DNA from: Bacteroidota bacterium
GTDB taxonomy: Bacteria > Bacteroidota > Ignavibacteria > Ignavibacteriales > Melioribacteraceae
NCBI GenBank assembly: GCA_039714835.1
Contig: JBDLIN010000001.1
Coordinates: 1 to 58,379 of the forward strand
Length of the DNA stretch: 58,379 nt
Direction of reading: 5' to 3'
In this document: positions 1 to 58,379 of the stretch, piece after piece
How the letters are laid out: each line of letters opens with the position of its first letter
Numbering within the stretch: position 1 is the first letter of the stretch
Notes under the pieces: model-generated
Told to the model about the DNA's origin: nothing
Databases searched by the model: none
The model's input: only the letters and a program-made list of their open reading frames with translations
Position numbers and translations under genes: made by a program

Positions 1-109
1 AGTGAACCTTGACAGCCATATAATTATTATAGCTTTCACAGATAAATTGGGAATAATATATTACCTTATCCTTTCACTTTCTTGTCCATCGGTTTTAGAT
101 TCAGATTTT

Positions 110-556
110 TTATGCTTGATCCAATGATACTATCTTTCTTCTCTGAATCACCGTCGTTAGCAATAAAATCCAAGCAATAACTTCTAATCCAGCACAACAA
201 AAAAGAGTTATTGTGGCGATCTGCATATCTGGACCATGCTTTATGTATGATTGAGCTGCGTCATTACAAGCAAATCCTAATATAAAAATGATGAATAAAA
301 GAAGAATGTAAATAGATGTTATTATACAACCTTTACCTTTAACGAAAAGGGCCATAACTACAAGGATAACAGCTACCAAAAGATTAAAGCTGATATTGAG
401 TCCCCAAATGAAGACTATTCTATCATGTTTGACACCTGGATAAGTATCAACTGCAGCCGGCTGAATTACGAACAATGCAATAAGCATTGTAACTGCAACT
501 AAAAGTACTGCGGTAATTAAGTGCATACGTTGCAATAATAAAGGAGTTACTTTCAT
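110..556 (-). CDS. hypothetical small integral membrane protein (about 4 TM helices)
   Basis: 148-aa ORF with hydrophobic segments (LITAVLLVAVTMLIALFVI, LLVAVILVVMALFV, IYILLLFIIFILGFA, LFCCAGLEVIAWILLLTTV). GGAGG lies 5 nt upstream of the ATG. No family motif recognised. Confidence 0.5.
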   Translation of the reverse strand: MKVTPLLLQRMHLITAVLLVAVTMLIALFVIQPAAVDTYPGVKHDRIVFIWGLNISFNLLVAVILVVMALFVKGKGCIITSIYILLLFIIFILGFACNDAAQSYIKHGPDMQIATITLFCCAGLEVIAWILLLTTVIQRRKIVSLDQA

Positions 557-611
557 GATTTCCTCCGAGTTATTTACTGTTATTCCTTAATATGCATATT
601 TGAAACAATTT

Positions 612-641
612 AAATGTCAAAGAATTGTCATATAAATGTCA
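612..641. repeat. three direct repeats AAWTGTCA spaced exactly 11 bp apart (starts 612, 623, 634)
   Basis: Read directly: aaatgtca / aattgtca / aaatgtca. On the minus strand they read TTGACA / ATGACA / ATGACA, 56-85 nt upstream of the ATG at 556. Confidence 0.5.
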
Positions 642-726
642 TTTTATTGTGATCCAAATTCTCCTTAATCACAAGCTGTCATGGTATGGACCATGATAGC
701 CAAAGAAAGGGATGCTCTGTATTCAA

Positions 727-1797
727 TTAACATATTCTAGGTAACTGCTCACCAGAAATCATATCAACAATCCTTTTACTGCCGATTGATGTTTTCATAA
801 CAACTCTACCGGAATGCTCTTCTGTAACTTTACCAATAATTCTAGAGTCAATTCCATATTTGTGATTTTGCATAGCCTCTAACACTTTTTCAGCATCATC
901 TGCATCAACAAATGCTATCAACTTTCCTTCATTTGCGATGTATAAAGGATCCAATCCTAAGATTTCACAAGCACCAATAACCTGTTCATTAATTGGTATA
1001 TCAGCCTCATCAATTTCAATTCCTATATCAGCAGATAATGCAATTTCATTAAGTGTACTTGAGAGTCCTCCTCTTGTGACATCTCGCATCATTTTTATTT
1101 TTTCAGAAGTATTGAGCATTGAATCAACAAGTCCATTTAAAGGTGCAGTATCACTAAGAATTTCAGTTTCGAATTCTAATCCTTGACGAGCTGACATGAT
1201 TGCAATTCCATGATCACCGATTTTACCGCTTAATATAATTACATCACCTGGTCTACAGTTAAGAGGTGAAATATTTAAATCATTATTTACAATCCCTACA
1301 CCGCTTGTGTTGATGAAGACTTTATCTCCTTTCCCTCTCTCAACGACTTTTGTATCACCTGTAACTATCTCCACTCCGGCTTTATCCGCAGCTTCTTTCA
1401 TAGAAACAACTATCTTCCATAGGTCGTCAAAGGGTAGTCCTTCCTCAATAATAAAACCAGTTGATAAATACATTGGTTTTGCTCCAGCAACAGCTAAATC
1501 GTTAACAGTTCCGTTTACAGCAAGTTCACCAATATTACCTCCAGGGAAAAAGATTGGCTGCACGACATACGAGTCAGTAGTAAACGCTAATTTTTCTTTT
1601 CCAATATTGAATACAGCACTGTCATTTTGTTCATTCAAAAAACCATTGTCAAATTGCGAAACAAAAATTTTTTCAATTAGTTGATGTGTTAGTTTCCCAC
1701 CCCCTCCATGAGCAAGAAGTACTTTTTCATATTCGCTTTTAGGTATTGGACAGGAGATCATAAAGTTAGCCTCTAACAATAGTTTATGTAAGTTCAT
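727..1797 (-). CDS. hypE: [NiFe] hydrogenase maturation protein HypE (carbamoyl dehydratase)
   Basis: AIR-synthase-like fold motifs (LLAHGGGG, DDLAVAGAKP) and the diagnostic C-terminal PRIC. The true start is probably the internal Met at 1761 (MISCPIP...), because the first 12 codons lie in the AAAGT repeat region. Confidence 0.9.
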   Translation of the reverse strand: MNLHKLLLEANFMISCPIPKSEYEKVLLAHGGGGKLTHQLIEKIFVSQFDNGFLNEQNDSAVFNIGKEKLAFTTDSYVVQPIFFPGGNIGELAVNGTVNDLAVAGAKPMYLSTGFIIEEGLPFDDLWKIVVSMKEAADKAGVEIVTGDTKVVERGKGDKVFINTSGVGIVNNDLNISPLNCRPGDVIILSGKIGDHGIAIMSARQGLEFETEILSDTAPLNGLVDSMLNTSEKIKMMRDVTRGGLSSTLNEIALSADIGIEIDEADIPINEQVIGACEILGLDPLYIANEGKLIAFVDADDAEKVLEAMQNHKYGIDSRIIGKVTEEHSGRVVMKTSIGSKRIVDMISGEQLPRIC

Positions 1798-1917
1798 AAA
1801 GTTGTAAAGTCCGTAAAGTTGCTAAGTGACTAAAGTCCGAAAAGTTGAAAATATTTTATTCATTCTTTTTAACTTTAATATACTTCTAACTTTAGCTCAC
1901 TTTTTATTTTAGTCACT
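1798..1917. repeat. dyad-symmetric cluster of short repeats (TAAAGTY x6 on the left, AACTTTA-type x5 on the right) between hypD and hypE
   Basis: Read directly: aaagttg-taaagtccg-taaagttgc-taagtgac-taaagtccg-aaaagttg ... aactttaat ... aactttagctcac ... ttttagtcac. gtgactaaagt (1826..1836) is complementary to attttagtcac (1906..1916) at 10 of 11 positions. Confidence 0.6.
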
Positions 1918-3051
1918 TTAATTTACTTTGAACTTTAGTTCACTTCTTTTATAAGAAAAATATGCTGCACAAGCTCCTTCAGCTGAAACCATAGGGGCTC
2001 CCAAAGGATGTTCCGGTGTACAGCCAACTCCAAATTCGGAACATTCAAAAGGTTTATTCTTCCCTTGTAAAATCGATCCTGCAATACAAGATTCCGGTTC
2101 TTTGACTCTTAAATCTTTAATATCAAATATCTTTTCTGCATCAAAACTAGAGTATTCATTTTTAATACCATACCCGCTTTGGGGAATTACTCCAATCCCC
2201 CGCCATTTCATATCAATAACTTGGTAGACAGAAAACATTGTGTTTTTTGCAGATAAATTTCCATTTATTGAAACTACTCTGCTATATTGATTCTCAAGTT
2301 TAGCCCTTCCCTCTTCAAGTTGCTTGACGACCATGTACACACCTTGCATTATATCAACAGGTTCAAATCCTGTAACTACAATGGGAACATTGAACTTATC
2401 AACTAAAGGTTGATATTCACTGTATCCCATTACAGTGCAAACATGGCCCGCTGCAAGAAATCCATCAATTACTGCTGTATTATCAGAAAGTAAAGCATTG
2501 ATTGCCGGCGGGACGATGACATGAGATACAAGTAAAGAGAAATTTTTAATACCCCTACGTTTTGCTTCTATGACTGATGCTGCATTTGCCGGTGCTGTTG
2601 TTTCAAATCCAATAGCGAAGAACACAATATTCTTATTAGGATTTTCCTCTGCAATTTTAACTGCATCAAGAGGAGAATAAACCATTCTTACATCTGCTCC
2701 ATTTGCCTTCACACTTAGTAGATCATCCTTGGAACCTGGGACACGCATCATATCTCCATATGTTGTAAATATTATATCTTTGCGTGAAGCTAAGATTATT
2801 GCTTTGTCAATCTTCTCTATTGGCGTTACACAAACTGGGCAACCCGGACCGTGAATTAGTGTGATATCATCTGGTAATAATTCCTCAATACTATATTTCA
2901 TTATTGAATGTGTTTGTCCACCGCAAATTTCCATTATTGACCAAGGTTTAGTTGTTACCTCTTCAATTTTTGTTTTGAGATTTTGGACTAATAAAGCGTC
3001 TCTATATTCTTTAATGTATTTCATATGATAATTATCCATCATCTTTGTCAT
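1918..3051 (-). CDS. hypD: [NiFe] hydrogenase maturation protein HypD
   Basis: [10 protein letters not shown]-terminus, GPGCPVCV motif, C-terminal Cys-rich region (GACAAYF). The first ATG of the ORF (3049..3051) lies inside the inverted-repeat element, so the likely true start is the Met at 3024 (MKYIKEYRD). Confidence 0.9.
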
Positions 3052-3121
3052 TCTCGAATGAATTTATCGGGAATCGACAATATATCAGTAGATTCCGGCT
3101 AGAAAATTGCCGGAATGACAG
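3046..3121 (-). mobile_element. MITE-like 76-bp two-hairpin element with terminal inverted repeats TGTCATTC...GAATGACA(G)
   Basis: Contains ATTCCGGC-tagaaaatt-GCCGGAAT (perfect 8-bp stem) and an imperfect ATTCTCGA...TCGGGAAT hairpin. Its reverse complement aligns end to end with the element at 44022..44130. Confidence 0.5.
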
Positions 3122-3157
3122 TGTTTAATAACCATTCTTTTGTGCATAAACCATTTG

Positions 3158-3174
3158 AATGTATTTCATATGAT
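3158..3174. repeat. 17-bp perfect direct duplicate of the hypD start region (partner at 3013..3029)
   Basis: aatgtatttcatatgat occurs at 3013..3029 and 3158..3174, bracketing the MITE-like element. The distal copy retains ATG AAA TAC ATT (MKYI) followed by a 14-codon dead-end ORF. Confidence 0.7.
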
Positions 3175-3183
3175 TATTTGTAG

Positions 3184-3203
3184 AACGAATCTCCTGATTC
3201 GTT
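3184..3203 (-). other. perfect 8-bp stem / 4-nt loop hairpin in the hypC-hypD spacer
   Basis: AACGAATC-tcct-GATTCGTT read directly. Function unknown. Confidence 0.35.
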
Positions 3204-3242
3204 TATCTATTTATAGGAGCAATTCAGGAGAATCGCTTTATA

Positions 3243-3473
3243 TCAAATCTCTCCCATTTCCTTAATCATTCTAATTGTTTCTTGTGCATCTTCTTCATCT
3301 ATTTTATTTAATGCAAAACCTACATGTGCTAATACATATTCCCCAACCTTTGGTTTGTCAATCCATTGAATACAAATATCTTTTAAAACACCAGCAAAAT
3401 TCACTTTTGCCATTTTCAATTCTGGTTTACTATCATCAATCGATACGATTTTACCTGGAACTGCTAAACACAT
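3243..3473 (-). CDS. hypC: [NiFe] hydrogenase maturation chaperone HypC
   Basis: 76 aa with the canonical MCLAVPGKIV N-terminus (essential Cys2). Confidence 0.9.
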   Translation of the reverse strand: MCLAVPGKIVSIDDSKPELKMAKVNFAGVLKDICIQWIDKPKVGEYVLAHVGFALNKIDEEDAQETIRMIKEMGEI

Positions 3474-3482
3474 AAAAATCTC

Positions 3483-5801
3483 CTAAGAATTTACATAAGC
3501 GTTTTGGTGTATTTTTAATGTACTCAAATCAAAATCTACATATTTCGTATTCGCTGCTGCAATTTGTCCCAATGCAATCCCGCCATCATTTGTAGGAACT
3601 CTTTGATGTATATAGACCTTACGATTATTGCTTTCCAACAATTCAATAGTTTTCTCAACCAAATAAATATTCTGAAAACAACCACCACTTAAGATAACTT
3701 TCTCTTCTCCAACTAACTGTGCGACATCCAATATTATCCTGGATAGAGTATTATGAAATTTTGTTGATATTTCAGAAATAGTAATCCCCATATTCAACTC
3801 AGATAAGATTGATTCTATCATTTTACTCCAATCAATCAGAATTTTTTCATTTTCAATTAACTCAAATTGATACTCTCCTGATATATTTTTATCAACTAGA
3901 AATTCTAATTTCATTGCTGACTGACCTTCATAGTTCGAAATACTTGAAACTCCGAGCAATGCTGAGACTGCATCAAATAATCTACCTACACTTGAGGTTT
4001 TTGGTGAGTTAATGTTTTTATTCAGCATTGATCTTAATATCTCTGTTTCATTGCTTGTAAAAGTGAGTTCTTCAATTAAGACATAGTTATTAAAGACATT
4101 CTCCCCGTACAGCTCATATAAAGCACCTAGAGCTGCTCGTCGGGCTTCTTTAATAGCCTTCTCCCCACCAGGCAAAGGGAATTGTTTAAATTGTGCGATA
4201 TGACTGAATTCATTTTCATTAGAGATGAAAAACTCTCCTCCCCAAATAGTATTATCGAAGCCATAACCAGTACCGTCCCATGCAACTCCTAACGCACTAC
4301 CGGTTACTTGGTTCTCGGCTCGGCATGATGCAACATGTGCATAATGATGCTGTATAGGTTTACATTTCCCTTCTGACAATTTTGCAAATAATGTCGATAA
4401 ATACTCAGGGTGCAGATCACAGATTATTTCTGAAGGTTCGGATTCATAAAGTCTTTCAAAATCATCAATGACTTTAATAAAAGCACTATAAGCAGACTCT
4501 GTTGAGAGATCACCTATATGTTGACTAACAAATACGTTTTCGTTTAGTTTTAATGCAATACTATTTTTTAGATGTCCTCCAACTGCTAGAATTGATTTTT
4601 GACTTTTATCTTCACTTAAATGAATTGGTAATGGAGCATATCCTCTAGCCCTTCTTAAAACCATTTCTCTACCTAGGACAACTCTAACAATTGAATCATC
4701 AACTTGTCTTACAATTGGTCTGTTATGAATTAAAAAATAATCTGCAATGCCAGTCAGTTTTTCAAATGCTTCTTTTTCATCAATACATATAGGTTCTTCA
4801 GATATGTTCCCACTTGTTGCAACTATTGGTAAATCAAGATTATTCAACAGTAAATGATGTATCGGAGTATAGGGCAGCATAATTCCAAGATAAGGATTCC
4901 CAGGAGCAACTGATTCAGCAACATCTGTGGAATTTTCATCTTTCCTTTTTAGTAAAACAATTGGAGATTCTGGTGATTGGAGAACTCTTTTCTCAAATTC
5001 AGACACATCGCAAGCTTCATTAATACTGTCGATCGAAGGGAACATTAATGCAAACGGTTTTTCATCTCTGTGTTTTCTTTCTCTTAACTGTTTAACTGCA
5101 TCATCATTTCTTGCGTCAACAATAAGTTGGTAACCTCCCAATCCTTTTAATGCAATGATTTTTCCTTCACGTACTTTATCAGCAGTTAGATCAATTGCTG
5201 AATTGCCAACCACCTTCTCCCCTTCACTACTGATCAGCTCAACTTGTGGTCCGCATTTTGGACATGCAGTTGGCTGAGCATGAAATCTACGATCCAATGG
5301 ATTCTCATATTCTGCTTGACATTCCTCACACATTATAAATTCTTTCATTGAAGTATTTGGACGATCATAAGGAAGAGATTCAATAATAGAAAATCGAGGT
5401 CCGCAGTTCGTGCAATTAATGAAAGGATAATGATACCTCCTATTTGAGGAATTATTCATCTCTTGTAAGCAATCTTCACAAACTGCAATATCCGGGAGTA
5501 TTATTGTTGATTTTTCATCTTCGCATTTACTATCAATGATTTTAAATTCTTCGAATCCAATCGAATCTAAAAATGAAAATTCCATTCCACTGATAAATGA
5601 AAGTTCAGGTTTTTCTTTTTCAATTTTTAAGATGAATTCTTCAAGAATATGTTTATCCCCTTCAGCCTCAATAAAAACTCCTTGTGATGAATTATAAACA
5701 AATCCTTTTAAATCAAGGTTTGCAGCAAGTCGGTATATAAAAGGGCGAAAACCAACTCCCTGTACAGCTCCTCGAATATTTATTTTTGCTCTGGTTATCA
5801 T
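3483..5801 (-). CDS. hypF: carbamoyltransferase HypF
   Basis: 772 aa. Acylphosphatase-like N-terminus (VQGVGFRPFIYRLA), two CxxC-x18-CxxC zinc fingers, YrdC-like and Kae1-like C-terminal domains. Confidence 0.92.
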   Translation of the reverse strand: MITRAKINIRGAVQGVGFRPFIYRLAANLDLKGFVYNSSQGVFIEAEGDKHILEEFILKIEKEKPELSFISGMEFSFLDSIGFEEFKIIDSKCEDEKSTIILPDIAVCEDCLQEMNNSSNRRYHYPFINCTNCGPRFSIIESLPYDRPNTSMKEFIMCEECQAEYENPLDRRFHAQPTACPKCGPQVELISSEGEKVVGNSAIDLTADKVREGKIIALKGLGGYQLIVDARNDDAVKQLRERKHRDEKPFALMFPSIDSINEACDVSEFEKRVLQSPESPIVLLKRKDENSTDVAESVAPGNPYLGIMLPYTPIHHLLLNNLDLPIVATSGNISEEPICIDEKEAFEKLTGIADYFLIHNRPIVRQVDDSIVRVVLGREMVLRRARGYAPLPIHLSEDKSQKSILAVGGHLKNSIALKLNENVFVSQHIGDLSTESAYSAFIKVIDDFERLYESEPSEIICDLHPEYLSTLFAKLSEGKCKPIQHHYAHVASCRAENQVTGSALGVAWDGTGYGFDNTIWGGEFFISNENEFSHIAQFKQFPLPGGEKAIKEARRAALGALYELYGENVFNNYVLIEELTFTSNETEILRSMLNKNINSPKTSSVGRLFDAVSALLGVSSISNYEGQSAMKLEFLVDKNISGEYQFELIENEKILIDWSKMIESILSELNMGITISEISTKFHNTLSRIILDVAQLVGEEKVILSGGCFQNIYLVEKTIELLESNNRKVYIHQRVPTNDGGIALGQIAAANTKYVDFDLSTLKIHQNAYVNS

Positions 5802-6454
5802 TTGTTATTAATATTTTGTAAAAACCATTCTACCCATTCATCAATTCCCTCGCCGGTTCTACAAGAAACTGTGAAAATCTTTGCAGTTGGATTAACCTCT
5901 TGTACATTATTTTTTAATTCATCAAGACTAACACCAGAGTATGGAATTAGATCAATTTTATTTAAAAGGACTACATCAACCGTATGAAACATAACCGGAT
6001 ATTTCTTTGGCTTTTCTGCTCCCTCAACAACACTGAAAACCATTACTTTTAATTTTTCACCTAACTCAAAATCTGCCGGACAAACCAAATTCCCAACATT
6101 TTCAATAAACAGTAAATCGTTTCCTTCCAGATTAAAATCATGAAGTGCGTTGTGGATCATTCTTGCATCAAGATGACACACTGTTCCAGTGGTAATTTGA
6201 TATGATGGAACATCAAGTGCTTTGATCCTATCAGAGTCTATGGATGTTTGTAAATCACCTTCAATAACAGAAATTTTAAATTGACCATTTATTTTTTTTA
6301 TTGTTTCTTCTAAGACAGAGGTTTTCCCTGCTCCAGGAGCAGACATAAAATTCGTGACGTGTAAATTATACTTTTCAAATAGTTTTTTGTTCACTTCTGC
6401 AAGTCTACTATTTTCTTGAAGAATTTGACTATTTACATCTATTATATGCATCAC
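5798..6454 (-). CDS. hypB: hydrogenase nickel-incorporation GTPase HypB
   Basis: P-loop SAPGAGKTS, NKIDL G4 motif, 218 aa. The stop overlaps the hypF start by 4 nt (ATGA). Confidence 0.9.
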   Translation of the reverse strand: MMHIIDVNSQILQENSRLAEVNKKLFEKYNLHVTNFMSAPGAGKTSVLEETIKKINGQFKISVIEGDLQTSIDSDRIKALDVPSYQITTGTVCHLDARMIHNALHDFNLEGNDLLFIENVGNLVCPADFELGEKLKVMVFSVVEGAEKPKKYPVMFHTVDVVLLNKIDLIPYSGVSLDELKNNVQEVNPTAKIFTVSCRTGEGIDEWVEWFLQNINNK

Positions 6455-6476
6455 TACCTCATTTTCAAAAATATTA

Positions 6477-6533
6477 CACAGAGTTCACAAAGAAGACACA
6501 GATTTATCTGCTGATAGGCAGAGAATCACAGAG
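6477..6533. repeat. CACAGAG/CACAAAG short-repeat cluster plus a 5-bp hairpin in the hypB-hypA spacer
   Basis: cacagag-tt-cacaaag-aaga-cacagat ... TCTGC-tgatag-GCAGA ... cacagag. ttcacaaagaagacaca resembles ttcacaaaggacaca at 49220. Confidence 0.5.
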
Positions 6534-6538
6534 TAAAA

Positions 6539-6880
6539 CTATTCCACATCAATAAAATCTATCCGCATTTCTTTTCCTTCAACAATATCTAATGTCTTAC
6601 CACAATTAGGACATAAGAAATAAGATTCATTTTGTCCAATAAATGTCTTATCACATTCTTGACAAAATGTTTTAAGTTTTATTGTCTCTATTTCGAATTT
6701 AGCATCATGAGCTACTGTGTTTTTTTTTATAATATCTAAAGCAAATTCAAGTGCTTCTTTTACAATACCGGTGAATTCACCAATAATAAGTTTAACTCTG
6801 TTTACAGTTGACGCGCTGTTATTCTTTACTTCATTTTCAATTATTTCTAAAATATTTTGAGCTATACCTACTTCATGCAT
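6539..6880 (-). CDS. hypA: hydrogenase nickel metallochaperone HypA
   Basis: MHE N-terminal Ni site, CQEC...CPNC zinc site, 113 aa. Confidence 0.9.
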   Translation of the reverse strand: MHEVGIAQNILEIIENEVKNNSASTVNRVKLIIGEFTGIVKEALEFALDIIKKNTVAHDAKFEIETIKLKTFCQECDKTFIGQNESYFLCPNCGKTLDIVEGKEMRIDFIDVE

Positions 6881-6915
6881 ATAGATCTCATGATAATTTG
6901 ACTAATCAAAGAAAG

Positions 6916-7626
6916 CTAAAGCCCTAAAAACTGAATACTTATTCCACATAATAAAACTGAAATGCCTGCTAATGTATGTATGTGGTTCTGCACTCTACGT
7001 AAAGGGAAATAATTCAATCCATAAATTCCTATAAAAACCATTACTTGCATTGTTATTAATGTAGCCAATGAAAATATTGAAGCAACTGCAATGACTACTA
7101 CAATGTTGAGACTAGCCGCTGGATAAATTAGTAAAGGGATCAAAGGTTCACACGGACCTAAAACAAACACAATAAAAATTAACCAAGGCGTTAGTTTTCT
7201 GCTTTCTGAAATATGTATATGAGAATGATCTGTTCTGTGGCTATGTTTATGAGTATGGACAGCACCATCCATGTGGATATGCATATGTGAATGAGTCCTA
7301 TTCCTTTGAGATTGTTTCAATCCCCATACAGCATACAGTAATCCAAATGAAATTAACAACCAACCAGCAATATCAGCTCTGAATGATTCTATACTTTCTA
7401 ATGAAAATAACGATGCACCTACCACAAAACCAGCAACACCAATGATAATTGAAGAAATCACATGGCCAGCACCACAAACTAATGTTATAATAGCTGTTTT
7501 AAAATTAGTCCATTTTTCAGACTTTGATAAGACAATGAAAGGAATATAATGGTCGGGGCCTAATGCAGTATGCATAAAACCGATTGATGCAGCAGTAACT
7601 AACAATATTATCAGTTCGGTATTCAT
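6916..7626 (-). CDS. NicO/RcnA-family nickel/cobalt transporter with His-rich loop
   Basis: About 6 TM helices. Architecture matches E. coli RcnA: HTALGPDH in TM1 (cf. HGLEPGH), central loop HSHMHIHMDGAVHTHKHSHRTDHSHIH, then LGPCEP (cf. GGLIPCP). Confidence 0.7.
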   Translation of the reverse strand: MNTELIILLVTAASIGFMHTALGPDHYIPFIVLSKSEKWTNFKTAIITLVCGAGHVISSIIIGVAGFVVGASLFSLESIESFRADIAGWLLISFGLLYAVWGLKQSQRNRTHSHMHIHMDGAVHTHKHSHRTDHSHIHISESRKLTPWLIFIVFVLGPCEPLIPLLIYPAASLNIVVVIAVASIFSLATLITMQVMVFIGIYGLNYFPLRRVQNHIHTLAGISVLLCGISIQFLGL

Positions 7627-7645
7627 TTGATTGCCAAATTAATAT

Positions 7646-9127
7646 CTATATAAATCTCCTTTTGCAGTCAATTAAGTTTTTATCTGAATCGTATATATTT
7701 AACTCTAAAGGCATCTGACCAGGTAAAGTATGAGTAGCACATCCAAAACATGGATCGTACGCACGGAAAGCCATCTCGATCATATTGAGTGTTCCATCCG
7801 TTACTTCAACACCTTTCTTAATCAATCCCTGTGCTGCTTTTTTTATTGACATAGAAATTGGAGCATGATTATTCGTTGTCCCAACAATTAGATTTGCTTT
7901 TTTAACTATTCCGTTCTCATCTGTAATATAATGATGAGTTAAAGTTCCACGAGGAGCTTCAACAATCCCAATTCCTTCATGTGGAGTATCAGTTGGCAGG
8001 ACACGATAATTTTTCGAAGTAATTTCAGGATCATTAATTAACTCATTTGCTCTTTCGGCCGCATACATCAGTTCTATTACTCTAGCCCAATGTGTTGCGA
8101 GCGTATGATGAACAGGTATATTGCCTGAACTATCTCCGGTTAGGGTTTCATAGTATTTTTCATATTCAGCTTGAGCAAGAGGTGTTGCCATACCATCCGA
8201 TGCGTTTAATCGAGACTGAGGTGTAGCCCGATATACTCCACTGTCCATTCCATCAACAAATCCTTTCCATCCAATATTTTTTAGGTATGGATATTTTAAA
8301 TAATTCCATTTTTCAGTATGTTCAGCAATATGTTCTCTATATTCATTAGGTCCATATTTGCAAAATTCATTTCCTTCAGGATCCACAACACGAACTTTAC
8401 CGTCATAAAAATTCACCTTATTGTTTTCGTCAACTAATCCCATTGAATATGTTTTATGCGTGTAGGTGTCTGAAACTATAAGATCAACATATGCTGAGTT
8501 TTTCAATACAATATCTTCAAACACTTGAAAAGTAAATTTTCCAAACTCGATGAAATATTTTAGATCTTCTGCAAATTTATCTCGTTCTTCTTCACTTAAC
8601 CCGCGTGATACTCCTCCCGGTAATGAAGTAACTTGATGGATCTTTTTACCACCTAATGTTTGAATTATATTTTGTGCTAACGATCGAAGTTTAATGACCT
8701 TTTTCCCAGCTTCTAAACCTACTTTGTTAATCACACCTAGCAAATTTCTTTCAGCAGGAGGTGCATCAGGTCCAACAACGAAATCGGGACCGCCGAGCGC
8801 ATAAAAGTGAACTGTATGATCAGCAGTGAAAAATGTTGAATACAAAAGCTCACGTAATTTTTTCGCTGCAGAAGGGATTTGAACATTATATACTGCATCA
8901 CAAGCTTTTGCCGAAGCCATATGATGTGCTTCAGGACAAACTCCGCAAATTCTTGTTGTGATCCTGGGCATATCCTCAACCGGTCTACCCTGAGAAAACT
9001 TCTCAAATCCTCTCAGTTCCGGAATTATGAAATAACAATTCTCAACCCCACCATCCTCATTTAAAAATATATCTATCTTTCCATGTCCTTCAAGTCGAGT
9101 TATCGGATCAATTTTTATTCGCTTCAT
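7646..9127 (-). CDS. mvhA: [NiFe] hydrogenase large subunit, group 3c (MvhA-like)
   Basis: N-terminal RICGVCPEAHH and C-terminal DPCFGCATH metal-binding motifs, with a 27-aa C-terminal extension for protease processing. Adjacent to mvhG/mvhD/hdrABC. Confidence 0.88.
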   Translation of the reverse strand: MKRIKIDPITRLEGHGKIDIFLNEDGGVENCYFIIPELRGFEKFSQGRPVEDMPRITTRICGVCPEAHHMASAKACDAVYNVQIPSAAKKLRELLYSTFFTADHTVHFYALGGPDFVVGPDAPPAERNLLGVINKVGLEAGKKVIKLRSLAQNIIQTLGGKKIHQVTSLPGGVSRGLSEEERDKFAEDLKYFIEFGKFTFQVFEDIVLKNSAYVDLIVSDTYTHKTYSMGLVDENNKVNFYDGKVRVVDPEGNEFCKYGPNEYREHIAEHTEKWNYLKYPYLKNIGWKGFVDGMDSGVYRATPQSRLNASDGMATPLAQAEYEKYYETLTGDSSGNIPVHHTLATHWARVIELMYAAERANELINDPEITSKNYRVLPTDTPHEGIGIVEAPRGTLTHHYITDENGIVKKANLIVGTTNNHAPISMSIKKAAQGLIKKGVEVTDGTLNMIEMAFRAYDPCFGCATHTLPGQMPLELNIYDSDKNLIDCKRRFI

Positions 9128-9189
9128 TTTAATTCCTTAATGTTATTCATATTCGAATTCATAAGTTATATTTCTACAACATCTTCATT

Positions 9190-10161
9190 TCATTGTACCC
9201 TTCTAAAAGTTGAAGCAGCAAGGGAAAATCTATAAAATGTCCCCAGTGGATCGGCTATTTTATCCATTATTTTTCGAACTTCTTCTGGTGTACTCGCATC
9301 AATAACAGAGCTAAGAGCAGATACCATTTTTGCTCCTTGGTCTTTTACATTTGCTGGAGCGCCATAACATCCCCTACAGGGTATGTTTGCCTGCACACAT
9401 AAAGCAGAGCATCCACCTCTTGTTGCCGGCCCAAGACAAAGTATTCCTTGATCAAGCAGACACTCATCTTCTTTTGGTATAATTTCATGGGGTCGGAAAA
9501 ATTCTTTGATCTTTTTCTCTTTTCGTTCACGAGGACACTCGTCACAACAAGTTTTATCAGTTGCTCCTAAAACTGCTCCTTTAGGCGGAAGAGGTTTACC
9601 AGTAGTTAGAATATCAATAACTGCCTCAATTACAGCTATTACCTGAAAAGACTGGGGTGGACATCCCGGGATATAATAGTTAACATCAACAGTTTGGTCT
9701 AATGTTTTTACTGTGTCATAAAATTCAGGTATTTCTATCTTTCCTTCAGGCATTTCTGTTTCAGTTTGAGGGAATACATTTTTTGATTCATCTTCAAGAC
9801 TTGGTGATTCATTATAAACATAATCGAAAGTACTTTGTTTATCATAAAAATTTGATAATCCTGGGATACAGCCTTCATGAGCACAAGAACCAAACGCGAT
9901 CAATATTTTTGATTTATCTCTTAACAGTTTAGCCATATATTCATTTTCTGATGTTCTGATCGATCCATTAAACAAAGTAATGTCAATTTCATCATCTTCC
10001 ATTGCTTCAACATCACTGTACTTAAAATCCATAACACAAGGCCAAAAAACTATGTCGAAAAAGTCTGCAACATCAAGGATTTTTTCTTCGATATCAACGA
10101 CGGTAATCTCACACCCGCCGCAGCTAGCAGCCCAATATAACGCTAACTTTGGTTTAGCCAT
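9190..10161 (-). CDS. mvhG: [NiFe] hydrogenase small subunit (MvhG-like)
   Basis: ASCGGCE proximal-cluster motif and further Cys clusters (GSCAHEGCIPG, CxxCPxxxK, CLGPATRGGCSALC, CRGC). No Tat signal peptide, consistent with a cytoplasmic group 3 enzyme. Confidence 0.85.
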   Translation of the reverse strand: MAKPKLALYWAASCGGCEITVVDIEEKILDVADFFDIVFWPCVMDFKYSDVEAMEDDEIDITLFNGSIRTSENEYMAKLLRDKSKILIAFGSCAHEGCIPGLSNFYDKQSTFDYVYNESPSLEDESKNVFPQTETEMPEGKIEIPEFYDTVKTLDQTVDVNYYIPGCPPQSFQVIAVIEAVIDILTTGKPLPPKGAVLGATDKTCCDECPRERKEKKIKEFFRPHEIIPKEDECLLDQGILCLGPATRGGCSALCVQANIPCRGCYGAPANVKDQGAKMVSALSSVIDASTPEEVRKIMDKIADPLGTFYRFSLAASTFRRVQ

Positions 10162-10175
10162 TTTATATCTCCAGA

Positions 10176-10649
10176 TTAATTATTTCTTAATTTTAGTGGT
10201 CCTAATTCCTTCAGTGTTTCTGTGAATTCAAATGATACTTGAGCGTACTTTTCAGCTTCAGAGGCAGATATCCACTCTAATCTTAATCTTTTTTCATCAA
10301 TCCCAAAATGATCTAAAACCATTTTCATCATTTTAACACGCCGCATCGTTTTAAAATTTCCTTCGATATAATGACAGTCACCAAAATGACAACCAGCCAC
10401 TAATACACCATCAGCCCCAAGCTGAAAGGCACGAACAATAAATGAAGGATCAACTCTACCAGAGCACATTGTTCTTATTATCCTCACATTTGGAGAGGAT
10501 TGAACTCTTGATACACCAGCCAAATCAGCTCCGGAGTATGAACACCAGTTACACATAAATGCCACAATTTTGGGCTCAAACTTTTCCGGCGAAGTTGATT
10601 TTCTAGTCGTACTCTGTTCTTTCTCAATTGCTTTTTTTTCTGTTTCCAT
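10176..10649 (-). CDS. mvhD: methyl-viologen-reducing hydrogenase delta subunit (MvhD/FlpD family)
   Basis: IVAFMCNWCSYSGADLAG ... CSGRV ... GCHFGDCHY signature of the MvhD [2Fe-2S] protein. Confidence 0.85.
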   Translation of the reverse strand: METEKKAIEKEQSTTRKSTSPEKFEPKIVAFMCNWCSYSGADLAGVSRVQSSPNVRIIRTMCSGRVDPSFIVRAFQLGADGVLVAGCHFGDCHYIEGNFKTMRRVKMMKMVLDHFGIDEKRLRLEWISASEAEKYAQVSFEFTETLKELGPLKLRNN

Positions 10650-10686
10650 TTCTATTCTTCAATTGGTTATTAATTATTTAGCTAAT

Positions 10687-13600
10687 CTACACTTCTAATA
10701 TCCCTTCTAATTCCGCATAGATCTGTGCATCTGAGAATCCCATTCCCGTAATGGCGCCTGCCGGACAAGCTGCTACACACGTTCCGCAGCCTTTACAAAG
10801 AGCTTCGTTAACAACTGATAACTTTTCCTCATCCAGAAAATCAATGGCTCCATAAGGACATAAGTTATTACATATTCTACATCCGGCACAATAATTTTCA
10901 TCTATGAACGCTCTTATCGGATCAATATCGACCTCACCTTTAGAAATAATTGATAATGCTCTAGCAGCTGCTCCACTTGCCTGTGATACAGTATCTGGAA
11001 TATCTTTTGGTCCTTGAGCACAACCAGCAAGATATATTCCATCACTAACTGTTGAAAATGGATCCAGTTTTGGATGTTTCTCTAATAAGAATCCATCCGG
11101 ACTCTTAGAGAGACTAAGTATTTTTGCAAGCTTATCAGTTGCTTTATTTGGTTGTAGAGCATTACAGAGAATAACCATATCAACTGGTATCTCGCGAAAT
11201 TTACCGATGAGTGTATCTTCACATTTTACTGCTAAAAATTTATCTCCTTCTCCAGCTTTACGTTCCACTACTTCTGCTACTTTACCTCGAATAACATTTA
11301 CACCTTCATCCAAAATTCTAGAATAAAATTCTTCATAACCTTTACCATAAGCTCTAATGTCAATGTAAAATTGATATACTTCTGCCTTGGTTCTATCTTT
11401 AACAAGGTGTGCAAATTTCATTGAATACATACAACATACTCTTGAACAGTATTTATGGAAGTTAGAATCACGTGATCCAACACAATGGATTATTCCAACT
11501 GCACGAGGTTCTTGACCATTTTCTAATAATACTCTACCTCCTGTTGGACCAGTTGAGCTTAAAATTCTTTCAAACTCGAGAGAATTATATACATTCTTTA
11601 ATCTACCATAACCAAACGGAACTAGTTTTGAAGCATCAAACAGATCATATCCGGTAGCAACAATTATTTGTCCAACATCAACTTCAGTAACTTTATCTTG
11701 CATATTATAATCTATTGCGTTAGGCTCACATACTCTTTCACATTCATGGCACTCAACACAAACACCGCAGTTCAAACATCTTGAGGCTTCGTTTACTGCC
11801 TGCTCTTCAGTAAAACCTATTTCCACCTCTTCGAAATTTATTACTCTTCCCTTTGCATCTATTTTAGGAACTTCTTCTCTCTCTTTCTTTGGTGTTTCTT
11901 TGTATGTAGGTGCATAAGTATGTGGTCTGAAACTCTCTCCTCTTAGCACATCAGATTTCACAATATGAGTTGAATAATTTTCAAGCGGTTGATTATTAAT
12001 ATATTTATCGATTGATTCTGCAGCTCTTCTACCTTGTCCCATTGAAGCAATAATAGTAGAAGGCCCTAATACCAAATCACCACCAGCAAATATTCTTTCG
12101 TCATTTGTTTGAAGTGTTTCAGGATTTGCTTGAATAGTATTCCACTTTGTTGTTTTTAGATTAACTCCAGAATCTCCATTTAATCCTACAAGATTAGGGG
12201 CTTGACTAACAGCAACAATAACTGTACTGAATTCCAGATCATGCTCTGAACTCGTAACTGGTACTGGCCTTCTTCTACCGGATGAATCAGGTTCCCCAAG
12301 TTTCATCCTTATACATTTTAATCCTTTTACTTTACTGTTATCATCAACCAATACCTCAGTTGGAGCTGTTAAGAATGAAATGTTCACTCCTTCAGCTTCC
12401 GCATCGGCGATCTCCTCTGGTGAAGCTGGCATTTCATTTTTAGTCCTACGATATAGAATTGTTACCTTTTTGCTCCCCATTCTTAATGCAGTTCTTGCTG
12501 CATCAATTGCAGTATTACCACCACCGATAACTGCTACACTCTTTCCTAATTCTTGCTGAATTCCAATATTAACCTTTCTAAGGAAATCTACTCCTCCGAT
12601 TATGCCTTTAGCACTTTCCCCTGGAATCCCAATCTTCAGACTATCTTGTGCTCCTACTGCTAAAAATATTGCTATGAATCCTGATTGGAATAGCCCATTA
12701 ATAGTTATATCATAACCTAATTTCATATTAGTTCTTATATCGATACCCATTGCTTTAAAGTAGTTTATCTCCATTGCTAATAATTTCTTGGGTAATCGAT
12801 ATTCAGGAATTCCGATTGCTAACATACCCCCCGGAATTGAATGCTGTTCATAAACTGTAACTTTGTATCCTTTCATAGCTAAATCATGTGCACAGGTTAA
12901 ACCTGATGGACCAGATCCAATCACAGCAACTTTTTCATAACGTTTAGTCTCAATTTTCGGTACTTCAAACTTTCCATTATGTTCAATTTCCCAATCTAAG
13001 GCAAAACGTTTTAACTGCTGGATAGCTAAAGGTTTATCCACATGTCCACGATTACATTCACTCTCGCAAGGATGATAACAGACTCGACCGCAAACTACAG
13101 CAAGTGGATTTCGCTGATGAATTAGTTGAGCTGCTTCATGGAATCGCCCTTCTCTGATAAGAGCAACATAACCAGCTGCTTCCTGTCTAATAGGACAAGC
13201 TTCAATACAAGGTGGTTTTTCTTGTCTATCAATAACATATGTGTTCGGAACTGCTTGAGGAAATGCTTTGTGAATAGAATGCCTATCCTGAGTGAATTCA
13301 TCAAACCAATTAGGTACATTTACAGGACATACATCTGAGCACTCACCACAGGAAGTACATTTATCCGTTACAAATCTTGCTCTTGTTCTAATTTTAGCTT
13401 TAAAATTTCCAATATATCCGCTTACATCTTCTACTTCTGACATCGTCATCATTTTTATATTTTTCTTATGACTAACAGAAACCATTTTCGGTGTTAGAAT
13501 ACAAGCAGAACAATCTAGTGTTGGAAATGTTTTATCGAATTTTGCCATTTGTCCACCAATGGTGGATTCTTTCTCCACCAGATAGACATTGTTGCCAGAT

Positions 13601-14097
13601 TCAGCAATTTCTAAAGCAGCTTGAATTCCAGCTATTCCACTTCCTACAATTAAAGTGTCCGGGTGAATTTTAGCTTTCATCGTACTTAATTCTTCCTGAT
13701 GTTCTACTCTGTGAACAGCAGCATTTACAAGTGCATGTGCCTTTAATGTAGCTTTATCAATATCCTCATGCACCCAAGCACAATGTTCACGAATATTAGA
13801 CATTTGAAATAAGTATCTATTTAAACCAGCACGCTCACATGCATCTCTAAATGTAAGTTCATGCATATGTGGAGAACATGCTGCAACTACAATTCGATTC
13901 AATCCTTGAGCCTTTATATCATCTTGAATCATTTTTTGACCAGGATCAGAACACATAAACTTATAACTTTTTGATACTACGACATTGGGATTTGATTTTA
14001 ATGCTTCAGCAACTTCATCAACACGAACTGTCTGTGAAATATTTACACCACAATGACATACATACACGCCAATTTTTCGGTCATTATTCATTTGCAT
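10687..14097 (-). CDS. hdrA: HdrA-like flavoprotein with a nested GltD/NfnB-like NAD(P)H oxidoreductase module (HdrL-type, 1136 aa)
   Basis: HdrA N-terminal domain (VYVCHCG), FAD motif IVGSGIAGIQAAL, HdrA-specific HCVGSRD...YCSRVCC, C-terminal 2x[4Fe-4S]. Residues ~295-705 (nt ~11983..13215) look like the glutamate synthase small subunit: CIEACP...GRVCYHPCESEC, VAVIGSGPSGLTCA, VAVIGGGNTAIDAA, IFAGGD. Confidence 0.85.
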   Translation of the reverse strand: MQMNNDRKIGVYVCHCGVNISQTVRVDEVAEALKSNPNVVVSKSYKFMCSDPGQKMIQDDIKAQGLNRIVVAACSPHMHELTFRDACERAGLNRYLFQMSNIREHCAWVHEDIDKATLKAHALVNAAVHRVEHQEELSTMKAKIHPDTLIVGSGIAGIQAALEIAESGNNVYLVEKESTIGGQMAKFDKTFPTLDCSACILTPKMVSVSHKKNIKMMTMSEVEDVSGYIGNFKAKIRTRARFVTDKCTSCGECSDVCPVNVPNWFDEFTQDRHSIHKAFPQAVPNTYVIDRQEKPPCIEACPIRQEAAGYVALIREGRFHEAAQLIHQRNPLAVVCGRVCYHPCESECNRGHVDKPLAIQQLKRFALDWEIEHNGKFEVPKIETKRYEKVAVIGSGPSGLTCAHDLAMKGYKVTVYEQHSIPGGMLAIGIPEYRLPKKLLAMEINYFKAMGIDIRTNMKLGYDITINGLFQSGFIAIFLAVGAQDSLKIGIPGESAKGIIGGVDFLRKVNIGIQQELGKSVAVIGGGNTAIDAARTALRMGSKKVTILYRRTKNEMPASPEEIADAEAEGVNISFLTAPTEVLVDDNSKVKGLKCIRMKLGEPDSSGRRRPVPVTSSEHDLEFSTVIVAVSQAPNLVGLNGDSGVNLKTTKWNTIQANPETLQTNDERIFAGGDLVLGPSTIIASMGQGRRAAESIDKYINNQPLENYSTHIVKSDVLRGESFRPHTYAPTYKETPKKEREEVPKIDAKGRVINFEEVEIGFTEEQAVNEASRCLNCGVCVECHECERVCEPNAIDYNMQDKVTEVDVGQIIVATGYDLFDASKLVPFGYGRLKNVYNSLEFERILSSTGPTGGRVLLENGQEPRAVGIIHCVGSRDSNFHKYCSRVCCMYSMKFAHLVKDRTKAEVYQFYIDIRAYGKGYEEFYSRILDEGVNVIRGKVAEVVERKAGEGDKFLAVKCEDTLIGKFREIPVDMVILCNALQPNKATDKLAKILSLSKSPDGFLLEKHPKLDPFSTVSDGIYLAGCAQGPKDIPDTVSQASGAAARALSIISKGEVDIDPIRAFIDENYCAGCRICNNLCPYGAIDFLDEEKLSVVNEALCKGCGTCVAACPAGAITGMGFSDAQIYAELEGILEV

Positions 14098-14133
14098 TCT
14101 CCTGCTGAATGAATATTTATAATCTTAATGAAT

Positions 14134-14203
14134 CTCCCCACTGAAAACCGCGGGGAGTTCATCCCTTGTCCGCCCTGTCTGCCGTCAGGCAAGGCGCAGC
14201 GGA
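14134..14203. repeat. GC-rich structured intergenic element between hdrB and hdrA
   Basis: CTCCCC-actgaaaaccgc-GGGGAG hairpin, then cccttgtccgccctgtctgccgtcaggcaaggcgcagcggattaaaa. Its flanks align with 39466..39503, and its core motif (rc ggcggacaagg) aligns with 44066..44076. Confidence 0.55.
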
Positions 14204-15100
14204 TTAAAATGTAATTTGTTTAGCTCTGTGAGATTGATTCATTAATTTCTCAACCTTGTCACATTTATAAAAATTCAGATCTATCCCAAGTTCTTTTTCA
14301 CTTAATCCTAATGCGACACCAAGAATTTGTGTGAAGAAGAATATTGGCATTTGATAATTAGTTCCAAAAGTTTTATTTATCTTTTGCTGATATGATTCTA
14401 AATTCATTTGGCAAAGTGGACATGTGGTTACAATACAATCAGCACCATTTTCTACAGCTCTCATAAGAAGCCATTCAGATAATTTCAGGGCTGTTTCTTC
14501 ATAAGTCGTCATCAGCATTCCACCACAGCATCTTAACTTACAAGCGTAATAAACATTTTCAGCACCTAATGATTCAAAGAGATTTTCCATAGAGGTTGGA
14601 TTTTCTCTATCATCAAATCTTTTTTCTGGCCTAACAATTTGGCATCCATAGTAGTTGGCAATTTTTAATCCTTCTAATTCACACATCGCATAGAGTCTAA
14701 TAATCTCAACACCAATATCATTTACTAAAACATCTAAAGGATGGCGGATTCTAACACTTCCATTATAGCTTAAACCATCTTCTGCGAGGCAGCCATTCAC
14801 TTTTTCCATTAGCTCTTTATTCTCTATCATATACTTATTTGCTTTGCTCAGAATTGTGTAACACGAACTACATGGAGCAATTATATCACTATGCATTTTT
14901 TCAGCTAATGCTAAATTCCGTGAGGCAATAGCAAGTGAAGTTATTTCTTTAATCGACATATAAATAGTTGCACCACAACAGTTCCAATCTTCAAGCTCTT
15001 TCATCTCTGATCCTAATGCTTTAAAGACCGCTCTGCATGAAATATCATAACCCTTATGAGTAGTTTGCAAACTACAACCTGGATAGTATAAATGATTCAT
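14204..15100 (-). CDS. hdrB: heterodisulfide reductase subunit B-like (two CCG domains)
   Basis: Two Cys-rich CCG motifs (DWNCCGA; KLRCCGG) with the accompanying CxxC/CPxC cysteines. 298 aa. Confidence 0.85.
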   Translation of the reverse strand: MNHLYYPGCSLQTTHKGYDISCRAVFKALGSEMKELEDWNCCGATIYMSIKEITSLAIASRNLALAEKMHSDIIAPCSSCYTILSKANKYMIENKELMEKVNGCLAEDGLSYNGSVRIRHPLDVLVNDIGVEIIRLYAMCELEGLKIANYYGCQIVRPEKRFDDRENPTSMENLFESLGAENVYYACKLRCCGGMLMTTYEETALKLSEWLLMRAVENGADCIVTTCPLCQMNLESYQQKINKTFGTNYQMPIFFFTQILGVALGLSEKELGIDLNFYKCDKVEKLMNQSHRAKQITF

Positions 15101-15134
15101 TTTATGTACCTATAAAAATTGATTTTTCTCTTTA

Positions 15135-15791
15135 TTATCCTACAGCCCTATAACCTACTGCTCCATCGATGTACGGTTTTTTGTCATAAACTTTTGGTAA
15201 ATCTAACTTTTGAGCCTTTTTCATAATTTTTCTCAAACCTGAAACATTCTTAATTTTTGTCGGCTTCAACTCAATTCTTCCTCTTTTTGCTAACTTATAA
15301 GTAAGTGGTAATAATTTGAAGCCCTTCCAAAATCCTGTTCTTAGTATATGATCAAACATTAATCTTGGTTCATAAAGTCTTCCGTATCTATAAAGATTCT
15401 TAATAAATGCATCTCTGACTGAGTGAACAGGGAATTTTTTTGTATAAATTCTTCTATCCATCGCTGTTCTTTTAATCGCATAGATAATATCTGTTATTTT
15501 AATAGCTGCTGGACATCTCGATTGACAAGCATAACATGAAGCACAGATCCAAATGGTTCTGCTCCTTAAAATGGTTTCCATATCACCTGCCCGAAAAAGA
15601 GCAATTAGTTCACGCGGTGTAATATCCATTGCATATGAAAGTGGACATGATCCTGTGCATGTACCACACTGAATACAAGTTTTAATTTTTTCTCCTTCAG
15701 GAATAATATTCACATGATCTAAGAATGCAAGTCTTAGTTCAGTTTCTTTAAGACTAAGTTTACCTGGAATTTTGATATCCTTAATTTCCAT
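15135..15791 (-). CDS. hdrC: heterodisulfide reductase subunit C-like (2x[4Fe-4S] ferredoxin domain)
   Basis: CIQCGTCTGSCP and CASCYACQSRCP cluster motifs. Located next to hdrB. Confidence 0.8.
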   Translation of the reverse strand: MEIKDIKIPGKLSLKETELRLAFLDHVNIIPEGEKIKTCIQCGTCTGSCPLSYAMDITPRELIALFRAGDMETILRSRTIWICASCYACQSRCPAAIKITDIIYAIKRTAMDRRIYTKKFPVHSVRDAFIKNLYRYGRLYEPRLMFDHILRTGFWKGFKLLPLTYKLAKRGRIELKPTKIKNVSGLRKIMKKAQKLDLPKVYDKKPYIDGAVGYRAVG

Positions 15792-15829
15792 TTTATTACC
15801 TATTAATATTTTTTTTCAATGTTACTCCC

Positions 15830-16351
15830 TCAGTTTTCACGCCTTTTAATCCTATCAGCTCTAAGTCTATGTTCAGCATCCCAAACTTCAGAACTCTTAA
15901 AATATGCCGGATATTTCTCAATCATTTCTAATTCAGCTGTTAACATCATCTGGTGTGAAAATTTCATATCAGCTATAAATCTAAAACACCTTTTGCCTGA
16001 TAGATCTGTAATTGCTTCCGCAAGGTCCAGATAATACTCTCGTGATTCTTTATGCCCTTGAATTACATGCTGTAGAATTCCCTTAATGGAAAGATTTCTA
16101 TCCAATAATATTTTCTTATCATGGTCTCGTGGTGGCACGATCAATTCTACATTTGGAAACATTTCTTTATATTTTTTTTCAAGCAGCTTTTGCTGTTTTT
16201 TTTCTTCATGATAAAGATTCATGATTCGATTCTTTAAAATTTCATTTTCAGCTTTATCTGCTAGATTTTGATATATTTCCTGATCATCTATTAGCCCACG
16301 AATTGCAATTCCAAGAACTTCTAATGAAGTTATTTCTTCTGTTCTTTCCAT
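15830..16351 (-). CDS. hypothetical helical protein, possibly a ferritin/rubrerythrin-like four-helix bundle with degenerate metal ligands
   Basis: 173 aa. Helix pattern AIRGLIDDQEIY / LYHEEKKQQ / GHKESREYY / IADMKFSHQ resembles rubrerythrin-type E..H pairs, but several ligand positions are substituted. This is a weak call. Confidence 0.3.
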   Translation of the reverse strand: MERTEEITSLEVLGIAIRGLIDDQEIYQNLADKAENEILKNRIMNLYHEEKKQQKLLEKKYKEMFPNVELIVPPRDHDKKILLDRNLSIKGILQHVIQGHKESREYYLDLAEAITDLSGKRCFRFIADMKFSHQMMLTAELEMIEKYPAYFKSSEVWDAEHRLRADRIKRREN

Positions 16352-16373
16352 CGATTTCCCTTAAATATTTATT

Positions 16374-16859
16374 TTAATTTTCTACTTCCTCTACTTGCAG
16401 TGATTCAATCTCTTCAACTACCATGTTGATGCAACTTTCAACACTTCTTTTTATGATGGGTGATATTTCTTCAGAAAAATGATCAGTTTCATCTACTTCA
16501 ATACCAAAAACCATTATTTTTTCCGGCATTGTGATATCCATAATTTTCGCGAACTCTATGGCAGTAGCAAAGTTGATATCATGAAACGAAACCATTCTAA
16601 CAGAGTGTATTAAGTCCTGATAGTCTAGCTTATGTACGAATCCTAAATGTTTACGTTTTGTTTGAAGTGCATCAATAACTATTGCAGTGTTATAGCCGTC
16701 AAGAAGGTCAATTATTCTAAAACCACCCCAGCTTGTTTCCTCTATGTCAATATTTTCATAATTGTTGTAGATTTCCCTTAATCTTTCAGCGACAACAATC
16801 CCAACACCATCATCCCCAAAAAGCTTGTTGCCCATACCCAGTATTAGCAACTTTTTCAA
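16374..16859 (-). CDS. hydrogenase maturation endopeptidase (HycI/FrhD/HoxW family)
   Basis: LILGMGNKLFGDDGVGI N-terminal signature, 161 aa. The start is TTG, with AGAGAGGA upstream. Confidence 0.85.
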   Translation of the reverse strand: MKKLLILGMGNKLFGDDGVGIVVAERLREIYNNYENIDIEETSWGGFRIIDLLDGYNTAIVIDALQTKRKHLGFVHKLDYQDLIHSVRMVSFHDINFATAIEFAKIMDITMPEKIMVFGIEVDETDHFSEEISPIIKRSVESCINMVVEEIESLQVEEVEN

Positions 16860-16890
16860 AGTTGGATTCCTCTCTTATCACAATATAATA

Positions 16891-16906
16891 TGCAAATTGA
16901 ATGCCG
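16891..16906 (-). promoter_or_regulatory. candidate sigma-54 (-24/-12) promoter of the hydrogenase/hdr/hyp cluster
   Basis: The minus strand reads CGGCAT-TCAAT-TTGCA, versus the consensus TGGCAC-N5-TTGCW. GG and GC are at the canonical spacing, ~32 nt upstream of the TTG start at 16859. Confidence 0.5.
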
Positions 16907-16949
16907 ATATGAAATGTTGAATTCAGAGAAATTTCAAAACTAATTTCAT

Positions 16950-16989
16950 TGAAGGTTGCGGAAGTTCGTAGGTTAGTTGCGGATATCCG
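16950..16989. promoter_or_regulatory. candidate upstream activator sites: GTTGCGGA direct repeat (21-bp period) plus a CGGATATCCG palindrome
   Basis: GTTGCGGA at 16955..16962 and 16976..16983. Perfect 10-bp palindrome at 16980..16989. TGAAGGTTG at 16950..16958 matches the half-site of the palindrome at 38277..38291. All lie 45-85 nt upstream of the -24 element. Confidence 0.4.
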
Positions 16990-17059
16990 TGGATGGTTAA
17001 AAGTATTAAGCGATATTAATTTCTTCGGAAAAATTCATAAAAATCTATAGTCAATCATT

Positions 17060-18295
17060 TTATTTAATTGTTGATTTCTTTAATACTTCTTCAACCATAT
17101 CTTTATGAACCATTACACTCAGCATCTTTAATTTAACATAATCTTCATGATAAAAATAATATCCAACTAATTTACCATTCCTGGAACCATAGCCAGAATC
17201 TTTAATTAAATACCAGTCCTTTCCATTGTTTTCCGTATATCCTACTATATGAATACAATGATCATCCGTAGTTGTCTTATTATTAAATCTAAATTCTCTT
17301 GCATACTCGTTTATAAATTCTGAAGGAATATCATAAGTTGGAACCATTGCAGCGTCTGCACTTGCTAAATAACCTGATTCTGTAATATCACCACAAAGAG
17401 CTAGTGAATATCCCTTACGAACAGAATTCTTAATAATATCTACAAATTCTAGTAATGGAATATTGTAATAATTCGTACTATGCCACCAATTATCTGGAAC
17501 TTCAAATTCTATTCTTGTATAGTATGGATGTTTAATAGTTGATAGAAATTGAAAATAATCATCCATATTAAGATTAATCACCTTATTAAAAAATTCTTTA
17601 GGTGTATACATTTTACCATTATAGTCAAATGATTCCGGGGGAGTTCCTAGATAATGGTTGAGAATTGCTTTTATTGTTTTCAAATTCTCTTCTTCATTCC
17701 ATGCATTTATCTTTTTAATTGATTTAAGATATGAATTCATCTCTTTAAACAATTGACGGTGATCATGATTCGGTTGTCCCTCAAGAAGTCCAGAATATAC
17801 TTCTGCAGGCATGGCTCCATAGCGCTTCCAGTTTAATTTTACTGCTTCACTCTCAGAACCCTCTGCAAAATAGGAATTACCTCTTCTCTGAATAAATCGT
17901 CTTGCTTTTTCAACAAACTCCCAATAGGCTGTATATAATTCAGAAAGTTTTATTTTTTTACCATGTATTCTATAAATTTCTGACTCAAAAAAGGATGTAG
18001 TAGAATAATCCCAGCAAGTCCCGGTCACACCTTGAGATATTGAGGGATTATGCCAAAATGCTTCAAATTCGTCAATGGATTTTGGAATATCAATTCCTTC
18101 AAAATCCATTTTAAAAGATTTTATTGATACAGCATCCTTACTGGAATAGTCCTCTAAATCTTTTAGAGTTTTTTCATAGAATTCATTTTTATACTCTTTG
18201 TATGAAGCCTTATTCTTTTTACTTGTTTGGGAAAACATGATCGATGTAATAAATAAAAAGAACGCAAAAAGTTTAAAAATTCGAATAAAATTCAT
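17060..18295 (-). CDS. secreted C1-family (papain/aminopeptidase C-like) cysteine peptidase
   Basis: N-terminal signal peptide (FKLFAFFLFITSIMFSQ). Catalytic-Cys motif QGVTGTCWDYS. Downstream DDHCIHIVGY (His) and a DSGYGS region. Confidence 0.7.
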   Translation of the reverse strand: MNFIRIFKLFAFFLFITSIMFSQTSKKNKASYKEYKNEFYEKTLKDLEDYSSKDAVSIKSFKMDFEGIDIPKSIDEFEAFWHNPSISQGVTGTCWDYSTTSFFESEIYRIHGKKIKLSELYTAYWEFVEKARRFIQRRGNSYFAEGSESEAVKLNWKRYGAMPAEVYSGLLEGQPNHDHRQLFKEMNSYLKSIKKINAWNEEENLKTIKAILNHYLGTPPESFDYNGKMYTPKEFFNKVINLNMDDYFQFLSTIKHPYYTRIEFEVPDNWWHSTNYYNIPLLEFVDIIKNSVRKGYSLALCGDITESGYLASADAAMVPTYDIPSEFINEYAREFRFNNKTTTDDHCIHIVGYTENNGKDWYLIKDSGYGSRNGKLVGYYFYHEDYVKLKMLSVMVHKDMVEEVLKKSTIK

Positions 18296-18374
18296 TTTAT
18301 CTCCATTGGATTATCTCAATTTATCAAATAATAAAATTAAAAGATTTTTAATCTAAAAGGCATTTATATTGACT

Positions 18375-19793
18375 TTAACATTCCGTAATATTAACGGTAA
18401 CTGCTAGCCCTCCTTTTGAGGTCTCTTTATATTTGCAACTCATATTAGATGCAGTTTCCCACATAGTATCAATAACTTCATCAAGTGTTACTTTGGCATC
18501 ATTGGGATCCCTTTCTAGAGCCAACTCGGCTGCATTTATGGCTTTAATTGCTCCCATAGCATTGCGTTCAATGCAAGGGATCTGTACTAATCCACCTATT
18601 GGGTCACATGTCATACCAAGATGATGCTCCATAGCAATTTCTGCAGCATTAAGAGCTTGTTTTGGTGTTCCACCACGTATTTCACAAAGAGCAGCTGCAG
18701 CCATCGCCGAAGCTACACCAATTTCTGCTTGACATCCACCCATCGCTCCAGATATAGTTGCATTCTTCTTAAAAAATGTTCCAATTTCTCCTGCAACCAA
18801 TAGGAATTTTACTATTTCTAATTCATCGTTATCTTTGCCAGAAAAACAAATATGGAATAATAAAACAGAAGGAATAACACCAGCTGATCCATTCGTTGGA
18901 GCGGTTACCATCCGGCTAAGATTTGCGTTTTCTTCATTTACAGCTAACGCAAAACAACTGATCCATTGCAAAGTTTCGTTGAATGAATAATTATAATTTC
19001 GTATGCAGTCAATCCATTCATCACTATTGTTATAATTGTTGAAATGCAATAATGACTTATTGAACTCACTTGCATATCTTTTAAGATTTAGCCCTCCAGG
19101 AAGGATACCTTGAATATGGCATCCTCGATAAGCACATTCTTTCATTTCTTTCCATTTGTTCAAAATACTTTGTTTCACTTTATCCTGCGGCTGCCAGAAG
19201 CTTTCATTCTGCAAAACTATCTCAGAAATTGAGGCACTATTCTTTTCACAGTGATTAAGAAGGTCTTTTGGTTTTGATGTTGGGAATGGCAAATCTGGAA
19301 TAGATGCATCTTCCTTATCCCCTTCTTCTTCAATTGTACCTCCTCCAGTTGAATAGAATATTGATTCATAATGTTCTTTCCCATAATAAGCTCTACATCT
19401 CATTGCATTAGGGTGATAAGGTAAAATCTCATTAGTTTCAAAAATTATATCAACTAATGGATCAAAATCAATGAATTCATTTTTATATAAACTAATACGT
19501 TTGTTAGTAGATAGACCTTTAATATAGCTGGGAATTTTTTCTGTATCTATAGTTTCAGGTTTATGACCAAGTAAAGCTAAACAAATTGCTTTATCAGTAT
19601 AATGACCACGCCCAGTTAATGCTAGGGAACCATATAATTTAATTTGAATTCTTTTTATTAAATGAAGCTCCCCATTTTGCTCAATTTCTTTTAGCCATCT
19701 CTGTATAGCACGCCAAGGGCCAAGCGTATGTGAGCTCGAAGGACCAATGCTAATTTTAAATATATCAAAAATACTAATTGCTTCGTACGCCAT
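18375..19793 (-). CDS. sdaA: L-serine ammonia-lyase (iron-sulfur dependent, single-chain)
   Basis: SIGPSSSHTLGP N-terminal motif, beta- and alpha-domains fused, C-terminal MSCKYKETSKGGLA. 472 aa. Confidence 0.88.
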   Translation of the reverse strand: MAYEAISIFDIFKISIGPSSSHTLGPWRAIQRWLKEIEQNGELHLIKRIQIKLYGSLALTGRGHYTDKAICLALLGHKPETIDTEKIPSYIKGLSTNKRISLYKNEFIDFDPLVDIIFETNEILPYHPNAMRCRAYYGKEHYESIFYSTGGGTIEEEGDKEDASIPDLPFPTSKPKDLLNHCEKNSASISEIVLQNESFWQPQDKVKQSILNKWKEMKECAYRGCHIQGILPGGLNLKRYASEFNKSLLHFNNYNNSDEWIDCIRNYNYSFNETLQWISCFALAVNEENANLSRMVTAPTNGSAGVIPSVLLFHICFSGKDNDELEIVKFLLVAGEIGTFFKKNATISGAMGGCQAEIGVASAMAAAALCEIRGGTPKQALNAAEIAMEHHLGMTCDPIGGLVQIPCIERNAMGAIKAINAAELALERDPNDAKVTLDEVIDTMWETASNMSCKYKETSKGGLAVTVNITEC

Positions 19794-19929
19794 ATACTTT
19801 GACCAAAGTATTGATTCTAAATAATTTTTTAATTTGAAAAATTATAAATACTTAAGAATTAGAACTTTTGGAAGATTTTTTCTATAGTAAATAACATACA
19901 CTTTTTATAAAACTATGGTCTCCTACCAA

Positions 19930-21486
19930 CTATTCTGCTTTTACAAAAGTATACTCCAATGTATCTATCCAGTCAGGACGTACAGCCATTTTAAAGTTAA
20001 TGATTTTACCATGACCATTAAATCCAAAATACATATTACTCTCTCTCCACAGTCTATGATTCCACTTTGCTGTAAATGTATTATAATACAAATGTGAAAT
20101 TTCTCCTTCGAAGCCAGGATGTGCTGAAAGTGTTACTTTTAATTTATTATTTTCCATAGAAACTGTAGCTGCTCCATATACATTACTTGTATATTTTCCG
20201 CAATATTCTTCTAGCGCAAGTGTTGGTTCTGTTTTAATTTCTTTTATACTTTCCTTAGCTGTCTTCTTTTCCTCTTCTCTACGCTTTTTATTTGCTTTGT
20301 TAATTTTTAAATACTTCCCACTCCAGTCGGTATTATCCTCTACATCAAGTAATCGATCAAACAAGTATTTAGGAAGACAATTCTGCAAATCATGATGATC
20401 GCTATTTGTTGTCATAATTACTCCGACATTTTTCTCGGGCATAAAACCTACATAAGAAAGCATTCCGTCTAATCCACCTGTATGTTCAACAATAAATTCT
20501 CCACGAAAATCATACAATCTCCAACCTAGACCATAAGCAGAAATATTTGTAACTGGATTTAATTTTTCCTTATACCATTTACTTAAGTTTATTATCGAAT
20601 GTGGTTTTCTTGTTTCTTCTATTATACTCTCTTCAACTAAACGTTTCCCATTATACATACCGTTAGATAGTTGCAATTTCACCCAATGAGTTAGATCATT
20701 TACACTTGTTACAATAGCAGCAGCAGGAGCACAATTATCAACATTTAATTGAGATATTGGCATTATTTTTCCATCAACACTAGAATGTGGGACTGCAACA
20801 TTTTCCATATTAGGAAGTTCACTTACAGTTGTTAGACTTCTTTTCATATCCAACTTATCAAAGAAATGTTTTTTGATAAACTCATCATAAGTCATTCCAG
20901 AGACTTTTGCTACTAGTTCACCAACAACCAAATATCCTAAATTGCAATAAATATATTTTTCGTGGAGCTCAGCAACTGGTTTTTGGTATCTCATACGATA
21001 AATCACTTCATCACGGTCATAATTTGAATCCCACCATGTAAGATCTCCAGCCCATAATCCTAAACCACTTTTGTGAGAAAGAAAATCTCTTATAGTAATT
21101 TTACGCGTAACTTCTGGATCATACATTTGAAAATTAGGTATATACTTAATAATTGGATCATCCCAAGATAATCTACCATCTTGAACTAATATCCCTACCG
21201 CCGTTGCTGTAAATGCTTTGGTATTTGAAGCAACTGAAAAGACAGTATTCACATCAACTTGACCATTTTGATTAAGTTCTCTTACTCCAAAACCTTTTTT
21301 ATATACAACCTCACCATCTTTAACCAGCGCAACAGCTAGACCAGGAATATTCCATTCTTCTCTAGCATTTTCAATGTATGAATCTAAATCTTTAAGTGAT
21401 TCTATTTGAGCATAAGTAAAATTGGAAAAAGCAATAATCAAAAAGATGAATAAATTAAAACTCCACATTTTAAATCTAATTTTCAT
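19930..21486 (-). CDS. secreted serine hydrolase, beta-lactamase/S12 family with C-terminal extra domain
   Basis: Signal peptide. S-x-x-K (SVASNTK), Y-x-N (YCNLGY) and HTGG motifs. About 120-aa C-terminal lipocalin-like extension. Confidence 0.75.
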   Translation of the reverse strand: MKIRFKMWSFNLFIFLIIAFSNFTYAQIESLKDLDSYIENAREEWNIPGLAVALVKDGEVVYKKGFGVRELNQNGQVDVNTVFSVASNTKAFTATAVGILVQDGRLSWDDPIIKYIPNFQMYDPEVTRKITIRDFLSHKSGLGLWAGDLTWWDSNYDRDEVIYRMRYQKPVAELHEKYIYCNLGYLVVGELVAKVSGMTYDEFIKKHFFDKLDMKRSLTTVSELPNMENVAVPHSSVDGKIMPISQLNVDNCAPAAAIVTSVNDLTHWVKLQLSNGMYNGKRLVEESIIEETRKPHSIINLSKWYKEKLNPVTNISAYGLGWRLYDFRGEFIVEHTGGLDGMLSYVGFMPEKNVGVIMTTNSDHHDLQNCLPKYLFDRLLDVEDNTDWSGKYLKINKANKKRREEEKKTAKESIKEIKTEPTLALEEYCGKYTSNVYGAATVSMENNKLKVTLSAHPGFEGEISHLYYNTFTAKWNHRLWRESNMYFGFNGHGKIINFKMAVRPDWIDTLEYTFVKAE

Positions 21487-21555
21487 TGTCTATCCTTATA
21501 AATTTATATTTAACCTTTTATTAAAACTACTTTTCACGTAACACACGAATGAATA

Positions 21556-22743
21556 TTAAAATAATTGAGCCAGAATTAGTCCCACAAAGTACCCGGTATA
21601 ATTCCCAATGATATAACCCCAAATCCCAATTAATAGCGATGGGACCATTAGTGCATGCCATTTCTTAGCATTTGCTATTGCTACACCATTCATTGGACCA
21701 CCTGAAGTAACTATTGCAGCCAGAACAAGTTCTTCCAGTTCAAACTTGAAAAATTTCCCAAGAGAAAATGTTGTTAAAAAATTAAATGCCAATATTATTG
21801 CACAGAAAATTAACATAACCGGGGCTTCCAAGAGAACGGTTTTAATACTAGCCGGAACACCAATTAACGCAAAGAAGATAAATATTAAAAACGTTCCTAA
21901 TTCATCTGAACCATTAATCTTCTTAGATAATTTTGGAAATAGAATTGGAAATAAGATAGATAAAGTTGTTAATAATATATATTTCTGCCCAAGAATTATT
22001 TTTATTAAAGCCGGGAAATCCTCTCCAGAAAAATATTCACTTATTATTGCCGACATTGAAGTAATTATAAAAGCAATTGTAATTGCTAATCCAATATCTA
22101 ACAAACTTATTTGTTTAGCTTTCCACAAGCCTTCGCTAGCTCCAGAATCTGAATTATAAAATGATTCTGATAATTTACTTTTAGGGAATATTTTTCTCAT
22201 CATTACCATTGAAGGTATTGCAATCAATAGGATAAAATACAATGCCATAATTGCGTTGTCTGCTACGATAGTTGCATTTACAAGATCACGTGGAGGTTCA
22301 AAAGTTGCAACCAAGGCTACAAAATTAATACCACCTCCTATATAGCTGCCAGTCATTGCCGGAACAATTAATTCCAGTTGCGGAACGTATGCATAAAGCA
22401 GTGCTATCGCAACAATACTTCCTATAATAGTACCTAATGCACTTAAATGAAATGCCCAAAACAGCCTTCCGGTCTCTTTAATTATTCTCCTTATATCCGT
22501 CTTCATTAGTAACATTGGTATTGTCAAAGGAACTATATATTCCCAAATTATATCATATGAAACAGACTCAGTTGGTAGAAATCCCACATTTGATAGAATC
22601 ATTCCACCTATCATTGCTACTAAGGCACCAGTTAATTTTTGAAATATTTTATACTTCTGTTCTAAATATATACTAAGCGTTGCTATAGTTAACAACGATG
22701 TCCATATAATCCAATGATTATCAGGGGATATGTAACTATTCAT
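21556..22743 (-). CDS. polytopic membrane protein (DUF819-like putative transporter)
   Basis: 395 aa, about 10-12 TM helices, two-lobed organisation. The family assignment is from memory of DUF819-type sequences only. Confidence 0.45.
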   Translation of the reverse strand: MNSYISPDNHWIIWTSLLTIATLSIYLEQKYKIFQKLTGALVAMIGGMILSNVGFLPTESVSYDIIWEYIVPLTIPMLLMKTDIRRIIKETGRLFWAFHLSALGTIIGSIVAIALLYAYVPQLELIVPAMTGSYIGGGINFVALVATFEPPRDLVNATIVADNAIMALYFILLIAIPSMVMMRKIFPKSKLSESFYNSDSGASEGLWKAKQISLLDIGLAITIAFIITSMSAIISEYFSGEDFPALIKIILGQKYILLTTLSILFPILFPKLSKKINGSDELGTFLIFIFFALIGVPASIKTVLLEAPVMLIFCAIILAFNFLTTFSLGKFFKFELEELVLAAIVTSGGPMNGVAIANAKKWHALMVPSLLIGIWGYIIGNYTGYFVGLILAQLF

Positions 22744-22802
22744 CTACTTTGACCTTATTGTTAAACTGTTTTACTAATTTTTTCAATTAATTAAATTCTT
22801 AT

Positions 22803-23942
22803 TCATGACCCGTATTTTCTAATTCCATCTCTGAAACCAAGAATTGAAAAAGCTGATTTAATAGTATCAAATAATAATTCAATCTGTTCATCTGTAGTTG
22901 TGCTTGTTATGATAAATCTAAAGTGTCCTCCTGGAGGAGCTCCAGGATAATTGATAAATGAAGGATAAATACCGTTTTCCACAAAAATGTTTTTAAGCAT
23001 TTTGTTTTTTTCTACATCATTTAAGGTTATGGAAAATATTGGAGCAGATGTCATCGGCATTTCAAATCCGAGATCTGCAAATTTTTCTTTTAGGACCAAA
23101 GTCTTCTGTTGTAATTCATGAATTAATCTTTGATTGGATTTAATATATGAAATTGACTTTATCGCAGCTGCAGCAAGAGGTAAAGCAAGCCCGGTACTTC
23201 CAACATAAGCATCACTTTTTTTCTGAATTTTTTTAATTAACTCTGCACTACCTGGAATTATTCCACCAAAAGTGCCGAATCCTTTGCTTAGAGTTCCAGT
23301 TTGATAAATCAACTCTCTGTCTATTCCTTTTTCTTCCCAACTACCTTTCCCAGTATTTCCAACCACTGCCATCGCATGTGCATCATCAATTAAGATTTTT
23401 CCATTATAATCACTTAAAATTTCTGCATATTCATCCAAAGGAGGAATATCTCCTCTTGCTGGGAAAACTCCATCCGTCATTATCAATATTTTACTATTTC
23501 CAGAAATATTTTTCCTAAGCTGCTCTTTCAGATGCTGAGAATCAAGAAATTTATATTTAATTATTTTCTTGTCAAAAAGTTTGGAAGCATCCACTATACT
23601 TGAATGAGCCGCTTCATCTATAAGAAAAACGTCAAAATCTTCAGCTATGGTTTGAAGCAAAATCATATTAGATAGGTATCCACTCGTGAAAACAGTAGCG
23701 GTTTCTGAGCTAAAAAACTCAGCTACTTTTTTTTCTAGTTGAATATAGAGTGAATGGTTCCCAGTAGTGGTCCTTGAACCAGTTGGATTAAGTCCATATT
23801 TATAAGCTGCATCTGACATCGTTTCAATAATCATAGGATGATTAGACATTCTATGATAATCGATACCAGCTAGATAAAGAAGTTTTTTACCTTCATATAG
23901 TACGTAATCCCTTTCAACAAATTCTATTTCAGGTCCAAGCAT
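22803..23942 (-). CDS. PLP-dependent alpha-oxoamine synthase family enzyme (KBL/BioF-like)
   Basis: DDAHAMAVVGNTGKG and TLSKGFGTFGG (PLP lysine) motifs. The start overlaps the upstream stop (TAATG). Confidence 0.75.
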   Translation of the reverse strand: MLGPEIEFVERDYVLYEGKKLLYLAGIDYHRMSNHPMIIETMSDAAYKYGLNPTGSRTTTGNHSLYIQLEKKVAEFFSSETATVFTSGYLSNMILLQTIAEDFDVFLIDEAAHSSIVDASKLFDKKIIKYKFLDSQHLKEQLRKNISGNSKILIMTDGVFPARGDIPPLDEYAEILSDYNGKILIDDAHAMAVVGNTGKGSWEEKGIDRELIYQTGTLSKGFGTFGGIIPGSAELIKKIQKKSDAYVGSTGLALPLAAAAIKSISYIKSNQRLIHELQQKTLVLKEKFADLGFEMPMTSAPIFSITLNDVEKNKMLKNIFVENGIYPSFINYPGAPPGGHFRFIITSTTTDEQIELLFDTIKSAFSILGFRDGIRKYGS

Positions 23943-25084
23943 TATTTAATCTCCTGTAGAGTTTTTATATATTCAGAATCAGGACAAGCACCAATACCTG
24001 GTTCATCTGGAATATCAATAATTCCATTATTAATTTTCATCCCACCAACAATTGGATCTTCAGAATGTTCAAGGTATGAATCTAAATCAAAAAATTTGAT
24101 TATTTTATTTGACAAGCTAAAATGTGATGCTGCTGTTAAACCAAGTTTTGATTCTGACATACATCCAACCATAGAAGGAATTACTCCTGCCTCTGCAACA
24201 TGAGCAATTTTCATAGCGTTATGAATTCCGCCTGATTTAGATAATTTGATATTAAAATATGGTGCAACATTTTCTTGAATAAGATTCAATGCATTAAAAG
24301 GAGAGAACAAAGATTCATCTGCCATTATCGGAATATCTGTATTATTACTAACAAATTTCATCCCATTGATATCATTAACTTTACAAGGTTGTTCACAGAA
24401 CTCTATATCAAATTTGCTAAAAGCATCTAAATTATTTTTTGCACTCATGCGATCCCACCCTTGATTTGCATCAATTCTTAATATTGTGTCGTTACCAACA
24501 GCTTCTCGAATGTTTTTCAATCTTAAATAGTCATCATCGAAATCTAATCCGAGTTTTACTTTTATCATCTTAAAACCTTGAGACTTTATTGCTAGTGCCT
24601 TCTCACCAGCTTCATTTGGGTCACAAATTCCAATCGTCATGTCAGTTTCAATTTCACGCTTCTCCCCACCCAATAATGAATACAATGGTAAGCCTGCAAC
24701 CTTACCAATTATATCATATAGTGCCATATCTATAGCACTTTTAATAGTTGTATTATGTGGGAGATAAAAATCCATTAACTGAACAATAGATTCGATTTCT
24801 AATGGGTTTCTACCAATTAGTATTTCTCTTAATTCTTTTGCTGCTGCAAAATTAATTAACTGTGTTTCTCCAACTAAAGCATGAAATGATGCAGCTTCTC
24901 CCCATCCTTCTATTCCCTCATTGGTTTCAATTTTAATTAAAACATTATTCGCATTGTTAAGGCTCATAGTTGCAATTTGAAAAAGCTCTTTTAATGGAAT
25001 ATCAAATTTGTAAATTTTTATATCCGATATTTTTATTTTAGTGTAGTATCTATCATTCAATTTCATTGAGTAAATCCTATACAA
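23942..25084 (-). CDS. enolase-superfamily dipeptide epimerase (L-Ala-D/L-Glu epimerase-like, MR/MLE subgroup)
   Basis: KVKLG, RIDANQGW, CEQP, MADES and a Lys/Asp/Glu/Asp ligand pattern typical of dipeptide epimerases. Confidence 0.75.
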   Translation of the reverse strand: MYRIYSMKLNDRYYTKIKISDIKIYKFDIPLKELFQIATMSLNNANNVLIKIETNEGIEGWGEAASFHALVGETQLINFAAAKELREILIGRNPLEIESIVQLMDFYLPHNTTIKSAIDMALYDIIGKVAGLPLYSLLGGEKREIETDMTIGICDPNEAGEKALAIKSQGFKMIKVKLGLDFDDDYLRLKNIREAVGNDTILRIDANQGWDRMSAKNNLDAFSKFDIEFCEQPCKVNDINGMKFVSNNTDIPIMADESLFSPFNALNLIQENVAPYFNIKLSKSGGIHNAMKIAHVAEAGVIPSMVGCMSESKLGLTAASHFSLSNKIIKFFDLDSYLEHSEDPIVGGMKINNGIIDIPDEPGIGACPDSEYIKTLQEIK

Positions 25085-25130
25085 ATTAATTATTAAATAT
25101 TCTTTTTAGTCGACAACGACTTAATTACCG

Positions 25131-26633
25131 CTACTTAATTAACATAGCCTTAATAAATTCTCTTTTTTTTGATGCTCTGAGTTCAATGAAATAAACTCCT
25201 GTACCAAGTGATGAAGTATCCCACTTTATTTGATGATGACCTGAAGGTTGATACTCATCTTTCAATATTTCTATTTGTTCACCTAATATATTATTCACAC
25301 TAATCATAATATGTTCTGGACTATTTAGATTATATGCAATTTGAGTTGTTGAATTAAATGGATTAGGATAATTTTGATATAGCCTAAATGTTTTTCCCGA
25401 TGCCTCATCATTATTTATTACTGTCAATGAATCAAACAGATCGTGCTCAGGCCATGTTGAGATAGTACTTACTGCTTCCCACATCATATTATCTAATTGC
25501 TCGTTAAAAACATTAAAATTTTCTGGTCTGTAATTTAAAAGAATTGACCAACAAATTTGCCCACTGGAAGTACGAACAAGTAATGCAGTACTACCTGGCA
25601 AACTTCCAAAGTGCCACCAATTACCCAAATTGTTTACCGCCCAACCTTTAGCATAGTTCGGATTAACATCGGAGGGAGTTCGCATAATGTTAATAGTTGA
25701 AGGTGATAGAATATCTGGACGTGATCTAAAACCATCGACAGCTAAAACAAATCGAATTAAATCTGTTGCTGTTCCTACCCAACCACCATGAGAATCCATA
25801 ACTTCAATATCAAATCCACCATAAGGATTTTTTACCAATTCCCCATTTCCATAAATTGATTTAGCAAGTGGTGCTCCATCGTAATCATTATAATACACTT
25901 CGTTTTCTGCAGCATTCTCAAGAAGATTTTTCCCAAGAATCATATCATAAGCTTCAATGGTCTCAAAAATATTTTTTGTGATAAAATCCTCGTAATTCAT
26001 TCCACTTATTTTTTCAATAACTTGTCCTAAAACACTATAGCCAAAATTTGAATAAGCATATTGAGTACCTGGTGAGAAGTCCAAATTATATCTTAGCATA
26101 TACTCTATGATTACTTTCTGATCAGGCGGAGGAGGGACATTCATTTTTGCTGCTATACTTAGACTTTGAAACATAGGATCACCACCAATATTTCTATCCC
26201 AACCTCCAGTATGCTGCAATAAATCCTTAATAGTAATATCTTTTACTCTATCATCTCTTATAGAAGAATAAATAGAATCATTTAATATCCCTTCAGAACC
26301 AAATACTTTATCATCAAGATTAACTTTGTTTTGTTCCATCAATTTCAAAATTGCTACTGATGTAATTGGTTTTGAAACACTTGCAATTCTAAACTGATGA
26401 CTAGGTAAAAGTTCTTCTTCCATATTTTCATCAGCATATCCAAATCCTCTTGCATAAACAAGACGACCTTCTTTACTAATAGCAACGGAAGCCCCAGGTA
26501 CATTCCAATCATCCATAAATTTCTTTATAGTGCTATCTACACCAACCATTTCTGGAACTTTTATGCCTGTCTGTGCATGTAAATGCAGAAACAAGATTAG
26601 AAGAAATAAAAAAATGTTTTTAATGAGATTCAT
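25131..26633 (-). CDS. secreted S12/beta-lactamase-fold serine hydrolase with canonical T9SS C-terminal sorting domain
   Basis: Signal peptide, SVSKPIT (SxxK), YSNFGY (YxN). C-terminal ~85 aa: YQNYPNPFNSTT...GVYFIEL...AMLIK. Confidence 0.75.
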   Translation of the reverse strand: MNLIKNIFLFLLILFLHLHAQTGIKVPEMVGVDSTIKKFMDDWNVPGASVAISKEGRLVYARGFGYADENMEEELLPSHQFRIASVSKPITSVAILKLMEQNKVNLDDKVFGSEGILNDSIYSSIRDDRVKDITIKDLLQHTGGWDRNIGGDPMFQSLSIAAKMNVPPPPDQKVIIEYMLRYNLDFSPGTQYAYSNFGYSVLGQVIEKISGMNYEDFITKNIFETIEAYDMILGKNLLENAAENEVYYNDYDGAPLAKSIYGNGELVKNPYGGFDIEVMDSHGGWVGTATDLIRFVLAVDGFRSRPDILSPSTINIMRTPSDVNPNYAKGWAVNNLGNWWHFGSLPGSTALLVRTSSGQICWSILLNYRPENFNVFNEQLDNMMWEAVSTISTWPEHDLFDSLTVINNDEASGKTFRLYQNYPNPFNSTTQIAYNLNSPEHIMISVNNILGEQIEILKDEYQPSGHHQIKWDTSSLGTGVYFIELRASKKREFIKAMLIK

Positions 26634-26680
26634 TTATTAAATACTTCCACTATCCTATTAAGTTTAGTTAATATCTTAAT

Positions 26681-26718
26681 TTAATAAAAATGACAGTATG
26701 CAAAATACATACTGTCAT
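26681..26718 (-). terminator. rho-independent terminator after 26738..28834
   Basis: Perfect 11-bp stem ATGACAGTATG / CATACTGTCAT (26690..26700, 26708..26718) with a 7-nt loop, followed on the minus strand by TTTTATT. Confidence 0.6.
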
Positions 26719-26737
26719 CTAAGTAATACTGACCGGA

Positions 26738-28834
26738 TTATCGCAATAACATCATTTTCTTTACACTAGAATTTTGTCCAGTAATAATTTTGTAAAAATA
26801 TATTCCAGAAGCTACATCTTTTCCATACTGATTTTTTCCGTTCCATTCAATTGAATGATTTCCAACAGATTTGAGCTCATTTACTAAAGTAGCAACTTTT
26901 TGGCCAAGCATATTATATACAGTTAGATTTACCATATCTGATTTTATAATTGAATAATTAATAATGGTTGAAGGATTAAATGGATTTGGGTAATTCTGTG
27001 ATAGCTCGAACGAATTTACAATATTTCCTTTATTATCATCAACAGAGGTTGGGATTCCTGGTTTTAACCAGAATAGGGATTCAGTACCGGCCCAAGCAGC
27101 AGTTAAAACTTCACTTCCAGTAAACGCTAATCCCCACATATTACCATGCGGCTGATTAGTTTCCATTACTTGATGAAGAGAATCAGATCCGTCATAGTCA
27201 TAAATCCTAATTAAATTTGAACCTCTATCATTAACCCATAATTGACCATTCACCCATTCCATTCCACCAGAATATGCAATTGGAGTATCTACAAAAGCTG
27301 ATTCCATAGCAACACCGTCTAAATCAAAACGGAATAATTCATAATTCGGTACTCCGTCCAGGTTACCACGGCCAATCCAAACTATATCATTATAAATCGC
27401 TAGTCCTCGTTGACGATTTGTTGCACCACTTGCCCCAACTATATCCGTTGGCCAAAAGTTTACTACTGTACCATTTGTATCTAATTCCCATACCTCACCA
27501 GAACCAGCAGAATGCTGATTAGCGTATATAGTATTATATTTACTCCAAGCAGCACCTTGAGTATTTGATGGTGCGCCTTCTGGATTTGCAAAAGTTTTAA
27601 GTACAGCACCATTCTCTTTATCCAATTTATACCAAGTATTATCTTGTTCATTGACTGACCAAACATAATTACTATCCCAAACCATAGCAACCCATCCCGC
27701 TTGTCCAAGAGGGACTTCATTGATAACATCACCTTGTATAGGTCCACCAGCACGCATTCCTATTATTTTACTACTCACTCCTTCTCTATTTGCATCAGAT
27801 ACTGCAACTAAATAAAAACTATAGTATTCAACCGGTGTCAGATTGCTAACAGTAAATTGTTCACCGGTACTTGAACCTAGTAATACTCCTGTATTTGCAT
27901 CATAAATATTTACACTTTGAGTTGTCCCAGCATTGCCATTAAGATAGAGAGTAGGATTCGTCCAACTCAAGTCAATTGATGTAGGGGTGTTTTCATCACT
28001 AACAGTTGATATGTCAGTTGGTGCTTGTAAATATTCACCATGTCCTTTACCAACATACATTTTGTAAATTATATTTTGGTCCCAACAAACATTAAGGACA
28101 TCATTCCCATCAAACGTAAGGTCATGAGATAATTGTCCCCAAGCACCTGGAATTTGTGAATTTATTTTCTGTAAAAATGTCCCATCCATTGTATAACTTG
28201 TAAAATATAATCTGTCATCATTCATCCATATTTCATCCTCAGCTATACAAAGTTGGTTTAACCAACCTACTTCAGCAACTGAAAAAGAAGAGAGTTGTTC
28301 TCCAGTGGGACTTATTTCATATATCATCCCTGTACCACCATCATTTGTTCCGATCCAAAAATTGGTCCCATCCCAATCTACACCGCGTAAAATCCCACCA
28401 ACTCCCGGATCAACAAAACCAACTGAATCACCTGTTGCTGGGTCCATAGCATATAATCCCGGGTATTCACTACTCCAAGGACATGCCAACCAAAGGTTTG
28501 TACCATCGAAAGTCATTGACCACCCATAATCTGCATGACTTAAAGAAAATGGAACTGGGATAGTATCTAGCGGAGTAAAATCAGTTCCATCCAATTTGTA
28601 AACTGTATGCTCAGCCTCATGATAAATATATGCTACATTACTGACTTTATCGAAAGCCATACCAACGTTCCCATAAGTATATGGATATTTTCCTACTATC
28701 TCTCCATCTGCGAATAAAGAAGAGTTAGCTACTAATAGAATAGAAACCATTAGTAAAGTTAGATTAATAAAATTCTTTTTCATGTTACAACTCCTTTTAA
28801 TTGTTGATAAATTCTGAATGATTTGTTTTTTCAT
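26738..28834 (-). CDS. secreted protein: two beta-propeller-like halves separated by an FN3-like domain, with canonical T9SS C-terminal domain
   Basis: Signal peptide (likely start at Met18, nt 28783). Repeated W/G-rich blade-like segments, FN3-like DLSWTNP...YYSFYLVAV. Tail SQNYPNPFNPST...GIYFYKI...KMMLLR. Confidence 0.6.
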   Translation of the reverse strand: MKKQIIQNLSTIKRSCNMKKNFINLTLLMVSILLVANSSLFADGEIVGKYPYTYGNVGMAFDKVSNVAYIYHEAEHTVYKLDGTDFTPLDTIPVPFSLSHADYGWSMTFDGTNLWLACPWSSEYPGLYAMDPATGDSVGFVDPGVGGILRGVDWDGTNFWIGTNDGGTGMIYEISPTGEQLSSFSVAEVGWLNQLCIAEDEIWMNDDRLYFTSYTMDGTFLQKINSQIPGAWGQLSHDLTFDGNDVLNVCWDQNIIYKMYVGKGHGEYLQAPTDISTVSDENTPTSIDLSWTNPTLYLNGNAGTTQSVNIYDANTGVLLGSSTGEQFTVSNLTPVEYYSFYLVAVSDANREGVSSKIIGMRAGGPIQGDVINEVPLGQAGWVAMVWDSNYVWSVNEQDNTWYKLDKENGAVLKTFANPEGAPSNTQGAAWSKYNTIYANQHSAGSGEVWELDTNGTVVNFWPTDIVGASGATNRQRGLAIYNDIVWIGRGNLDGVPNYELFRFDLDGVAMESAFVDTPIAYSGGMEWVNGQLWVNDRGSNLIRIYDYDGSDSLHQVMETNQPHGNMWGLAFTGSEVLTAAWAGTESLFWLKPGIPTSVDDNKGNIVNSFELSQNYPNPFNPSTIINYSIIKSDMVNLTVYNMLGQKVATLVNELKSVGNHSIEWNGKNQYGKDVASGIYFYKIITGQNSSVKKMMLLR

Positions 28835-28933
28835 AGTTTAGTTCCTTTGAATTATTAATAAATTCTTTATTTTGATTATTAATTATTCATAAAGCAAATT
28901 ATTTTCTTCTTATTGATAAAAACGATTATATTA

Positions 28934-29962
28934 TTATTGTGATATCATAATTCCGAATCTATGTACTCCATCAAATACCCCGAAATCAGAGTAGGAGTAA
29001 TCAAATGCAAATAGTCCTAAACCACCTATAATTATTTTTACTCCTGCACCAGCTGAAAATGAGCTCTCAGAATAGCCTATCCGGTATCCTGAACGAATAC
29101 TGAATTGTTCATCAAACACATATTCAATTCCGATATTAGATTTAAGATTATAATCCACAGCACTAGATAAATCAACTGATGAGAGTAAAGTTGATTTGTC
29201 CGATTTAATAATATCACCTTTGGCCCCAATGATTTCTGCTGATAGTCCCATACGAAATGTAGTAGGCATTGCCCATTCTTCTGTAATAAGTTCAGCAGGA
29301 GCATTAAATAATCCTTGATGATCTGGTTCCGATTGGAATTGCATGTCAATACCAGACATCTTCATTGGTGGGCCAACATTTGAAAGATTCATACCAATAT
29401 TTAATCCATAAATATCTGTATGTAGCAGCAACCCGAAGTCAGCAGCAAAAGATGACGCACTGTTTCTGGAAATACTCTCTCTTAAATATTTGAGGTTTAA
29501 TCCAACTAATAATCGATCAGTCATTTTCTTCGCTACTGATACTCCTAATGACATATTAGAAACTTCGTAAAACTGACCTGTCCCGTCCCATTGCGATTCA
29601 GTTGTAATCTCAATGTCACCGGATGTGAGATATATAGCGTTCAATCCAATAGTTAAATCAGAACCTAAAGGAATCGATAATCCACCAAAATTATGAACAA
29701 TACCAGCATAAAGTTGAAGGTGTTCAATTTGTGCAGATATACTATTGTAATTAGCCAATCCTGCCGGATTCCAATACATTGAAGTCAGATCATTTGAAAT
29801 ACTAACAAAAGCACCACCAAGAGCGGATGCTCGTGCACCAACTTCTATTTTCATAAAATTCGCTGCACTTGTTCCAACTTTTGTTTCACCAGCCTTAATT
29901 TGAGGATTGATCAAAAAAGCTAATATCAAAGTACATATCAAATATTTATGTTTCATATTCAT
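28934..29962 (-). CDS. PorV/PorQ-family (FadL-like) outer-membrane beta-barrel protein, copy 1
   Basis: Signal peptide. N-terminal GTSAANFMKIEVGARASALGGAF...MYWNPAGLA signature. Alternating beta-strand pattern with an aromatic C-terminus. Paralog of 49296..50330. Confidence 0.7.
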   Translation of the reverse strand: MNMKHKYLICTLILAFLINPQIKAGETKVGTSAANFMKIEVGARASALGGAFVSISNDLTSMYWNPAGLANYNSISAQIEHLQLYAGIVHNFGGLSIPLGSDLTIGLNAIYLTSGDIEITTESQWDGTGQFYEVSNMSLGVSVAKKMTDRLLVGLNLKYLRESISRNSASSFAADFGLLLHTDIYGLNIGMNLSNVGPPMKMSGIDMQFQSEPDHQGLFNAPAELITEEWAMPTTFRMGLSAEIIGAKGDIIKSDKSTLLSSVDLSSAVDYNLKSNIGIEYVFDEQFSIRSGYRIGYSESSFSAGAGVKIIIGGLGLFAFDYSYSDFGVFDGVHRFGIMISQ

Positions 29963-30028
29963 AACTCTCTTTACTATGAAAAGTTTTCATAATGCATTTA
30001 TTTAAGTCAATTTAATTTGTTGTATTCC

Positions 30029-33000
30029 TTACCGTATAAGTGAAAATTTACCAACATAATCTCCCCACTCACTTTCTACTCTATATATATATAATCCATA
30101 AGCAACTTCCATGTTTTCTTTTGTCCTTAGATCCCAAGATGTATGTCCTACCGTAGAATTATCATGATAAATGTCAATTATATGCTCTGCAGAAAGTGTA
30201 AAAATTGATATTTTACATTTAGGAGGAAGATTTGTAAATAATATTTTCTTTGAAATTTCATCTCTTTCCCAAGATGCTCGAACATAGTATGGATTAGGAA
30301 CAACTTTTACCTTACTTACATCAATCTGCGATTCCTTTATTTGTGTAGGTTCTGTATTTATTATATATTCATCCTCAACGGTTAAATAATGATGAGATTT
30401 AATAATTATTTTATCAACATTTGGTATCGCCCAATTTTCATTCCCAAGTGAATCACTAGCTCCCTTTATTTTCAGAATAGCGGACCAATCTAAAGGCCAA
30501 TCACCAGGTGTGTTAGGAACATTTGTATCTGGCCACATACCTGTTTCACCTGTTCCTGCAGAATCTTCAATAGAAAATGGAATCTCCATGATGTACATTT
30601 CATCCTCAGATTGAAATGTATTGTTTTTGGGTCTCTTATCATCCATCATCCAATGTAGTTGAAAAATATTTGATGGATCAGAAATATTCCATACCTCAAT
30701 CGGCGACCAGTAATTATAAGGTCGGGCTCCGAATCTTCCTGCCCAAGTCATATTTTCATTATATGCAAAAGACAATTGAATAGAATCTAAAAATCGTATT
30801 TCATAATCATTACCTTTATAATAGCTCACTGGACTTTCATCCGTAACTGAAACAACAATTCTACCGTTTCCATCTGAATTAGTTGCGCTATTTAAATCAG
30901 TTCCATCTTGATCTTCAATACTAATTATACCTTGAGGAGTATCTTGCAAGAAAAATTGGATTCCATCTATAATCGGAAAAACTTCCTCCGATGTTCTGTC
31001 AGAATTAGGCATCAGTACTTCATCAACAATTATATTACCGGATGTAACATTTGTTATTGTAACCCTAGTTGAATCCTGACTTGAGGGATCATTTGTAGAA
31101 AAAGTAAATTTATATTGATTCCCTTTTACTAGAAACGGGTCTATAATAGTCATATTTACTATTGCATCAGAATGACCGGATGTATGCTCTATTGAACTTT
31201 CGACTGGAATAATCCCGTTAGGTGGTGTCCCTACAATTACATCTACAGTATTGATGGAAGATGGAGAACTACCCATTGCTGATTCTAATGGGACTATTTT
31301 CCCAACACCAGCATCATATGAGGTTATTGTGTATCTATATCGTAAACCTGGAATTACTGTGGAATCTACCCAACTATGCTTTAATCCTGTATCATCTCCT
31401 AAATAAAAAGTAGGATCTATTTCGCTTCTTCCTTTTACGCCATTGTTCTTATCAAGTTGTTCAATAGGAAGCCATTTAACAAATGTTCCAGTCTCGTCTG
31501 TAACGAAAGCTTCATCGTTTCCTGCTGTTCCCCAAGTTTGACCAAGATTAACACTTCTATAAATTTTGTATCCTTCAAAATCAGCATCTCCTGTAATGGG
31601 ATCGCGTGCATCTTCAGGCAAATCATCCCAATAAAGTGTAACCTTAGAGTCATTTGAATATACTATTGGAACATCAAATGAACGCAATGGGTCTCCTTCT
31701 TCTGTTAATTTAGTTCCGGTTGCATGTAATGTTGGAGAAGGAGGAGCTTGTGGCCCAATAAAATTATTATCAACCATTCCTTGAGCTAACTCTAACTTTT
31801 CAATTATTTCTTCATCAGTATATCCTACAATTACAACCATTGCCCACTCTAAAGTATCTCCAGGTTCAAGCCGTAATGGACCAATTCCCAATTCCGATGT
31901 TAAATTAACCTCATCCGTTATTAACTCGGGTTCATCAAATCCATCATTATCAATATCATGATCCCAATCTTCTTTTTCACGAGCTCCTTGCAAGATAGTT
32001 TCATCACCACTAATAGTATAGAACATCCTTCTATCATTAATTTCGTAATCTCTCCATGTCAAATAATAATCAAACCAATGCCATTGGGTAATATCCCAAG
32101 CTTTTCCTGTTCTATCAATAGGTTTTTTGACAAGAGCCCACCCTAGACGTGGAACTTCTCCTGTATATACTTCATGTGTATGAAAATCATCTTCATCATA
32201 GGTAATCAATAGATTTTTTTCACGAATAAACTTTGCGCGATCATAAAATAAACCATCATCACCTGTTCCAATCCATTGCATCCCCCCACCCTCATGTATA
32301 TAATACATAGGAGCGCCTGTCTCTAAAAAAAGTCCCGTATATAAACTATCTACTGCACTTAGCTCAATTTCACCATCATAGTCTGGATCTCCGGTGAATG
32401 AGAGTTTAAAATTCCAAAACATAAAATCTTTTGCATATGATCTTGCAAATGAATACGCTTGTATTTCGTATTCTAATCCAATTGGCGCACCAGATTCCTC
32501 AGGTCCACCAGGATTTAAACCATGATATTTGTCATTAATTCTAAAGAATACTTCTTCATCAGCAGCAAACTGTCCTGGTATTTCTTTGCCTGTTTCTGGA
32601 TCAATTGCCCAATGACCTGGCCAATGTCTTTCTCCAGGCGTACTCACCCAATTTCCATTTTCATCGGTATATCCTTTCGGCCAAGTTTTGGGATTTGTAC
32701 TAGTAGCTAAGATTGCTTTCCCATTATTTGCAAAAACTTCTCCACTAAATTCTTGACCACGAGCTCCGTCTGCAGCTTCCCAATCAGTGAACTGATAATT
32801 CCATGTTGGTACATCAGTCATAAATGCATAGTTATAAGTCTTGCCTTTGCCTGCAATTGATAATGAATCTATAGCCGGTTTTCCTTCCAAGTCCTTTGGT
32901 CCGCCAGGAGGATATGCACAATTTATTGTACTAAATTCTGATAGGGTTAATCTTAAAGGCATATATGTATAGATGGGTGGCTGACGCCATCCTCCAATAC

Positions 33001-33247
33001 TACCATAATTTTCGATCCCGCCAACATGAATATTACCTACACTCAAAAATGCTGTGCCTCTATCTCCAAAAGCATTTGGTTTATATAAAGGTTTAAGATA
33101 ATTTTGAGGGATACCGCTTCCTCCAGATCCTGTATCAACAACACTGTATGTTGTCTCTGAATTGGATTGTCCCAACATTGTACTAAAGATGCTGAAAATC
33201 AATATTATTAAAAGTTTGTTTTTATAAATCACTTTTATTCCTCGCAT
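30029..33247 (-). CDS. 1072-aa secreted protein of unknown function with FN3-like domain and divergent T9SS-like C-terminal domain, copy 1
   Basis: Start chosen at the ATG 1 nt after the receptor stop (MRGIKV...); the ORF track extends to 33271. Signal peptide, VTLYWDDLPEDARDP...FEGYKIYRS. Tail VVPNPYYV...LYIYRVE...KFSLIR. Paralog of 50379..54005. Confidence 0.75.
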   Translation of the reverse strand: MRGIKVIYKNKLLIILIFSIFSTMLGQSNSETTYSVVDTGSGGSGIPQNYLKPLYKPNAFGDRGTAFLSVGNIHVGGIENYGSIGGWRQPPIYTYMPLRLTLSEFSTINCAYPPGGPKDLEGKPAIDSLSIAGKGKTYNYAFMTDVPTWNYQFTDWEAADGARGQEFSGEVFANNGKAILATSTNPKTWPKGYTDENGNWVSTPGERHWPGHWAIDPETGKEIPGQFAADEEVFFRINDKYHGLNPGGPEESGAPIGLEYEIQAYSFARSYAKDFMFWNFKLSFTGDPDYDGEIELSAVDSLYTGLFLETGAPMYYIHEGGGMQWIGTGDDGLFYDRAKFIREKNLLITYDEDDFHTHEVYTGEVPRLGWALVKKPIDRTGKAWDITQWHWFDYYLTWRDYEINDRRMFYTISGDETILQGAREKEDWDHDIDNDGFDEPELITDEVNLTSELGIGPLRLEPGDTLEWAMVVIVGYTDEEIIEKLELAQGMVDNNFIGPQAPPSPTLHATGTKLTEEGDPLRSFDVPIVYSNDSKVTLYWDDLPEDARDPITGDADFEGYKIYRSVNLGQTWGTAGNDEAFVTDETGTFVKWLPIEQLDKNNGVKGRSEIDPTFYLGDDTGLKHSWVDSTVIPGLRYRYTITSYDAGVGKIVPLESAMGSSPSSINTVDVIVGTPPNGIIPVESSIEHTSGHSDAIVNMTIIDPFLVKGNQYKFTFSTNDPSSQDSTRVTITNVTSGNIIVDEVLMPNSDRTSEEVFPIIDGIQFFLQDTPQGIISIEDQDGTDLNSATNSDGNGRIVVSVTDESPVSYYKGNDYEIRFLDSIQLSFAYNENMTWAGRFGARPYNYWSPIEVWNISDPSNIFQLHWMMDDKRPKNNTFQSEDEMYIMEIPFSIEDSAGTGETGMWPDTNVPNTPGDWPLDWSAILKIKGASDSLGNENWAIPNVDKIIIKSHHYLTVEDEYIINTEPTQIKESQIDVSKVKVVPNPYYVRASWERDEISKKILFTNLPPKCKISIFTLSAEHIIDIYHDNSTVGHTSWDLRTKENMEVAYGLYIYRVESEWGDYVGKFSLIR

Positions 33248-33248
33248 A

Positions 33249-35969
33249 TTATCTTTGAGTAAAATTAGCACTAATCCCTAATCGAATTTGACGGCTTGGG
33301 CTGTAATAAATTGGACGATCTCTATATGTTGTAGTACCTCCCCAGAGATTTCCAGGATCTTTTGCTGATCCTGTTTCTGGATAGAAGAACACAACATTTC
33401 GTATGTCAAGTAAATTGGTTACTTCGAGGTAAGGCGAAATACTGAATGATGAAAAAGTTATAGTCTTTACAATTCTTAGATCAATATTATTCATCCATGG
33501 CCGTTGGAATGCATTAACTTCACCAATTTGTTCCCCGTATATAGTTGTAGATGTATAAGGATACCCACTATTACCACTATACAACAACGATAAGCGTAAA
33601 TCTCTTAATATTGAGCTTTGCATATCCCTCGGGAATCTGACGAATAAATTAAAGCGGATTATATGTGGCTGATTCCAACTGAGTATTCTCTCTTTCGCAG
33701 GTAGAGTTGCTGGAGAAGTAAAACTTCTAAATCCTTGAAATTGATCTTCTCTTATTCCAGTTGCTAATCCATATGAATAATTAAATTCGAAACTAATGTA
33801 ATTCGAATATCTTTTTTTAAGTGAAAAGTCAATTCCTTGAGCACTGGAATAATCTAAATTATCAAACACTGAGTAGTGTGTATTCGTGTGAGTGGTGTCA
33901 GAAAATTGCGGAACAAAAACTGTTCCTACCATATTTACTGTTTTCTTCAACCATAAGTTTACTTCAAAAAACATGTCTTCACTTAACATTTGTTTCAATC
34001 CAATTTCATAGGCAGTAGTTTCTTCAGGTTCCAATAAAGGATTTCCAAGCATTGGCCATATTTGTTTCATTACTTGCTCTCGGTTTGGTTGGAAAAACCG
34101 ATTTGCATATGAAGCATTTTGATAAAATATACCATAGTTAAAGTGAAACACCGTTGCTACTGAAATCGGAATTGATACACCTAATCTGGGGGCGAGATTC
34201 AAATGTGGTTTAACTTTTTCCTCACCAGATTTCCATTGAGTAGGATCTTTCCAAAAAGAACCTTCTGATTTTTCATAATCAAGTCTCAATCCCGCATTTA
34301 CAATCAAGTAGTCATATTCCATTTTATCTTGAATATAAAATGCAGCTTGCTTTGGTGTTTTTTGATAAATATTAAGATTATGCGAACCACCCACATGAAC
34401 CTGACTCTGTTCATTTACATCAAAATCAAATAATTTTAACTCAGCACCTGCTTTGAGAAGATGTTTCTGTGAAACTTGAGAAGTGATGTCAAATTTCATG
34501 TTATATACTGTCTGATATTCATCAGTCCAGTATTCATCATCCCCGACAGAAAATTCAGAATAGAACGGATCTCTTGGTTCAGGTGATTTATAATAATAAT
34601 CAATTAAGGTACTATCTACATCTTCAGAATTTATCGGTGCAGGTATTAACTCAACTCTTTCTCCGTCAATTGTTCTGTAAACACGCTGTTTACGATATTT
34701 ACTTAACATAGAAACACCAAAAGTGTAATAAGTATTTGTACTAAGCACATGATTTAATAATGCGGAAAGATTAAGTACTTTATGAACATTCTCATTTCGG
34801 CTATCCATATTATATTGATACCAGAAATTATAGAGCTTATAATCCCATATCATTCCAGCACCTGTAAGATTCAATTTAATCTGAGATGAAAATGGTATTG
34901 ACAACTTGGCCATAAAATCTTTCTGATTATTATAACCAAAATTTTGCCAGCTACTTTTAGTGTCATAAGGATGTACATTTCTAGGTTTCCCATAACCTGA
35001 ATAGGTTTTATTCGAACTGTTAGAATTGTATACTATATTATCAAATTCGTAAACCTGATCTGCTGACTCCTTTATGCGGAATGTTGAAAAAAATGTTACT
35101 CCTCCAAAAATTGGTCCGCTAATTGCTCCCATTAAGCTATGGAGATTCCACAATTGATCAGACTTTGTACCTAACTTTGTTGTTTTATAATCAGCATTAA
35201 TATTCCACTTATCAGTTCCCTCCTTCGTTACAATATTTACCATTCCTGACATTGCATTACCGTATTCTGCGTTGAATGAACCAGCTAGAATCTGCATTTC
35301 TTGTACAGATTCTTTATTCATTCTCAATCCAAGTTCTCCATATAATGGATTTGAAATAGACATCCCATCAAGAGTATATTGTGTTTCTGAAACTCTACCT
35401 CCCCTAATATGAACTTGTGGAACTCCTAAATCAGACATTCCGGGAATTCCAATATTAGTACCTTCAACGGTTGTAGGAATATTGACAACGTTTGATTCCA
35501 TAGTCAACACTTGTGATATATCATCAATAGGAGCTTCTGCAATCAGTTCAGCATTAATAATTGAAGCCTTACCTGTTTTATCCTTTTGAATTAATGGTCG
35601 TTCTCCTTTTATAACTACTAATTCCCCTTCTATAACTGTTGTTTCTAATTCGACATTTACTTCAGTTGTCATATCAGATTCGACTTGGATACCTTCAATT
35701 TTTATTTTTTTATATCCCATCATCGAAATAATTAGATTATAACGTCTTGGAGAAACATTTAAGATAAGATATCTTCCATCAACATCTGTAGCAGCTCCAA
35801 TATTAGTACCCTCAAGCATAATATTAGCACCAACTAATGATTCTTTTGTTTCTTTATCAACTATAACTCCAGTAATTTTTCCTGTTGTTCCAGCGAATAA
35901 AGTACTTTCGAATATTAATATCATAAATAATAAAAAGTAACGATACATTAGAAAGTCATAAACCTTCAT
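33249..35969 (-). CDS. TonB-dependent outer-membrane receptor with N-terminal CarboxypepD_reg-like domain, copy 1
   Basis: Signal peptide, GKITGVIVDKETKESLVGANI...TDVDGRY (carboxypeptidase-regulatory-like fold), plug region, long barrel ending in an aromatic-rich C-terminus (RLGISANF). Confidence 0.85.
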   Translation of the reverse strand: MKVYDFLMYRYFLLFMILIFESTLFAGTTGKITGVIVDKETKESLVGANIMLEGTNIGAATDVDGRYLILNVSPRRYNLIISMMGYKKIKIEGIQVESDMTTEVNVELETTVIEGELVVIKGERPLIQKDKTGKASIINAELIAEAPIDDISQVLTMESNVVNIPTTVEGTNIGIPGMSDLGVPQVHIRGGRVSETQYTLDGMSISNPLYGELGLRMNKESVQEMQILAGSFNAEYGNAMSGMVNIVTKEGTDKWNINADYKTTKLGTKSDQLWNLHSLMGAISGPIFGGVTFFSTFRIKESADQVYEFDNIVYNSNSSNKTYSGYGKPRNVHPYDTKSSWQNFGYNNQKDFMAKLSIPFSSQIKLNLTGAGMIWDYKLYNFWYQYNMDSRNENVHKVLNLSALLNHVLSTNTYYTFGVSMLSKYRKQRVYRTIDGERVELIPAPINSEDVDSTLIDYYYKSPEPRDPFYSEFSVGDDEYWTDEYQTVYNMKFDITSQVSQKHLLKAGAELKLFDFDVNEQSQVHVGGSHNLNIYQKTPKQAAFYIQDKMEYDYLIVNAGLRLDYEKSEGSFWKDPTQWKSGEEKVKPHLNLAPRLGVSIPISVATVFHFNYGIFYQNASYANRFFQPNREQVMKQIWPMLGNPLLEPEETTAYEIGLKQMLSEDMFFEVNLWLKKTVNMVGTVFVPQFSDTTHTNTHYSVFDNLDYSSAQGIDFSLKKRYSNYISFEFNYSYGLATGIREDQFQGFRSFTSPATLPAKERILSWNQPHIIRFNLFVRFPRDMQSSILRDLRLSLLYSGNSGYPYTSTTIYGEQIGEVNAFQRPWMNNIDLRIVKTITFSSFSISPYLEVTNLLDIRNVVFFYPETGSAKDPGNLWGGTTTYRDRPIYYSPSRQIRLGISANFTQR

Positions 35970-35989
35970 TCTTACTCCAGTTTTATTCT

Positions 35990-36859
35990 TTATTCATCAT
36001 AGTATATTCTTGCTTCTTCCCACTGCTGCTTAACTATTTTTAATTGCTCTATTGCTTCCTCACCTTTCATTTCAGCACAACAAGCAAGTATGGCCATCGA
36101 AATACTCATTGCCCCAATAAATGGGCTGAAATAAGAGTTGCTTGATGAAGCAGTCAATAGCGAGATATCACTATATTTATATAAAGGTGATAATTCACTA
36201 TCTGTTATTGAAATTGTTTTTATTCCTTCTTCCTGTGCAGATTTAACAGCATTAACGGTCTGTCTTATACATTTTCCAAAACTAATTCCAATTACGACAT
36301 CATCTTTTTCAAAATGCCGCATATAGTCAAAAAGATATCCACTTCCATAAATCACTTCTTGAACATTTGGAATGTATGTTCTTAATTCAGCAGCTAGAAA
36401 TACAGCAATAGAACGTGCTGCTTCCAATCCAACTATATAAGTTCTTTTTGATTTTATAATTATATTAACAACATCTACAATTTCAGACCATGAGATTTTA
36501 GCAACTGTTCTATTTAAAACATCTAAATCAGTTAAAAGAGAAGCTTTAATAGTATCTTCAAGAGGTGATTTTTTTTTAAGAGAACCCTCTGCTTCAAGTT
36601 TATCTAACATACTCTCATATCCGGTAGCCTTTTTTTGCCGATATACCACTCTTTGATGCTTTTTTAAGTCATTGAATCCATCATATCCTAATTCTTTACA
36701 AGCTTTAATAATTGTAGCAGGATTAATTTTTAAGATTTCGGAAAGTTCACGTATAGTTAGAAGAGCAATGTCATCGGGATGATCTGTTATATATTTTATA
36801 ACTTCTCTTTGTCTTTTAGGTATAGAATCAAGATTCTCCATAATAATATCCTTAAACAC
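35990..36859 (-). CDS. MurR/RpiR-family transcriptional regulator (HTH + SIS domain)
   Basis: N-terminal HTH_6-type region (QREVIKYITDHPDDIALLTIRELSEILKINPATIIKACKELGYDGF). C-terminal SIS phosphosugar-binding domain. Confidence 0.85.
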   Translation of the reverse strand: MFKDIIMENLDSIPKRQREVIKYITDHPDDIALLTIRELSEILKINPATIIKACKELGYDGFNDLKKHQRVVYRQKKATGYESMLDKLEAEGSLKKKSPLEDTIKASLLTDLDVLNRTVAKISWSEIVDVVNIIIKSKRTYIVGLEAARSIAVFLAAELRTYIPNVQEVIYGSGYLFDYMRHFEKDDVVIGISFGKCIRQTVNAVKSAQEEGIKTISITDSELSPLYKYSDISLLTASSSNSYFSPFIGAMSISMAILACCAEMKGEEAIEQLKIVKQQWEEARIYYDE

Positions 36860-36917
36860 TTTTTGTTTTCTATTATGATAATATTAAAATATACTGTTTA
36901 AGTCAAGATATTTTTGC

Positions 36918-36956
36918 AATATTTGTTATATTTTTTATTTTATTGTAACAAATATT
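36918..36956. promoter_or_regulatory. perfect 11-bp inverted repeat AATATTTGTTA-N17-TAACAAATATT upstream of the RpiR gene (candidate operator)
   Basis: Arms at 36918..36928 and 36946..36956, 59-97 nt upstream of the ATG at 36859. Confidence 0.4.
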
Positions 36957-37233
36957 CTACTTTGGTTTTATAATAAATCAATTCAATAAAATTTGATTTA
37001 ACTAAATGAAAGAGTATATAACCTTATTGTATATTAGAATTTAAGAGAATGCCTTTTTGTGACTGATATTAAAGAGTTTTTATTAAAATGGATTGCAGAA
37101 AAGTTATTATAACAAAACACATTAAGGATCACTTAAAACTTCCTCAGTAGTTCTCAGCAATGAATAATAATCTTTTTCAAAATTATCTTTGGCGATTAGA
37201 ATTTTTCGGATTGAATCTTTTTGACTTTTGAAC

Positions 37234-38202
37234 CTATTTTTCCAAATTATGCTTCTTAACTTTATCACGAAAAGTTGATAAACTTAAACCAAGTGCCCGC
37301 GCTGCTTTGGATTGATTTCCCTCTGAACGTTCTAGTGCATTTTCCAACAGATGACTTTCCACACATTTCATGATTTCTTCATAAGATAAATTATTGTTTT
37401 TAAAGCAACGCCCGCATGCTTTCAAGAACATATTTAACGGTTTATCCCCTTTTATCTCTGAAGGTAGATTATCTAAAGTTATTCTACCATTAGCAAAAAG
37501 AGCTATTCTCTGAATAACATTACGCAGTTCTCTTACATTGCCAGGCCAATTATAACTTGATAAAGCTTCAAGGGCTTCATCCACTACTTCAATCTTTTTT
37601 TGAGGTTCATAGTATTTTAAGTAATGCTCTACTAATATGGGAATGTCATCAACTCGATCACGCAGCGGAGGAATAACTATTGGGAAGACATTTATTCTGT
37701 AAAATAAATCCATCCTGAATTTACCCTGAACTACCATCTCCGAAAGATCAATTTTAGAAGCAGTAATCAATCTGATATCAAGGGGTATTGGCTTTTGCCC
37801 CCCAATAGGAGTAATTTCACCGGATTCTAATACACGTAAAAGTTTAGGTTGGAGATCAATTGGAAAGTCATCAATATCATCAAGAAAAATAGTTCCTTTA
37901 TTAGCTAGTTCAAATTGCCCTTTCTTTTCATGATCAGATCCTGTGAATGCACCTTTAACATGACCGAATAGCTCACTTTCAATAAGATTGGATGGTAACG
38001 AGGAAAGACTTACTTTGATTAAACTTTTATGATTTCTGTTGCTTGTGCGATGGATATATTCAGCAAATAATTCTTTTCCAACACCCGTTTCTCCAACTAA
38101 AAGAACTGCCCCTTCAGATGTTGCAATAGTGTTAACTCTTTGTAGAATTTTACGGATTGATTCGTTCTGCGTAACAAGATTATAAGAAGAAGGACTTTTC
38201 AT
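37234..38202 (-). CDS. sigma-54-dependent transcriptional activator (bEBP) lacking an N-terminal sensory/receiver domain
   Basis: The AAA+ core starts ~25 aa from the N-terminus. Walker A GETGVGKE, GAFTGS loop, Walker B FLDDIDD, NVRELRN, C-terminal Fis-type HTH (QSKAARALGLSLSTFRDKVKK). 322 aa. Confidence 0.88.
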   Translation of the reverse strand: MKSPSSYNLVTQNESIRKILQRVNTIATSEGAVLLVGETGVGKELFAEYIHRTSNRNHKSLIKVSLSSLPSNLIESELFGHVKGAFTGSDHEKKGQFELANKGTIFLDDIDDFPIDLQPKLLRVLESGEITPIGGQKPIPLDIRLITASKIDLSEMVVQGKFRMDLFYRINVFPIVIPPLRDRVDDIPILVEHYLKYYEPQKKIEVVDEALEALSSYNWPGNVRELRNVIQRIALFANGRITLDNLPSEIKGDKPLNMFLKACGRCFKNNNLSYEEIMKCVESHLLENALERSEGNQSKAARALGLSLSTFRDKVKKHNLEK

Positions 38203-38276
38203 ATTTTACCATCTTCATCTTTTATATTACTAAAATATAAAAAAATCTTCTTTAATCCCAGATTTTTCAACTTTGG

Positions 38277-38291
38277 TAACCTTGAAGGTTG
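38277..38291. promoter_or_regulatory. palindromic site TAACCTTGAAGGTTG (6-bp arms, 1-nt centre), copy 1
   Basis: Read directly, 75-89 nt upstream of the bEBP start. A 1-nt centre rules out an RNA hairpin, so a dimeric DNA-binding site is more likely. Confidence 0.45.
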
Positions 38292-38355
38292 ACTTTATAT
38301 TTTAAAATAAAAAGCTAAGAAAATATTAATTTTATTTTTAATTCATTACACTTGT

Positions 38356-38370
38356 TAACCTTCAAGGTTG
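38356..38370. promoter_or_regulatory. palindromic site TAACCTTCAAGGTTG, copy 2 (79 bp centre-to-centre from copy 1)
   Basis: Read directly. The same 15-mer apart from the central base. Confidence 0.45.
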
Positions 38371-38479
38371 GATTGTTTAGTAAATTTAATAAGAAATAGA
38401 TCGCAAATTAAACGGATTTAACTGATATGCATAGGAAAAAAAAGATAATACATTTGCCGCGAATTCACGAATTTTCTTC

Positions 38480-39370
38480 TTACACATGTTTCTCTGCATG
38501 ATAGGAACTTCTGACTAACGGACCAGATTCAACTGCCATGAATCCCATTTTTATTCCTTCTTCACGATACATATCAAATTCTTCAGGTGTTACAAATCGA
38601 TCAACAGGCAAATGATCCTTCGTTGGTTGGAGATATTGTCCAATAGTCATTATATCACATCCTTGCTCTCGAAGATCTTTCATGATCTCAATCACTTCAT
38701 CAGTTCTTTCACCAATTCCAACCATTATGCCACTTTTTGTTCTAAGCCCTTTATCTTTAAACCACTTTAATAATTTTAGACTTCTTTGATAATCAGCTTG
38801 TGGACGAACAGCATGATATAATCTTCCAACGGTTTCTAAATTATGATTGAGAATATCAGGTGGATGCTTCATAATAATTTCAAATGCTTCTTTCATTCCT
38901 TTAAAATCGGGGATGAGAATTTCTATTGTTGTTTCCGGCATTTTCTCTTTGATCAATTTGACAGTCTCAGAGAAAATTGTAGATCCTCCATCTTTCAGTT
39001 CATCACGATCAACAGAAGTGATAACAACATGTTTAAGCTCAAGATCAACTACAGATTCTGCTACCCTTCTTGGTTCGTCCAAGTCAAGTTCATTAGGGAT
39101 TCCCATCTTGACATTGCAGAAGCCACAACTACGAGTACAAGTATCTCCAAGAATCATAAAAGTGGCTGTTTTGTTATTCCAACATTCTGCTAAGTTCGGG
39201 CAGTTTGCTTCTTCACAAACTGTACTTAGTGATGATCGTCTCATTAAATCCAAAACATCTCGATAATTTTGTCCGCTTGGAAGTTTAACTTTTAACCAAT
39301 CCGGTCTTCTGCCTAGATCTTTTTTATCAACAGTATCTCTATATTTTCTTTGGTGCTTATTTAATTTCAT
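38480..39370 (-). CDS. lipA: lipoyl synthase
   Basis: CEEANCPNLAECW auxiliary cluster and CTRSCGFC radical-SAM motif. 296 aa. Confidence 0.92.
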   Translation of the reverse strand: MKLNKHQRKYRDTVDKKDLGRRPDWLKVKLPSGQNYRDVLDLMRRSSLSTVCEEANCPNLAECWNNKTATFMILGDTCTRSCGFCNVKMGIPNELDLDEPRRVAESVVDLELKHVVITSVDRDELKDGGSTIFSETVKLIKEKMPETTIEILIPDFKGMKEAFEIIMKHPPDILNHNLETVGRLYHAVRPQADYQRSLKLLKWFKDKGLRTKSGIMVGIGERTDEVIEIMKDLREQGCDIMTIGQYLQPTKDHLPVDRFVTPEEFDMYREEGIKMGFMAVESGPLVRSSYHAEKHV

Positions 39371-39465
39371 TACTTGTTCTTTCTATATCTTGATGTCCAA
39401 AGATAATGAACTACACCGCTGCAAGCAACGGGATATCAATCGGGATATTTATAATTGTCCTAAAT

Positions 39466-39503
39466 AACGGGGAATTAAACTCTTGTCCTCCGGCGGATTA
39501 AAA
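39466..39503. repeat. short copy of the GC-rich intergenic element family
   Basis: aataacggggaattaaactcttgtcctcc-ggcggattaaaa aligns with aaccgcggggagttcatcccttgtccgcc...gcggattaaaa at 14146..14209, minus a ~24-nt internal segment. Confidence 0.5.
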
Positions 39504-39584
39504 AAAAGAAAGCTTTGATAATCACAATTCAATGTTCTAATTTGTTATATTTACAATAAATTATTTTAACATCAAGATTTTATT

Positions 39585-39983
39585 ATGTTTTGTCCAAGTT
39601 GTAATAATCCGATGATCATCCTTGAGTTTGAAGAAATTGAAACTGATTACTGCACAAACTGCGGGGGTATTTGGCTAGATGATGGAGAACTCGATTTACT
39701 TATAGAGAATTCTGAAAAAAAACAAAAATTGTTCAACTCGTTTTCTGAAGCACATAGTATTGAAGAGAAAAAAATCAAATGCCCTATTTGTAATAAAAAG
39801 ATGATAAAAACTTTCGTGGGTACTGATAAAGACGTCATTATAGATGAGTGTAAATATAAACATGGTTTGTGGTTTAATACTGGTGAAATTTTAGAAGTAA
39901 TAAAAAAAGGATCAGTGAATAAAGAAAATAGTATTATTAAATTTTTAGAAGATGTGTATAAGAATAAAATAGATGAGCAATAG
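39585..39983 (+). CDS. tandem zinc-ribbon protein (TFIIB-type Zn-ribbon, PF13453-like, two copies)
   Basis: CPSC...CTNCGGIWLDDGELD and CPIC...CKYKHGLWFNTGEI modules. Confidence 0.65.
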   Translation: MFCPSCNNPMIILEFEEIETDYCTNCGGIWLDDGELDLLIENSEKKQKLFNSFSEAHSIEEKKIKCPICNKKMIKTFVGTDKDVIIDECKYKHGLWFNTGEILEVIKKGSVNKENSIIKFLEDVYKNKIDEQ

Positions 39984-40063
39984 AAGGTAATATTATTTGT
40001 CAGATTGATTCAAGTAAATTTGTTGTAACAGATTAATAACTCTAATAATTTTCTGGAGGTAAA

Positions 40064-40618
40064 ATGAGCGTGTTTTTATTTTTTCTAATTGTTATTGCAG
40101 TAGTTGTAGTTTATGGAGTTTCAATTTATAACTCTTTGGTTCGTCTTCGTAATCAGGTGAAAAATGCTTGGTCACAAATTGATGTTCAATTAAAAAGACG
40201 ACATAATTTGATCCCAAACTTAATTGAAACCGTAAAAGGTTACATGACACATGAAAGAGATACTTTAGAAAACATAACAAAAGCTAGAAGTGCAGCCGTT
40301 GATGCTTCATCCATTGCCGATAAATCAAAGGCTGAATCTCAACTTTCGGGTGCTCTAGGAAAATTTAATTTAGTTGTAGAAAATTACCCGGACTTAAAAG
40401 CCAACCAGAATTTTTTGTCATTGCAGGAAGAATTAACTTCAACTGAAAATAAAATATCATTTGCGCGACAAAGTTATAATGATCAAGTTCTTTTTTATAA
40501 TAATAAAATTGAAATGTTTCCCTCAAATATATTAGCGGGCATGTACAATTTCAGTAAAGAAGAATTTTTCGAAATTGAAATTGAAGAGGAAAGAGAAGTT
40601 CCTAAAGTTAAATTTTAA
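40064..40618 (+). CDS. lemA: LemA family membrane protein
   Basis: N-terminal TM helix, then YNSLVRLRN..AWSQIDVQLKRRHNLIPNL...YPDLKAN...Y, typical of LemA. Confidence 0.85.
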   Translation: MSVFLFFLIVIAVVVVYGVSIYNSLVRLRNQVKNAWSQIDVQLKRRHNLIPNLIETVKGYMTHERDTLENITKARSAAVDASSIADKSKAESQLSGALGKFNLVVENYPDLKANQNFLSLQEELTSTENKISFARQSYNDQVLFYNNKIEMFPSNILAGMYNFSKEEFFEIEIEEEREVPKVKF

Positions 40619-40630
40619 TTCAATATTTTT

Positions 40631-41845
40631 ATGTGGGAATTAATTCAAGCAAATAGACGAAAGTCGATTATCCTTTTTATTGCAATGGGATTTATCTTAA
40701 TTCTGTTAGGTTATCTCTTTGGTGTATCTTTTTTGGGTAATGATGGTGGAGTCTTTGGGATTTTTATTGCAATATTACTTTGGAGTATCCTCTCCTTAGT
40801 TAGCTACTTTTCCGGAAGTAAAATAATACTCACATTAAGCAATGCAAAAGAAGTTACAAAAGAAGTACATCCTCAATTATTCAACATTGTTGAAGAAATG
40901 ACAATTGCAGCAAACCTTCCAAAAATGCCTAGAGTCTTTATCATAAATGATCAAGCTTTAAACGCATTCGCGACCGGAAGAAAACCGGAAGATAGTGTAG
41001 TTGCAGTTACAGCTGGTCTTCTGAGTCAACTCAACCGTGACGAACTTCAGGGTGTTATTGCGCATGAAATTTCTCACATTACTAACCGTGATATTTTATT
41101 CATGACATTCGCTGGAATAATGTTGGGAGCAATTGTTATTATGTCTGAAGTATTTCTGCGTGGATATTGGATAGGAGGAAGTTCTCTAAATCGTTACAAA
41201 AACAAAGCATCTGGTGGAGGAAATGCACAAGCAGTTATTATGATTGTAGCTCTTATACTTGCTATACTTGCCCCCATTTTAACCAGGCTTCTATATTTTG
41301 CAATTTCTAGAAAACGTGAATATTTAGCCGACGCAAATGGTGCGAGACTTACACGCTATCCAGAAGGCCTTGCTTCAGCTTTAGAAAAATTATCACAAAG
41401 CAGATTTAATTTACGGTCTGCTGTTAAAGCAACTGCTGGATTGTACATTGTAAATCCACTAAAAAAAACTGGGATGAAAATTTCAGATCTATCAAGTACT
41501 CATCCTCCGATCAGTGAGAGAATTAGAATTTTAAGGGGTATGGCGCACGGCGTGAATTTCGCTGATTATCAGAATTCATACAATAAAATTAAAGGTGATT
41601 CAGAATCTATAATTCCGGCTTCAGGATTGAAGTTATCTGAAGATATTCCAATTAGAAGTGAACTTGATCCAATTCATAATTTGACTAAAAAGGAAACTCA
41701 ACGTAAACTCGGAAATATTATAATGAATGTAAATGATTATAAATTTTACAACTGCAGTTGCGGAGTTACAATTAAAATTCCACCAACATTTGAAGGTGAG
41801 ACAATTAAATGTCCAAGATGCGGAGAAATTAATATAACTAACTAA
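40631..41845 (+). CDS. M48-family (HtpX-like) zinc metalloprotease with C-terminal zinc ribbon
   Basis: HEISH zinc motif, downstream EYLAD Glu ligand, 4 TM segments. C-terminal CSCG...CPRCG ribbon. Confidence 0.8.
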   Translation: MWELIQANRRKSIILFIAMGFILILLGYLFGVSFLGNDGGVFGIFIAILLWSILSLVSYFSGSKIILTLSNAKEVTKEVHPQLFNIVEEMTIAANLPKMPRVFIINDQALNAFATGRKPEDSVVAVTAGLLSQLNRDELQGVIAHEISHITNRDILFMTFAGIMLGAIVIMSEVFLRGYWIGGSSLNRYKNKASGGGNAQAVIMIVALILAILAPILTRLLYFAISRKREYLADANGARLTRYPEGLASALEKLSQSRFNLRSAVKATAGLYIVNPLKKTGMKISDLSSTHPPISERIRILRGMAHGVNFADYQNSYNKIKGDSESIIPASGLKLSEDIPIRSELDPIHNLTKKETQRKLGNIIMNVNDYKFYNCSCGVTIKIPPTFEGETIKCPRCGEINITN

Positions 41846-41919
41846 ACAATACTCACATCGAAATTTTCTAATGTATCCTTAACATGTTTTAAGAACTGGC
41901 CCCCTAGCATTCCATCCAC
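41842..41919 (-). pseudogene. orphan duplicate of the last 24-26 codons of the E2 acyltransferase gene
   Basis: The reverse complement translates to LVDGMLGGQFLKHVKDTLENFDVSIV*, versus the E2 C-terminus LVDGMLGGQFLKHVKDTLENFDVSSI* (42631..42708). There is no upstream ORF body. Confidence 0.8.
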
Positions 41920-41947
41920 TAATTTGTATATATAACATGATTCATAA

Positions 41948-41970
41948 AATTATACTTGCAATTATACTTG
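41948..41970 (+). promoter_or_regulatory. tandem 11-bp repeat AATTATACTTG x2 (12-bp period) upstream of vapB; candidate antitoxin operator/promoter
   Basis: Copies at 41948..41958 and 41960..41970, 35-57 nt upstream of the vapB ATG. GGAG RBS at ~41995. Confidence 0.45.
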
Positions 41971-42004
41971 TTTTTTATCATATTGTATTTAAAAGGAGAT
42001 TAAA

Positions 42005-42235
42005 ATGCCACAAGTATCATTATATATTGATAATGAAACATTTAAGAAAATTGGCAAAGCTGCCAAAATTGAAAAAAAATCCATTTCCAAATGGGTTTCA
42101 TCAAAGATTATAACTTCACTAAGTAACTCATGGCCAACAGAATGGTTTAATCTTTTTGGATCATTAAACGATGAGACATTTACAGAACCGGATGAACTCC
42201 GTTTCAGTGAAGATAACAAGAGAGAAAAACTATGA
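42005..42235 (+). CDS. vapB: type II antitoxin (VapB-like, probable ribbon-helix-helix)
   Basis: 76 aa. N-terminal beta-strand/helix pattern VSLYIDNETFKKIGKAAK, acidic C-terminal tail. 4-nt overlap (ATGA) with the PIN toxin gene. Confidence 0.7.
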   Translation: MPQVSLYIDNETFKKIGKAAKIEKKSISKWVSSKIITSLSNSWPTEWFNLFGSLNDETFTEPDELRFSEDNKREKL

Positions 42236-42630
42236 AGTATTTTCTTGATACGAATATTTGTATTTACTTTCTAAAAGGATTATATCCTAGTATCAAAGAT
42301 AAATTTCAACAGATCAATCCAAATGATATAAAAATCCCCTCAATAGTTAAGGCTGAACTATTATATGGTATAGAGAAAAGTGTAAAGAAAAAAAATAATC
42401 TTGAACTAGTAAATAATTTTCTCTTCCCTTTTGAGATCGTACCATTTGATAGTAGTGCAGCAGAATTCTATTCAAAAATAAGAAGTTCGTTAGAAAAATC
42501 CGGATCAATAATTGGCCCTAACGATTTAATAATTGCTTCCATTGTTGCAGCAAATAAAGGAACTCTAATCTCTAATAATGAGAAGGAATTCAAGAGAATA
42601 AAAAATCTTCAAGTAAAAAACTGGATTTAA
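42232..42630 (+). CDS. vapC: type II toxin VapC (PIN-domain ribonuclease)
   Basis: MKYFLDTNICIYFL (Asp6), conserved acidic residues further on (AEL, NDLIIAS). 132 aa. Confidence 0.85.
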   Translation: MKYFLDTNICIYFLKGLYPSIKDKFQQINPNDIKIPSIVKAELLYGIEKSVKKKNNLELVNNFLFPFEIVPFDSSAAEFYSKIRSSLEKSGSIIGPNDLIIASIVAANKGTLISNNEKEFKRIKNLQVKNWI

Positions 42631-43938
42631 CTAAATACTACTTACATCAAAATTTTCTAATGTATCCTTAACATGTTTTAAGAACTGTCCCCCTAACATT
42701 CCATCCACCAAGCGATGATCATGGCTAATTGAAAGATACATCATAGGTTTTATAGTAATCGAATCTACTCCGTCAACTTCAACAACCACCGGCTTCTTAA
42801 TAACAGCCCCTACCCCAAGTATTCCTACTTCCGGTTGATTTATAATTGGTGTGCCAAACTGCAATCCAAAAATTCCGTAGTTAGTTATTGAGAATGTTCC
42901 ATTCATAATATCATCAGGTTTTAAACCTTTGTTTCTAGCCTTCTCACCTACCTGAGATATTGCTTTTGCGAATCCTCTTACACTTAAATTCTCAGCATTT
43001 TTAATATTCGGGACTATTAAACCGTTTGGTTCAACTGCAACGGCAATTCCCAGATTAATGAATTTCTTCATAACAATATTTTTTCCATCAACTGAGGAAT
43101 TCATTAAAGGAAATTCTTTTAGAGCATTCACACATGCATAAGATATGAATGCCATATATGTCAATTTAACTTTTTCTGTCTTCCATAAATGATCTTTATG
43201 CTCTTGGATATAGTTATGGATTCTACTCATATCAACTTCATTTACAGCAGTTACATGAACAGATGTATCCCGACTATGTATCATGTGCTCCATGATCTTT
43301 TCTCGAATATTATCCATCGGAATTATTTCGGTTTCATCGCTACTGGTTACATCCACTGATGTATCCTTAATTAATTTATCCTTTTTTGATTTTTGAAGTA
43401 CAACTCCCTGCTCCTTTAGCTCCAAGTATTTAAGTATATCTTTTTTGGAAACCCTTCCCTCAATACCAGTACCTTGAATCGTCTCAAGCTCTGTTAAAGA
43501 TAAATTTTCTTTTCGGGCAATACTAAGAACAAGTGGTGAATAAAACCGATTTGAATCTGCTATATCAATTTTTTGCTCCTCTTGATTTATCTCTACTGAT
43601 TCTTCAACAAAAACTTTATCAACTTGATCTTTTTCAAGAGTTGCTTCAATTTCTTTAGATTTTGTTTTTATCTCATCTGAAGTTTGTTCAGGAATCGATC
43701 CCTCTGAATCAATTATTGCAACTACTGTATCAACATCGACCGTTTCCTGTTCATTCACAAGAATTTCCATCAATACACCGTCTGCAGGAGAAGGAATTTC
43801 TGTGTCAACTTTATCTGTGGCAATTTCATAAATGATTTCATCCTTCTTTACTTTATCACCAACATTCTTATGCCATTTGATCACTGTACCTTCATTTATA
43901 CTTTCACCCATTTTGGGCATAATTACATCTATTTTCAT
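42631..43938 (-). CDS. dihydrolipoamide acyltransferase (E2) of a 2-oxoacid dehydrogenase complex
   Basis: Lipoyl domain with IATDKVDTEIPSP, peripheral subunit-binding domain (SPLVLSIARKENL), catalytic SISHDHRLVDG. Confidence 0.9.
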   Translation of the reverse strand: MKIDVIMPKMGESINEGTVIKWHKNVGDKVKKDEIIYEIATDKVDTEIPSPADGVLMEILVNEQETVDVDTVVAIIDSEGSIPEQTSDEIKTKSKEIEATLEKDQVDKVFVEESVEINQEEQKIDIADSNRFYSPLVLSIARKENLSLTELETIQGTGIEGRVSKKDILKYLELKEQGVVLQKSKKDKLIKDTSVDVTSSDETEIIPMDNIREKIMEHMIHSRDTSVHVTAVNEVDMSRIHNYIQEHKDHLWKTEKVKLTYMAFISYACVNALKEFPLMNSSVDGKNIVMKKFINLGIAVAVEPNGLIVPNIKNAENLSVRGFAKAISQVGEKARNKGLKPDDIMNGTFSITNYGIFGLQFGTPIINQPEVGILGVGAVIKKPVVVEVDGVDSITIKPMMYLSISHDHRLVDGMLGGQFLKHVKDTLENFDVSSI

Positions 43939-44021
43939 TTCATCTCTCCAATCAAAAATTAAATAATCCTAATGATTATTAACAGCATTTAAATAATAAA
44001 AACAACCTACAAATTATTTTT

Positions 44022-44130
44022 TGTCATTCCGGCAATCTTTTAGCCCGCCTTCTAAAGCACTTGTACGGCGGACAGGCCGGAATCTTTAACTATACTAGAG
44101 ATTCCCGATAAAAACATTCGGGAATGACAG
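44022..44130 (+). mobile_element. MITE-like two-hairpin element (same family as 3046..3121) carrying a nested ~33-nt GC-rich insert
   Basis: tgtcattccggcaatcttttagcc[cgccttctaaagcacttgtacggcggacaggcc]ggaatc...ATTCCCGA-taaaaacat-TCGGGAATgacag. Collinear with the reverse complement of 3046..3121, except for the bracketed insert (44046..44078). Confidence 0.55.
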
Positions 44131-44156
44131 TTTGAATATTTCAGAAGTCTTTATTG

Positions 44157-46226
44157 TTAATACAAGAGCAATTCTTTTAACTCAGTATAAATTTTATCCC
44201 GATTTGGAAGAACTTCCTTTTCCAAATTTGGATGATAAGGAATAAATGTATCCTTAGCAGCCACACGCCTTACGGGGCCATCCAAATATTCAAAGCATGA
44301 ATCAGTAATTCTTGCGCTGATTTCCGCACCAAATCCAGCGGTTAAAGTATCTTCGTGAATTACAATCGCTTTTCCGGTTTTTCGCACTGAATTAAAAATC
44401 GTTTCTTCATCTAGCGGATTCATCGTTCTGATATCAATTAGTTCGATTGAATGTCCCTCTTCCTTTAATTTACGAAGTGCAAAAGTTGCTTCGTGCACCA
44501 TTGCTCCATAAGTAATTATTGTTAAATCATTCCCTTTAATAATGGTATTCGCTTTACCAAAAGGTAGAAGATATTTATGATCCGGTTCAGGAGAACTTGC
44601 ATAACTTTGTCGATATAATCCCTTATGCTCCAAGAAAAGAACAGGATCATTTAATCTGAGTGCTGTCTTTAATAAACCTTTTGCATCAGCAGCACTTGAT
44701 GGATATGCTATAAGCAGACCTGGTACATGGGAGAAGAATCCTTCAATATTCTGGCTATGAAATAATCCACCATGAATAAAACCGCCAACAGCAACACGAA
44801 ATACCATTGGAGATGAGAATTGATTATTAGAACGGTAACGATATGTAACTAATTCGTCTCTCATCTGCATGAAGGCAGGCCAAATGTAATCGCCAAATTG
44901 AATTTCGACACATGGTTTTAGTCCTACTAATGCCATTCCAATTCCAATTCCAGCAATACTTGCCTCTGCTAAAGGTGAGTTAAATACTCTTTCTTCTCCG
45001 TACTTTGTTGATAGTCCCTTAGTAGAAGTAAAAACCCCGCCTTTTCTATCCGCAACATCCTCCCCAAAAACATAGATTTTCTCATTGATCTCCATCTCTT
45101 CATGAAGAGCGTGATTGATTGCATCTACCATTACAATAGGATTACCGGCCGGTTTTGATTTCTCATATTCCAGCCTATCTCTTTTTCCGCTCTCGTCTAA
45201 AATAAATCGAACAGCACTTTCAGCTTTAGGTTCATTCTGCCGAAGAGAGTATTCTGCTGCTTTTTCAATTTCTTTATTTAGTTCACTTTCAATTTTAGAA
45301 ACAAAATCTACACTAATTTTTTCTTCTTTGATTAAAACATCTTTAAGCTTTTGGATAGGATCTTTTTCTTGATCAGCCTCAATATCTTCTTTCTCTCTAT
45401 ATTTTCTTTGATCATCTGAGGAAGAATGGGATGCAAGTCGTACAACATGAGCTTCGATTAGAACTGGTCCGTTTCCATTACGGACATAGTCAAATGCTTG
45501 CTGCGCAACATCATAGCTTTTATTAAAATCTGTTCCATCTACTTCAACTTTTAGCAAATTTTCAAATCCACTCATTAATTGGGCTATGGAAGAATTCTTC
45601 CCACTATTTTGTGCTTCGACAGGAACGGATATCGCCAGTTTATTATTTTGTATAACAAAGATAACCGGCAGTTTCTCACGACTAGCCCAGTTAACAGCTT
45701 CATAAAATTCTCCCTCGCTCGTTGTTCCATCACCACTACTGACATAAGTGACAGCATTATTCCCTTTCCGTTTTAAGGCTAAGGCTGTACCAACAGCCTG
45801 GAGAAATTGAGTTCCGGTTGGGCTTGATTGCGCGGGAATATTCAATTCCTTAGAACCCCAGTGATTAGGCATTTGTCTCCCTCCGGTCATTGGGTCGGAG
45901 CCCTTGGCTAACATGTGTAAAAAGACATTATCAAGCTTTTCCCCAAGAGTTAGCAGAAAAGCAAGATCTCTATAATATGGATAAGCCCAATCAATACCAG
46001 GCTGCATCTGCATTCCAACTGCAATTTGAATTGCTTCATGCCCTGCAGCTGACATATGGAAATATGACTTACCTTGTTTGAGAAGGTTCATGATCTTATG
46101 ATCAGTTTTCCGAGTTAATAACATAGTTCTCAAAGCATTGATTCGAACTTTCTTATCAATTTTATCGGACTTGTTGTCTTTATTTATATTTTTCGTCTTC
46201 ATATCTATTTTATTTTCTGTTCTCAT
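44157..46226 (-). CDS. 2-oxoacid dehydrogenase E1 component, fused alpha and beta subunits (probably branched-chain type)
   Basis: 689 aa. ThDP-binding GDG(T)TSEG...N motif in the N-terminal half. Transketolase-like Pyr and C-terminal domains in the second half. Confidence 0.85.
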   Translation of the reverse strand: MRTENKIDMKTKNINKDNKSDKIDKKVRINALRTMLLTRKTDHKIMNLLKQGKSYFHMSAAGHEAIQIAVGMQMQPGIDWAYPYYRDLAFLLTLGEKLDNVFLHMLAKGSDPMTGGRQMPNHWGSKELNIPAQSSPTGTQFLQAVGTALALKRKGNNAVTYVSSGDGTTSEGEFYEAVNWASREKLPVIFVIQNNKLAISVPVEAQNSGKNSSIAQLMSGFENLLKVEVDGTDFNKSYDVAQQAFDYVRNGNGPVLIEAHVVRLASHSSSDDQRKYREKEDIEADQEKDPIQKLKDVLIKEEKISVDFVSKIESELNKEIEKAAEYSLRQNEPKAESAVRFILDESGKRDRLEYEKSKPAGNPIVMVDAINHALHEEMEINEKIYVFGEDVADRKGGVFTSTKGLSTKYGEERVFNSPLAEASIAGIGIGMALVGLKPCVEIQFGDYIWPAFMQMRDELVTYRYRSNNQFSSPMVFRVAVGGFIHGGLFHSQNIEGFFSHVPGLLIAYPSSAADAKGLLKTALRLNDPVLFLEHKGLYRQSYASSPEPDHKYLLPFGKANTIIKGNDLTIITYGAMVHEATFALRKLKEEGHSIELIDIRTMNPLDEETIFNSVRKTGKAIVIHEDTLTAGFGAEISARITDSCFEYLDGPVRRVAAKDTFIPYHPNLEKEVLPNRDKIYTELKELLLY

Positions 46227-46249
46227 TTTTTAACTATTGTTTTTAATTT

Positions 46250-46939
46250 TTATATATCCAACATCTGGGTTTTCACTTTATCATAAGAAAAGATTTCTTT
46301 AGCATTCTTAATAATTGCATTCTTAATATTTTGAATATCAAACGTCTGATCAAGTTCTTTTCCTAATGATGTCACTTCTTTATCTTCTATTCCACAAGGG
46401 ATAATTCCATTAAATAAATCCAAATCGGTATTTATATTAAAAGCAAATCCGTGCATTGTAATCCACTTGCTTATTTTAATCCCGATTGCACATATTTTTC
46501 TATCTTCAATCCATACTCCCGTATGTTCATTATTTCTAATAGTTTTTAATCCAAAATCATCGCATGTTTTAATAATAACCTCTTCTAAAGATCTGAGATA
46601 ACGATGAGCATCTCTTTCCCACTGGCCTAGATCAAAAATTGGATATCCAACAATTTGGCCCGGTCCGTGGTAGGTGATATCACCACCTCTATCAATATCA
46701 TAGACCTTGATACCCTTTGATTTTAGGAAATCATCATCCCCTATCAGATTATTTTTATCAGCAGTTTTACCTAAAGTGTAAGTGTTCGGATGTTCGAGTA
46801 AAAGTAGAGTATCAGGAATTAAATCATTTAATCTTTTTTCAAATAATGATTTTTGAAACTTCCAGGCAACGTCATAATCGATTAATCCTAAATCAATATA
46901 ATCAAGATCTCTATATATGGATTGATTTTCCATCTGCAT
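46250..46939 (-). CDS. lipB: lipoyl(octanoyl) transferase
   Basis: RGGDITYHGPGQ motif, catalytic KICAIG region. The start overlaps the lpd stop by 23-29 nt (alternative Met at 46933). Confidence 0.9.
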   Translation of the reverse strand: MQMENQSIYRDLDYIDLGLIDYDVAWKFQKSLFEKRLNDLIPDTLLLLEHPNTYTLGKTADKNNLIGDDDFLKSKGIKVYDIDRGGDITYHGPGQIVGYPIFDLGQWERDAHRYLRSLEEVIIKTCDDFGLKTIRNNEHTGVWIEDRKICAIGIKISKWITMHGFAFNINTDLDLFNGIIPCGIEDKEVTSLGKELDQTFDIQNIKNAIIKNAKEIFSYDKVKTQMLDI

Positions 46940-48314
46940 CCTCTGCAGCTTCCATAATTATCTCAGATAATGTTGGATGAGCATGAATTGTTCCTGCAAT
47001 CGTCTCTTCAGTTGCTTCTAATGATTTAGCAAGACCAAGCTCTGCTATTAATTCGGTTGCTTCAGATCCGATAAGATGAGCACCTAAAAGTTCACCATAT
47101 TTTTTATCGAAAATTAATTTCGCAAATCCTTCTCTCTCTCCTATTGCAGCAGCTTTACCACTTGCCGAAAATGGAAACTTCCCTATCTTTATATCATAAC
47201 CTAATGAAATAGCCTGCTCTTCTGTTAAACCAATACTTGCAACTTGCGGCTGACAATATGTACAGCCAGGAATACTCGAATAATCTATATCTTTCAATTC
47301 TTTACCATGAAACCTTTCAACACAATGAATACCTTCTGCTGATGCAACATGAGCTAATGCAGGTTGTCCAATCACATCACCAATAGCATAAATATTTTCA
47401 ACATTGGTCTCATAAGTTGATTTATCCACCTTAATACTATCTTTTACAGTTTCAATTCCTAGATTCTCTAAACCAATTCCATCGATATTAGGAGAAACTC
47501 CAATAGCATTTAATACTTTATCTGCAGTAATTTTTTCAATTTTTCCATTAATTTCAAAAACAACTTCAACATTTTCTCCATTTATATTCACTTTGCTAAC
47601 TTTCGCAGAATTATAAAAGGTAATCCCTCGTTTTGAGAGACTATTTTTCAGAGTTTCGGAAATTTCCTTGTCTTCCAATGGTAATATTGTTTCCATCATC
47701 TCAATGACAGTTACTTTCGTCCCAAGCACAGAATAAAAATATGCAAATTCAATCCCGATAACACCGCCGCCAACAATGACCAATTCTGAAGGAAGTTCAG
47801 AAAGGTTCATGGCTTCGCTGCTTGTAATTATCTTTTCCCTATCTACTGGAATTGAAGGAATGGATTTCGGTCTTGCTCCTGTAGCTATTATAATTCTATC
47901 AGAAATCACTGTATCAATTGAATTTCCATCGTCATCAAATACATCAATCTCTTTCGAAGAATTCAGTTTCCCAAATCCTTTAATAATATCTATTTTATTC
48001 TTTTTTATTAAATACTCAACACCTTTAACTATCTTTTTAGATACCGTTCTGCTACGCTTAATAATTTTTTCAAAATTAAAGCTTACATTTTCGACCGAAA
48101 TACCAAAATTCTTAGAATGATTTGAAATAAGGTCATATACTTCTGCATTTTTGAGTAATGATTTTGTAGGGATACATCCCCAATTCAAACATATTCCACC
48201 AAGCTTATCCTTTTCAACAATTACTGTTTTATAACCAAGTTGTGAAGCTCTAATTGCAGCAACATATCCACCAGGACCACCACCCAAAACGGCAACATCA
48301 TACTTTTTAGACAT
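46911..48314 (-). CDS. lpdA: dihydrolipoyl dehydrogenase (E3)
   Basis: GGGPGGYVAAIRA FAD motif, redox-active GGICLNWGCIPTK, C-terminal HAHPTLSE. Confidence 0.92.
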   Translation of the reverse strand: MSKKYDVAVLGGGPGGYVAAIRASQLGYKTVIVEKDKLGGICLNWGCIPTKSLLKNAEVYDLISNHSKNFGISVENVSFNFEKIIKRSRTVSKKIVKGVEYLIKKNKIDIIKGFGKLNSSKEIDVFDDDGNSIDTVISDRIIIATGARPKSIPSIPVDREKIITSSEAMNLSELPSELVIVGGGVIGIEFAYFYSVLGTKVTVIEMMETILPLEDKEISETLKNSLSKRGITFYNSAKVSKVNINGENVEVVFEINGKIEKITADKVLNAIGVSPNIDGIGLENLGIETVKDSIKVDKSTYETNVENIYAIGDVIGQPALAHVASAEGIHCVERFHGKELKDIDYSSIPGCTYCQPQVASIGLTEEQAISLGYDIKIGKFPFSASGKAAAIGEREGFAKLIFDKKYGELLGAHLIGSEATELIAELGLAKSLEATEETIAGTIHAHPTLSEIIMEAAEDADGKSIHI

Positions 48315-48403
48315 AATAAGACCCCATAACTTATTTTATTAAATATAAATATACTGAAGATTAAAGATAAATAAAACTTAGCTGATTATATATAATTCCA
48401 TAA

Positions 48404-49132
48404 TTAAACAGAATCAAGAAGCATAAAATCCTTTGTCTCACTTTTACGATCATTCGTCTCGACTTTATCGGAATAATTACAAACTCGAATTAAAGGACAA
48501 ATTCCACAACTTGGATTTTGTGATTTACAAACTTCTCTTCCTAGGCGTATTAAATTTGTGTGAAATTGATGAGCTATTTTTAGTGGAAATTTCTCATTTA
48601 TCTTATAAAAAGTTTTATCCGGAGTTGCAGCATTAACAACTCCAATTCTATTTAATGTCCGATGGACGTGTGTATCAACCGGACAAATATTCCTCCCTTC
48701 TGCAAAAAGTAGAACACAGCTTGCAGTTTTAACACCAACACCCTTAAATTTTGTCAATTCTTCAATTGCTTCATTATCTTGCATTTGTACAATATGTTCA
48801 AGAGAAATTTTATTCTTTTTATTAAATAAATTTGTAATAAATTCTTTAATAGCTTTGGATTTCTGCACAGCTAAGCCAGCAACACGGATCTCCTTTTCGA
48901 TTGATGTTCTACGAGCACTCAATAAATTATCCCAAGATTTATATCTTTTTTTCAGATTCTGATATGCTTTATACGAATTATTATCATTTGTATTCTGAGA
49001 GAGGATGGTCGCAATGATCATATCAACGGAATCTGGCAAATCTTTTTTTCTTGGGGGAATACCAAAATACTCTACCAAAGATTTATCTATTCTTTTAATT
49101 CTGTCTGAGAGTGATTTATTCTTTTGTCCCAT
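48404..49132 (-). CDS. nth: endonuclease III-like HhH-GPD DNA glycosylase with [4Fe-4S] loop
   Basis: HhH motif LTKFKGVGVKTASCVL, catalytic D in PVDTHVHR, C-terminal CKSQNPSCGICPLIRVC cluster. Confidence 0.75.
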   Translation of the reverse strand: MGQKNKSLSDRIKRIDKSLVEYFGIPPRKKDLPDSVDMIIATILSQNTNDNNSYKAYQNLKKRYKSWDNLLSARRTSIEKEIRVAGLAVQKSKAIKEFITNLFNKKNKISLEHIVQMQDNEAIEELTKFKGVGVKTASCVLLFAEGRNICPVDTHVHRTLNRIGVVNAATPDKTFYKINEKFPLKIAHQFHTNLIRLGREVCKSQNPSCGICPLIRVCNYSDKVETNDRKSETKDFMLLDSV

Positions 49133-49150
49133 AATATTATAATTTCTTCC

Positions 49151-49236
49151 TTGTGATCTTAGTGACTTTCATTGTGCACTTTGTGGTTTTCTCTTTTACC
49201 ACTAGGGTCACAAAGTTTTTCACAAAGGACACAATG
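49151..49236. repeat. TTGTG/CACAA short-repeat inverted structure
   Basis: ttgtgatc..agtgacttt-cattgtgcactttgtg (49170..49185) pairs with cacaaaggacacaatg (49221..49236) at 14 of 16 positions. The right arm gggtcacaaagtttttcacaaaggacaca resembles 6477..6502. Confidence 0.5.
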
Positions 49237-49240
49237 TTAT

Positions 49241-49268
49241 AAAAAAAAGGGACGATACTCGTCCCTTT
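49241..49268 (-). terminator. rho-independent terminator after the PorV-like gene 49296..50330
   Basis: AAAGGGAC-gatactc-GTCCCTTT stem-loop. The minus-strand RNA ends in a run of 8 U (A8 at 49241..49248 on the plus strand). Confidence 0.75.
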
Positions 49269-49295
49269 CAATATTAAAACTATTAGATTTATTTT

Positions 49296-50330
49296 TTAGA
49301 GCAATAATCCTACATCAAAAAATTGAACATTTTTTAGTCTTCCATAATCAGCATAAGCGTAATTAATATAGATTCCAAAATTATCATTGAAGTAATATTT
49401 CAGCCCTGCTCCAAATGTTAATCCACCTTCTTCATTATTCATTAATAACTGCTTATAACCAGCTCTAAGGAAAAGCAATTCGTCAAATGCAAATTCTGTC
49501 CCTAAGTTAAGATACTCTGAATTGTCATTAGGATGGATTGCATCAACTGCCGCACTTAATCTGATGAATCGTGTATCAATAACATCCATAGCTAATCCAA
49601 ATCGGAACATCAGTGGTAATGCAAATGCGTCTGTATCATATGAGGCTGGTATATTACCTGGCCCACTTGTGAAGTCATTGTTAGGATCATAATTAAACTT
49701 AATATCACTTCCATCTAACTCCATAGCTGAGCCGAAATTAAATATAGCTGCAGATATCATTAAATCATTAAAAGGCGTTCGATATAAAGTACCAACATCA
49801 ACTGCAAAACTTGAAGCTGATGAATTCCAAATAGATTCACGAATGTATTTCAGATTCATACCAACTGAAAATCTATCAGTTAATTCTTTTGAATATGATA
49901 ATGTAGCTGCTATTGAACTAGCATCCCACATTCGTCCATCACCATCTTGATGTGATTCAGTTCTAACTTTATCTTCCGGTACAGCCAATGATGTAAAACT
50001 TGCAGCAAAAAATCCCATATCACCTAAGTTTAATGATGCAGCGGCAAAATCATAGCTGATATCAGCCAGCCAATTAGCATGATTAAACACAGCTTCAGCA
50101 TTATTTGAACTTTGTGCTATACCGGCCGGGTTCCAATAAATTGAGTAAACATCAGTTCCCATAGCAGAGTATGCACCACCCATAGCAATAGCTCTTGCAC
50201 CGGCACCAATCTTCAAAAATTGAGCAGAAGTTGTTCCAACCTTAGTTGTTCCGCTGAACAATTGTGCCTGTATTTGCATGAATGAACTAAAAACAAATAT
50301 CAAGATTATAATAAAAATATTTTTTTTCAT
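49296..50330 (-). CDS. PorV/PorQ-family (FadL-like) outer-membrane beta-barrel protein, copy 2
   Basis: Signal peptide, GTTSAQFLKIGAGARAIAMGGAY...IYWNPAGIA. Paralog of 28934..29962. Confidence 0.7.
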   Translation of the reverse strand: MKKNIFIIILIFVFSSFMQIQAQLFSGTTKVGTTSAQFLKIGAGARAIAMGGAYSAMGTDVYSIYWNPAGIAQSSNNAEAVFNHANWLADISYDFAAASLNLGDMGFFAASFTSLAVPEDKVRTESHQDGDGRMWDASSIAATLSYSKELTDRFSVGMNLKYIRESIWNSSASSFAVDVGTLYRTPFNDLMISAAIFNFGSAMELDGSDIKFNYDPNNDFTSGPGNIPASYDTDAFALPLMFRFGLAMDVIDTRFIRLSAAVDAIHPNDNSEYLNLGTEFAFDELLFLRAGYKQLLMNNEEGGLTFGAGLKYYFNDNFGIYINYAYADYGRLKNVQFFDVGLLL

Positions 50331-50378
50331 TTATTTTCCTCCGCTATAAATTTTTTAGATACCGTTTAATTGATATCT

Positions 50379-53300
50379 CTATTTTATAACTCCAAATCTG
50401 CCAATTTTATCTCCTACATCTGGAACTTCAACATGATATATATACACACCATAAGCAACACGATGTCCTTCATCACTTAATAAATCCCAAGCTGCAGTAC
50501 TAGTATTATCATTTTTTTCAATAACAGAAACAAGTTCCCCAATGATAGTATAAATTCTTATCGTACACTCTGGTGGAAGATTTTTGAATTTAAGTTTCTT
50601 ATCACCTCTCTGACCAGGTAATCTCCCAGGAGTTTCAAAATCACTATATACTACATAGGGATTTGGAACAACAAAAATTTCATCTAATGTTTCCTCAGCT
50701 AACTTTGGTTTATATTCAGCTGCTTTTGCTTCATATCTATATAAATCCCCAACCTCAAAGGGTTTTGATGTCCGTACGTGGTAAATATCACCTTCTTTTG
50801 GATAAACGGGCTCATATTTATTAATTGTTGTATCAGCAACAAAAGTACTATCATCAATCCACGTTGTATCGATTGATGCTAAAGTATCCGGACGCAGATC
50901 AAACTGTAAGAAATATGAAACTGTAGCTCCTGGAGCATCTGTTGGTCTCAGTAAAAGTGGTTCTCCCCAATCCCATTTTCCATTCTCATTTGGATATCCA
51001 ATTTCATTAATTAGGAAATTACCTTTAACATAGTTTCCTTGATCGTCAACTTCAGAGATATTAACTATATTGAATGGAACTGATGTTAATGAGTTTGATG
51101 GAATAATGAAAGCAGAGTCTCCATTTGCCCAACTACCATCTTCTAATGTATCAGTATAGTCTAACCATCTAACTTCCCAATCAGCTCTGTACTGAACATG
51201 AGGAGTTCCAGGATAATTAGCATTAGATTTACTCCATAATACTGAATCTCTAACATTTGTTTCCGATTCTTCATCCCACTCGCATCTGCTTTCATCTAGA
51301 TCAAGTGGATGATTTTGAACAAATATTCTTTGGCCGTCAAATGCCGGGTTTGCATCAGAACTATCAATAAGAGTACTATTGAAGACCGGATAATAATTAT
51401 ATTTAATATTGAATTTCTGATTACTTGTTAGATCACCAGAATTATTACCACGTATTTTACCTTGATCTTCCTTTATAATATATTGACTCTGATCAATTAC
51501 ATTACCACTTTCGTCAGTTACTTCAACACTACTCGTCTTTATATTTTCTTTACTTAGATTAACAAATACAGTATCCTTGGATACGAACGATTCCTCTACA
51601 CCGGTTGAGTCATAAACATTATAAATGTCAACTTCTTCAAATTCGATAGTAAAAATTCTATCTTGAACTTTTGTTGGTTCAACAATTTTCACCACTAAAC
51701 TACCTGTTGCGTCTCCGGTTATTTGATCAGGTATTCCCCCTGTTCCTGCTTCAGCATCACTATACCCAGAAGTGCTTTTCATGGGAGTAGCTATGCCAGT
51801 ATTAACATCAAATGTAAGTTCACTAGTTACCGGATCTACATCAATAATTGTTTGTGTTTCTGTTGGGGGTATACTAAACTTTTCCGATCCACCATCATAA
51901 GCTGCAAGTGCATAATAGTAAGTAACGCCATTCGTTACATTTGAATCAACATATTCGTGTACCAATCCGCTATTACTTCCAATATAATATTTAACACCTC
52001 TTCCAACATATTCTATCGGATGAAATCCTTCCAAACTATCAACAACATCAAACTGCGCAATCCCTTTTCCAATAAAAGGATTACCCAAACCATCAGTTAT
52101 AGTTTTTACATCGCTAAATGTAGGATCTTGACTTCTGTAGATTTTATAACCTTGAAAATCAAAAGTTCTTATAAATGGATCAAATGATTTTTCTGAGGCA
52201 TCGTCCCAATATAATGTGACCCTTCCATCACCAGGTACAACTGATAAATTCGGCTTTGTAGGTGGTTTCGCAAATCTGTAGTCAGACTCAAGGATACGTG
52301 TTGATGTTTCAGCATTGAGAAGCAAGTGATCTACATTATTTCCAAAAAGAATTGTCATTGAAAATCTTTGACTTTCACCTTGCTCTAAACTAAGAGGACC
52401 AGTACCAAAGTTAAAAATATTATCCCCCGGATTATTAAGAAGTTCCTGATCTGTACTGATAGTATCTGATGATAACCACTCCCACATCAAAGGATCGTTT
52501 CTCGGTACATTGGGGTCTGAATTTGTGTAAGTCGCTGCATGAAAGCTTGAAAGTCCAATCTGATCAGATTCTGAAATGTCTCTTAATCCATAATTCAATT
52601 CTGACCCAGCCCACTTTGATCCAGGTGTTCTTTCATCACCAATTGTACCATTTAATTCCCAACCTTGTGATGGGACTCCATCACCTTCTCCATAATCAGG
52701 ACCAGGATAATTTTCTGATTCAGGACCAATACCATCAATACCTATATCATCTTTTTCTAGATCCCAGTCACCATCTTCATCACCAGACCATCTAGGTCTA
52801 GGTTTACCATATATAGCTGTATATTTTGCAACATCACTGATACCTGTATTTAAAGGAATACTTTCACCATCAATAAACTCACCCGAACTATTATCCGGGG
52901 ATTCATCTGTAATTCCATCATCATCATTATCAATTAGATCAACAGCATTAGATGGTGATTCAAGAAATTTCCAACCAAAATAACCAGGGCTACGGCCAGC
53001 ATCACCCACTCCATCACCATCCCAAGCATAAACCATACTTCGAGCTCGCTGATTTACACCATTTAAATGTATCGAATTACCAAATGGATCAATAAAATCT
53101 GCTTTGTCATCAGCATAATCTGCCGGACCGCCAACATGCGGATCACCATGCATTCCGAAATAAGCTTCTTCTATTTTTTTATCACTTGCATTTGATATTT
53201 GATAAACAAGAAACATAATATCTTCAGCAAGTGAATTATTGAATTGAAGTATGCGAACTTCCATATCTAAACCAAGTCCATGCATATTCGGATCAGAATT

Positions 53301-54005
53301 AGATGGAGTATATGAAGGGAATTCCTCATTAGAATAATCATCAACAACATAGTAAACTTCTTCATCCGGGGCTGATGCTTGATCTCCTAGGAATGCAGGC
53401 CATAAGTATTTCCCAACTGAAGGATTGTACCAGCTTTCAGGCCATGAGTCAGGTTTTCCATCTCTTGGATCTTCATCTCCAATTCCTAAACGGGCAATTT
53501 CGGTTTGTCCTTCTGTTGTATCAACATAACCATTCTTTGGCAGCCATCCCCATTTAATAGTTCCATCCGGATTATAGTCACCTTGTCCGGTTAATACAAA
53601 TGAATCAGATACTATCTGTACTTGATTTCCATCATTACCGGTTACATCTGCTGCTGCAAGTGGTCCAAATTCAAATCCATAACCCAATCCTTGCCATACC
53701 AAGTCACCAACATTACCAAGAGTATTCGGTTTACAAATTGAACCGTAGTTGTACAGAATAGTTGTGATTTTATTCCCATTGATAAGCGATTCTTTTAGAT
53801 GACGTGTCTTCCCATTAACTTTGAAAGAACGGATTGAAAACATGTCTCCAAAAATTCGAACCATATCTTCTTCCGATAATCCCTTTACAATTGGATAACC
53901 GTTCTCATCATATTCTTGAGCCTCTAAACTAGTCAAGAATAGAGTTGAAACTAAGAAGAGCAGTAATAATTTTGTTATTAGCTTCATATTTAAAATACCT
54001 CTCAA
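50379..54005 (-). CDS. 1208-aa secreted protein of unknown function with Asp-rich Ca-binding-like repeats, FN3-like domain and divergent T9SS-like C-terminal domain, copy 2
   Basis: Signal peptide (MRGILNMKLITKLLLLFLV...LEA). DNDDDGITDE / DEDGDWD motifs. VTLYWDDASEKSFDP...FQGYKIYRS. Tail VVPNPYVV...VYIYHVE...RFGVIK. Confidence 0.75.
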   Translation of the reverse strand: MRGILNMKLITKLLLLFLVSTLFLTSLEAQEYDENGYPIVKGLSEEDMVRIFGDMFSIRSFKVNGKTRHLKESLINGNKITTILYNYGSICKPNTLGNVGDLVWQGLGYGFEFGPLAAADVTGNDGNQVQIVSDSFVLTGQGDYNPDGTIKWGWLPKNGYVDTTEGQTEIARLGIGDEDPRDGKPDSWPESWYNPSVGKYLWPAFLGDQASAPDEEVYYVVDDYSNEEFPSYTPSNSDPNMHGLGLDMEVRILQFNNSLAEDIMFLVYQISNASDKKIEEAYFGMHGDPHVGGPADYADDKADFIDPFGNSIHLNGVNQRARSMVYAWDGDGVGDAGRSPGYFGWKFLESPSNAVDLIDNDDDGITDESPDNSSGEFIDGESIPLNTGISDVAKYTAIYGKPRPRWSGDEDGDWDLEKDDIGIDGIGPESENYPGPDYGEGDGVPSQGWELNGTIGDERTPGSKWAGSELNYGLRDISESDQIGLSSFHAATYTNSDPNVPRNDPLMWEWLSSDTISTDQELLNNPGDNIFNFGTGPLSLEQGESQRFSMTILFGNNVDHLLLNAETSTRILESDYRFAKPPTKPNLSVVPGDGRVTLYWDDASEKSFDPFIRTFDFQGYKIYRSQDPTFSDVKTITDGLGNPFIGKGIAQFDVVDSLEGFHPIEYVGRGVKYYIGSNSGLVHEYVDSNVTNGVTYYYALAAYDGGSEKFSIPPTETQTIIDVDPVTSELTFDVNTGIATPMKSTSGYSDAEAGTGGIPDQITGDATGSLVVKIVEPTKVQDRIFTIEFEEVDIYNVYDSTGVEESFVSKDTVFVNLSKENIKTSSVEVTDESGNVIDQSQYIIKEDQGKIRGNNSGDLTSNQKFNIKYNYYPVFNSTLIDSSDANPAFDGQRIFVQNHPLDLDESRCEWDEESETNVRDSVLWSKSNANYPGTPHVQYRADWEVRWLDYTDTLEDGSWANGDSAFIIPSNSLTSVPFNIVNISEVDDQGNYVKGNFLINEIGYPNENGKWDWGEPLLLRPTDAPGATVSYFLQFDLRPDTLASIDTTWIDDSTFVADTTINKYEPVYPKEGDIYHVRTSKPFEVGDLYRYEAKAAEYKPKLAEETLDEIFVVPNPYVVYSDFETPGRLPGQRGDKKLKFKNLPPECTIRIYTIIGELVSVIEKNDNTSTAAWDLLSDEGHRVAYGVYIYHVEVPDVGDKIGRFGVIK

Positions 54006-54011
54006 TTTATC

Positions 54012-56837
54012 TTAATTAAAGATTACCGAAAATCCGAGTCTAATTTCTCTAGGTCGACTTACTCTGTCTGGCCTTGCATAATAATTATCAATTGCACTCA
54101 TATCAAAAAGTCCAGGATCACTTTCTATTCTTCCTCTGATATCATCATAAATAGAAGCATCTGTTTCTTCTAAAACTGATGTAAGAGCACGACCACTGCT
54201 AGCCCATACAGATAGTTCATTTTGAAAATCAAGTACATTAGCTACCCATAAAAACAGAGACCATTTAAAATCTCCGGTTCTAAAAAACTTTTCAAATTTA
54301 AAATCTAAGGTGTTTTGAGTTAATTGATTACTCTCATTCTGAATAAATATTCTTGTACTAATGCTTGGCGGATAATTAGGTGTATAAGGTTTACCAGACT
54401 GTAGATTGTATATCAATCCAAGAGTCCAATTTTCATGCTTATATAAACCAAAGCTAATATTTATAACATGAGACCTATTAAAACTCATTGGAACTAAATA
54501 TGTTTCTGTTTGTTTTCCAGATGCTTCACTAAAAAACATCCAGTCAGCAGGTTCAGTTCTGTTGCCTTCAGCAATCTGATATGTATAATCCATTGTTGCA
54601 TAGAACATATCTTCCGGAGCTCTTCTTCTCTCTAGTCTGAAAGAGACACCGCGGACGTTAGAATAAGCAAGGTTAGTAAGGACACTATATTCTCTAGTAC
54701 CAGACAAAGTTTTTACAGTTTGAAATTGAATATAGTCTCTAACATCTTTATAATAACCGGTCAACTCCATCTTTAAATTCGGCATTAATTGGTGCTGCAA
54801 ACCAAGTTCATACTGAACAGAACGCTGCATTTCTACATTAGGATTACCAAATGTAGGAACACTACCAACATTTGTCACAAAGAATTCCGGATTACGATAT
54901 AAGCTTGATAAACTACCATTTTGATAGAAGTGCCCATATGAGAATCGAATGACTGACTCAGCAGTTATCGGATAAGATATTGACAAACGTGGAGATAAGT
55001 AATGTTTAGCTGTTGCATCCTTTAAGCTATCACTCATTTTACCACTTCCTAGATCCTCAAGATTACCTGACATATCCGAATTGTACTGTGCTTTTGGATC
55101 AAAATATTCATACCTTAATCCAACATTAAAAATAAATCTTTTTGCCAATTCCATTTTATCTACTATGTAAACGGCAGCATCTACAGGATCCTTATCATAT
55201 TCTGTAAGCAATGCCAAGGATGTTGGTTTTCTTCGTATTAATTCCTGATATGGATCATTAATCATATCTGCATTACTGATCTTAGAGCCGTTTGCTTTTA
55301 ATATCTCAACATTGTAACTCTCTAATTCCAGGTTATGCTGTCTACCTTCAAATCCAAATTTTAGCTCATGATTTCCCATTTGAGCAACAAGATCACCTTT
55401 TACAGTCATTGTAGTTGTTTTTCTATCACTTCTATATCGATGAGTTCCACCTGCCACAAATCCAGTGTTACTAATTCCTAATTCATATATAGAGGGCAGA
55501 TAGTTTGTATCACCTTCATCTTCATATAAATAATATTTTACTTGGTTATAACCATGCGAAGCTTTTAAAGTATAAAAAACATTTTGACTAACAGTGTGGG
55601 TAAAGTCTATTGTCTGAACTAATCCATCTTGGTAATTTGTGCCTCGACCGTCAGGATTATACTGCCATGCAAAGTTATAATTTTTCCAATCCCCTTTATT
55701 AAAAACAGCTTCATATTTAAGTTTCATAAGAGTAGTGATGTTGAAACTTACGTTACCTTGTAAGTTAAGACTTGTTGAGGGATTCATTGCCACATATTCA
55801 CCATCTCCGGTTGGTAATCCAGTAGAATCAGTTACGCTATACGGATTAAACCAATATGGTTTATCAGGGCTTTCCTTTCGGTAATCACCCGATGCAAATG
55901 CCTCACGACTAAGATAGGAGTCAGTAGTGTTATATAAGCGTTTCCCATAATAAAGTCCACCGTAATTTTCGTAAACACCAGAAACAAAGAATTTTAATGA
56001 TTGAAAGATAAGTGGGCCACCAATAGTTGCTTCTAACCTTCCCCTATTTAGGGGATCAATCTCATCAATATTTTCAAAAAGCTCAGTTCTGCTTGTTACA
56101 TAATCACCGGCGTAGCCCCTTAAACTGAATGAGAGTTTATTCCCACCTTCTTTAGTTACATAATTTACAAGACCGGAAAGAGCGTTACCATACTCAGCAC
56201 TAAAAGTTCCACTAGATACGGAAACCTCTTGTACAGCATTTGTGGCAAGACCAACTGACTTTTTATTATTATAAGGATCGTTCAACGAAACACCATTAAG
56301 AGTGTAGGAAGTTTCATTACCAAAACCACCGCGCATATGAATTGCGCCATCATCACCAACAGTTACACCCGCTTGGAGCTTTATTACATCACTAATTTGA
56401 TCAACAGGTAATTCTTGTATTGTTTCAGCGTTAATTGCAACTGTAGGATTTGTTAAGTCCTGTCGAATAAGCGGGTCTCTCACACCCTGAACAACAACCG
56501 CTTCCATAGTTACTGAGCCGCTGCTCAATTCAAATTCAATACGTGTTGTAAAATCAACATTCACCCTTGTATCAGTAATGGTAACTTTTTGATACCCCAC
56601 TACAGAAGCGGTAATTGAATATACTCCCGGAGGGACATTCAAAATTGTAAAGTTACCATCAATATCTGTAGCAGCACCCATCGAGGTACCATCAATAAAA
56701 ACATTGGCAAATGGCAAAGGTTCTCCGGTCTCTTTATCTTTAACCAATCCGGCTATTTTACCAGTACTTCCGGCAAATATTTGTAATGTTAGAAAGGCGA
56801 GCGAAAAGATAAGAGACAATAGTAAACGTTTTCTCAT
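54012..56837 (-). CDS. TonB-dependent outer-membrane receptor with N-terminal CarboxypepD_reg-like domain, copy 2
   Basis: GKIAGLVKDKETGEPLPFANV...TDIDGNF, plug, barrel, C-terminal REIRLGFSVIFN. Paralog of 33249..35969. Confidence 0.85.
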   Translation of the reverse strand: MRKRLLLSLIFSLAFLTLQIFAGSTGKIAGLVKDKETGEPLPFANVFIDGTSMGAATDIDGNFTILNVPPGVYSITASVVGYQKVTITDTRVNVDFTTRIEFELSSGSVTMEAVVVQGVRDPLIRQDLTNPTVAINAETIQELPVDQISDVIKLQAGVTVGDDGAIHMRGGFGNETSYTLNGVSLNDPYNNKKSVGLATNAVQEVSVSSGTFSAEYGNALSGLVNYVTKEGGNKLSFSLRGYAGDYVTSRTELFENIDEIDPLNRGRLEATIGGPLIFQSLKFFVSGVYENYGGLYYGKRLYNTTDSYLSREAFASGDYRKESPDKPYWFNPYSVTDSTGLPTGDGEYVAMNPSTSLNLQGNVSFNITTLMKLKYEAVFNKGDWKNYNFAWQYNPDGRGTNYQDGLVQTIDFTHTVSQNVFYTLKASHGYNQVKYYLYEDEGDTNYLPSIYELGISNTGFVAGGTHRYRSDRKTTTMTVKGDLVAQMGNHELKFGFEGRQHNLELESYNVEILKANGSKISNADMINDPYQELIRRKPTSLALLTEYDKDPVDAAVYIVDKMELAKRFIFNVGLRYEYFDPKAQYNSDMSGNLEDLGSGKMSDSLKDATAKHYLSPRLSISYPITAESVIRFSYGHFYQNGSLSSLYRNPEFFVTNVGSVPTFGNPNVEMQRSVQYELGLQHQLMPNLKMELTGYYKDVRDYIQFQTVKTLSGTREYSVLTNLAYSNVRGVSFRLERRRAPEDMFYATMDYTYQIAEGNRTEPADWMFFSEASGKQTETYLVPMSFNRSHVINISFGLYKHENWTLGLIYNLQSGKPYTPNYPPSISTRIFIQNESNQLTQNTLDFKFEKFFRTGDFKWSLFLWVANVLDFQNELSVWASSGRALTSVLEETDASIYDDIRGRIESDPGLFDMSAIDNYYARPDRVSRPREIRLGFSVIFN

Positions 56838-57117
56838 AAAGAGTGTCCCTTGTTTGTTTTAAGTTTTAAATGAATCGTCATTTTGCTAATCCATTTTTGT
56901 ATGTGTTAAAGATAGTATAACAATTAGAAACTTGCAATAGATATGCTGATTATTTTTGAGAATAAAACAAATGTTGAATATTTATTCAGTTACGGATAGC
57001 ACGTCTTAATATGATATGCTCCAATTAATTAATCGATAATTAGTTTTTCAAATCAATCTTTTATAATTTTGCATCAAGTTAATCACCTTGATAGTGGAGG
57101 AAATTGTGTCAGTATTG

Positions 57118-58379
57118 ATGGTAAGTGTTTCAGGAATACGAGGAATAGTAGGAAATGGTTTGGATCCTCAAACAATTGTTAAATATACTTCTGCATATGC
57201 ACAATTTTGCGGAAAGGGTAAAATCGTTATTGGCAGTGATGGACGGATAACGGGCACCATGGTTAAAAATATTATTGTAGGCACATTAATCGCTAAAGGT
57301 AATGATGTCATAGATATTGGAATATGCCCAACACCCACAGTACTTTATAATGTTACAAAACTAGGTGCAGTTGGCGGCATACAAATCTCTGCAAGTCATA
57401 ATCCAAATGAGTGGAATGCACTAAAACTATTAAATAATAAGGGCGAGTTCATGACGCTCGATGAAAATAAGGAAATGTTAAACTATATAACTGGAGATAA
57501 GTTTACATATGAACCGTGGGATAAGTTGGGGAAAGCAACCGACTATTCGGATGGACTTATCAATCATATGAAAGGAGTATTGAGTTTATCCGAAATTGAT
57601 ATTGAATCTATCAGAAAAAGAAATTTTAAAGTTTTACTTGATTGCGTTAATGGTGCTGGTTCATATATTATGCCTCAGCTACTTGAGGAATTCGGCTGTG
57701 AAGTAATTAAAATAAATTGTGATAAATCCGGAGTGTTTCCTCGTCTGCCTGAACCGATACCTGAAAACCTGACTGAAACAATGGAGGCTGTAAAAGAACA
57801 TGGAGCTGATCTTGGTGTTGTTGTTGATCCAGATGTTGATAGACTGGTTCTGATCACAGATGAAGGTAAACCTTTAGGTGAAGAATATACGATTACTCAA
57901 GCAGTAAGATTTGTTCTCTCAAAATCTACAGGAAATGTAGCAGTTAATCTCTCCACAACCCGTGCAGTAGATGATATTGCAGCTTCATACGGATGTAGGG
58001 TCTATCGCTCTCCTGTTGGTGAAGCAAATGTTGTCGTTACAATGAAAGAAGTTAATGCAGTTATTGGCGGTGAAGGAAGCGGTGGTGTTATTTTCCCAGC
58101 ATTGCACTATGGGCGGGACGCACTGGTTGGTACAGCCATTATTCTTCAGCACCTCGTTGATTTCGGAGGAACAATTTCAGAATTGAAAAAAGAATTACCT
58201 GAATATCAAATTGCAAAAAGCAAAATTGATATTTCAGGTAAGAATCCTGATGAAGTAATAAATACTTTGATTGAGAAATATTCAAATAACAAAATCAATA
58301 CAGATGATGGATTAAGAATTGATTTTCCAGATCACTGGGTACACTTAAGAAAATCTAATACAGAACCCATTATTAGATG
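57118..58379 (+). CDS. phosphohexomutase family enzyme (phosphoglucosamine/phosphomannomutase-like), 3'-truncated by the window end
   Basis: Not in the ORF track because the frame is still open at the window edge. My own translation gives VSGIRGIVG, active-site SASHNP, Mg site DPDVDR, GEGSGG sugar loop and RKSNTEP. GGAGG at 57096; alternative GTG start at 57106. Confidence 0.85.
   Translation, partial: MVSVSGIRGIVGNGLDPQTIVKYTSAYAQFCGKGKIVIGSDGRITGTMVKNIIVGTLIAKGNDVIDIGICPTPTVLYNVTKLGAVGGIQISASHNPNEWNALKLLNNKGEFMTLDENKEMLNYITGDKFTYEPWDKLGKATDYSDGLINHMKGVLSLSEIDIESIRKRNFKVLLDCVNGAGSYIMPQLLEEFGCEVIKINCDKSGVFPRLPEPIPENLTETMEAVKEHGADLGVVVDPDVDRLVLITDEGKPLGEEYTITQAVRFVLSKSTGNVAVNLSTTRAVDDIAASYGCRVYRSPVGEANVVVTMKEVNAVIGGEGSGGVIFPALHYGRDALVGTAIILQHLVDFGGTISELKKELPEYQIAKSKIDISGKNPDEVINTLIEKYSNNKINTDDGLRIDFPDHWVHLRKSNTEPIIR

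Follow-up and report, generated by a model that had tools for sequence, protein, structure and literature searches.

The window, the whole stretch of 58,379 nucleotides that was analysed, carries on its reverse strand a hydrogenase and heterodisulfide reductase-like gene cluster in the order hycI, a rubrerythrin-like gene, hdrC, hdrB, hdrA with a nested GltD-like module, mvhD, mvhG and mvhA, followed by a nickel transporter gene and hyp genes (Table 1). The MvhADG-HdrBC context originally predicted for hdrA agrees with both the gene annotation and the conserved synteny. The HdrB-like protein has the residues of both CCG motifs (C9, C41, C42, C77, C80; C153, C191, C192, C227, C230), and MvhA retains the Ni-Fe ligand motifs RxCGxC (C61, C64) and DPCxxC (C460, C463). 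In adjoining the hdr genes with intact Ni-Fe cysteine ligands, mvhD-mvhG-mvhA resemble a group 3c [NiFe] hydrogenase (MvhADG), the group to which the literature assigns related Ignavibacteria clusters; their best NCBIfam matches are VhuA, VhuG and VhuD, each under its cut-off (404 against 800, 211 against 450 and 142 against 215, respectively). The host had been taken to be a non-methanogen, in keeping with nearest homologues from Ignavibacteria/Melioribacteraceae and with the type IX secretion cargo encoded in the window.

Table 1. Features of the hdr-mvh gene cluster and of the HdrA polypeptide
Feature	Position	Strand	Remarks
Hydrogenase maturation endopeptidase, HycI/HybD family	16374..16859	-	First gene of the cluster
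Rubrerythrin-like (ferritin-fold) gene	15830..16351	-	Without ExxH motifs; same position in 12 related loci
hdrC-like	15135..15791	-	2x CxxCxxCxxxCP
hdrB-like	14204..15100	-	Two complete CCG motifs
hdrA with nested GltD/NfnL-like module	10687..14097	-	1136 aa; 'type III HdrA' / HdrL-like
HdrA part 1, residues 1-292	13222..14097	-	Aligns to 5ODC HdrA 3-291
Nested NADPH-type module, residues 293-778	11764..13221	-	Pfam, NCBIfam, alignments
Permuted element, residues 738-778	11764..11886	-	NfnB 13-43 and NfnL 6-47 align here
HdrA part 2, residues 779-1136	10690..11763	-	Aligns to 5ODC 293-649
mvhD	10176..10649	-	[2Fe-2S] FlpD family
mvhG	9190..10161	-	[NiFe] hydrogenase small subunit
mvhA	7646..9127	-	[NiFe] large subunit
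Accessory genes after mvhA	727..7626	-	
His-rich DsbD_2-like membrane protein	6916-7626	-	Probable Ni transporter
hypA	6539-6880	-	
hypB	5798-6454	-	
hypF	3483-5801	-	
hypD	1918-3051	-	
hypE	727-1797	-	

An HdrA interrupted within its inserted ferredoxin domain

The hdrA ORF is intact, and the motifs quoted in the original prediction all lie where it placed them: VCHCG (residues 13-17), GSGIAGIQAAL (152-162), CTSCGECSDVCP (247-258), CIEACP (297-302), VCGRVCYHPCESEC (335-348), VAVIGSGPSGL (390-400), VAVIGGGNTAIDAA (521-534), IFAGGD (669-674), CLNCGVCVECHEC (774-786), HCVGSRD/YCSRVCC (871-889) and the terminal ferredoxin motifs (1070-1081 and 1101-1112). In the first HdrA part, the N-terminal Fe-S domain (C14, C16, C49 and C74) is followed by the opening portion of the thioredoxin-reductase-like FAD domain, with GxGxxG at 152-157 and C196/C199. 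One half of the inserted ferredoxin domain comes next (C247xxC250xxC253xxxC257P). The second part comprises the other half of that ferredoxin domain (C780xxC783xxC786xxxC790), the remainder of the FAD domain with its four-cysteine cluster (C872, C884, C888 and C889) and, at the C terminus, a 2x[4Fe-4S] ferredoxin domain (C1070-1111). In phmmer comparisons with the PDB, residues 6-292 align to 3-291 of Methanothermococcus thermolithotrophicus HdrA (5ODC) and residues 780-1133 to 293-649, and both halves also align with 8RVU. Because the 5ODC matches stop at 291 and resume at 293, the insertion separates two adjoining HdrA residues within the inserted ferredoxin domain, where it had been proposed to lie. 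Once residues 293-778 are excised in silico, the remaining 650 aa give one unbroken HdrA profile match (817.8 bits, profile positions 1-642), under the NCBIfam HdrA2 cut-off of 1100, as is the 806.6 bits obtained with the insert; scores for NCBIfam HdrA (611-630 bits) are likewise under its cut-off of 1400. Methanogen type I HdrA has four domains, and their ligands are all present here; across 56 homologues these do not vary, nor do any of the Fe-S cysteines, the two FAD motifs or the NADPH motifs. An AlphaFold2 model of the 1136-aa protein (pLDDT 82.3) matches HdrA 5ODC_A with a TM score of 0.82 (on the target) and NfnL/StnC with 0.79-0.80 (on NfnL). Sequence, profile and fold comparisons thus bear out the proposed architecture of HdrA at both ends with a GltD/NfnB-like segment nested inside, and on these comparisons and the predicted model the protein is confirmed to be a complete HdrA of the methanogen type whose inserted ferredoxin domain is divided by a FAD/NADPH module resembling GltD/NfnB.

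The central segment aligns with NfnB/NfnL (4YLF_B, E 1e-99; 5JCA_L, 1e-95) and with GltD, as the original prediction required, and Pfam and NCBIfam profiles give the same identity. It was placed there at residues 295-705, numbering that corresponds correctly to nt 11983-13215, but these boundaries are too narrow. The N-terminal helix and 'RCLxC' motif of NfnB/GltD are located after the flavin domains, at residues 738-778, and this first element being permuted sets the insert at residues 293-778 (nt 11764-13221). The permuted element (RC774xxC777) adjoins the HdrA motif with a spacer of two residues, and only after re-permutation do GltD profiles match the sequence end to end, with a gain of 16 to 20 bits. 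Motifs predict two [4Fe-4S] sites (C297, C301, C340, C344, C348 and K363, with C774 and C777), one Rossmann fold for FAD (GSGPSG 394-399) and another for NADPH (G525-G-G-N-T-A530, then Y549-R-R551); a sister subfamily has C-L-E at the positions of the latter motifs. The description as an NAD(P)H module holds, and the motifs GxGxxA and YRR point to NADPH in particular.

The insert matches the NfnL-like module found in StnC and NfnA(Bfu) more strongly than it does NfnB/NfnL or GltD, and it is collinear with StnC 8OH5_C 101-578, 9N5U_A 106-602 and 9BOV_A 101-585. K363, invariant in 56 homologues, occupies the ligand position of the FAD-proximal [4Fe-4S] cluster and aligns with StnC K170, where NfnB has Glu; distant relatives that contain the module have 64 K, 5 E, 5 H and 3 R at this position. 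K170 is strictly conserved among StnC, the FAD of which has been shown not to bifurcate. Judged by these motifs, the nested module is of the StnC/NfnA(Bfu) type. The family originally named for it was correct, but the module is circularly permuted and closer to non-bifurcating StnC than to bifurcating NfnB.

An assembly or gene-calling artefact that fused hdrA with gltD, for which only the unusual length speaks, would have undone the original prediction and is ruled out. Full-length homologues of 1119-1163 aa form more than 120 clusters from independent assemblies, including a 1.59-Mb contig of Rosettibacter firmus, and the seam motif does not differ among these close homologue clusters (120/120) and is kept in 55 of 150 distant homologues. 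It is carried by at least 566 species-level genomes of bacteria and archaea, and composition shows no break along the gene.

Comparison with described HdrA proteins and bifurcating enzymes

The architecture has already been described, as HdrL (2009), as ANME-1 HdrA9-11 (2022) and as type III HdrA (2025). Type III HdrA of methane-metabolising archaea, equivalent to ANME-1 HdrA9/10/11, has a ~500-aa NfnB/GltD-like insertion that splits the inserted ferredoxin domain of type I HdrA (PMC12054007, 2025; PMC9012536, 2022), and the protein studied here has the defining combination of this domain with an otherwise type I HdrA. In Bathyarchaeota, type III HdrA is located with mvhADG, as here. The host here is bacterial (Ignavibacteria-like) rather than archaeal, and the motifs are NADPH-type GxGxxA and YRR, the latter resembling NADPH-using StnC/NfnB, whereas NAD+ was argued for type III HdrA from GxGxxG (PMC12054007). 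That study counted only nine sequences and took the insertions to be recent (PMC12054007), compared with the 566 or more species genomes with the seam found here. HdrL of Desulfobacterium autotrophicum and Syntrophobacter fumaroxidans is a large HdrA homologue that has been described as fusing heterodisulfide reductase to glutamate synthase, with a site for NADH, and its gene is followed by mvhD (PMC2702500; PMC5947623). By description, the present protein is likewise large, with a glutamate-synthase-like NAD(P)H part and mvhD directly downstream; HdrL loci differ in being without MvhAG and in adjoining dsr, fdh or another hdrABC set, and selenocysteine occurs in some HdrL proteins. The original prediction had named HdrL as an uncharacterised HdrA-NfnB fusion of sulfate reducers, with which the literature agrees; no biochemical characterisation of an HdrA with a nested GltD/NfnB-like module was found in it.

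The same circular permutation is seen in StnC of Sporomusa ovata StnABC (8OH5) and NfnA of NfnABC (9BOV, 9N5U), which are collinear with the nested module over ~490 residues at 40-44% identity. They share Lys at the proximal-cluster ligand, nesting in another Fe-S domain and NADPH use; StnC Cys114, the sole StnC feature not conserved, corresponds to Ala307. Their host domain is NuoG/FdhF-like instead of HdrA, and the bifurcating centre of Stn/NfnABC is the FMN of HydBC-like subunits, not an HdrA FAD. The large subunit of NfnAB/NfnSL (4YLF_B, 5JCA_L) likewise has FAD and NADPH Rossmann folds and two [4Fe-4S] sites (~40% identity), but the module here is circularly permuted, has Lys in place of the Glu ligand and has no NfnA/NfnS (PyrK-like) partner among the ORFs annotated in the operon or elsewhere in the window. 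Methanogen MvhADG-HdrABC (5ODC) has all its HdrA domains and cluster ligands, its HdrB CCG motifs, HdrC and MvhD/G/A represented here, with ~50% identity in the HdrA parts and with HdrA, HdrB, HdrC and the Vhu subunits under the NCBIfam equivalog cut-offs. Unlike in the methanogen complex, the ferredoxin-reducing arm carries an NADPH module, and the host is not a methanogen.

Possible wiring of H2, NADP(H) and a disulfide

The operon would give a single soluble complex, MvhADG-HdrA[NADPH module]-HdrBC, and the conserved gene order together with the intact HdrB CCG and MvhA ligands supports one functional unit. That H2, NAD(P)(H) and a disulfide are wired into one complex, as originally predicted, would be the natural reading and has also been proposed for the archaeal equivalent (PMC12054007). 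Most likely, the complex couples H2, NADP(H) and a disulfide without free ferredoxin, and the direction of flow is one that we infer. Since HdrA retains every methanogen cofactor site, its FAD is the expected bifurcating centre, at which three couples would meet: H2/H+ by way of Mvh and MvhD, NADP+/NADPH by way of the nested module and disulfide/thiol at the non-cubane clusters of HdrB. In solved Hdr complexes, the inserted ferredoxin domain is where low-potential electrons leave, and in methanogens this arm passes them from the FAD on to ferredoxin or polyferredoxin. Here the two module clusters would prolong the chain of the two inserted-ferredoxin clusters, so that the module would replace, and probably occlude, the ferredoxin docking site. 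An independent structure prediction of archaeal type III HdrA also has the GltD domain blocking ferredoxin access, and a nicotinamide cofactor was predicted for it (PMC12054007). The nested module looks like a non-bifurcating port, a view favoured by StnC collinearity, K363 and the predominance of Lys, and would act as a plain two-electron/one-electron converter.

The arms of HdrA would then keep their methanogen-like roles, H2 as donor and the disulfide as high-potential acceptor, with NADP+ substituting for ferredoxin as the harder-to-reduce acceptor. This wiring, 2 H2 + NADP+ + RS-SR' -> NADPH + H+ + RSH + R'SH (reversible), is the one we tentatively prefer, at somewhat less than an even chance. 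Trace H2 in natural habitats alone could not hold the NADPH pool reduced, which coupling to the disulfide would permit: at 1-100 Pa H2, the H+/H2 couple calculated from standard potentials lies at ~-270 to -325 mV, above a physiologically reduced NADP pool (~-370 mV), so that H2 is the middle couple.

At standard potentials, H2 (-414 mV) lies below NADPH (-320 mV), making NADPH the middle couple; the resulting order H2 < NADPH < disulfide counts against H2 as donor and speaks for a rival that we consider possible but doubtful. There, NADPH would be the mid-potential donor through the nested module, the disulfide the high-potential acceptor, and protons the low-potential acceptor through MvhD and MvhAG (2 NADPH + RS-SR' + 2 H+ -> 2 NADP+ + 2 RSH + H2, or the reverse confurcation of H2 and thiols to NADPH). 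It has been published as a hypothesis for Bathyarchaeota type III HdrA with mvhADG (PMC12054007), and it would fit better, by analogy, with the closest solved relatives, StnC and NfnA(Bfu), in which the module carries the mid-potential NADPH couple to a separate bifurcating flavin. Beside hdrA, many relatives have mvhD alone or lack both mvhD and a nearby Mvh hydrogenase, so that no two-electron donor other than NAD(P)H is obvious, and many of the host phyla are fermenters that need NAD(P)H disposal. Nevertheless, the MvhD and inserted-ferredoxin arms would have to exchange roles held in every solved Hdr complex, at natural H2 pressures NADPH can give H2 without any coupling, and a reaction that uses the disulfide stoichiometrically is not a self-sufficient electron sink. 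Also weighing against the preferred proposal, related loci show no conserved candidate for a thiol carrier in the vicinity of the operon.

It is unlikely that the HdrBC-like pair feeds an acceptor other than a disulfide, such as menaquinone via membrane association or a peroxide-reducing rubrerythrin-like partner. HdrB scores 206 bits against the SdhE anchor of methylmenaquinol:fumarate reductase and 221 against CoB-CoM HdrB, both under curated cut-offs, and a rubrerythrin-like gene adjoins hdrC in 12 loci; CoM-S-S-CoB is not to be assumed as the heterodisulfide here, unlike for archaeal type III HdrA, and the host lineage is not known to make CoM or CoB. Yet HdrB has both CCG motifs in full, like HdrB proteins that reduce disulfides, the rubrerythrin-like protein has no ExxH di-iron motifs and its gene is missing from most loci, and across related loci the operon has no conserved membrane subunit. 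More improbable still is a polypeptide with two bifurcating flavins, in which the nested module would bifurcate as NfnB does, from NADPH to the HdrA chain and another partner, besides the HdrA FAD. This was suggested for ANME-1 HdrA-NfnB proteins (PMC9012536), and both the identity to NfnB/NfnL and the Arg that contacts FAD N5 in NfnB, conserved as R434, are in its favour. The same Arg is, however, conserved in StnC with no N5 contact there, the proximal-cluster Glu is replaced by Lys as in that non-bifurcating protein, no NfnA/PyrK-like partner is annotated in the operon or window, and the sole evident electronic outlet of the module is the host ferredoxin domain.

Distribution and wider reading

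The HdrA-GltD design is far commoner, and better documented in the literature, than the original prediction suggested. Some ten bacterial phyla share the gene order: hdrC-hdrB-hdrA[GltD]-mvhD-mvhG-mvhA is kept in Ignavibacteria, Calditrichia, Latescibacteria, Zixibacteria and Vicinamibacteria, and also in Gemmatimonadetes, Phycisphaerae, Acidimicrobiia, Myxococcales and Chlorobiota. To judge from these sequences, the design is real and widespread, and a complete NADPH-binding module would occupy the place where ferredoxin docks on methanogen HdrA. A joint reading, which we regard as a speculative possibility, is that group 3c hydrogenases of non-methanogenic bacteria usually have an NADPH-ported HdrA as partner, that these complexes are ferredoxin-independent and that ferredoxin[GltD] is a reusable cassette. 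If so, group 3c complexes would be ferredoxin-independent H2/NADP(H)/disulfide bifurcating enzymes, and environmental surveys in which group 3c genes are counted as 'ferredoxin- and heterodisulfide-linked bifurcating hydrogenases' would mis-assign function in a dozen phyla. The cassette, nested and permuted (PRK12771, YgfK, StnC, HdrA), would then serve to plug NAD(P)H into Fe-S wires. Proteins of ~1470-1530 aa share the nested core (148-1054) without the HdrA N-terminal domain, and these may be of the HdrL type.

The HdrA scaffold and its intercalated module

The minus-strand ORF encodes 1136 residues, and every motif named in the original prediction, which described an HdrA with a GltD/NfnB-like NAD(P)H module nested inside it, lies where it was placed. 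In a search against solved structures, residues 6-292 align with positions 3-291, and residues 780-1133 with positions 293-649, of the same HdrA chain in the methanogen MvhADG-HdrABC complex of Methanothermococcus thermolithotrophicus (5ODC); Methanothermobacter HdrA (8RVU) matches equally well (E ~1e-205 to 1e-211). The two 5ODC alignments meet at consecutive HdrA positions, therefore about 487 residues are intercalated there, separating the first CxxCxxCxxxC motif of the HdrA inserted ferredoxin domain from the second. In-silico removal of residues 293-778 leaves 650 aa with a single unbroken HdrA profile match (817.8 bits, profile positions 1-642). Pfam places Fer4_20, Pyr_redox_2 and NAD_binding_8 mid-protein, with FAD and ferredoxin domains at both ends. 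An AlphaFold2 model built from 56 homologues (mean pLDDT 82.3, pTM 0.66) gives TM-scores on target of 0.82 against HdrA (5ODC_A) and 0.79-0.80 against NfnL and NfnB, and superposes on StnC of Sporomusa ovata StnABC (8OH5_C) with an rmsd of 3.1 Å over 486 columns at 40% identity. The nested architecture is thus confirmed by structure-database alignment, Pfam, the excision test and the model, and the central segment does align with GltD/NfnB by the domain-resolved profiles and structure prediction first proposed as a check.

The intercalated segment matches NfnB/NfnL (4YLF_B, 1e-99; 5JCA_L, 1e-95), GltD and dihydropyrimidine dehydrogenase, and better still the NfnL-like module of StnC and of the NfnA subunit of NfnABC. 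Residues ~295-705, correctly mapped at the outset to nt 11983-13215, are indeed GltD/NfnB-like, but the true extent is 293-778, with a permuted element at ~738-778. The N-terminal helix of NfnB/NfnL, ending in the RCLxC that supplies the first two cysteines of the distal cluster, aligns to this element, i.e. after the flavin domains. Residues 293-778 as a whole align collinearly with StnC 101-578, Thermococcus sibiricus NfnA (9N5U_A) 106-602 and Caldicellulosiruptor NfnA (9BOV_A) 101-585. When residues 738-778 were placed before 293-705, canonical GltD profiles were matched end to end with a gain of 16-20 bits (TIGR01316 positions 3-449 of 449; TIGR01318 positions 7-465 of 467), while the PRK12771, PRK12814 and YgfK profiles preferred the native order. 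These profiles identify it as an 'insertion-type' GltD module in circularly permuted order.

The last cysteine pair of the module is joined to the second half of the HdrA inserted ferredoxin domain at a compact seam, RC774LNC777-GV-C780VEC783HEC786ERVC790, in which two residues separate the pair from the HdrA motif. The seam is found in 120/120 close homologues and 55/150 distant representatives, and its spacer is two residues long in 211/212 cases. Which cysteines ligate which cluster in the module we assume from homology to the dihydropyrimidine dehydrogenase structure, with C297, C348, C774 and C777 taken as the distal set. The NCBIfam profile PRK12771 (566 positions, 'NAD(P)-binding protein') matches across both seams, scoring 535 bits against a cut-off of 516. 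This coverage hints at a stand-alone family of 'ferredoxin domain with nested GltD' proteins, and what HdrA took up may have been the complete ferredoxin[GltD] cassette and not GltD alone. To separate single from multiple insertion events, the HdrA part and the insert were compared by pairwise identity in 42 distant proteins; the two correlate at 0.30, a value made uninformative by saturation of both near 43% identity.

Features of the window and of the Rosettibacter firmus locus (L001)
Feature	Sequence	Coordinates (nt)	Strand	Remarks
hdrA fusion	window	10687-14097	-	1136 aa
Nested module	window	11764-13221	-	residues 293-778; alignment and re-permutation test
PRK12771 match	window	11668-13290		residues 270-810
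DsbD_2-like membrane protein	window	6916-7626	-	between mvhA and hypA
Rubrerythrin-like (ferritin-fold) gene	window	15830-16351	-	173 aa; between hycI and hdrC
cGGCAt-N5-TTGCA	window	16891-16906	-	upstream of hycI
Three-gene cassette	window	28934-35969, 49296-56837	-	two copies
Sigma-54 activator gene	window	37234-38202	-	
Lipoate-related cluster	window	38480-39370, 42631-48314	-	
Sigma-54 activator gene	L001	6308-7270		directly upstream of operon
DsrE-family gene	L001	16322-16675	opposite to mvhA	immediately downstream of mvhA

Gene neighbourhood and distribution

The predicted MvhADG-HdrBC context is borne out by the gene neighbourhood. The minus-strand operon runs hycI-type protease, rubrerythrin-like gene, hdrC, hdrB, hdrA fusion, mvhD, mvhG, mvhA, His-rich membrane protein, hypA, hypB, hypF, hypD and hypE, with intergenic gaps of 14-106 bp. 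HdrC has two full ferredoxin motifs, both CCG motifs of HdrB are complete, and the Ni-Fe cysteine ligands of the Mvh hydrogenase are intact. The rubrerythrin-like protein (Pfam Rubrerythrin, 8e-9) is without ExxH di-iron motifs and has only one cysteine; its gene is found at this place in 12 related loci from Ignavibacteria, Calditrichia, Latescibacteria, Zixibacteria, Vicinamibacteria and Gemmatimonadetes, and the protein might serve as a structural subunit or connect the complex with oxidative stress. The membrane protein between mvhA and hypA is DsbD_2-like, has a His-rich loop (HSHMHIHMDGAVHTHKHSHRTDHSHIH) and probably transports nickel for hydrogenase maturation. No match to the strict sigma-54 promoter consensus with one mismatch or fewer occurs in the whole window; the site upstream of hycI has the correct -24/-12 spacing and two mismatches. 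The sigma-54 activator gene beside the Rosettibacter operon recurs in 7 loci.

Clustering of ORFs from 26 Mvh-type loci recovered no recurring DsrC/TusE, thioredoxin or lipoyl protein near the operon; the recurring genes are only the core genes, hycI, the rubrerythrin-like gene, the sigma-54 activator and the hyp genes. In sulfur-oxidising Hdr-like systems, lipoyl proteins serve as the disulfide carriers. The lipoate-related cluster in the window (lipoyl synthase, 2-oxoacid dehydrogenase E2, fused E1, lipoate ligase LplA/B, E3) includes a dihydrolipoyl dehydrogenase E3 of its own, and relatives show no conserved counterpart of the cluster beside the operon. The DsrE-family gene, a possible sulfur-carrier link, was noted in the Rosettibacter locus only.

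A protein search returned more than 120 clusters of homologues of 1119-1163 aa (61-90% identity, 99-100% coverage) from independent assemblies, and full-length versions also occur in Asgard archaea and, as a 50%-identical relative, in Dehalogenimonas sp. WBC-2. A seam-specific pattern scan of one genome per species confirmed at least 566 loci, including Ignavibacteria, Calditrichia, Zixibacteria, Aminicenantes, Gemmatimonadetes, Acidimicrobiia, Chloroflexota, Sumerlaeota, WOR-3, Nitrospinia, Bathyarchaeia, ANME-1 (Methanophagales), Thorarchaeota and Hadarchaeota. An assembly chimera at the junctions, against which the original prediction had cautioned, is excluded by this conservation over independent assemblies, from the full-length clusters and species-level loci to the seam in all close homologues. 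The order hdrC-hdrB-hdrA[GltD]-mvhD-mvhG-mvhA is kept in ~25-30 of the 80 best loci, from about ten bacterial phyla; others have mvhD alone, lack both mvhD and a close Mvh hydrogenase next to hdrA, or have a divergent upstream [NiFe] hydrogenase. In the last, Aminicenantes-type loci (L003, L015, L022, L024, L025, L027, L029), hdrC-hdrB-hdrA[GltD] is without adjacent mvhD and the hydrogenase, ~3-5 kb upstream, is only 25-27% identical to MvhA/G, so that HdrA of this type apparently has a hydrogenase of another class as its partner there. The HdrA N-terminal domain does not track the presence of Mvh, being found in nearly all of the 80 best loci. Proteins of ~900 aa and ~1470-1530 aa in a 50%-identity library likewise contain the nested core (residues 148-1054).

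Module type and possible electron routes

In direct alignment register, K363 and R434 correspond to K170 and R239 of StnC, a protein whose flavin has been demonstrated to be non-bifurcating and in which the strictly conserved lysine ligates the FAD-proximal cluster, replacing the glutamate of bifurcating NfnB. K363 is invariant in 56 homologues, and its position among distant module-bearing relatives is occupied by K in 64, E in 5, H in 5 and R in 3. The predicted NfnB-like character therefore holds for homology to NfnB/GltD but not for the proximal cluster, where the lysine is of StnC type. The motif of the second Rossmann fold reads GxGxxA, with Y-R-R after it, the pattern of the NADPH users StnC and NfnB. 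Among distant homologues (P0121-P0270), the NADPH-phosphate motif is Y-R-R in 49, including this protein, versus C-L-E in 22, which suggests NADPH-specific and NADH-specific sister subfamilies respectively; the NAD+ assignment of the type III HdrA study (PMC12054007) may hold for some members only.

The methanogen-type HdrA scaffold, the HdrBC disulfide site and the Mvh hydrogenase are all intact, and the StnC-type NADPH module sits in the domain through which, according to solved structures, low-potential electrons leave the bifurcating FAD. The module would serve simply as an NADP(H) port, its two clusters extending the inserted-ferredoxin chain; ferredoxin would no longer be the partner at this arm, and the HdrA FAD would be the only bifurcating centre. 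We tentatively propose that the arm roles are conserved, with H2 as donor, a disulfide as the easy acceptor and NADP+ in the place of ferredoxin. At 1-100 Pa H2 we calculate about -270 to -325 mV for H+/H2, above the reduced NADP pool at about -370 mV, and such coupling would therefore be useful in the habitats of these organisms. The main rival, to which we give only slightly less weight, is the published proposal of the nicotinamide cofactor as middle couple, with H2 evolved, or the reverse; the order of standard potentials favours it, as do StnC, which uses the same module in that way, and the relatives without a close Mvh hydrogenase beside hdrA.

A second bifurcating flavin in the module is unlikely because of the lysine ligand at the proximal cluster and the absence of an NfnA-like partner among the annotated genes of the window. 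The HdrBC acceptor could be something other than a disulfide: HdrB scores 221 bits against the CoB-CoM HdrB profile versus 206 bits against the quinol-linked SdhE family, both under the cut-off. The joining of H2, NAD(P)(H) and a disulfide in one complex, as originally proposed, is supported at the genomic level.

Earlier descriptions and the host

The architecture is already in the literature, and this is a bacterial example of a described kind. HdrL has been seen in Syntrophobacter proteomes under sulfate reduction (PMC5947623). For ANME-1 HdrA9-11, 45% identical to NfnB, the authors suggested that there might be two sites of bifurcation (PMC9012536). Type III HdrA was defined in 2025 by its inserted GltD domain, which structure prediction placed so as to block ferredoxin, and for a Bathyarchaeota cluster with mvhADG, NADH was hypothesised to be the mid-potential donor for heterodisulfide and proton reduction (PMC12054007). 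In Caldithrix, bacterial Mvh-Hdr clusters were flagged 'functions yet unknown'; the annotation of an Ignavibacteria genome lists them as ordinary MvhADG/HdrABC, and their role in non-methanogenic bacteria has been acknowledged as unknown since at least 2017. Our literature search found no biochemical work on an HdrA-NfnB/GltD enzyme or on Rosettibacter hydrogenases, and the insertion goes unmentioned in the abstract, introduction and start of the methods of a bioRxiv preprint on HdrA evolution. New here are a bacterial member, the circular permutation, the StnC-type lysine signature, the NADPH motifs and how widely the operon is conserved in bacteria; a new kind of system is not among them.

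Substitution of NADP(H) for ferredoxin at the low-potential arm would tie trace H2 directly to thiol/disulfide chemistry and to the NADPH pool that serves anabolism and antioxidant defence, and group 3c hydrogenase genes in metagenomes would then have to be read differently. At stake is the role of Hdr-linked hydrogenases in organisms other than methanogens. The question is open to experiment, since members of this large family occur in organisms that are in culture, namely Rosettibacter firmus and, with the 50%-identical relative, Dehalogenimonas sp. WBC-2.

By homology, the organism is a member of the Ignavibacteria or a close relative: the best homologues carry the names Ignavibacteria, Ignavibacteriaceae or Melioribacteraceae (75-90% identity), and Rosettibacter firmus, whose homologue is 76% identical, has the same operon. 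No tRNA genes are present in the window. Its other products include type IX secretion cargo and PorV-like proteins. Each copy of the three-gene cassette comprises a TonB-dependent receptor with CarboxypepD_reg, a 1080-1208-aa protein without a Pfam match and a PorV-like protein.

What the first reader, a model, noticed from the sequence alone, without database searches (positions are those of the whole stretch)
28934..35969. Three-gene outer-membrane module: TonB-dependent receptor, >1000-aa secreted protein with T9SS-like tail, PorV-like barrel (copy 1)
Seen in sequence:
- The receptor stop TAA is followed by 1 nt and then the ATG of the 1072-aa protein. The PorV-like gene follows after 66 nt.
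- The same order recurs with clear paralogs at 49296..56837.
- Receptor N-termini: FAGTTGKITGVIVDKETKESL vs FAGSTGKIAGLVKDKETGEPL.
- Both giant proteins start MRGI and share VTLYWDD...GYKIYRS.
- Both barrels share KVGT..A.F.KI..GARA.A.GGA...YWNPAG.
- Neither receptor has a SusD/RagB-like partner.

Inference: this is a fixed unit of receptor, surface-displayed partner and dedicated PorV-type shuttle or anchor. That would make it a SusC/SusD-analogous uptake machine built from T9SS parts. I cannot place the giant protein in any characterised family.
Basis: partly seen in the sequence, partly recalled or inferred. Interest (0 to 1): 0.78.

Follow-up and report, generated by a model that had tools for sequence, protein, structure and literature searches.

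The report
Receptor, giant surface protein, PorV-like barrel
Two copies of a three-gene outer-membrane unit (TonB-dependent transporter, uncharacterised ~1100-residue surface protein with a type IX secretion tail, and its own PorV-like barrel) belong to a very large unnamed family conserved in this gene order across the FCB bacteria, usually inside nutrient-utilisation loci, so it looks like a SusD-free counterpart of the SusC/SusD uptake machine.

Summary
All six genes lie on the minus strand at the stated coordinates, and the two triads are true paralogs (29%, 24% and 36% identity).

- **Gene 1** is a real TonB-dependent transporter with a SusC-type N-terminal domain, but it is not a SusC/RagA family member.
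- **Gene 3** is a full-length PorV/PorQ-family barrel, but it is neither PorV nor PorQ proper.
- **Gene 2** (the giant protein) matches no Pfam or NCBIfam family. AlphaFold2 models giant 2 (pLDDT 82) as all-β, with an N-terminal supersandwich-like domain, an Fn3 domain and further β-sandwiches. The tail is homologous to type A T9SS C-terminal domains by profile comparison (96%), although it falls below the family cut-offs.

The giant family is huge (2484 clusters at E≤1e-30). In 80 loci from many FCB phyla, 60 of 64 giants have the transporter directly upstream and 66 of 71 have the barrel directly downstream. The three proteins co-diversify (Mantel r 0.75–0.88).

Neighbouring genes are substrate-specific regulators, enzymes and inner-membrane transporters. 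Two Rhodothermus marinus papers draw a similar gene order but leave the genes as hypothetical.

Best reading (0.55): a TonB-powered uptake core whose surface partner is delivered by T9SS and held by a dedicated PorV paralog. No physical complex has been shown.

The parts
33249..35969 (-). TBDR1: TonB-dependent transporter, 906 aa. It has a signal peptide, a carboxypeptidase-regulatory-like N-terminal domain (aa 32-120), a TonB-box-like stretch ELVVIKG, a plug (aa 129-242) and a barrel.
   Evidence: Pfam PF13715 2e-19 and PF07715 6.5e-7. It is 29% identical to TBDR2 over the full length. The family profile hits PhuR, CirA, FepA and SusC homologs in the PDB.
30029..33247 (-). Giant 1: 1072-aa secreted all-β protein with a Sec signal peptide and no lipobox. 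It has an N-terminal supersandwich-like region, an Fn3 domain, β-sandwiches and a T9SS type-A-like C-terminal domain.
   Evidence: No Pfam or NCBIfam hit. Orthologs at 64-77% identity. AF2 model pLDDT 62. Foldseek hits Fn3 strings, PorZ, PorU and the GH94 supersandwich.
31298..31666 (-). Fn3-like domain of giant 1 (about aa 528-650; VTLYWDD...GYKIYRS...YRYTITSYD). This is one of the two best-conserved regions of the family.
   Evidence: Alignment invariants. Per-region conservation 0.59 against 0.33-0.44 elsewhere.
30032..30325 (-). C-terminal domain of giant 1 (about aa 975-1072; VVPNPY...NLPPKCKISIFT...WDL...YGLYIYRV...GKFSLIR). It is a divergent T9SS type A CTD.
   Evidence: hhalign of giant tails against canonical neighbour CTDs gives 96.2%, E 2.5e-9. 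β-sandwich in the AF2 models.
28934..29962 (-). PorV-like 1: 342-aa PorV/PorQ-family outer-membrane barrel.
   Evidence: NF033709 at 178 bits (cut-off 90) over positions 1-324 of 326. It matches F. johnsoniae PorV (6h3i_F) at 2e-5 alone and at 1.7e-26 as a family profile.
35990..36859 (-). RpiR/MurR-type regulator (HTH_6 + SIS) ending 20 nt upstream of TBDR1. It is the likely regulator of locus 1.
   Evidence: Pfam. NCBIfam MurR/RpiR. The same position is kept in the relative L081.
17060..28834 (-). Downstream genes of locus 1: an Fn3 protein with a canonical T9SS CTD, a β-lactamase-fold hydrolase with a CTD, an MR_MLE epimerase (best match L-Ala-D/L-Glu epimerase), a BioF/Kbl-like acyltransferase, DUF819, a second β-lactamase-fold hydrolase, serine dehydratase and a PepC-like peptidase.
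   Evidence: The order is conserved in L081. No intergenic terminator was found after PorV-like 1.
54012..56837 (-). TBDR2: TonB-dependent transporter, 941 aa.
   Evidence: Pfam PF13715, PF07715, PF00593 (2e-23) and PF25183.
50379..54005 (-). Giant 2: 1208 aa from the TTG start, or 1202 aa from the ATG. It is the widely conserved paralog.
   Evidence: More than 1290 relatives, all named hypothetical, none carrying a precomputed Pfam domain. AF2 pLDDT 81.9, pTM 0.69. The top Foldseek hit is PorZ, and no catalytic fold appears.
49296..50330 (-). PorV-like 2: 344-aa PorV/PorQ-family barrel.
   Evidence: NF033709 at 214.5 bits; it is below the PorV, PorQ and PorV2 equivalog cut-offs.
49245..49269 (-). 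Intrinsic terminator-like hairpin (11-bp stem followed by a T-run) 27 nt after the PorV-like 2 stop. It closes module 2 as a three-gene operon.

Best explanation
Each triad is the outer-membrane core of a nutrient-acquisition locus.

**Transporter.** The first gene is a TonB-energised transporter that imports the substrate.

[quoted passage not shown] It is a compact, calcium-loop-rich, all-β surface protein. Its variable N-terminal and middle domains capture the substrate (oligosaccharide or peptide, depending on the locus).

**Barrel.** The dedicated PorV-paralog receives the giant's C-terminal domain at the translocon. It then keeps the giant tethered non-covalently at the surface, next to or docked on the transporter. 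The giant thereby plays the part that the SusD lipoprotein or surface glycan-binding proteins play in Bacteroidia.

**Substrates.** Module 1 serves a peptide locus, possibly for D-amino-acid or murein peptides. Module 2 is a stand-alone three-gene operon of unknown substrate.

**Shown versus inferred.**
- Shown: the identities of the parts, the conserved gene order, the co-diversification and the nutrient-locus contexts.
- Inferred: T9SS dependence, retention of the C-terminal domain on the barrel, physical contact with the transporter, and ligand binding by the giant.
For: **Parts.**
- TonB-dependent transporter hallmarks are present.
- The barrel is a full-length PorV/PorQ-family member and a homolog of solved PorV.
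- The giant's tail is homologous to type A CTDs. Canonical CTD cargo encoded in the same locus shows that the organism uses T9SS.

**Giant structure.**
- It is all-β, with a supersandwich-like N-terminal domain and no catalytic fold.
- There is no invariant His, Ser, Cys or Lys among the conserved columns.
- It has no lipobox, so it cannot be lipid-anchored the way SusD is.

**Fixed unit.**
- 60 of 64 giants have the transporter directly upstream and 66 of 71 have the barrel directly downstream, across many FCB phyla.
- The median stop-to-stop ORF gap is 4 nt, and paralog types are concordant in 53 of 61 triads.
- Mantel r is 0.88, 0.75 and 0.84 against a permutation maximum below 0.19.

**Context in relatives.**
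- LacI regulator, sugar ABC transporter and GH94.
- OPT transporter with M20 and C10 peptidases.
- Fucosidases, GH130 and MFS.
- Amidase_2 and SpoIID.
- The module 1 locus is conserved in a 75%-identical relative.
- The R. marinus alginate locus holds a TonB receptor, a T9SS type A protein and a PorV/PorQ-family protein in this order (PMC9530828).

**Precedents.**
- PorZ-PorQ, PorU-PorV and type B CTD-PorP/SprF are cognate pairs in which the C-terminal domain is kept and the barrel anchors the protein (PMC10202324).
- BamG, a FadL/PorV-like barrel, binds a surface protein through its loops and packs against BamA (PMC12578637).
Against: - There is no direct evidence of a complex. No multimer model, proteomics or co-purification was available.
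- The giant's tail is only moderately more conserved than ordinary cleaved CTDs (mean pairwise identity 0.45 against 0.365). Conservation therefore does not prove that the tail is retained.
- Co-diversification is expected from tight linkage alone.
- Module 2 and its orthologs stand alone, with no degradative genes nearby. Their substrate is unknown, and a non-nutritional role is possible.
- A few loci are rearranged or lack the barrel (L008, L015, L084).
- No ligand-binding site has been identified.
- The giant 1 model is poor (pLDDT 62).
Confidence: 0.55

Rival explanations
1. The genes are co-regulated but the proteins do not form a complex. The giant is an ordinary T9SS cargo (a surface binding protein, adhesin or unrecognised enzyme) whose C-terminal domain is cleaved. 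It is then released or linked to A-LPS. The PorV paralog acts only as a cargo-specific shuttle from the translocon, and the transporter works alone.
For: - The tail is homologous to cleavable type A CTDs.
- Its conservation is only modestly above that of neighbouring canonical CTDs.
- Other canonical CTD cargo lies in the same loci.
- Several loci are rearranged without loss of the giant.
Against: - Canonical cargo encoded in the same loci has no private PorV paralog. Only the giants do, in 66 of 71 cases.
- The order transporter-giant-barrel is almost invariant, with coupled or overlapping reading frames.
- The tail forms a distinct subfamily with an insertion after PNPY and an NLPxxC motif, and it falls below the type A cut-offs.
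Confidence: 0.25
2. The unit is an export or surface-assembly device. The TonB-dependent barrel, like Myxococcus Oar, helps move the giant or another protein outward. Together with the PorV-like barrel it builds a surface coat or adhesin layer rather than importing nutrients.
For: - The transporters combine a CarboxypepD_reg domain with a plug, and hit PF25183 or PF14905 barrels rather than SusC. From my own knowledge, this is the architecture of Oar, which is needed for PopC secretion.
- The most conserved paralog (module 2) stands alone without catabolic genes.
Against: - Many triads are embedded in clearly catabolic loci, with regulators and inner-membrane importers.
- The giant carries a T9SS-type signal of its own, so it needs no second exporter.
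- No similarity to Oar was tested directly.
Confidence: 0.07
3. The giant and barrel are paralogs of the T9SS attachment complex (PorU/PorZ with PorV/PorQ). They would process or attach a subset of cargo rather than serve nutrient uptake.
For: - The top Foldseek hit is PorZ, and PorU is also hit.
- NCBIfam gives weak hits to the PorZ and PorU C-termini.
- porU and porV are adjacent in Bacteroidetes (own knowledge).
Against: - The hits are confined to the C-terminal domain and generic β-sandwiches, with TM-scores of 0.08-0.13.
- Ordinary CTD cargo gives the same weak PorU and PorZ hits.
- There is no C25 peptidase domain and no conserved Cys/His dyad.
- Several divergent triads occur per genome, inside substrate-specific loci.
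Confidence: 0.05

Closest known systems
SusC/SusD (RagA/RagB) pairs and utilisomes of Bacteroidia
   Same: - A TonB-dependent transporter with a carboxypeptidase-regulatory-like N-terminal extension is encoded immediately upstream of a surface-exposed partner.
- Both sit inside substrate-specific loci with regulators and degradative enzymes.
- Several paralogous copies occur per genome.
   Different: - The partner is an all-β protein of about 1100 aa, not the roughly 550-aa α-helical TPR-like SusD.
- It has no lipobox and carries a T9SS-type C-terminal domain instead.
- A third gene, a PorV-family barrel, is part of the unit.
- The transporter fails the SusC/RagA family cut-off (70 bits against 368).
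PorZ-PorQ and PorU-PorV pairs of the T9SS attachment complex
   Same: A protein with a type-A-like C-terminal domain is paired with a PorV/PorQ-family barrel. In the known pairs the domain is not cleaved and the barrel anchors the protein (PMC10202324).
   Different: - The giants have no C25 peptidase domain and no PorZ β-propellers.
- The barrels are below the PorV and PorQ equivalog cut-offs.
- The pair is multi-copy and always sits next to a TonB-dependent transporter.
Type B CTD cargo with a cognate PorP/SprF barrel (for example SprB-SprF)
   Same: The cargo gene is clustered with a dedicated PorV-like barrel that is needed for its secretion and anchoring. Many cognate pairs occur per genome.
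   Different: - The tail here is related to type A, not type B. Among 40 relatives, PF13585 is hit only marginally by one (E 0.0086).
- The barrel is of the PorV/PorQ family rather than PorP/SprF.
- A transporter is part of the unit.
Rhodothermus marinus alginate and xylan loci (PMC9530828 Fig. 2; PMC6987092 Table 1)
   Same: - Alginate locus: TonB-dependent receptor (2805 nt), then a T9SS type A sorting protein (2181 nt), then a PorV/PorQ-family protein (1056 nt), inside an experimentally studied locus.
- Xylan locus: Rmar_1070 (receptor), then Rmar_1071 (hypothetical protein with a Por C-terminal domain), then Rmar_1072.
   Different: - The middle protein there is shorter (about 726 aa).
- Its homology to the giants was not tested here.
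- The papers list these genes as hypothetical and propose no role.
BamG-BamH in the Bacteroidota BAM complex, and BtuB-BtuG
   Same: - BamG is a FadL/PorV-like 14-stranded barrel. It holds a surface protein by its loops and packs against a larger barrel (PMC12578637).
- BtuB-BtuG is a TonB-dependent transporter with a non-SusD surface cap.
   Different: In those systems the surface partners are lipoproteins. Neither uses a T9SS C-terminal domain, and BamG serves protein assembly, not uptake.

Membership tests
TonB-dependent transporter | N-terminal plug domain | tested here: met
   PF07715 scores 30.3 bits (TBDR1) and 40.9 bits (TBDR2) against a cut-off of 23.9.
TonB-dependent transporter | C-terminal 22-stranded barrel | tested here: met
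   PF00593 gives 2e-23 in TBDR2. TBDR1 aligns with TBDR2 end to end. The family profile matches PhuR, FepA and CirA through the barrel. Strand number was not modelled.
TonB-dependent transporter | TonB box before the plug | tested here: inconclusive
   A conserved stretch E-x-VVV-x-A/G-x-RP lies between the N-terminal domain and the plug (ELVVIKGERP and EAVVVQGVRDP; consensus). It resembles Bacteroidetes TonB boxes by eye only.
SusC/RagA family | TIGR04056 family score | tested here: not met
   Scores are 69.6 and 57.6 bits against a cut-off of 368. The match covers mainly the N-terminal part.
SusC/RagA family | Adjacent SusD/RagB gene | tested here: not met
   The neighbours are the giant, an RpiR regulator and a phosphohexomutase. 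No SusD Pfam family was found in any scanned neighbour.
SusD/RagB family (for the giant) | α-helical TPR-like fold and lipoprotein signal | tested here: not met
   The AF2 model is almost entirely β. The signal peptides have no lipobox cysteine. There are no SusD Pfam hits.
PorV/PorQ family | NF033709 family score over the full length | tested here: met
   Scores are 177.9 and 214.5 bits against a cut-off of 90, covering model positions 1-324 of 326. The profile matches solved PorV 6h3i_F at 1.7e-26.
PorV proper / PorQ proper / PorV2 | Equivalog cut-offs NF033710 (250), NF033711 (220), NF052325 (325) | tested here: not met
   PorV scores 64 and 84 bits, PorQ 79 and 89, PorV2 71 and 85.
PorV/PorQ family | 14-stranded FadL-type barrel fold | not tested
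The fold is inferred from sequence family membership.
T9SS type A C-terminal domain | TIGR04183 / PF18962 score | tested here: not met
   Giant 2 scores 17 bits against 23, and giant 1 has no hit. Only 1 of 40 relatives is marginal in Pfam (E 0.0014).
T9SS type A C-terminal domain | Homology and β-sandwich fold of the last ~100 residues | tested here: met
   hhalign against canonical CTDs from neighbouring genes gives 96.2%, E 2.5e-9. The AF2 tail is a β-sandwich. PorZ and PorU appear among the Foldseek hits.
T9SS cargo | Secretion depends on T9SS; fate of the C-terminal domain | not testable with these tools
   This needs T9SS mutants and proteomics.
PorU (C25 sortase) / PorZ | Full-length family match; Cys/His dyad or β-propellers | tested here: not met
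   The NF033707 and NF052228 hits cover only the last ~50-90 residues, at 18-23 bits against 420 and 260. No conserved Cys/His pair is found outside the tail.

The most novel reading that the evidence does not exclude
This triad is an ancient core of outer-membrane nutrient capture, spanning the FCB superphylum and independent of SusD. In this reading a T9SS-delivered, non-lipidated giant β-sandwich protein is held over a TonB-dependent transporter by a private PorV paralog that docks on the transporter barrel. T9SS and TonB-dependent import would then be mechanically coupled in one machine. Lineages that lack SusD (Ignavibacteria, Calditrichota, Marinimicrobia, KSB1, many Rhodothermales) would rely on this form of polymer and peptide uptake.
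Probability: 0.45. Interest if true: 0.85.

Novelty: new variant of a known kind. Interest (0 to 1): 0.72.

Why it matters
**An unnamed, very large family.**
- The giant family has thousands of members: 2484 clusters at 50% identity with E≤1e-30.
- It has no Pfam or NCBIfam model and no assigned function.
- It sits in a nearly invariant operon with a TonB-dependent transporter across phyla that dominate sediments, hot springs, the deep ocean and bioreactors.

**A blind spot in current surveys.** Polysaccharide-utilisation loci are found by looking for SusC/SusD pairs. Such surveys are blind to these loci, so the polymer- and peptide-degrading capacity of SusD-poor FCB lineages is probably under-counted.

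**Mechanistic consequences if the proposed complex is real.**
- It would show a second way to place a substrate-capture protein on a TonB-dependent transporter, using T9SS plus a PorV-family anchor in place of lipoprotein surface export.
- It would extend the role of PorV-family barrels beyond secretion.

**It is testable.** Cultured carriers exist. These are Rhodothermaceae bacterium RA, confirmed here, and probably Rhodothermus marinus, which to my knowledge is genetically tractable.

Tried and rejected
**Sequence family searches for the giants.** These gave nothing beyond marginal tail hits.
- Pfam and NCBIfam, including all 40 members of an alignment.
- A PDB sequence-profile search.

**Fold searches.**
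- Whole-chain Foldseek of both models returned only generic Fn3/Ig strings, the PorZ and PorU tails, and GH94 or polysaccharide-lyase supersandwich domains, all at TM 0.05-0.14.
- Domain-wise fold search was not possible.

**Conservation as a test of tail retention.** I hoped that unusually high conservation of the giant's tail would argue for retention. The control with canonical CTDs from neighbouring genes weakened that argument (0.365 against 0.45 identity).

**Literature.** Ten full-text searches found no paper that treats the triad as a unit. Two R. marinus papers draw the genes as hypothetical.

**Readings considered and set aside.**
- PorU/PorZ paralogs: only tail-level similarity.
- An enzyme role for the giant: no catalytic fold and no conserved nucleophile.
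- SusC membership for the transporter: the cut-off is not met.

**Not checked.** The 516-aa protein that replaces the barrel in L084 has no family hit.

Full report
**1. Observation**

The region holds three co-directional minus-strand genes:
- TBDR1, 33249-35969, 906 aa.
- Giant 1, 30029-33247, 1072 aa from the ATG.
- PorV-like 1, 28934-29962, 342 aa.

A second set lies at 54012-56837, 50379-54005 and 49296-50330. The quoted peptides are all present.

The pairs are real paralogs:
- Transporters: 29% identity, E 4e-95.
- Giants: 24% identity, E 1e-32.
- Barrels: 36% identity, E 2e-62.

A strong hairpin with a T-run at 49269-49245 follows the second barrel, so module 2 is a self-contained three-gene operon. 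No comparable terminator follows the first barrel.

There is no SusD-like neighbour. Upstream of TBDR1 is an RpiR/SIS regulator, and upstream of TBDR2 is a divergent phosphohexomutase.

**2. The parts**

*Transporters*
- Both carry a carboxypeptidase-regulatory-like N-terminal domain and a plug. TBDR2 also hits the TonB-dependent barrel model.
- A profile of 18 family members matches PhuR, CirA, FepA and, over the N-terminal domain plus plug, SusC homologs in the PDB.
- They fail the SusC/RagA family model (70 and 58 bits against 368).

*Barrels*
- They are full-length PorV/PorQ-family proteins (178 and 214 bits against a cut-off of 90).
- They fall well below the equivalog cut-offs for PorV, PorQ and PorV2.
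- A family profile matches solved F. johnsoniae PorV at 1.7e-26.

*Giants*
- They match nothing in Pfam or NCBIfam. Scanning 40 relatives individually gives only single marginal hits.
- Both have Sec signal peptides without a lipobox cysteine.

**3. Structure of the giant**

AlphaFold2 on a 40-sequence alignment gave a confident model of giant 2 (pLDDT 81.9, pTM 0.69). Its layout, in mature numbering, is:
- An almost entirely β N-terminal domain of about 550 residues, interrupted by an Asp-rich, variably present insert (DNDDDGITDE, GDEDGDWD).
- One long helix.
- An Fn3 domain (VTLYWDD…GYKIYRS…YYYA..AYD).
- Several further β-sandwiches.
- A terminal β-sandwich.

The giant 1 model is poor in its first 450 residues (pLDDT 62).

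Foldseek against the PDB gave the following:
- PorZ is the top hit for giant 2 and sixth for giant 1. PorU is hit too.
- There are many Fn3/Ig strings.
- The β-supersandwich domains of GH94 phosphorylases and a polysaccharide lyase are hit at probability 1.0.
- All hits have TM-scores of 0.05-0.14.
- No catalytic fold appears.

The invariant columns of the family contain no His, Ser, Cys or Lys outside the tail.

**4. The tail**

The family tail reads VVPNPY…(insert)…F.NLP..CTIRIYT..GELV…W.L…A.GVYIY.V…GKFA.IK.
- It is below the type A cut-offs.
- A profile of giant tails aligns to a profile of canonical CTDs taken from neighbouring genes at 96.2%, E 2.5e-9.
- It is therefore a divergent type A CTD subfamily.
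- The Fn3 domain and the tail are the best-conserved parts of the family (majority frequency 0.59 and 0.57, against 0.33-0.44 elsewhere).
- Canonical CTDs from the same loci are themselves 36.5% identical on average, against 45% for giant tails. I therefore do not treat conservation as proof that the tail is retained.

**5. Distribution and synteny**

*Size of the family*
- Giant 2 has more than 1290 word-sharing relatives, all named hypothetical. Giant 1 has 19.
- An exhaustive profile search of 1.84 billion representatives found 2484 clusters at E≤1e-30 and 6494 at E≤1e-10.

*Taxonomic spread.* A scan of one genome per species found at least 589 relatives. They come from Calditrichota, Marinimicrobia, KSB1, WOR-3, Cloacimonetes, Stahlbacteria, Rhodothermales, Cytophagia, Chitinophagales, Gemmatimonadota and Ignavibacteria.

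*Gene order in the best 80 loci*
- 60 of 64 evaluable giants have a transporter of this type directly upstream.
- 66 of 71 have a PorV-like gene directly downstream.
- The median stop-to-stop ORF gap is 4 nt.
- The exceptions are rearrangements that still keep a TonB-dependent receptor next door (L008, L015), or an unknown 516-aa gene in place of the barrel (L084).
- Tandem triads occur in L027, L053 and L078.

*Co-diversification*
- The paralog type (module-1-like or module-2-like) agrees for all three genes in 53 of 61 triads.
- The distance matrices correlate at r 0.88 (transporter-giant), 0.75 (giant-barrel) and 0.84 (transporter-barrel), with permutation maxima below 0.19.
- This shows co-inheritance as a unit. 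It does not by itself show physical contact.

**6. Context**

*Module 1.* It lies between an RpiR/MurR regulator and a run of downstream genes:
- an Fn3 protein with a canonical CTD;
- a β-lactamase-fold hydrolase with a CTD (best matches PBP4B, AmpH, D-aminopeptidase);
- an MR_MLE enzyme whose best match is L-Ala-D/L-Glu epimerase (below cut-off);
- an acyltransferase and DUF819;
- a second β-lactamase-fold hydrolase;
- serine dehydratase and a PepC-like peptidase.

The whole arrangement is kept in a relative whose giant is 75% identical. This has the flavour of scavenging peptides, perhaps peptides containing D-amino acids or derived from murein.

*Other triads*

| Locus | Neighbouring genes |
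|---|---|
| L032 and relatives | LacI regulator, sugar ABC transporter, GH94 |
| L082 | OPT transporter, M20 and C10 peptidases |
| L084 | fucosidases, GH130, MFS |
| L085 (isolate Rhodothermaceae bacterium RA) | Amidase_2, SpoIID |

*Module 2.* Its ortholog stands alone, with the same HhH-GPD neighbour.

**7. Literature**

Ten full-text searches found no paper that describes this triad as a unit.
- One paper on Rhodothermus marinus alginate lyases draws, inside the alginate locus, a TonB-dependent receptor (2805 nt), a T9SS type A sorting protein (2181 nt) and a PorV/PorQ-family protein (1056 nt) in this order. It labels the last two hypothetical (PMC9530828).
- The R. marinus xylan locus lists Rmar_1070 (receptor), Rmar_1071 (hypothetical protein with a Por C-terminal domain) and Rmar_1072 (PMC6987092).
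- I could not test whether those middle proteins are homologs of the giants.

Precedents for the proposed anchoring:
- PorZ keeps its CTD to bind PorQ, and PorU stays bound to PorV.
- Type B cargo needs clustered cognate PorP/SprF barrels. A review suggests that cognate PorV-like barrels protect CTDs from cleavage (PMC10202324).
- BamG, a FadL/PorV-like barrel, binds a surface protein by its loops and packs against BamA (PMC12578637).

**8. Interpretation**

The best-supported reading is an outer-membrane uptake core in three steps:
1. The transporter imports the substrate.
2. The giant, delivered by T9SS, captures the substrate at the surface.
3. The private PorV paralog receives and holds the giant's tail beside the transporter.

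Status of the evidence:
- Shown: the part identities, the fixed order, the co-diversification and the catabolic contexts.
- Inferred: T9SS dependence, tail retention, contact with the transporter and ligand binding.

I put this reading at 0.55. The rivals are:
- Co-regulated but separate proteins, with an ordinary cleaved cargo (0.25).
- An Oar-like export or surface-coat role (0.07).
- Attachment-complex paralogs (0.05).

**9. Novelty and score**

The functional logic, a TonB-dependent transporter with a surface partner inside a utilisation locus, is known. So is cargo paired with a cognate PorV-like barrel.

Three things appear to be undescribed:
- their combination into one conserved unit;
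- the giant protein family itself;
- the breadth of the unit across FCB lineages that lack SusD.

I rate it a new variant of a known kind, with interest 0.72. I cannot exclude that work outside the searched library has already described it.

Noticed in passing
window 110-16859 (- strand): A hydrogenase block. It holds HypE-, HypD-, HypF- and HypB-like maturation genes, the NiFe hydrogenase large and small subunits, a 1136-aa fused FAD/FeS protein (Pyr_redox_2 + Fer4_20 + Fer4), and CCG- and Fer4-domain proteins that resemble an Mvh/Hdr-type module.
   Followed up: partly
window 17060-26633 (- strand); L081 13268-23204: The genes downstream of module 1 look like a locus for peptide or D-amino-acid peptide use. 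They include two β-lactamase-fold hydrolases (AmpH/PBP4B/D-aminopeptidase-like, one with a T9SS CTD), an enolase-superfamily enzyme closest to L-Ala-D/L-Glu epimerase (237 bits, below the 500 cut-off), DUF819, serine dehydratase and a PepC-like peptidase. The order is conserved in a relative.
   Followed up: partly
L085 (Rhodothermaceae bacterium RA, CP020382.1 1958202-1979621): A cultured isolate carries a module-2-like triad. It is followed by an Amidase_2 (muramoyl-alanine amidase family) gene and a SpoIID gene, and preceded by a LytTR two-component system. This hints at a link with cell-wall material.
   Followed up: no
L027, L053, L078: Two triads lie head to tail in one locus, showing local duplication of the whole unit.
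   Followed up: no
L084 5370-6920: In a fucosidase/GH130 locus the gene after the giant is a 516-aa protein with no Pfam or NCBIfam hit, in place of the PorV-like barrel.
   Followed up: partly
window 42232-42630 (+): A PIN-domain (VapC-like) gene sits alone on the plus strand, next to the 2-oxoacid dehydrogenase genes. No antitoxin partner was looked for.
   Followed up: no
window 37234-38202 (-): A sigma-54 activator (AAA+ domain plus Fis-type HTH) of only 322 aa has no receiver or sensor domain. It lies just upstream of the RpiR regulator of locus 1.
   Followed up: no
window 53988-54005: The MRGI start of giant 2 depends on a TTG codon. The public gene call starts at the ATG six codons downstream (1202 aa). 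Giant 1 also has an alternative GTG start 8 codons upstream that overlaps the end of TBDR1.
   Followed up: partly

Follow-up and report, generated by a model that had tools for sequence, protein, structure and literature searches.

Two diverged copies of an E2 gene end around a vapBC toxin–antitoxin cassette in a Melioribacteraceae genome: probable juxtaposition of alleles by recombination between related lineages

How did a bare toxin–antitoxin pair come to lie between two non-identical copies of the same gene end? Bare chromosomal pairs of this kind are patchily distributed, and how they move in the absence of transposases or integrases is mostly a matter of assumption. The question is raised by a locus of a Melioribacteraceae genome (Ignavibacteriales), analysed within a contig stretch of 58,379 nt, hereafter the window. 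The left neighbour of the insert is a gene for an M48-family metalloprotease with a C-terminal zinc ribbon (40631–41845, plus strand; Pfam Peptidase_M48, E = 1.6e-33). On the right, on the minus strand, lies the gene for a 435-residue dihydrolipoamide acyltransferase (E2; 42631–43938; Pfam 2-oxoacid_dh, 6.2e-75, with Biotin_lipoyl and E3_binding), which belongs to a 2-oxoacid dehydrogenase operon (E3-LplA/B-E1-E2). The neighbours encode LipA, a Zn-ribbon protein, LemA, M48, E2, E1, LplA/B and E3.

The repeat search reported a single repeat family, an 84-nt direct repeat at 41839–41922 and 42628–42711 with 77 of 84 positions identical (92%) and a spacing of 789; the first-pass annotation, made from the letters of the sequence, had given about 80 bp and about 90%, which is roughly right and is here corrected. 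Read on the minus strand, 42631–42711 is the functional E2 3' end (closing with DVSSI and the stop), and 41842–41922 is an 81-nt orphan of the last 26 E2 codons (about codons 409–435) plus stop, LVDGMLGGQFLKHVKDTLENFDVSIV. Both copies encode LVDGMLGGQFLKHVKDTLENFDVS, followed by IV and the stop on the left versus SI and the stop on the right. At the left copy tblastn matched only E2 residues 408–433; no gene body is attached to it, and a minus-strand stop lies 11 codons upstream. Together with the Pfam domains of the right-hand gene, this bears out the annotation's view of the left copy as a fragment and the right as the real gene end. The copies differ at seven sites, five of them synonymous (TTA/TTG, CTA/TTA, GGC/GGA, TTC/TTT and GTG/GTA) and two replacements confined to the last two codons (ATT/AGT, GTT/ATT), just as first described: all five differences across the 24 shared codons are synonymous, and only the last two residues differ. 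An exact-match search located a 38-nt core identical in both copies (41861–41898 and 42650–42687), with two exact matches in the 58-kb window versus none expected by chance; it is long enough for RecA-type exchange between the copies. The first 3 nt of the repeat, beyond the E2 stop, are probably a chance match: in the right copy they are TAA, the vapC stop, and in the left copy T plus AA from the M48 codons ACT AAC. The orphan stop (CTA, 41842–41844) overlaps the stop of the convergent M48 gene (TAA, 41843–41845), an overlap that had also been read correctly.

The DNA between the copies had been described as a promoter region plus vapB-vapC up to the vapC stop, and it is indeed a 0.7-kb module of this kind with an operator-like repeat upstream. 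The gene vapB (42005–42235, plus strand) encodes a 76-residue putative antitoxin, and its stop overlaps the start of vapC by 4 nt (ATGA); vapC (42232–42630, plus strand) encodes a 132-residue PIN-domain protein, and its stop (TAA, 42628–42630) abuts that of E2. VapC scores above both the Pfam PIN cut-off (E = 2.6e-17; 64 bits versus 23.6) and that of the NCBIfam equivalog NF047863 (160.5 bits versus 140). Its best solved relative, PDB 3zvk, matches over the full length (E = 6.9e-28), and inspection of the blocks conserved with 3zvk places the acidic PIN-fold residues at D6 (LDTN), E42 (KAEL), D98 (PNDL) and E120 (KEF). VapB has no Pfam or NCBIfam family and only a weak RHH_7 match (E = 0.084); a 76-residue partner stands ahead of vapC in every homologous locus. 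A PIN toxin above its family threshold, the acidic residues and an upstream 76-aa ORF overlapping by 4 nt are the features of VapBC systems, and we class the pair as a type II toxin–antitoxin module with a putative tRNA(fMet)-endonuclease VapC. The 132-residue PIN toxin, the ATGA-overlapping upstream partner and the tandem operator-like repeat resemble the tRNA(fMet)-type systems (VapC of Leptospira, Shigella and Salmonella; VapBC2 of Rickettsia felis, PDB 3zvk), whereas an antitoxin outside any curated family and a module fixed stop-to-stop on a convergent housekeeping gene set this one apart.

Alignment of the cassettes revealed the operator-like direct repeat upstream of vapB (41949–41970, plus strand; ATTATACTTGC/AATTATACTTG, 11-nt period), kept in 9 of 9 aligned cassettes and overlapped by a sigma-70-like hexamer pair that is a consensus match only (TTCATA-16-TATACT, 41941–41968). 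Homology to the L163-type cassette starts at about 41937, and the 14 nt between the orphan and this conserved DNA (41923–41936, TTTGTATATATAAC) have no homologue in any fetched locus. We infer an illegitimate junction at 41922/41923, where E2 codon 409 would be joined to cassette DNA without homology. The orphan ends in CCACTAA where the real copy has CCACCAA; its last five nucleotides, ACTAA, also occur in the M48 end AACTAACTAA and are a candidate microhomology. In and beside the 0.7-kb insert there is no recombinase, no terminal inverted repeat and no RNA structure, and the repeats contain no structured element (z-scores +1.55 to -0.16).

Substitutions between the two copies follow the pattern of coding sequence, with dS 0.43 and dN 0.03 by the Nei–Gojobori method. 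The probability that at least five of seven random substitutions are synonymous is 0.0035–0.036 for transition/transversion weights of 1–8, and that of five out of five in the 24 identical codons is 0.0002–0.003. Because chance would so seldom yield the former pattern, we conclude that the two evolved apart in different lineages while still coding. None of the about 58 non-synonymous sites has changed, so the event is recent and decay of the orphan has not begun; the time since orphaning is bounded at less than about 0.05 neutral substitutions per site, versus a dS of about 0.4 between the copies. Both share derived states absent from all relatives, such as Met to Gln at codon 417, and are therefore sister alleles of closely related lineages. 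When relatives serve as outgroups, among them L081, the closest one found (M48 88% identical at the protein level), the derived synonymous changes fall on the branch of the orphan (unambiguously at sites 24 and 63); at all five synonymous-difference sites the real copy has the state of L081. Over 14 synonymous sites the real copy differs from L081 at 4 and the orphan at 9, which are tiny numbers. The genome has about 33% GC, and four of the five orphan-branch changes go from AT to GC.

Related genomes present the same site empty, cleanly occupied and scarred. M48 and E2 converge on an empty site in L081, L005/L133 and L086 with a 2-nt stop overlap, the same 2 nt as at the M48/orphan junction of the window. 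Such a site had been predicted by the first-pass annotation, which had also named an observation that would count against it, relatives lacking vapBC that still carry both E2-end copies; these were looked for among the related loci and none was found. Apart from the window, its E2 clade (L081, L169–171) is without the cassette. Where it is present, the vapC and E2 stops adjoin at 0 nt in the window, L006, L161, L162 and L163–166, and the stop-to-stop linkage occurs in at least five other lineages although the left neighbours vary. In Ignavibacteriales/Melioribacteraceae the 0.7-kb vapBC adjoins the E2 3' end stop-to-stop as a presence/absence polymorphism. The L173 and L175 cassettes, at other loci, and most E2-linked cassettes have no flanking repeat.

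Scars occur at two further loci. In L161 an independent orphan, open over 70 codons, lies left of vapB and matches the real end there at 161 of 198 nt (dN 0.12, dS 1.03, dN/dS about 0.1–0.2), with a 39-nt identical stretch over the same codons as the core of the window. In L004/L084, which has no E2, M48-vapBC is followed by 45 nt of frameshifted E2 remnant and next by an unrelated gene, the one that directly follows M48 in L001 and L082. The three scarred loci (window, L161, L004) share one VapB type, A, with 74–82% mutual identity versus 57–68% to the others, and scars are present in 3/3 type-A loci and 0/5 other loci. The VapB type of the scarred loci conflicts with the E2 phylogeny: the window and L161 share 75% identity in E2 and 80% in VapB, L161 and L162 91% and 68%. 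Relative to L081, pS is 0.64 for E2 and 0.44–0.47 for M48 and LemA, and dense and sparse blocks of synonymous differences alternate along E2, which gives it a mosaic look. In the collections searched, no donor or recipient sequence exceeds about 85% nucleotide identity, and the best matches are 79% for VapC and 74% for full-length E2.

Our preferred reading, to which we give a probability of roughly 0.6, is that the repeats are two alleles of the last 26 E2 codons, diverged in separate related lineages and then put side by side by recombination. DNA with the promoter, vapB, vapC and an E2 end would have entered, from a fairly close relative, a genome with an empty M48/E2 site. Its right side would have been resolved through homologous exchange within E2, and its left end would have met the resident E2 at codon 409 in an illegitimate join. 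The resident E2 end would thereby have been cut off and left beside M48 as the 81-nt orphan, while the incoming copy completed E2. The pathway may have been homology-facilitated illegitimate recombination (HFIR) or, as a variant, a single crossover with a small circular intermediate. Parsimony suggests which copy would be the immigrant; the molecular pathway is a proposal. The cassette with its E2 end is supported as a travelling unit because the stop-to-stop junction recurs elsewhere, L004 retains an E2 remnant, L161 has its own orphan and VapB type departs from the E2 tree. The arrival of the cassette by recombination with a diverged E2 3' end, as first proposed, is upheld by the empty sites, the linkage, the scars and the coding-type divergence. 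Precise excision of the cassette could occur, because the copies share the 38-nt identical core. Against this history, derived changes on the orphan branch are unexpected for a resident orphan if L081 is nearer the recipient, and a donor with M48 on its left should have yielded a clean insertion through two-sided homologous recombination.

An unlikely alternative reverses the roles of the two copies: the cassette was resident in a clean M48-vapBC-E2 site, and empty-site DNA comprising the M48 3' end and an E2 end recombined in through the M48 anchor, so that the orphan is the immigrant. In that case the illegitimate join would lie a little past the M48 stop, at the ACTAA microhomology, and the cassette would not have been replaced. 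The placement of the five synonymous differences on the orphan branch, the real copy matching L081, agrees with it, as do the exact empty-site geometry of the M48/orphan junction and the ACTAA that the orphan, unlike the real copy, shares with the M48 end. Loss of an addictive toxin–antitoxin pair would be counter-selected, and this would favour aberrant products; with the same low probability, the orphan could be the scar of a failed eviction, in which clean replacement would have released VapC toxicity and only the cassette-keeping recombinant survived. If true, the pair uses the end of a highly conserved gene as a portable homology handle, spreading and resisting removal across species without mobile-element genes. 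Yet this reversal requires two events, an earlier clean gain and then the capture; the cassette is absent from L081 and the rest of the window's E2 clade; it leaves the L004 scar, an E2 fragment in a region without E2, unexplained, and synonymous divergence relative to L081 shows no break at the M48 3' end.

We regard as quite unlikely a history in two steps, in which the E2 end was duplicated in situ at or after insertion of the cassette and one copy was later overwritten by allelic recombination with DNA from a relative, the synonymous-only differences post-dating the duplication. With its flanks, each copy is an ordinary target for allelic replacement, and the mosaic of E2 against L081, with its higher pS than M48 and LemA, fits such exchange. 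The scheme is less parsimonious, however, and offers no mechanism for placing a duplication of 81 nt (window) or 210 nt (L161) beyond the cassette; with differences to the left and to the right of the identical core, the replacement tract would also have to span a very short target.

Gene-3'-end direct repeats around an insert are the classic attL/attR picture, and a 38-nt identical core with diverged arms, paralleled in L161 by the 39-nt stretch over the same codons, could suggest that a circular cassette of roughly 789 nt (vapBC plus one E2 end) was integrated by a site-specific recombinase acting in trans. We hold this to be very improbable: no integrase or transposase lies in or beside the insert, about 8 of 36 core positions differ between the window and L161, whose duplications measure 81 nt and about 210 nt respectively, terminal inverted repeats are lacking, and flanking repeats are missing from the L173 and L175 cassettes and from most E2-linked ones. 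Still less credible is an artefact of assembly, a chimeric contig built from two co-occurring strains of which the first had the empty site and the second the cassette. The assembly is of metagenome type and the copies look like alleles of two strains or species, but a mis-join needs a shared k-mer and the orphan/cassette junction shares only the 5 nt ACTAA; non-identical copies are no collapsed or expanded repeat, and a comparable structure is seen in L161, another organism assembled independently. A duplication of the E2 end in situ with subsequent neutral decay of the orphan, on paper the simplest mechanism and one that suits the location of all polarized changes on the orphan branch, is strongly disfavoured, as the first-pass annotation had suspected, by the five-of-five synonymous pattern and unchanged non-synonymous sites noted above, by the AT-to-GC direction of four changes, by 24 shared codons free of non-synonymous, frameshift and stop changes, and by the similarly low dN/dS of the L161 orphan.

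The preferred history, recombination of a travelling cassette with a resident E2, belongs to a known kind of process. One-sided homologous recombination combined with an illegitimate join is known mainly from laboratory transformation experiments, and HFIR has been described in naturally transformable Acinetobacter, Streptococcus pneumoniae and Pseudomonas stutzeri. De Vries and Wackernagel and Prudhomme et al. are said to have treated it in 2002. The hallmark of HFIR, one homologous and one non-homologous junction, the latter usually with 3–8 nt of microhomology, may have its counterpart here in continuous E2 on the right and the 41922/41923 joint with candidate ACTAA on the left. As in HFIR, homology would anchor one side (in E2, or in M48 at L004), the other would be joined without homology, possibly at 5-nt microhomology, and no mobile-element genes are needed. 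The locus departs from it in that the event is deduced from natural genomes rather than experiment and the joint lies inside sequence also present in the donor, so that a gene end is left in two copies.

On the preferred reading the locus is a natural example of cassette transfer by this combination: the alleles of both recombination partners, resident and immigrant, can still be read in one place over the same 26 codons, and related genomes supply an empty site, a cleanly occupied one, another orphan and a scar in mirror image. The locus also identifies the E2 3' end as a place where small modules have landed repeatedly in Ignavibacteriales. Element and process are of known kinds, a tidy case but not an unprecedented one, and no new kind of system is involved.

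Among islets at fixed sites, ccdO157 is a chromosomal toxin–antitoxin islet between folA and apaH in E. coli. Islets of its type likewise consist of a bare pair present or absent at one site between conserved genes, with some copies decaying; here, unlike there, the flanking gene end is duplicated and the copies keep alleles of both recombination partners. Integrative elements in gene 3' ends similarly displace the native end past the insert while a slightly different copy restores the gene, but the present case has no integrase, no conserved core, a variable duplication length and an insert of only 0.7 kb. An integrase-mediated element was rejected, given no recombinase among the neighbours and a core sequence and repeat length that differ between the window and L161. 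A transposon, IS or MITE with target-site duplication was likewise set aside, with no terminal inverted repeats and an 84-nt duplication in which 5 of 7 differences are synonymous, and so was an integron gene cassette: the module has its own conserved promoter/operator, no inverted repeat at its ends, and no intI or array. In L006, vapC contains an internal stop and is a decaying copy. A TumE toxin-like pair, different from vapBC, occupies the same position in a sister clade.

An 84-nt direct repeat brackets the vapBC cassette, its two copies (41839–41922 and 42628–42711) forming a single family with 77/84 identity and a start-to-start distance of 789 nt. Both contain an identical 38-nt core that has no further occurrence in the 58-kb window. 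The right copy is the 3′ end of the dihydrolipoamide acyltransferase (E2) gene (42631–43938, minus strand), which encodes a 435-aa protein with the Pfam domains Biotin_lipoyl, E3_binding and 2-oxoacid_dh, and the left copy is an orphan at which E2 residues 408–433 are the only E2 match (tblastn). Each encodes LVDGMLGGQFLKHVKDTLENFDVS on the minus strand, ending in IV-stop on the left and SI-stop on the right. The seven nucleotide differences comprise five synonymous changes, at which the orphan carries TTA, CTA, GGC, TTC and GTG, and two replacements in the final two codons, where the orphan reads SIV-stop. The orphan stop, seen as CTA at 41842–41844, overlaps the TAA (41843–41845) of the convergent M48 metalloprotease gene. 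The first-pass annotation had described this arrangement of orphan, real E2 end and cassette, and its description proved accurate. Within the window there is no second E2-like sequence that could be a paralogous source of the orphan; the repeats fold no better than shuffled sequence on either strand, and no terminator is predicted in them.

Between the copies, 14 nt of unassigned origin (41923–41936) separate the orphan from the conserved cassette DNA and are followed in feature order by a short palindrome, the conserved tandem operator-like repeat ATTATACTTGCAATTATACTTG (41949–41970), vapB (42005–42235, 76 aa) and vapC (42232–42630, 132 aa). The VapC PIN protein scores 160.5 bits on the NCBIfam model of the tRNA(fMet)-endonuclease VapC type (cut-off 140), and PDB 3zvk aligns with it from end to end. 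VapB has no match to any curated family, and a 76-aa VapB is the invariable partner in all homologous loci.

Comparison of the copies by the Nei–Gojobori method gave five synonymous differences over 15.3 sites and two non-synonymous differences over 62.7 sites (dS 0.43, dN 0.03). The probability that at least five of seven random substitutions are synonymous is 0.0035–0.036, varying with transition bias, and that of five out of five within the 24 shared codons is 0.0002–0.003. Since these codons show no change at ~58 non-synonymous sites, the orphan's time as non-coding DNA amounts to under ~0.05 neutral substitutions per site, against a synonymous distance of ~0.4 between the copies. Moreover, both copies carry states absent from all relatives, such as Gln for Met at codon 417, which argues that they are sister alleles from closely related lineages. 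Duplication in situ with later decay does not fit the synonymous-only changes in the shared codons. The main claim of the first-pass annotation, that two alleles were juxtaposed through recombination with a relative and did not arise by in-situ decay, is supported, and each comparison run on its predictions turned out as expected.

A scan of a genome collection with M48 placed the window among Ignavibacteriales/Melioribacteraceae MAGs, and a metagenome scan with the same protein returned the closest relative found, L081 (88% M48 protein identity, ~85% nucleotide identity overall). The predicted empty site was found in L081, L005/L133 and L086, where the stops of the convergent M48 and E2 genes overlap by 2 nt, just as those of M48 and the orphan do in the window. 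Occupied sites with vapBC between M48 and E2 were detected in L006, L162 and L167, and vapBC adjoins E2 beside other left neighbours in L161 and L163–166. The vapC and E2 stops are separated by no spacer in the window, L006, L161, L162 and L163–166, by 245 nt of small repeats in L167/168 and by a 91-nt terminator spacer in L178. The L167 repeats (3420–3704 and 4482–4627; also in L168) flank vapBC on both sides and are MITE/REP-like, consisting of three copies of a ~31-nt unit (TTTCAAAAGTTCCTTTCTCTAAAA...) and two of a 35-nt hairpin-containing unit (GCGAATCGGGAGATTCGCTGCTACATTTTT). In the complete MAG chromosome carrying L006 (OZ245062.1, 7289–7914), an in-frame stop interrupts vapC at codon 28 and vapB starts with ATA rather than ATG, so that this cassette looks inactivated, which could be real decay or long-read error. 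The public metagenome contigs L178 (1–55) and L179 (1–40) begin with Illumina adapter (GTGACTGGAGTTCAGACGTGTGCTCTTCCGATCT) directly upstream of vapB, and their left context is therefore an unusable artefact. Cassettes whose VapC is 68–69% identical occupy unrelated loci without flanking repeats, and none were found around the distant vapBC cassettes L173–177.

Parsimony points to the cassette as the immigrant; of what the first-pass annotation had inferred, recombination with a relative is supported, and it is this parsimony argument that speaks for the arrival of the cassette in particular. Look-up returned no other contig with the exact VapC or E2 protein of the window, and the best matches reached 88% protein identity for M48 (metagenome scan), at most 79% for VapC and at most 75% for full-length E2 (protein searches), so that these collections yielded neither donor nor recipient. 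A mirror-image reading, in which an empty-site allele was captured beside an already resident cassette, is a less likely alternative: rooting with L081 and other relatives puts the derived synonymous states on the orphan, and the real copy agrees with L081 at 5/5 sites. Synonymous divergence from L081 is 4/14 in the real copy and 9/14 in the orphan. These numbers are too small to decide direction; they leave some probability to the mirror model and to a two-step history in which the duplication came first and one copy was then overwritten by allelic replacement. Backbone synonymous divergence (pS) from L081 is 0.44 in M48, 0.47 in LemA and 0.64 in E2 (42631–43524), where differences are sparse at codons ~313–368 and ~411–435 and dense at ~287–312 and ~369–410. 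This suggests a recombination mosaic of E2 in either the window or the L081 lineage; no breakpoint tied to the repeat emerged when nucleotide identity and synonymous divergence from L081 were scanned in sliding windows. Chimeric assembly is an unlikely source of the structure, as the two sides of the junction have no more than 5 nt in common and an independent assembly (L161) contains an analogous arrangement.

In that assembly the left-hand gene is a different one, and an E2-end orphan with 70 open codons lies left of vapB. Orphan and real end are identical at 161/198 nt (dN 0.12, dS 1.03), and identity rises from 67–70% distally to 87–100% near the stop; the orphan pN/pS of 0.20 lies at the upper edge of the 0.08–0.18 range between functional E2 genes of different lineages. 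A 24-nt filler (TTCTAATATAACCCAACATTTTTA; L161 3681–3705) separates orphan and cassette, and the 9-mer TAATATAAC within it also occurs in the final codons of the window's M48 (P ~0.1, post hoc); as a lead only, the filler may derive from a donor M48 end that travelled with the cassette. In L004/L084 a frameshifted E2 remnant of 45 nt comes after M48 and vapBC and is itself followed by an unrelated gene, which in L001 and L082 directly follows M48 with neither vapBC nor E2. Here the cassette has brought a piece of E2 to a place without E2.

VapB sequences fall into types comprising the window, L004 and L161 (74–82% identity), L006 and L163 (84%), and L162 and L167 (79%). Over the last 130 E2 residues the window and L161 are 75% identical, against 80% in VapB, whereas L161 and L162 share 91% in E2 and only 68% in VapB; the VapB grouping conflicts with that of E2. 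Scars were found in 3/3 loci with the VapB type of the window and in 0/5 other lineages (exact P ~0.02, grouping post hoc). In E2 the window belongs with L081, at 95% identity across the final 130 residues, and with the L169–171 clade (full-length ~74%), a grouping from which the cassette is otherwise absent. Collectively, the conflict, the restriction of scars to this type and the cassette-less E2 grouping favour horizontal arrival of the window/L004/L161 cassette type.

The 0.7-kb insert has no terminal inverted repeats, and no recombinase is encoded in or beside it; LipA, a zinc-ribbon protein, LemA and M48 lie to its left and E2, E1, LplA/B and E3 to its right. The identical core differs between the window and L161, as does the duplicated length (81 nt against ~210 nt), which argues against a site-specific recombination system. 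The simplest pathway would be one-sided homologous recombination, in which incoming promoter–vapBC–E2 DNA anchors in the conserved E2 gene while an illegitimate join connects its other end to codon 409 of the resident E2, leaving the resident 81 nt stranded beside M48. L004 would mirror this, with the anchor in M48 and the illegitimate join within the donor's E2 end. In the window, the orphan end CCACTAA and the M48 end AACTAACTAA offer a candidate microhomology of 5 nt. If a ~789-nt circle integrated through one crossover in the core, the product would be the same. Precise excision through the 38-nt core could in principle restore the empty site, and the circular product would read vapC end, E2 end, TTTGTATATA. 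Literature searches on toxin–antitoxin cassettes that lie between duplicated gene ends, or that move by homology-facilitated illegitimate recombination, brought up nothing directly relevant; vapBC is a known toxin–antitoxin type and the event belongs to a known recombination class, with unusually readable scars.

The M48/E2 junction is a variable hotspot. It holds a ~3-kb block of four or five genes in L083 (6213–9369), the first TetR-type regulator-like by eye, and a small secreted or lipoprotein-like ORF in L003 (7213–7954). In L169–L171, whose E2 is ~74% identical to that of the window, LipA follows E2 on the same strand; a 96-aa ORF and a 121-aa TumE-family protein lie directly after the E2 stop in L170 (4897–5549; also L169 4893–5183), and nothing intervenes in L171. 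Toxin–antitoxin-like pairs thus seem to land repeatedly at the E2 3′ end; no flanking repeats were found around the TumE-type insert. The lipoate-related genes are split in the window: between LipA (38480–39370, minus strand) and E2–E1–LplA/B–E3 (42631–48314, minus strand) lie the zinc-ribbon gene, LemA, M48 (40631–41845) and vapBC in the opposite orientation, and in L171 the order E3–LplA–E1–E2–LipA is contiguous on one strand.
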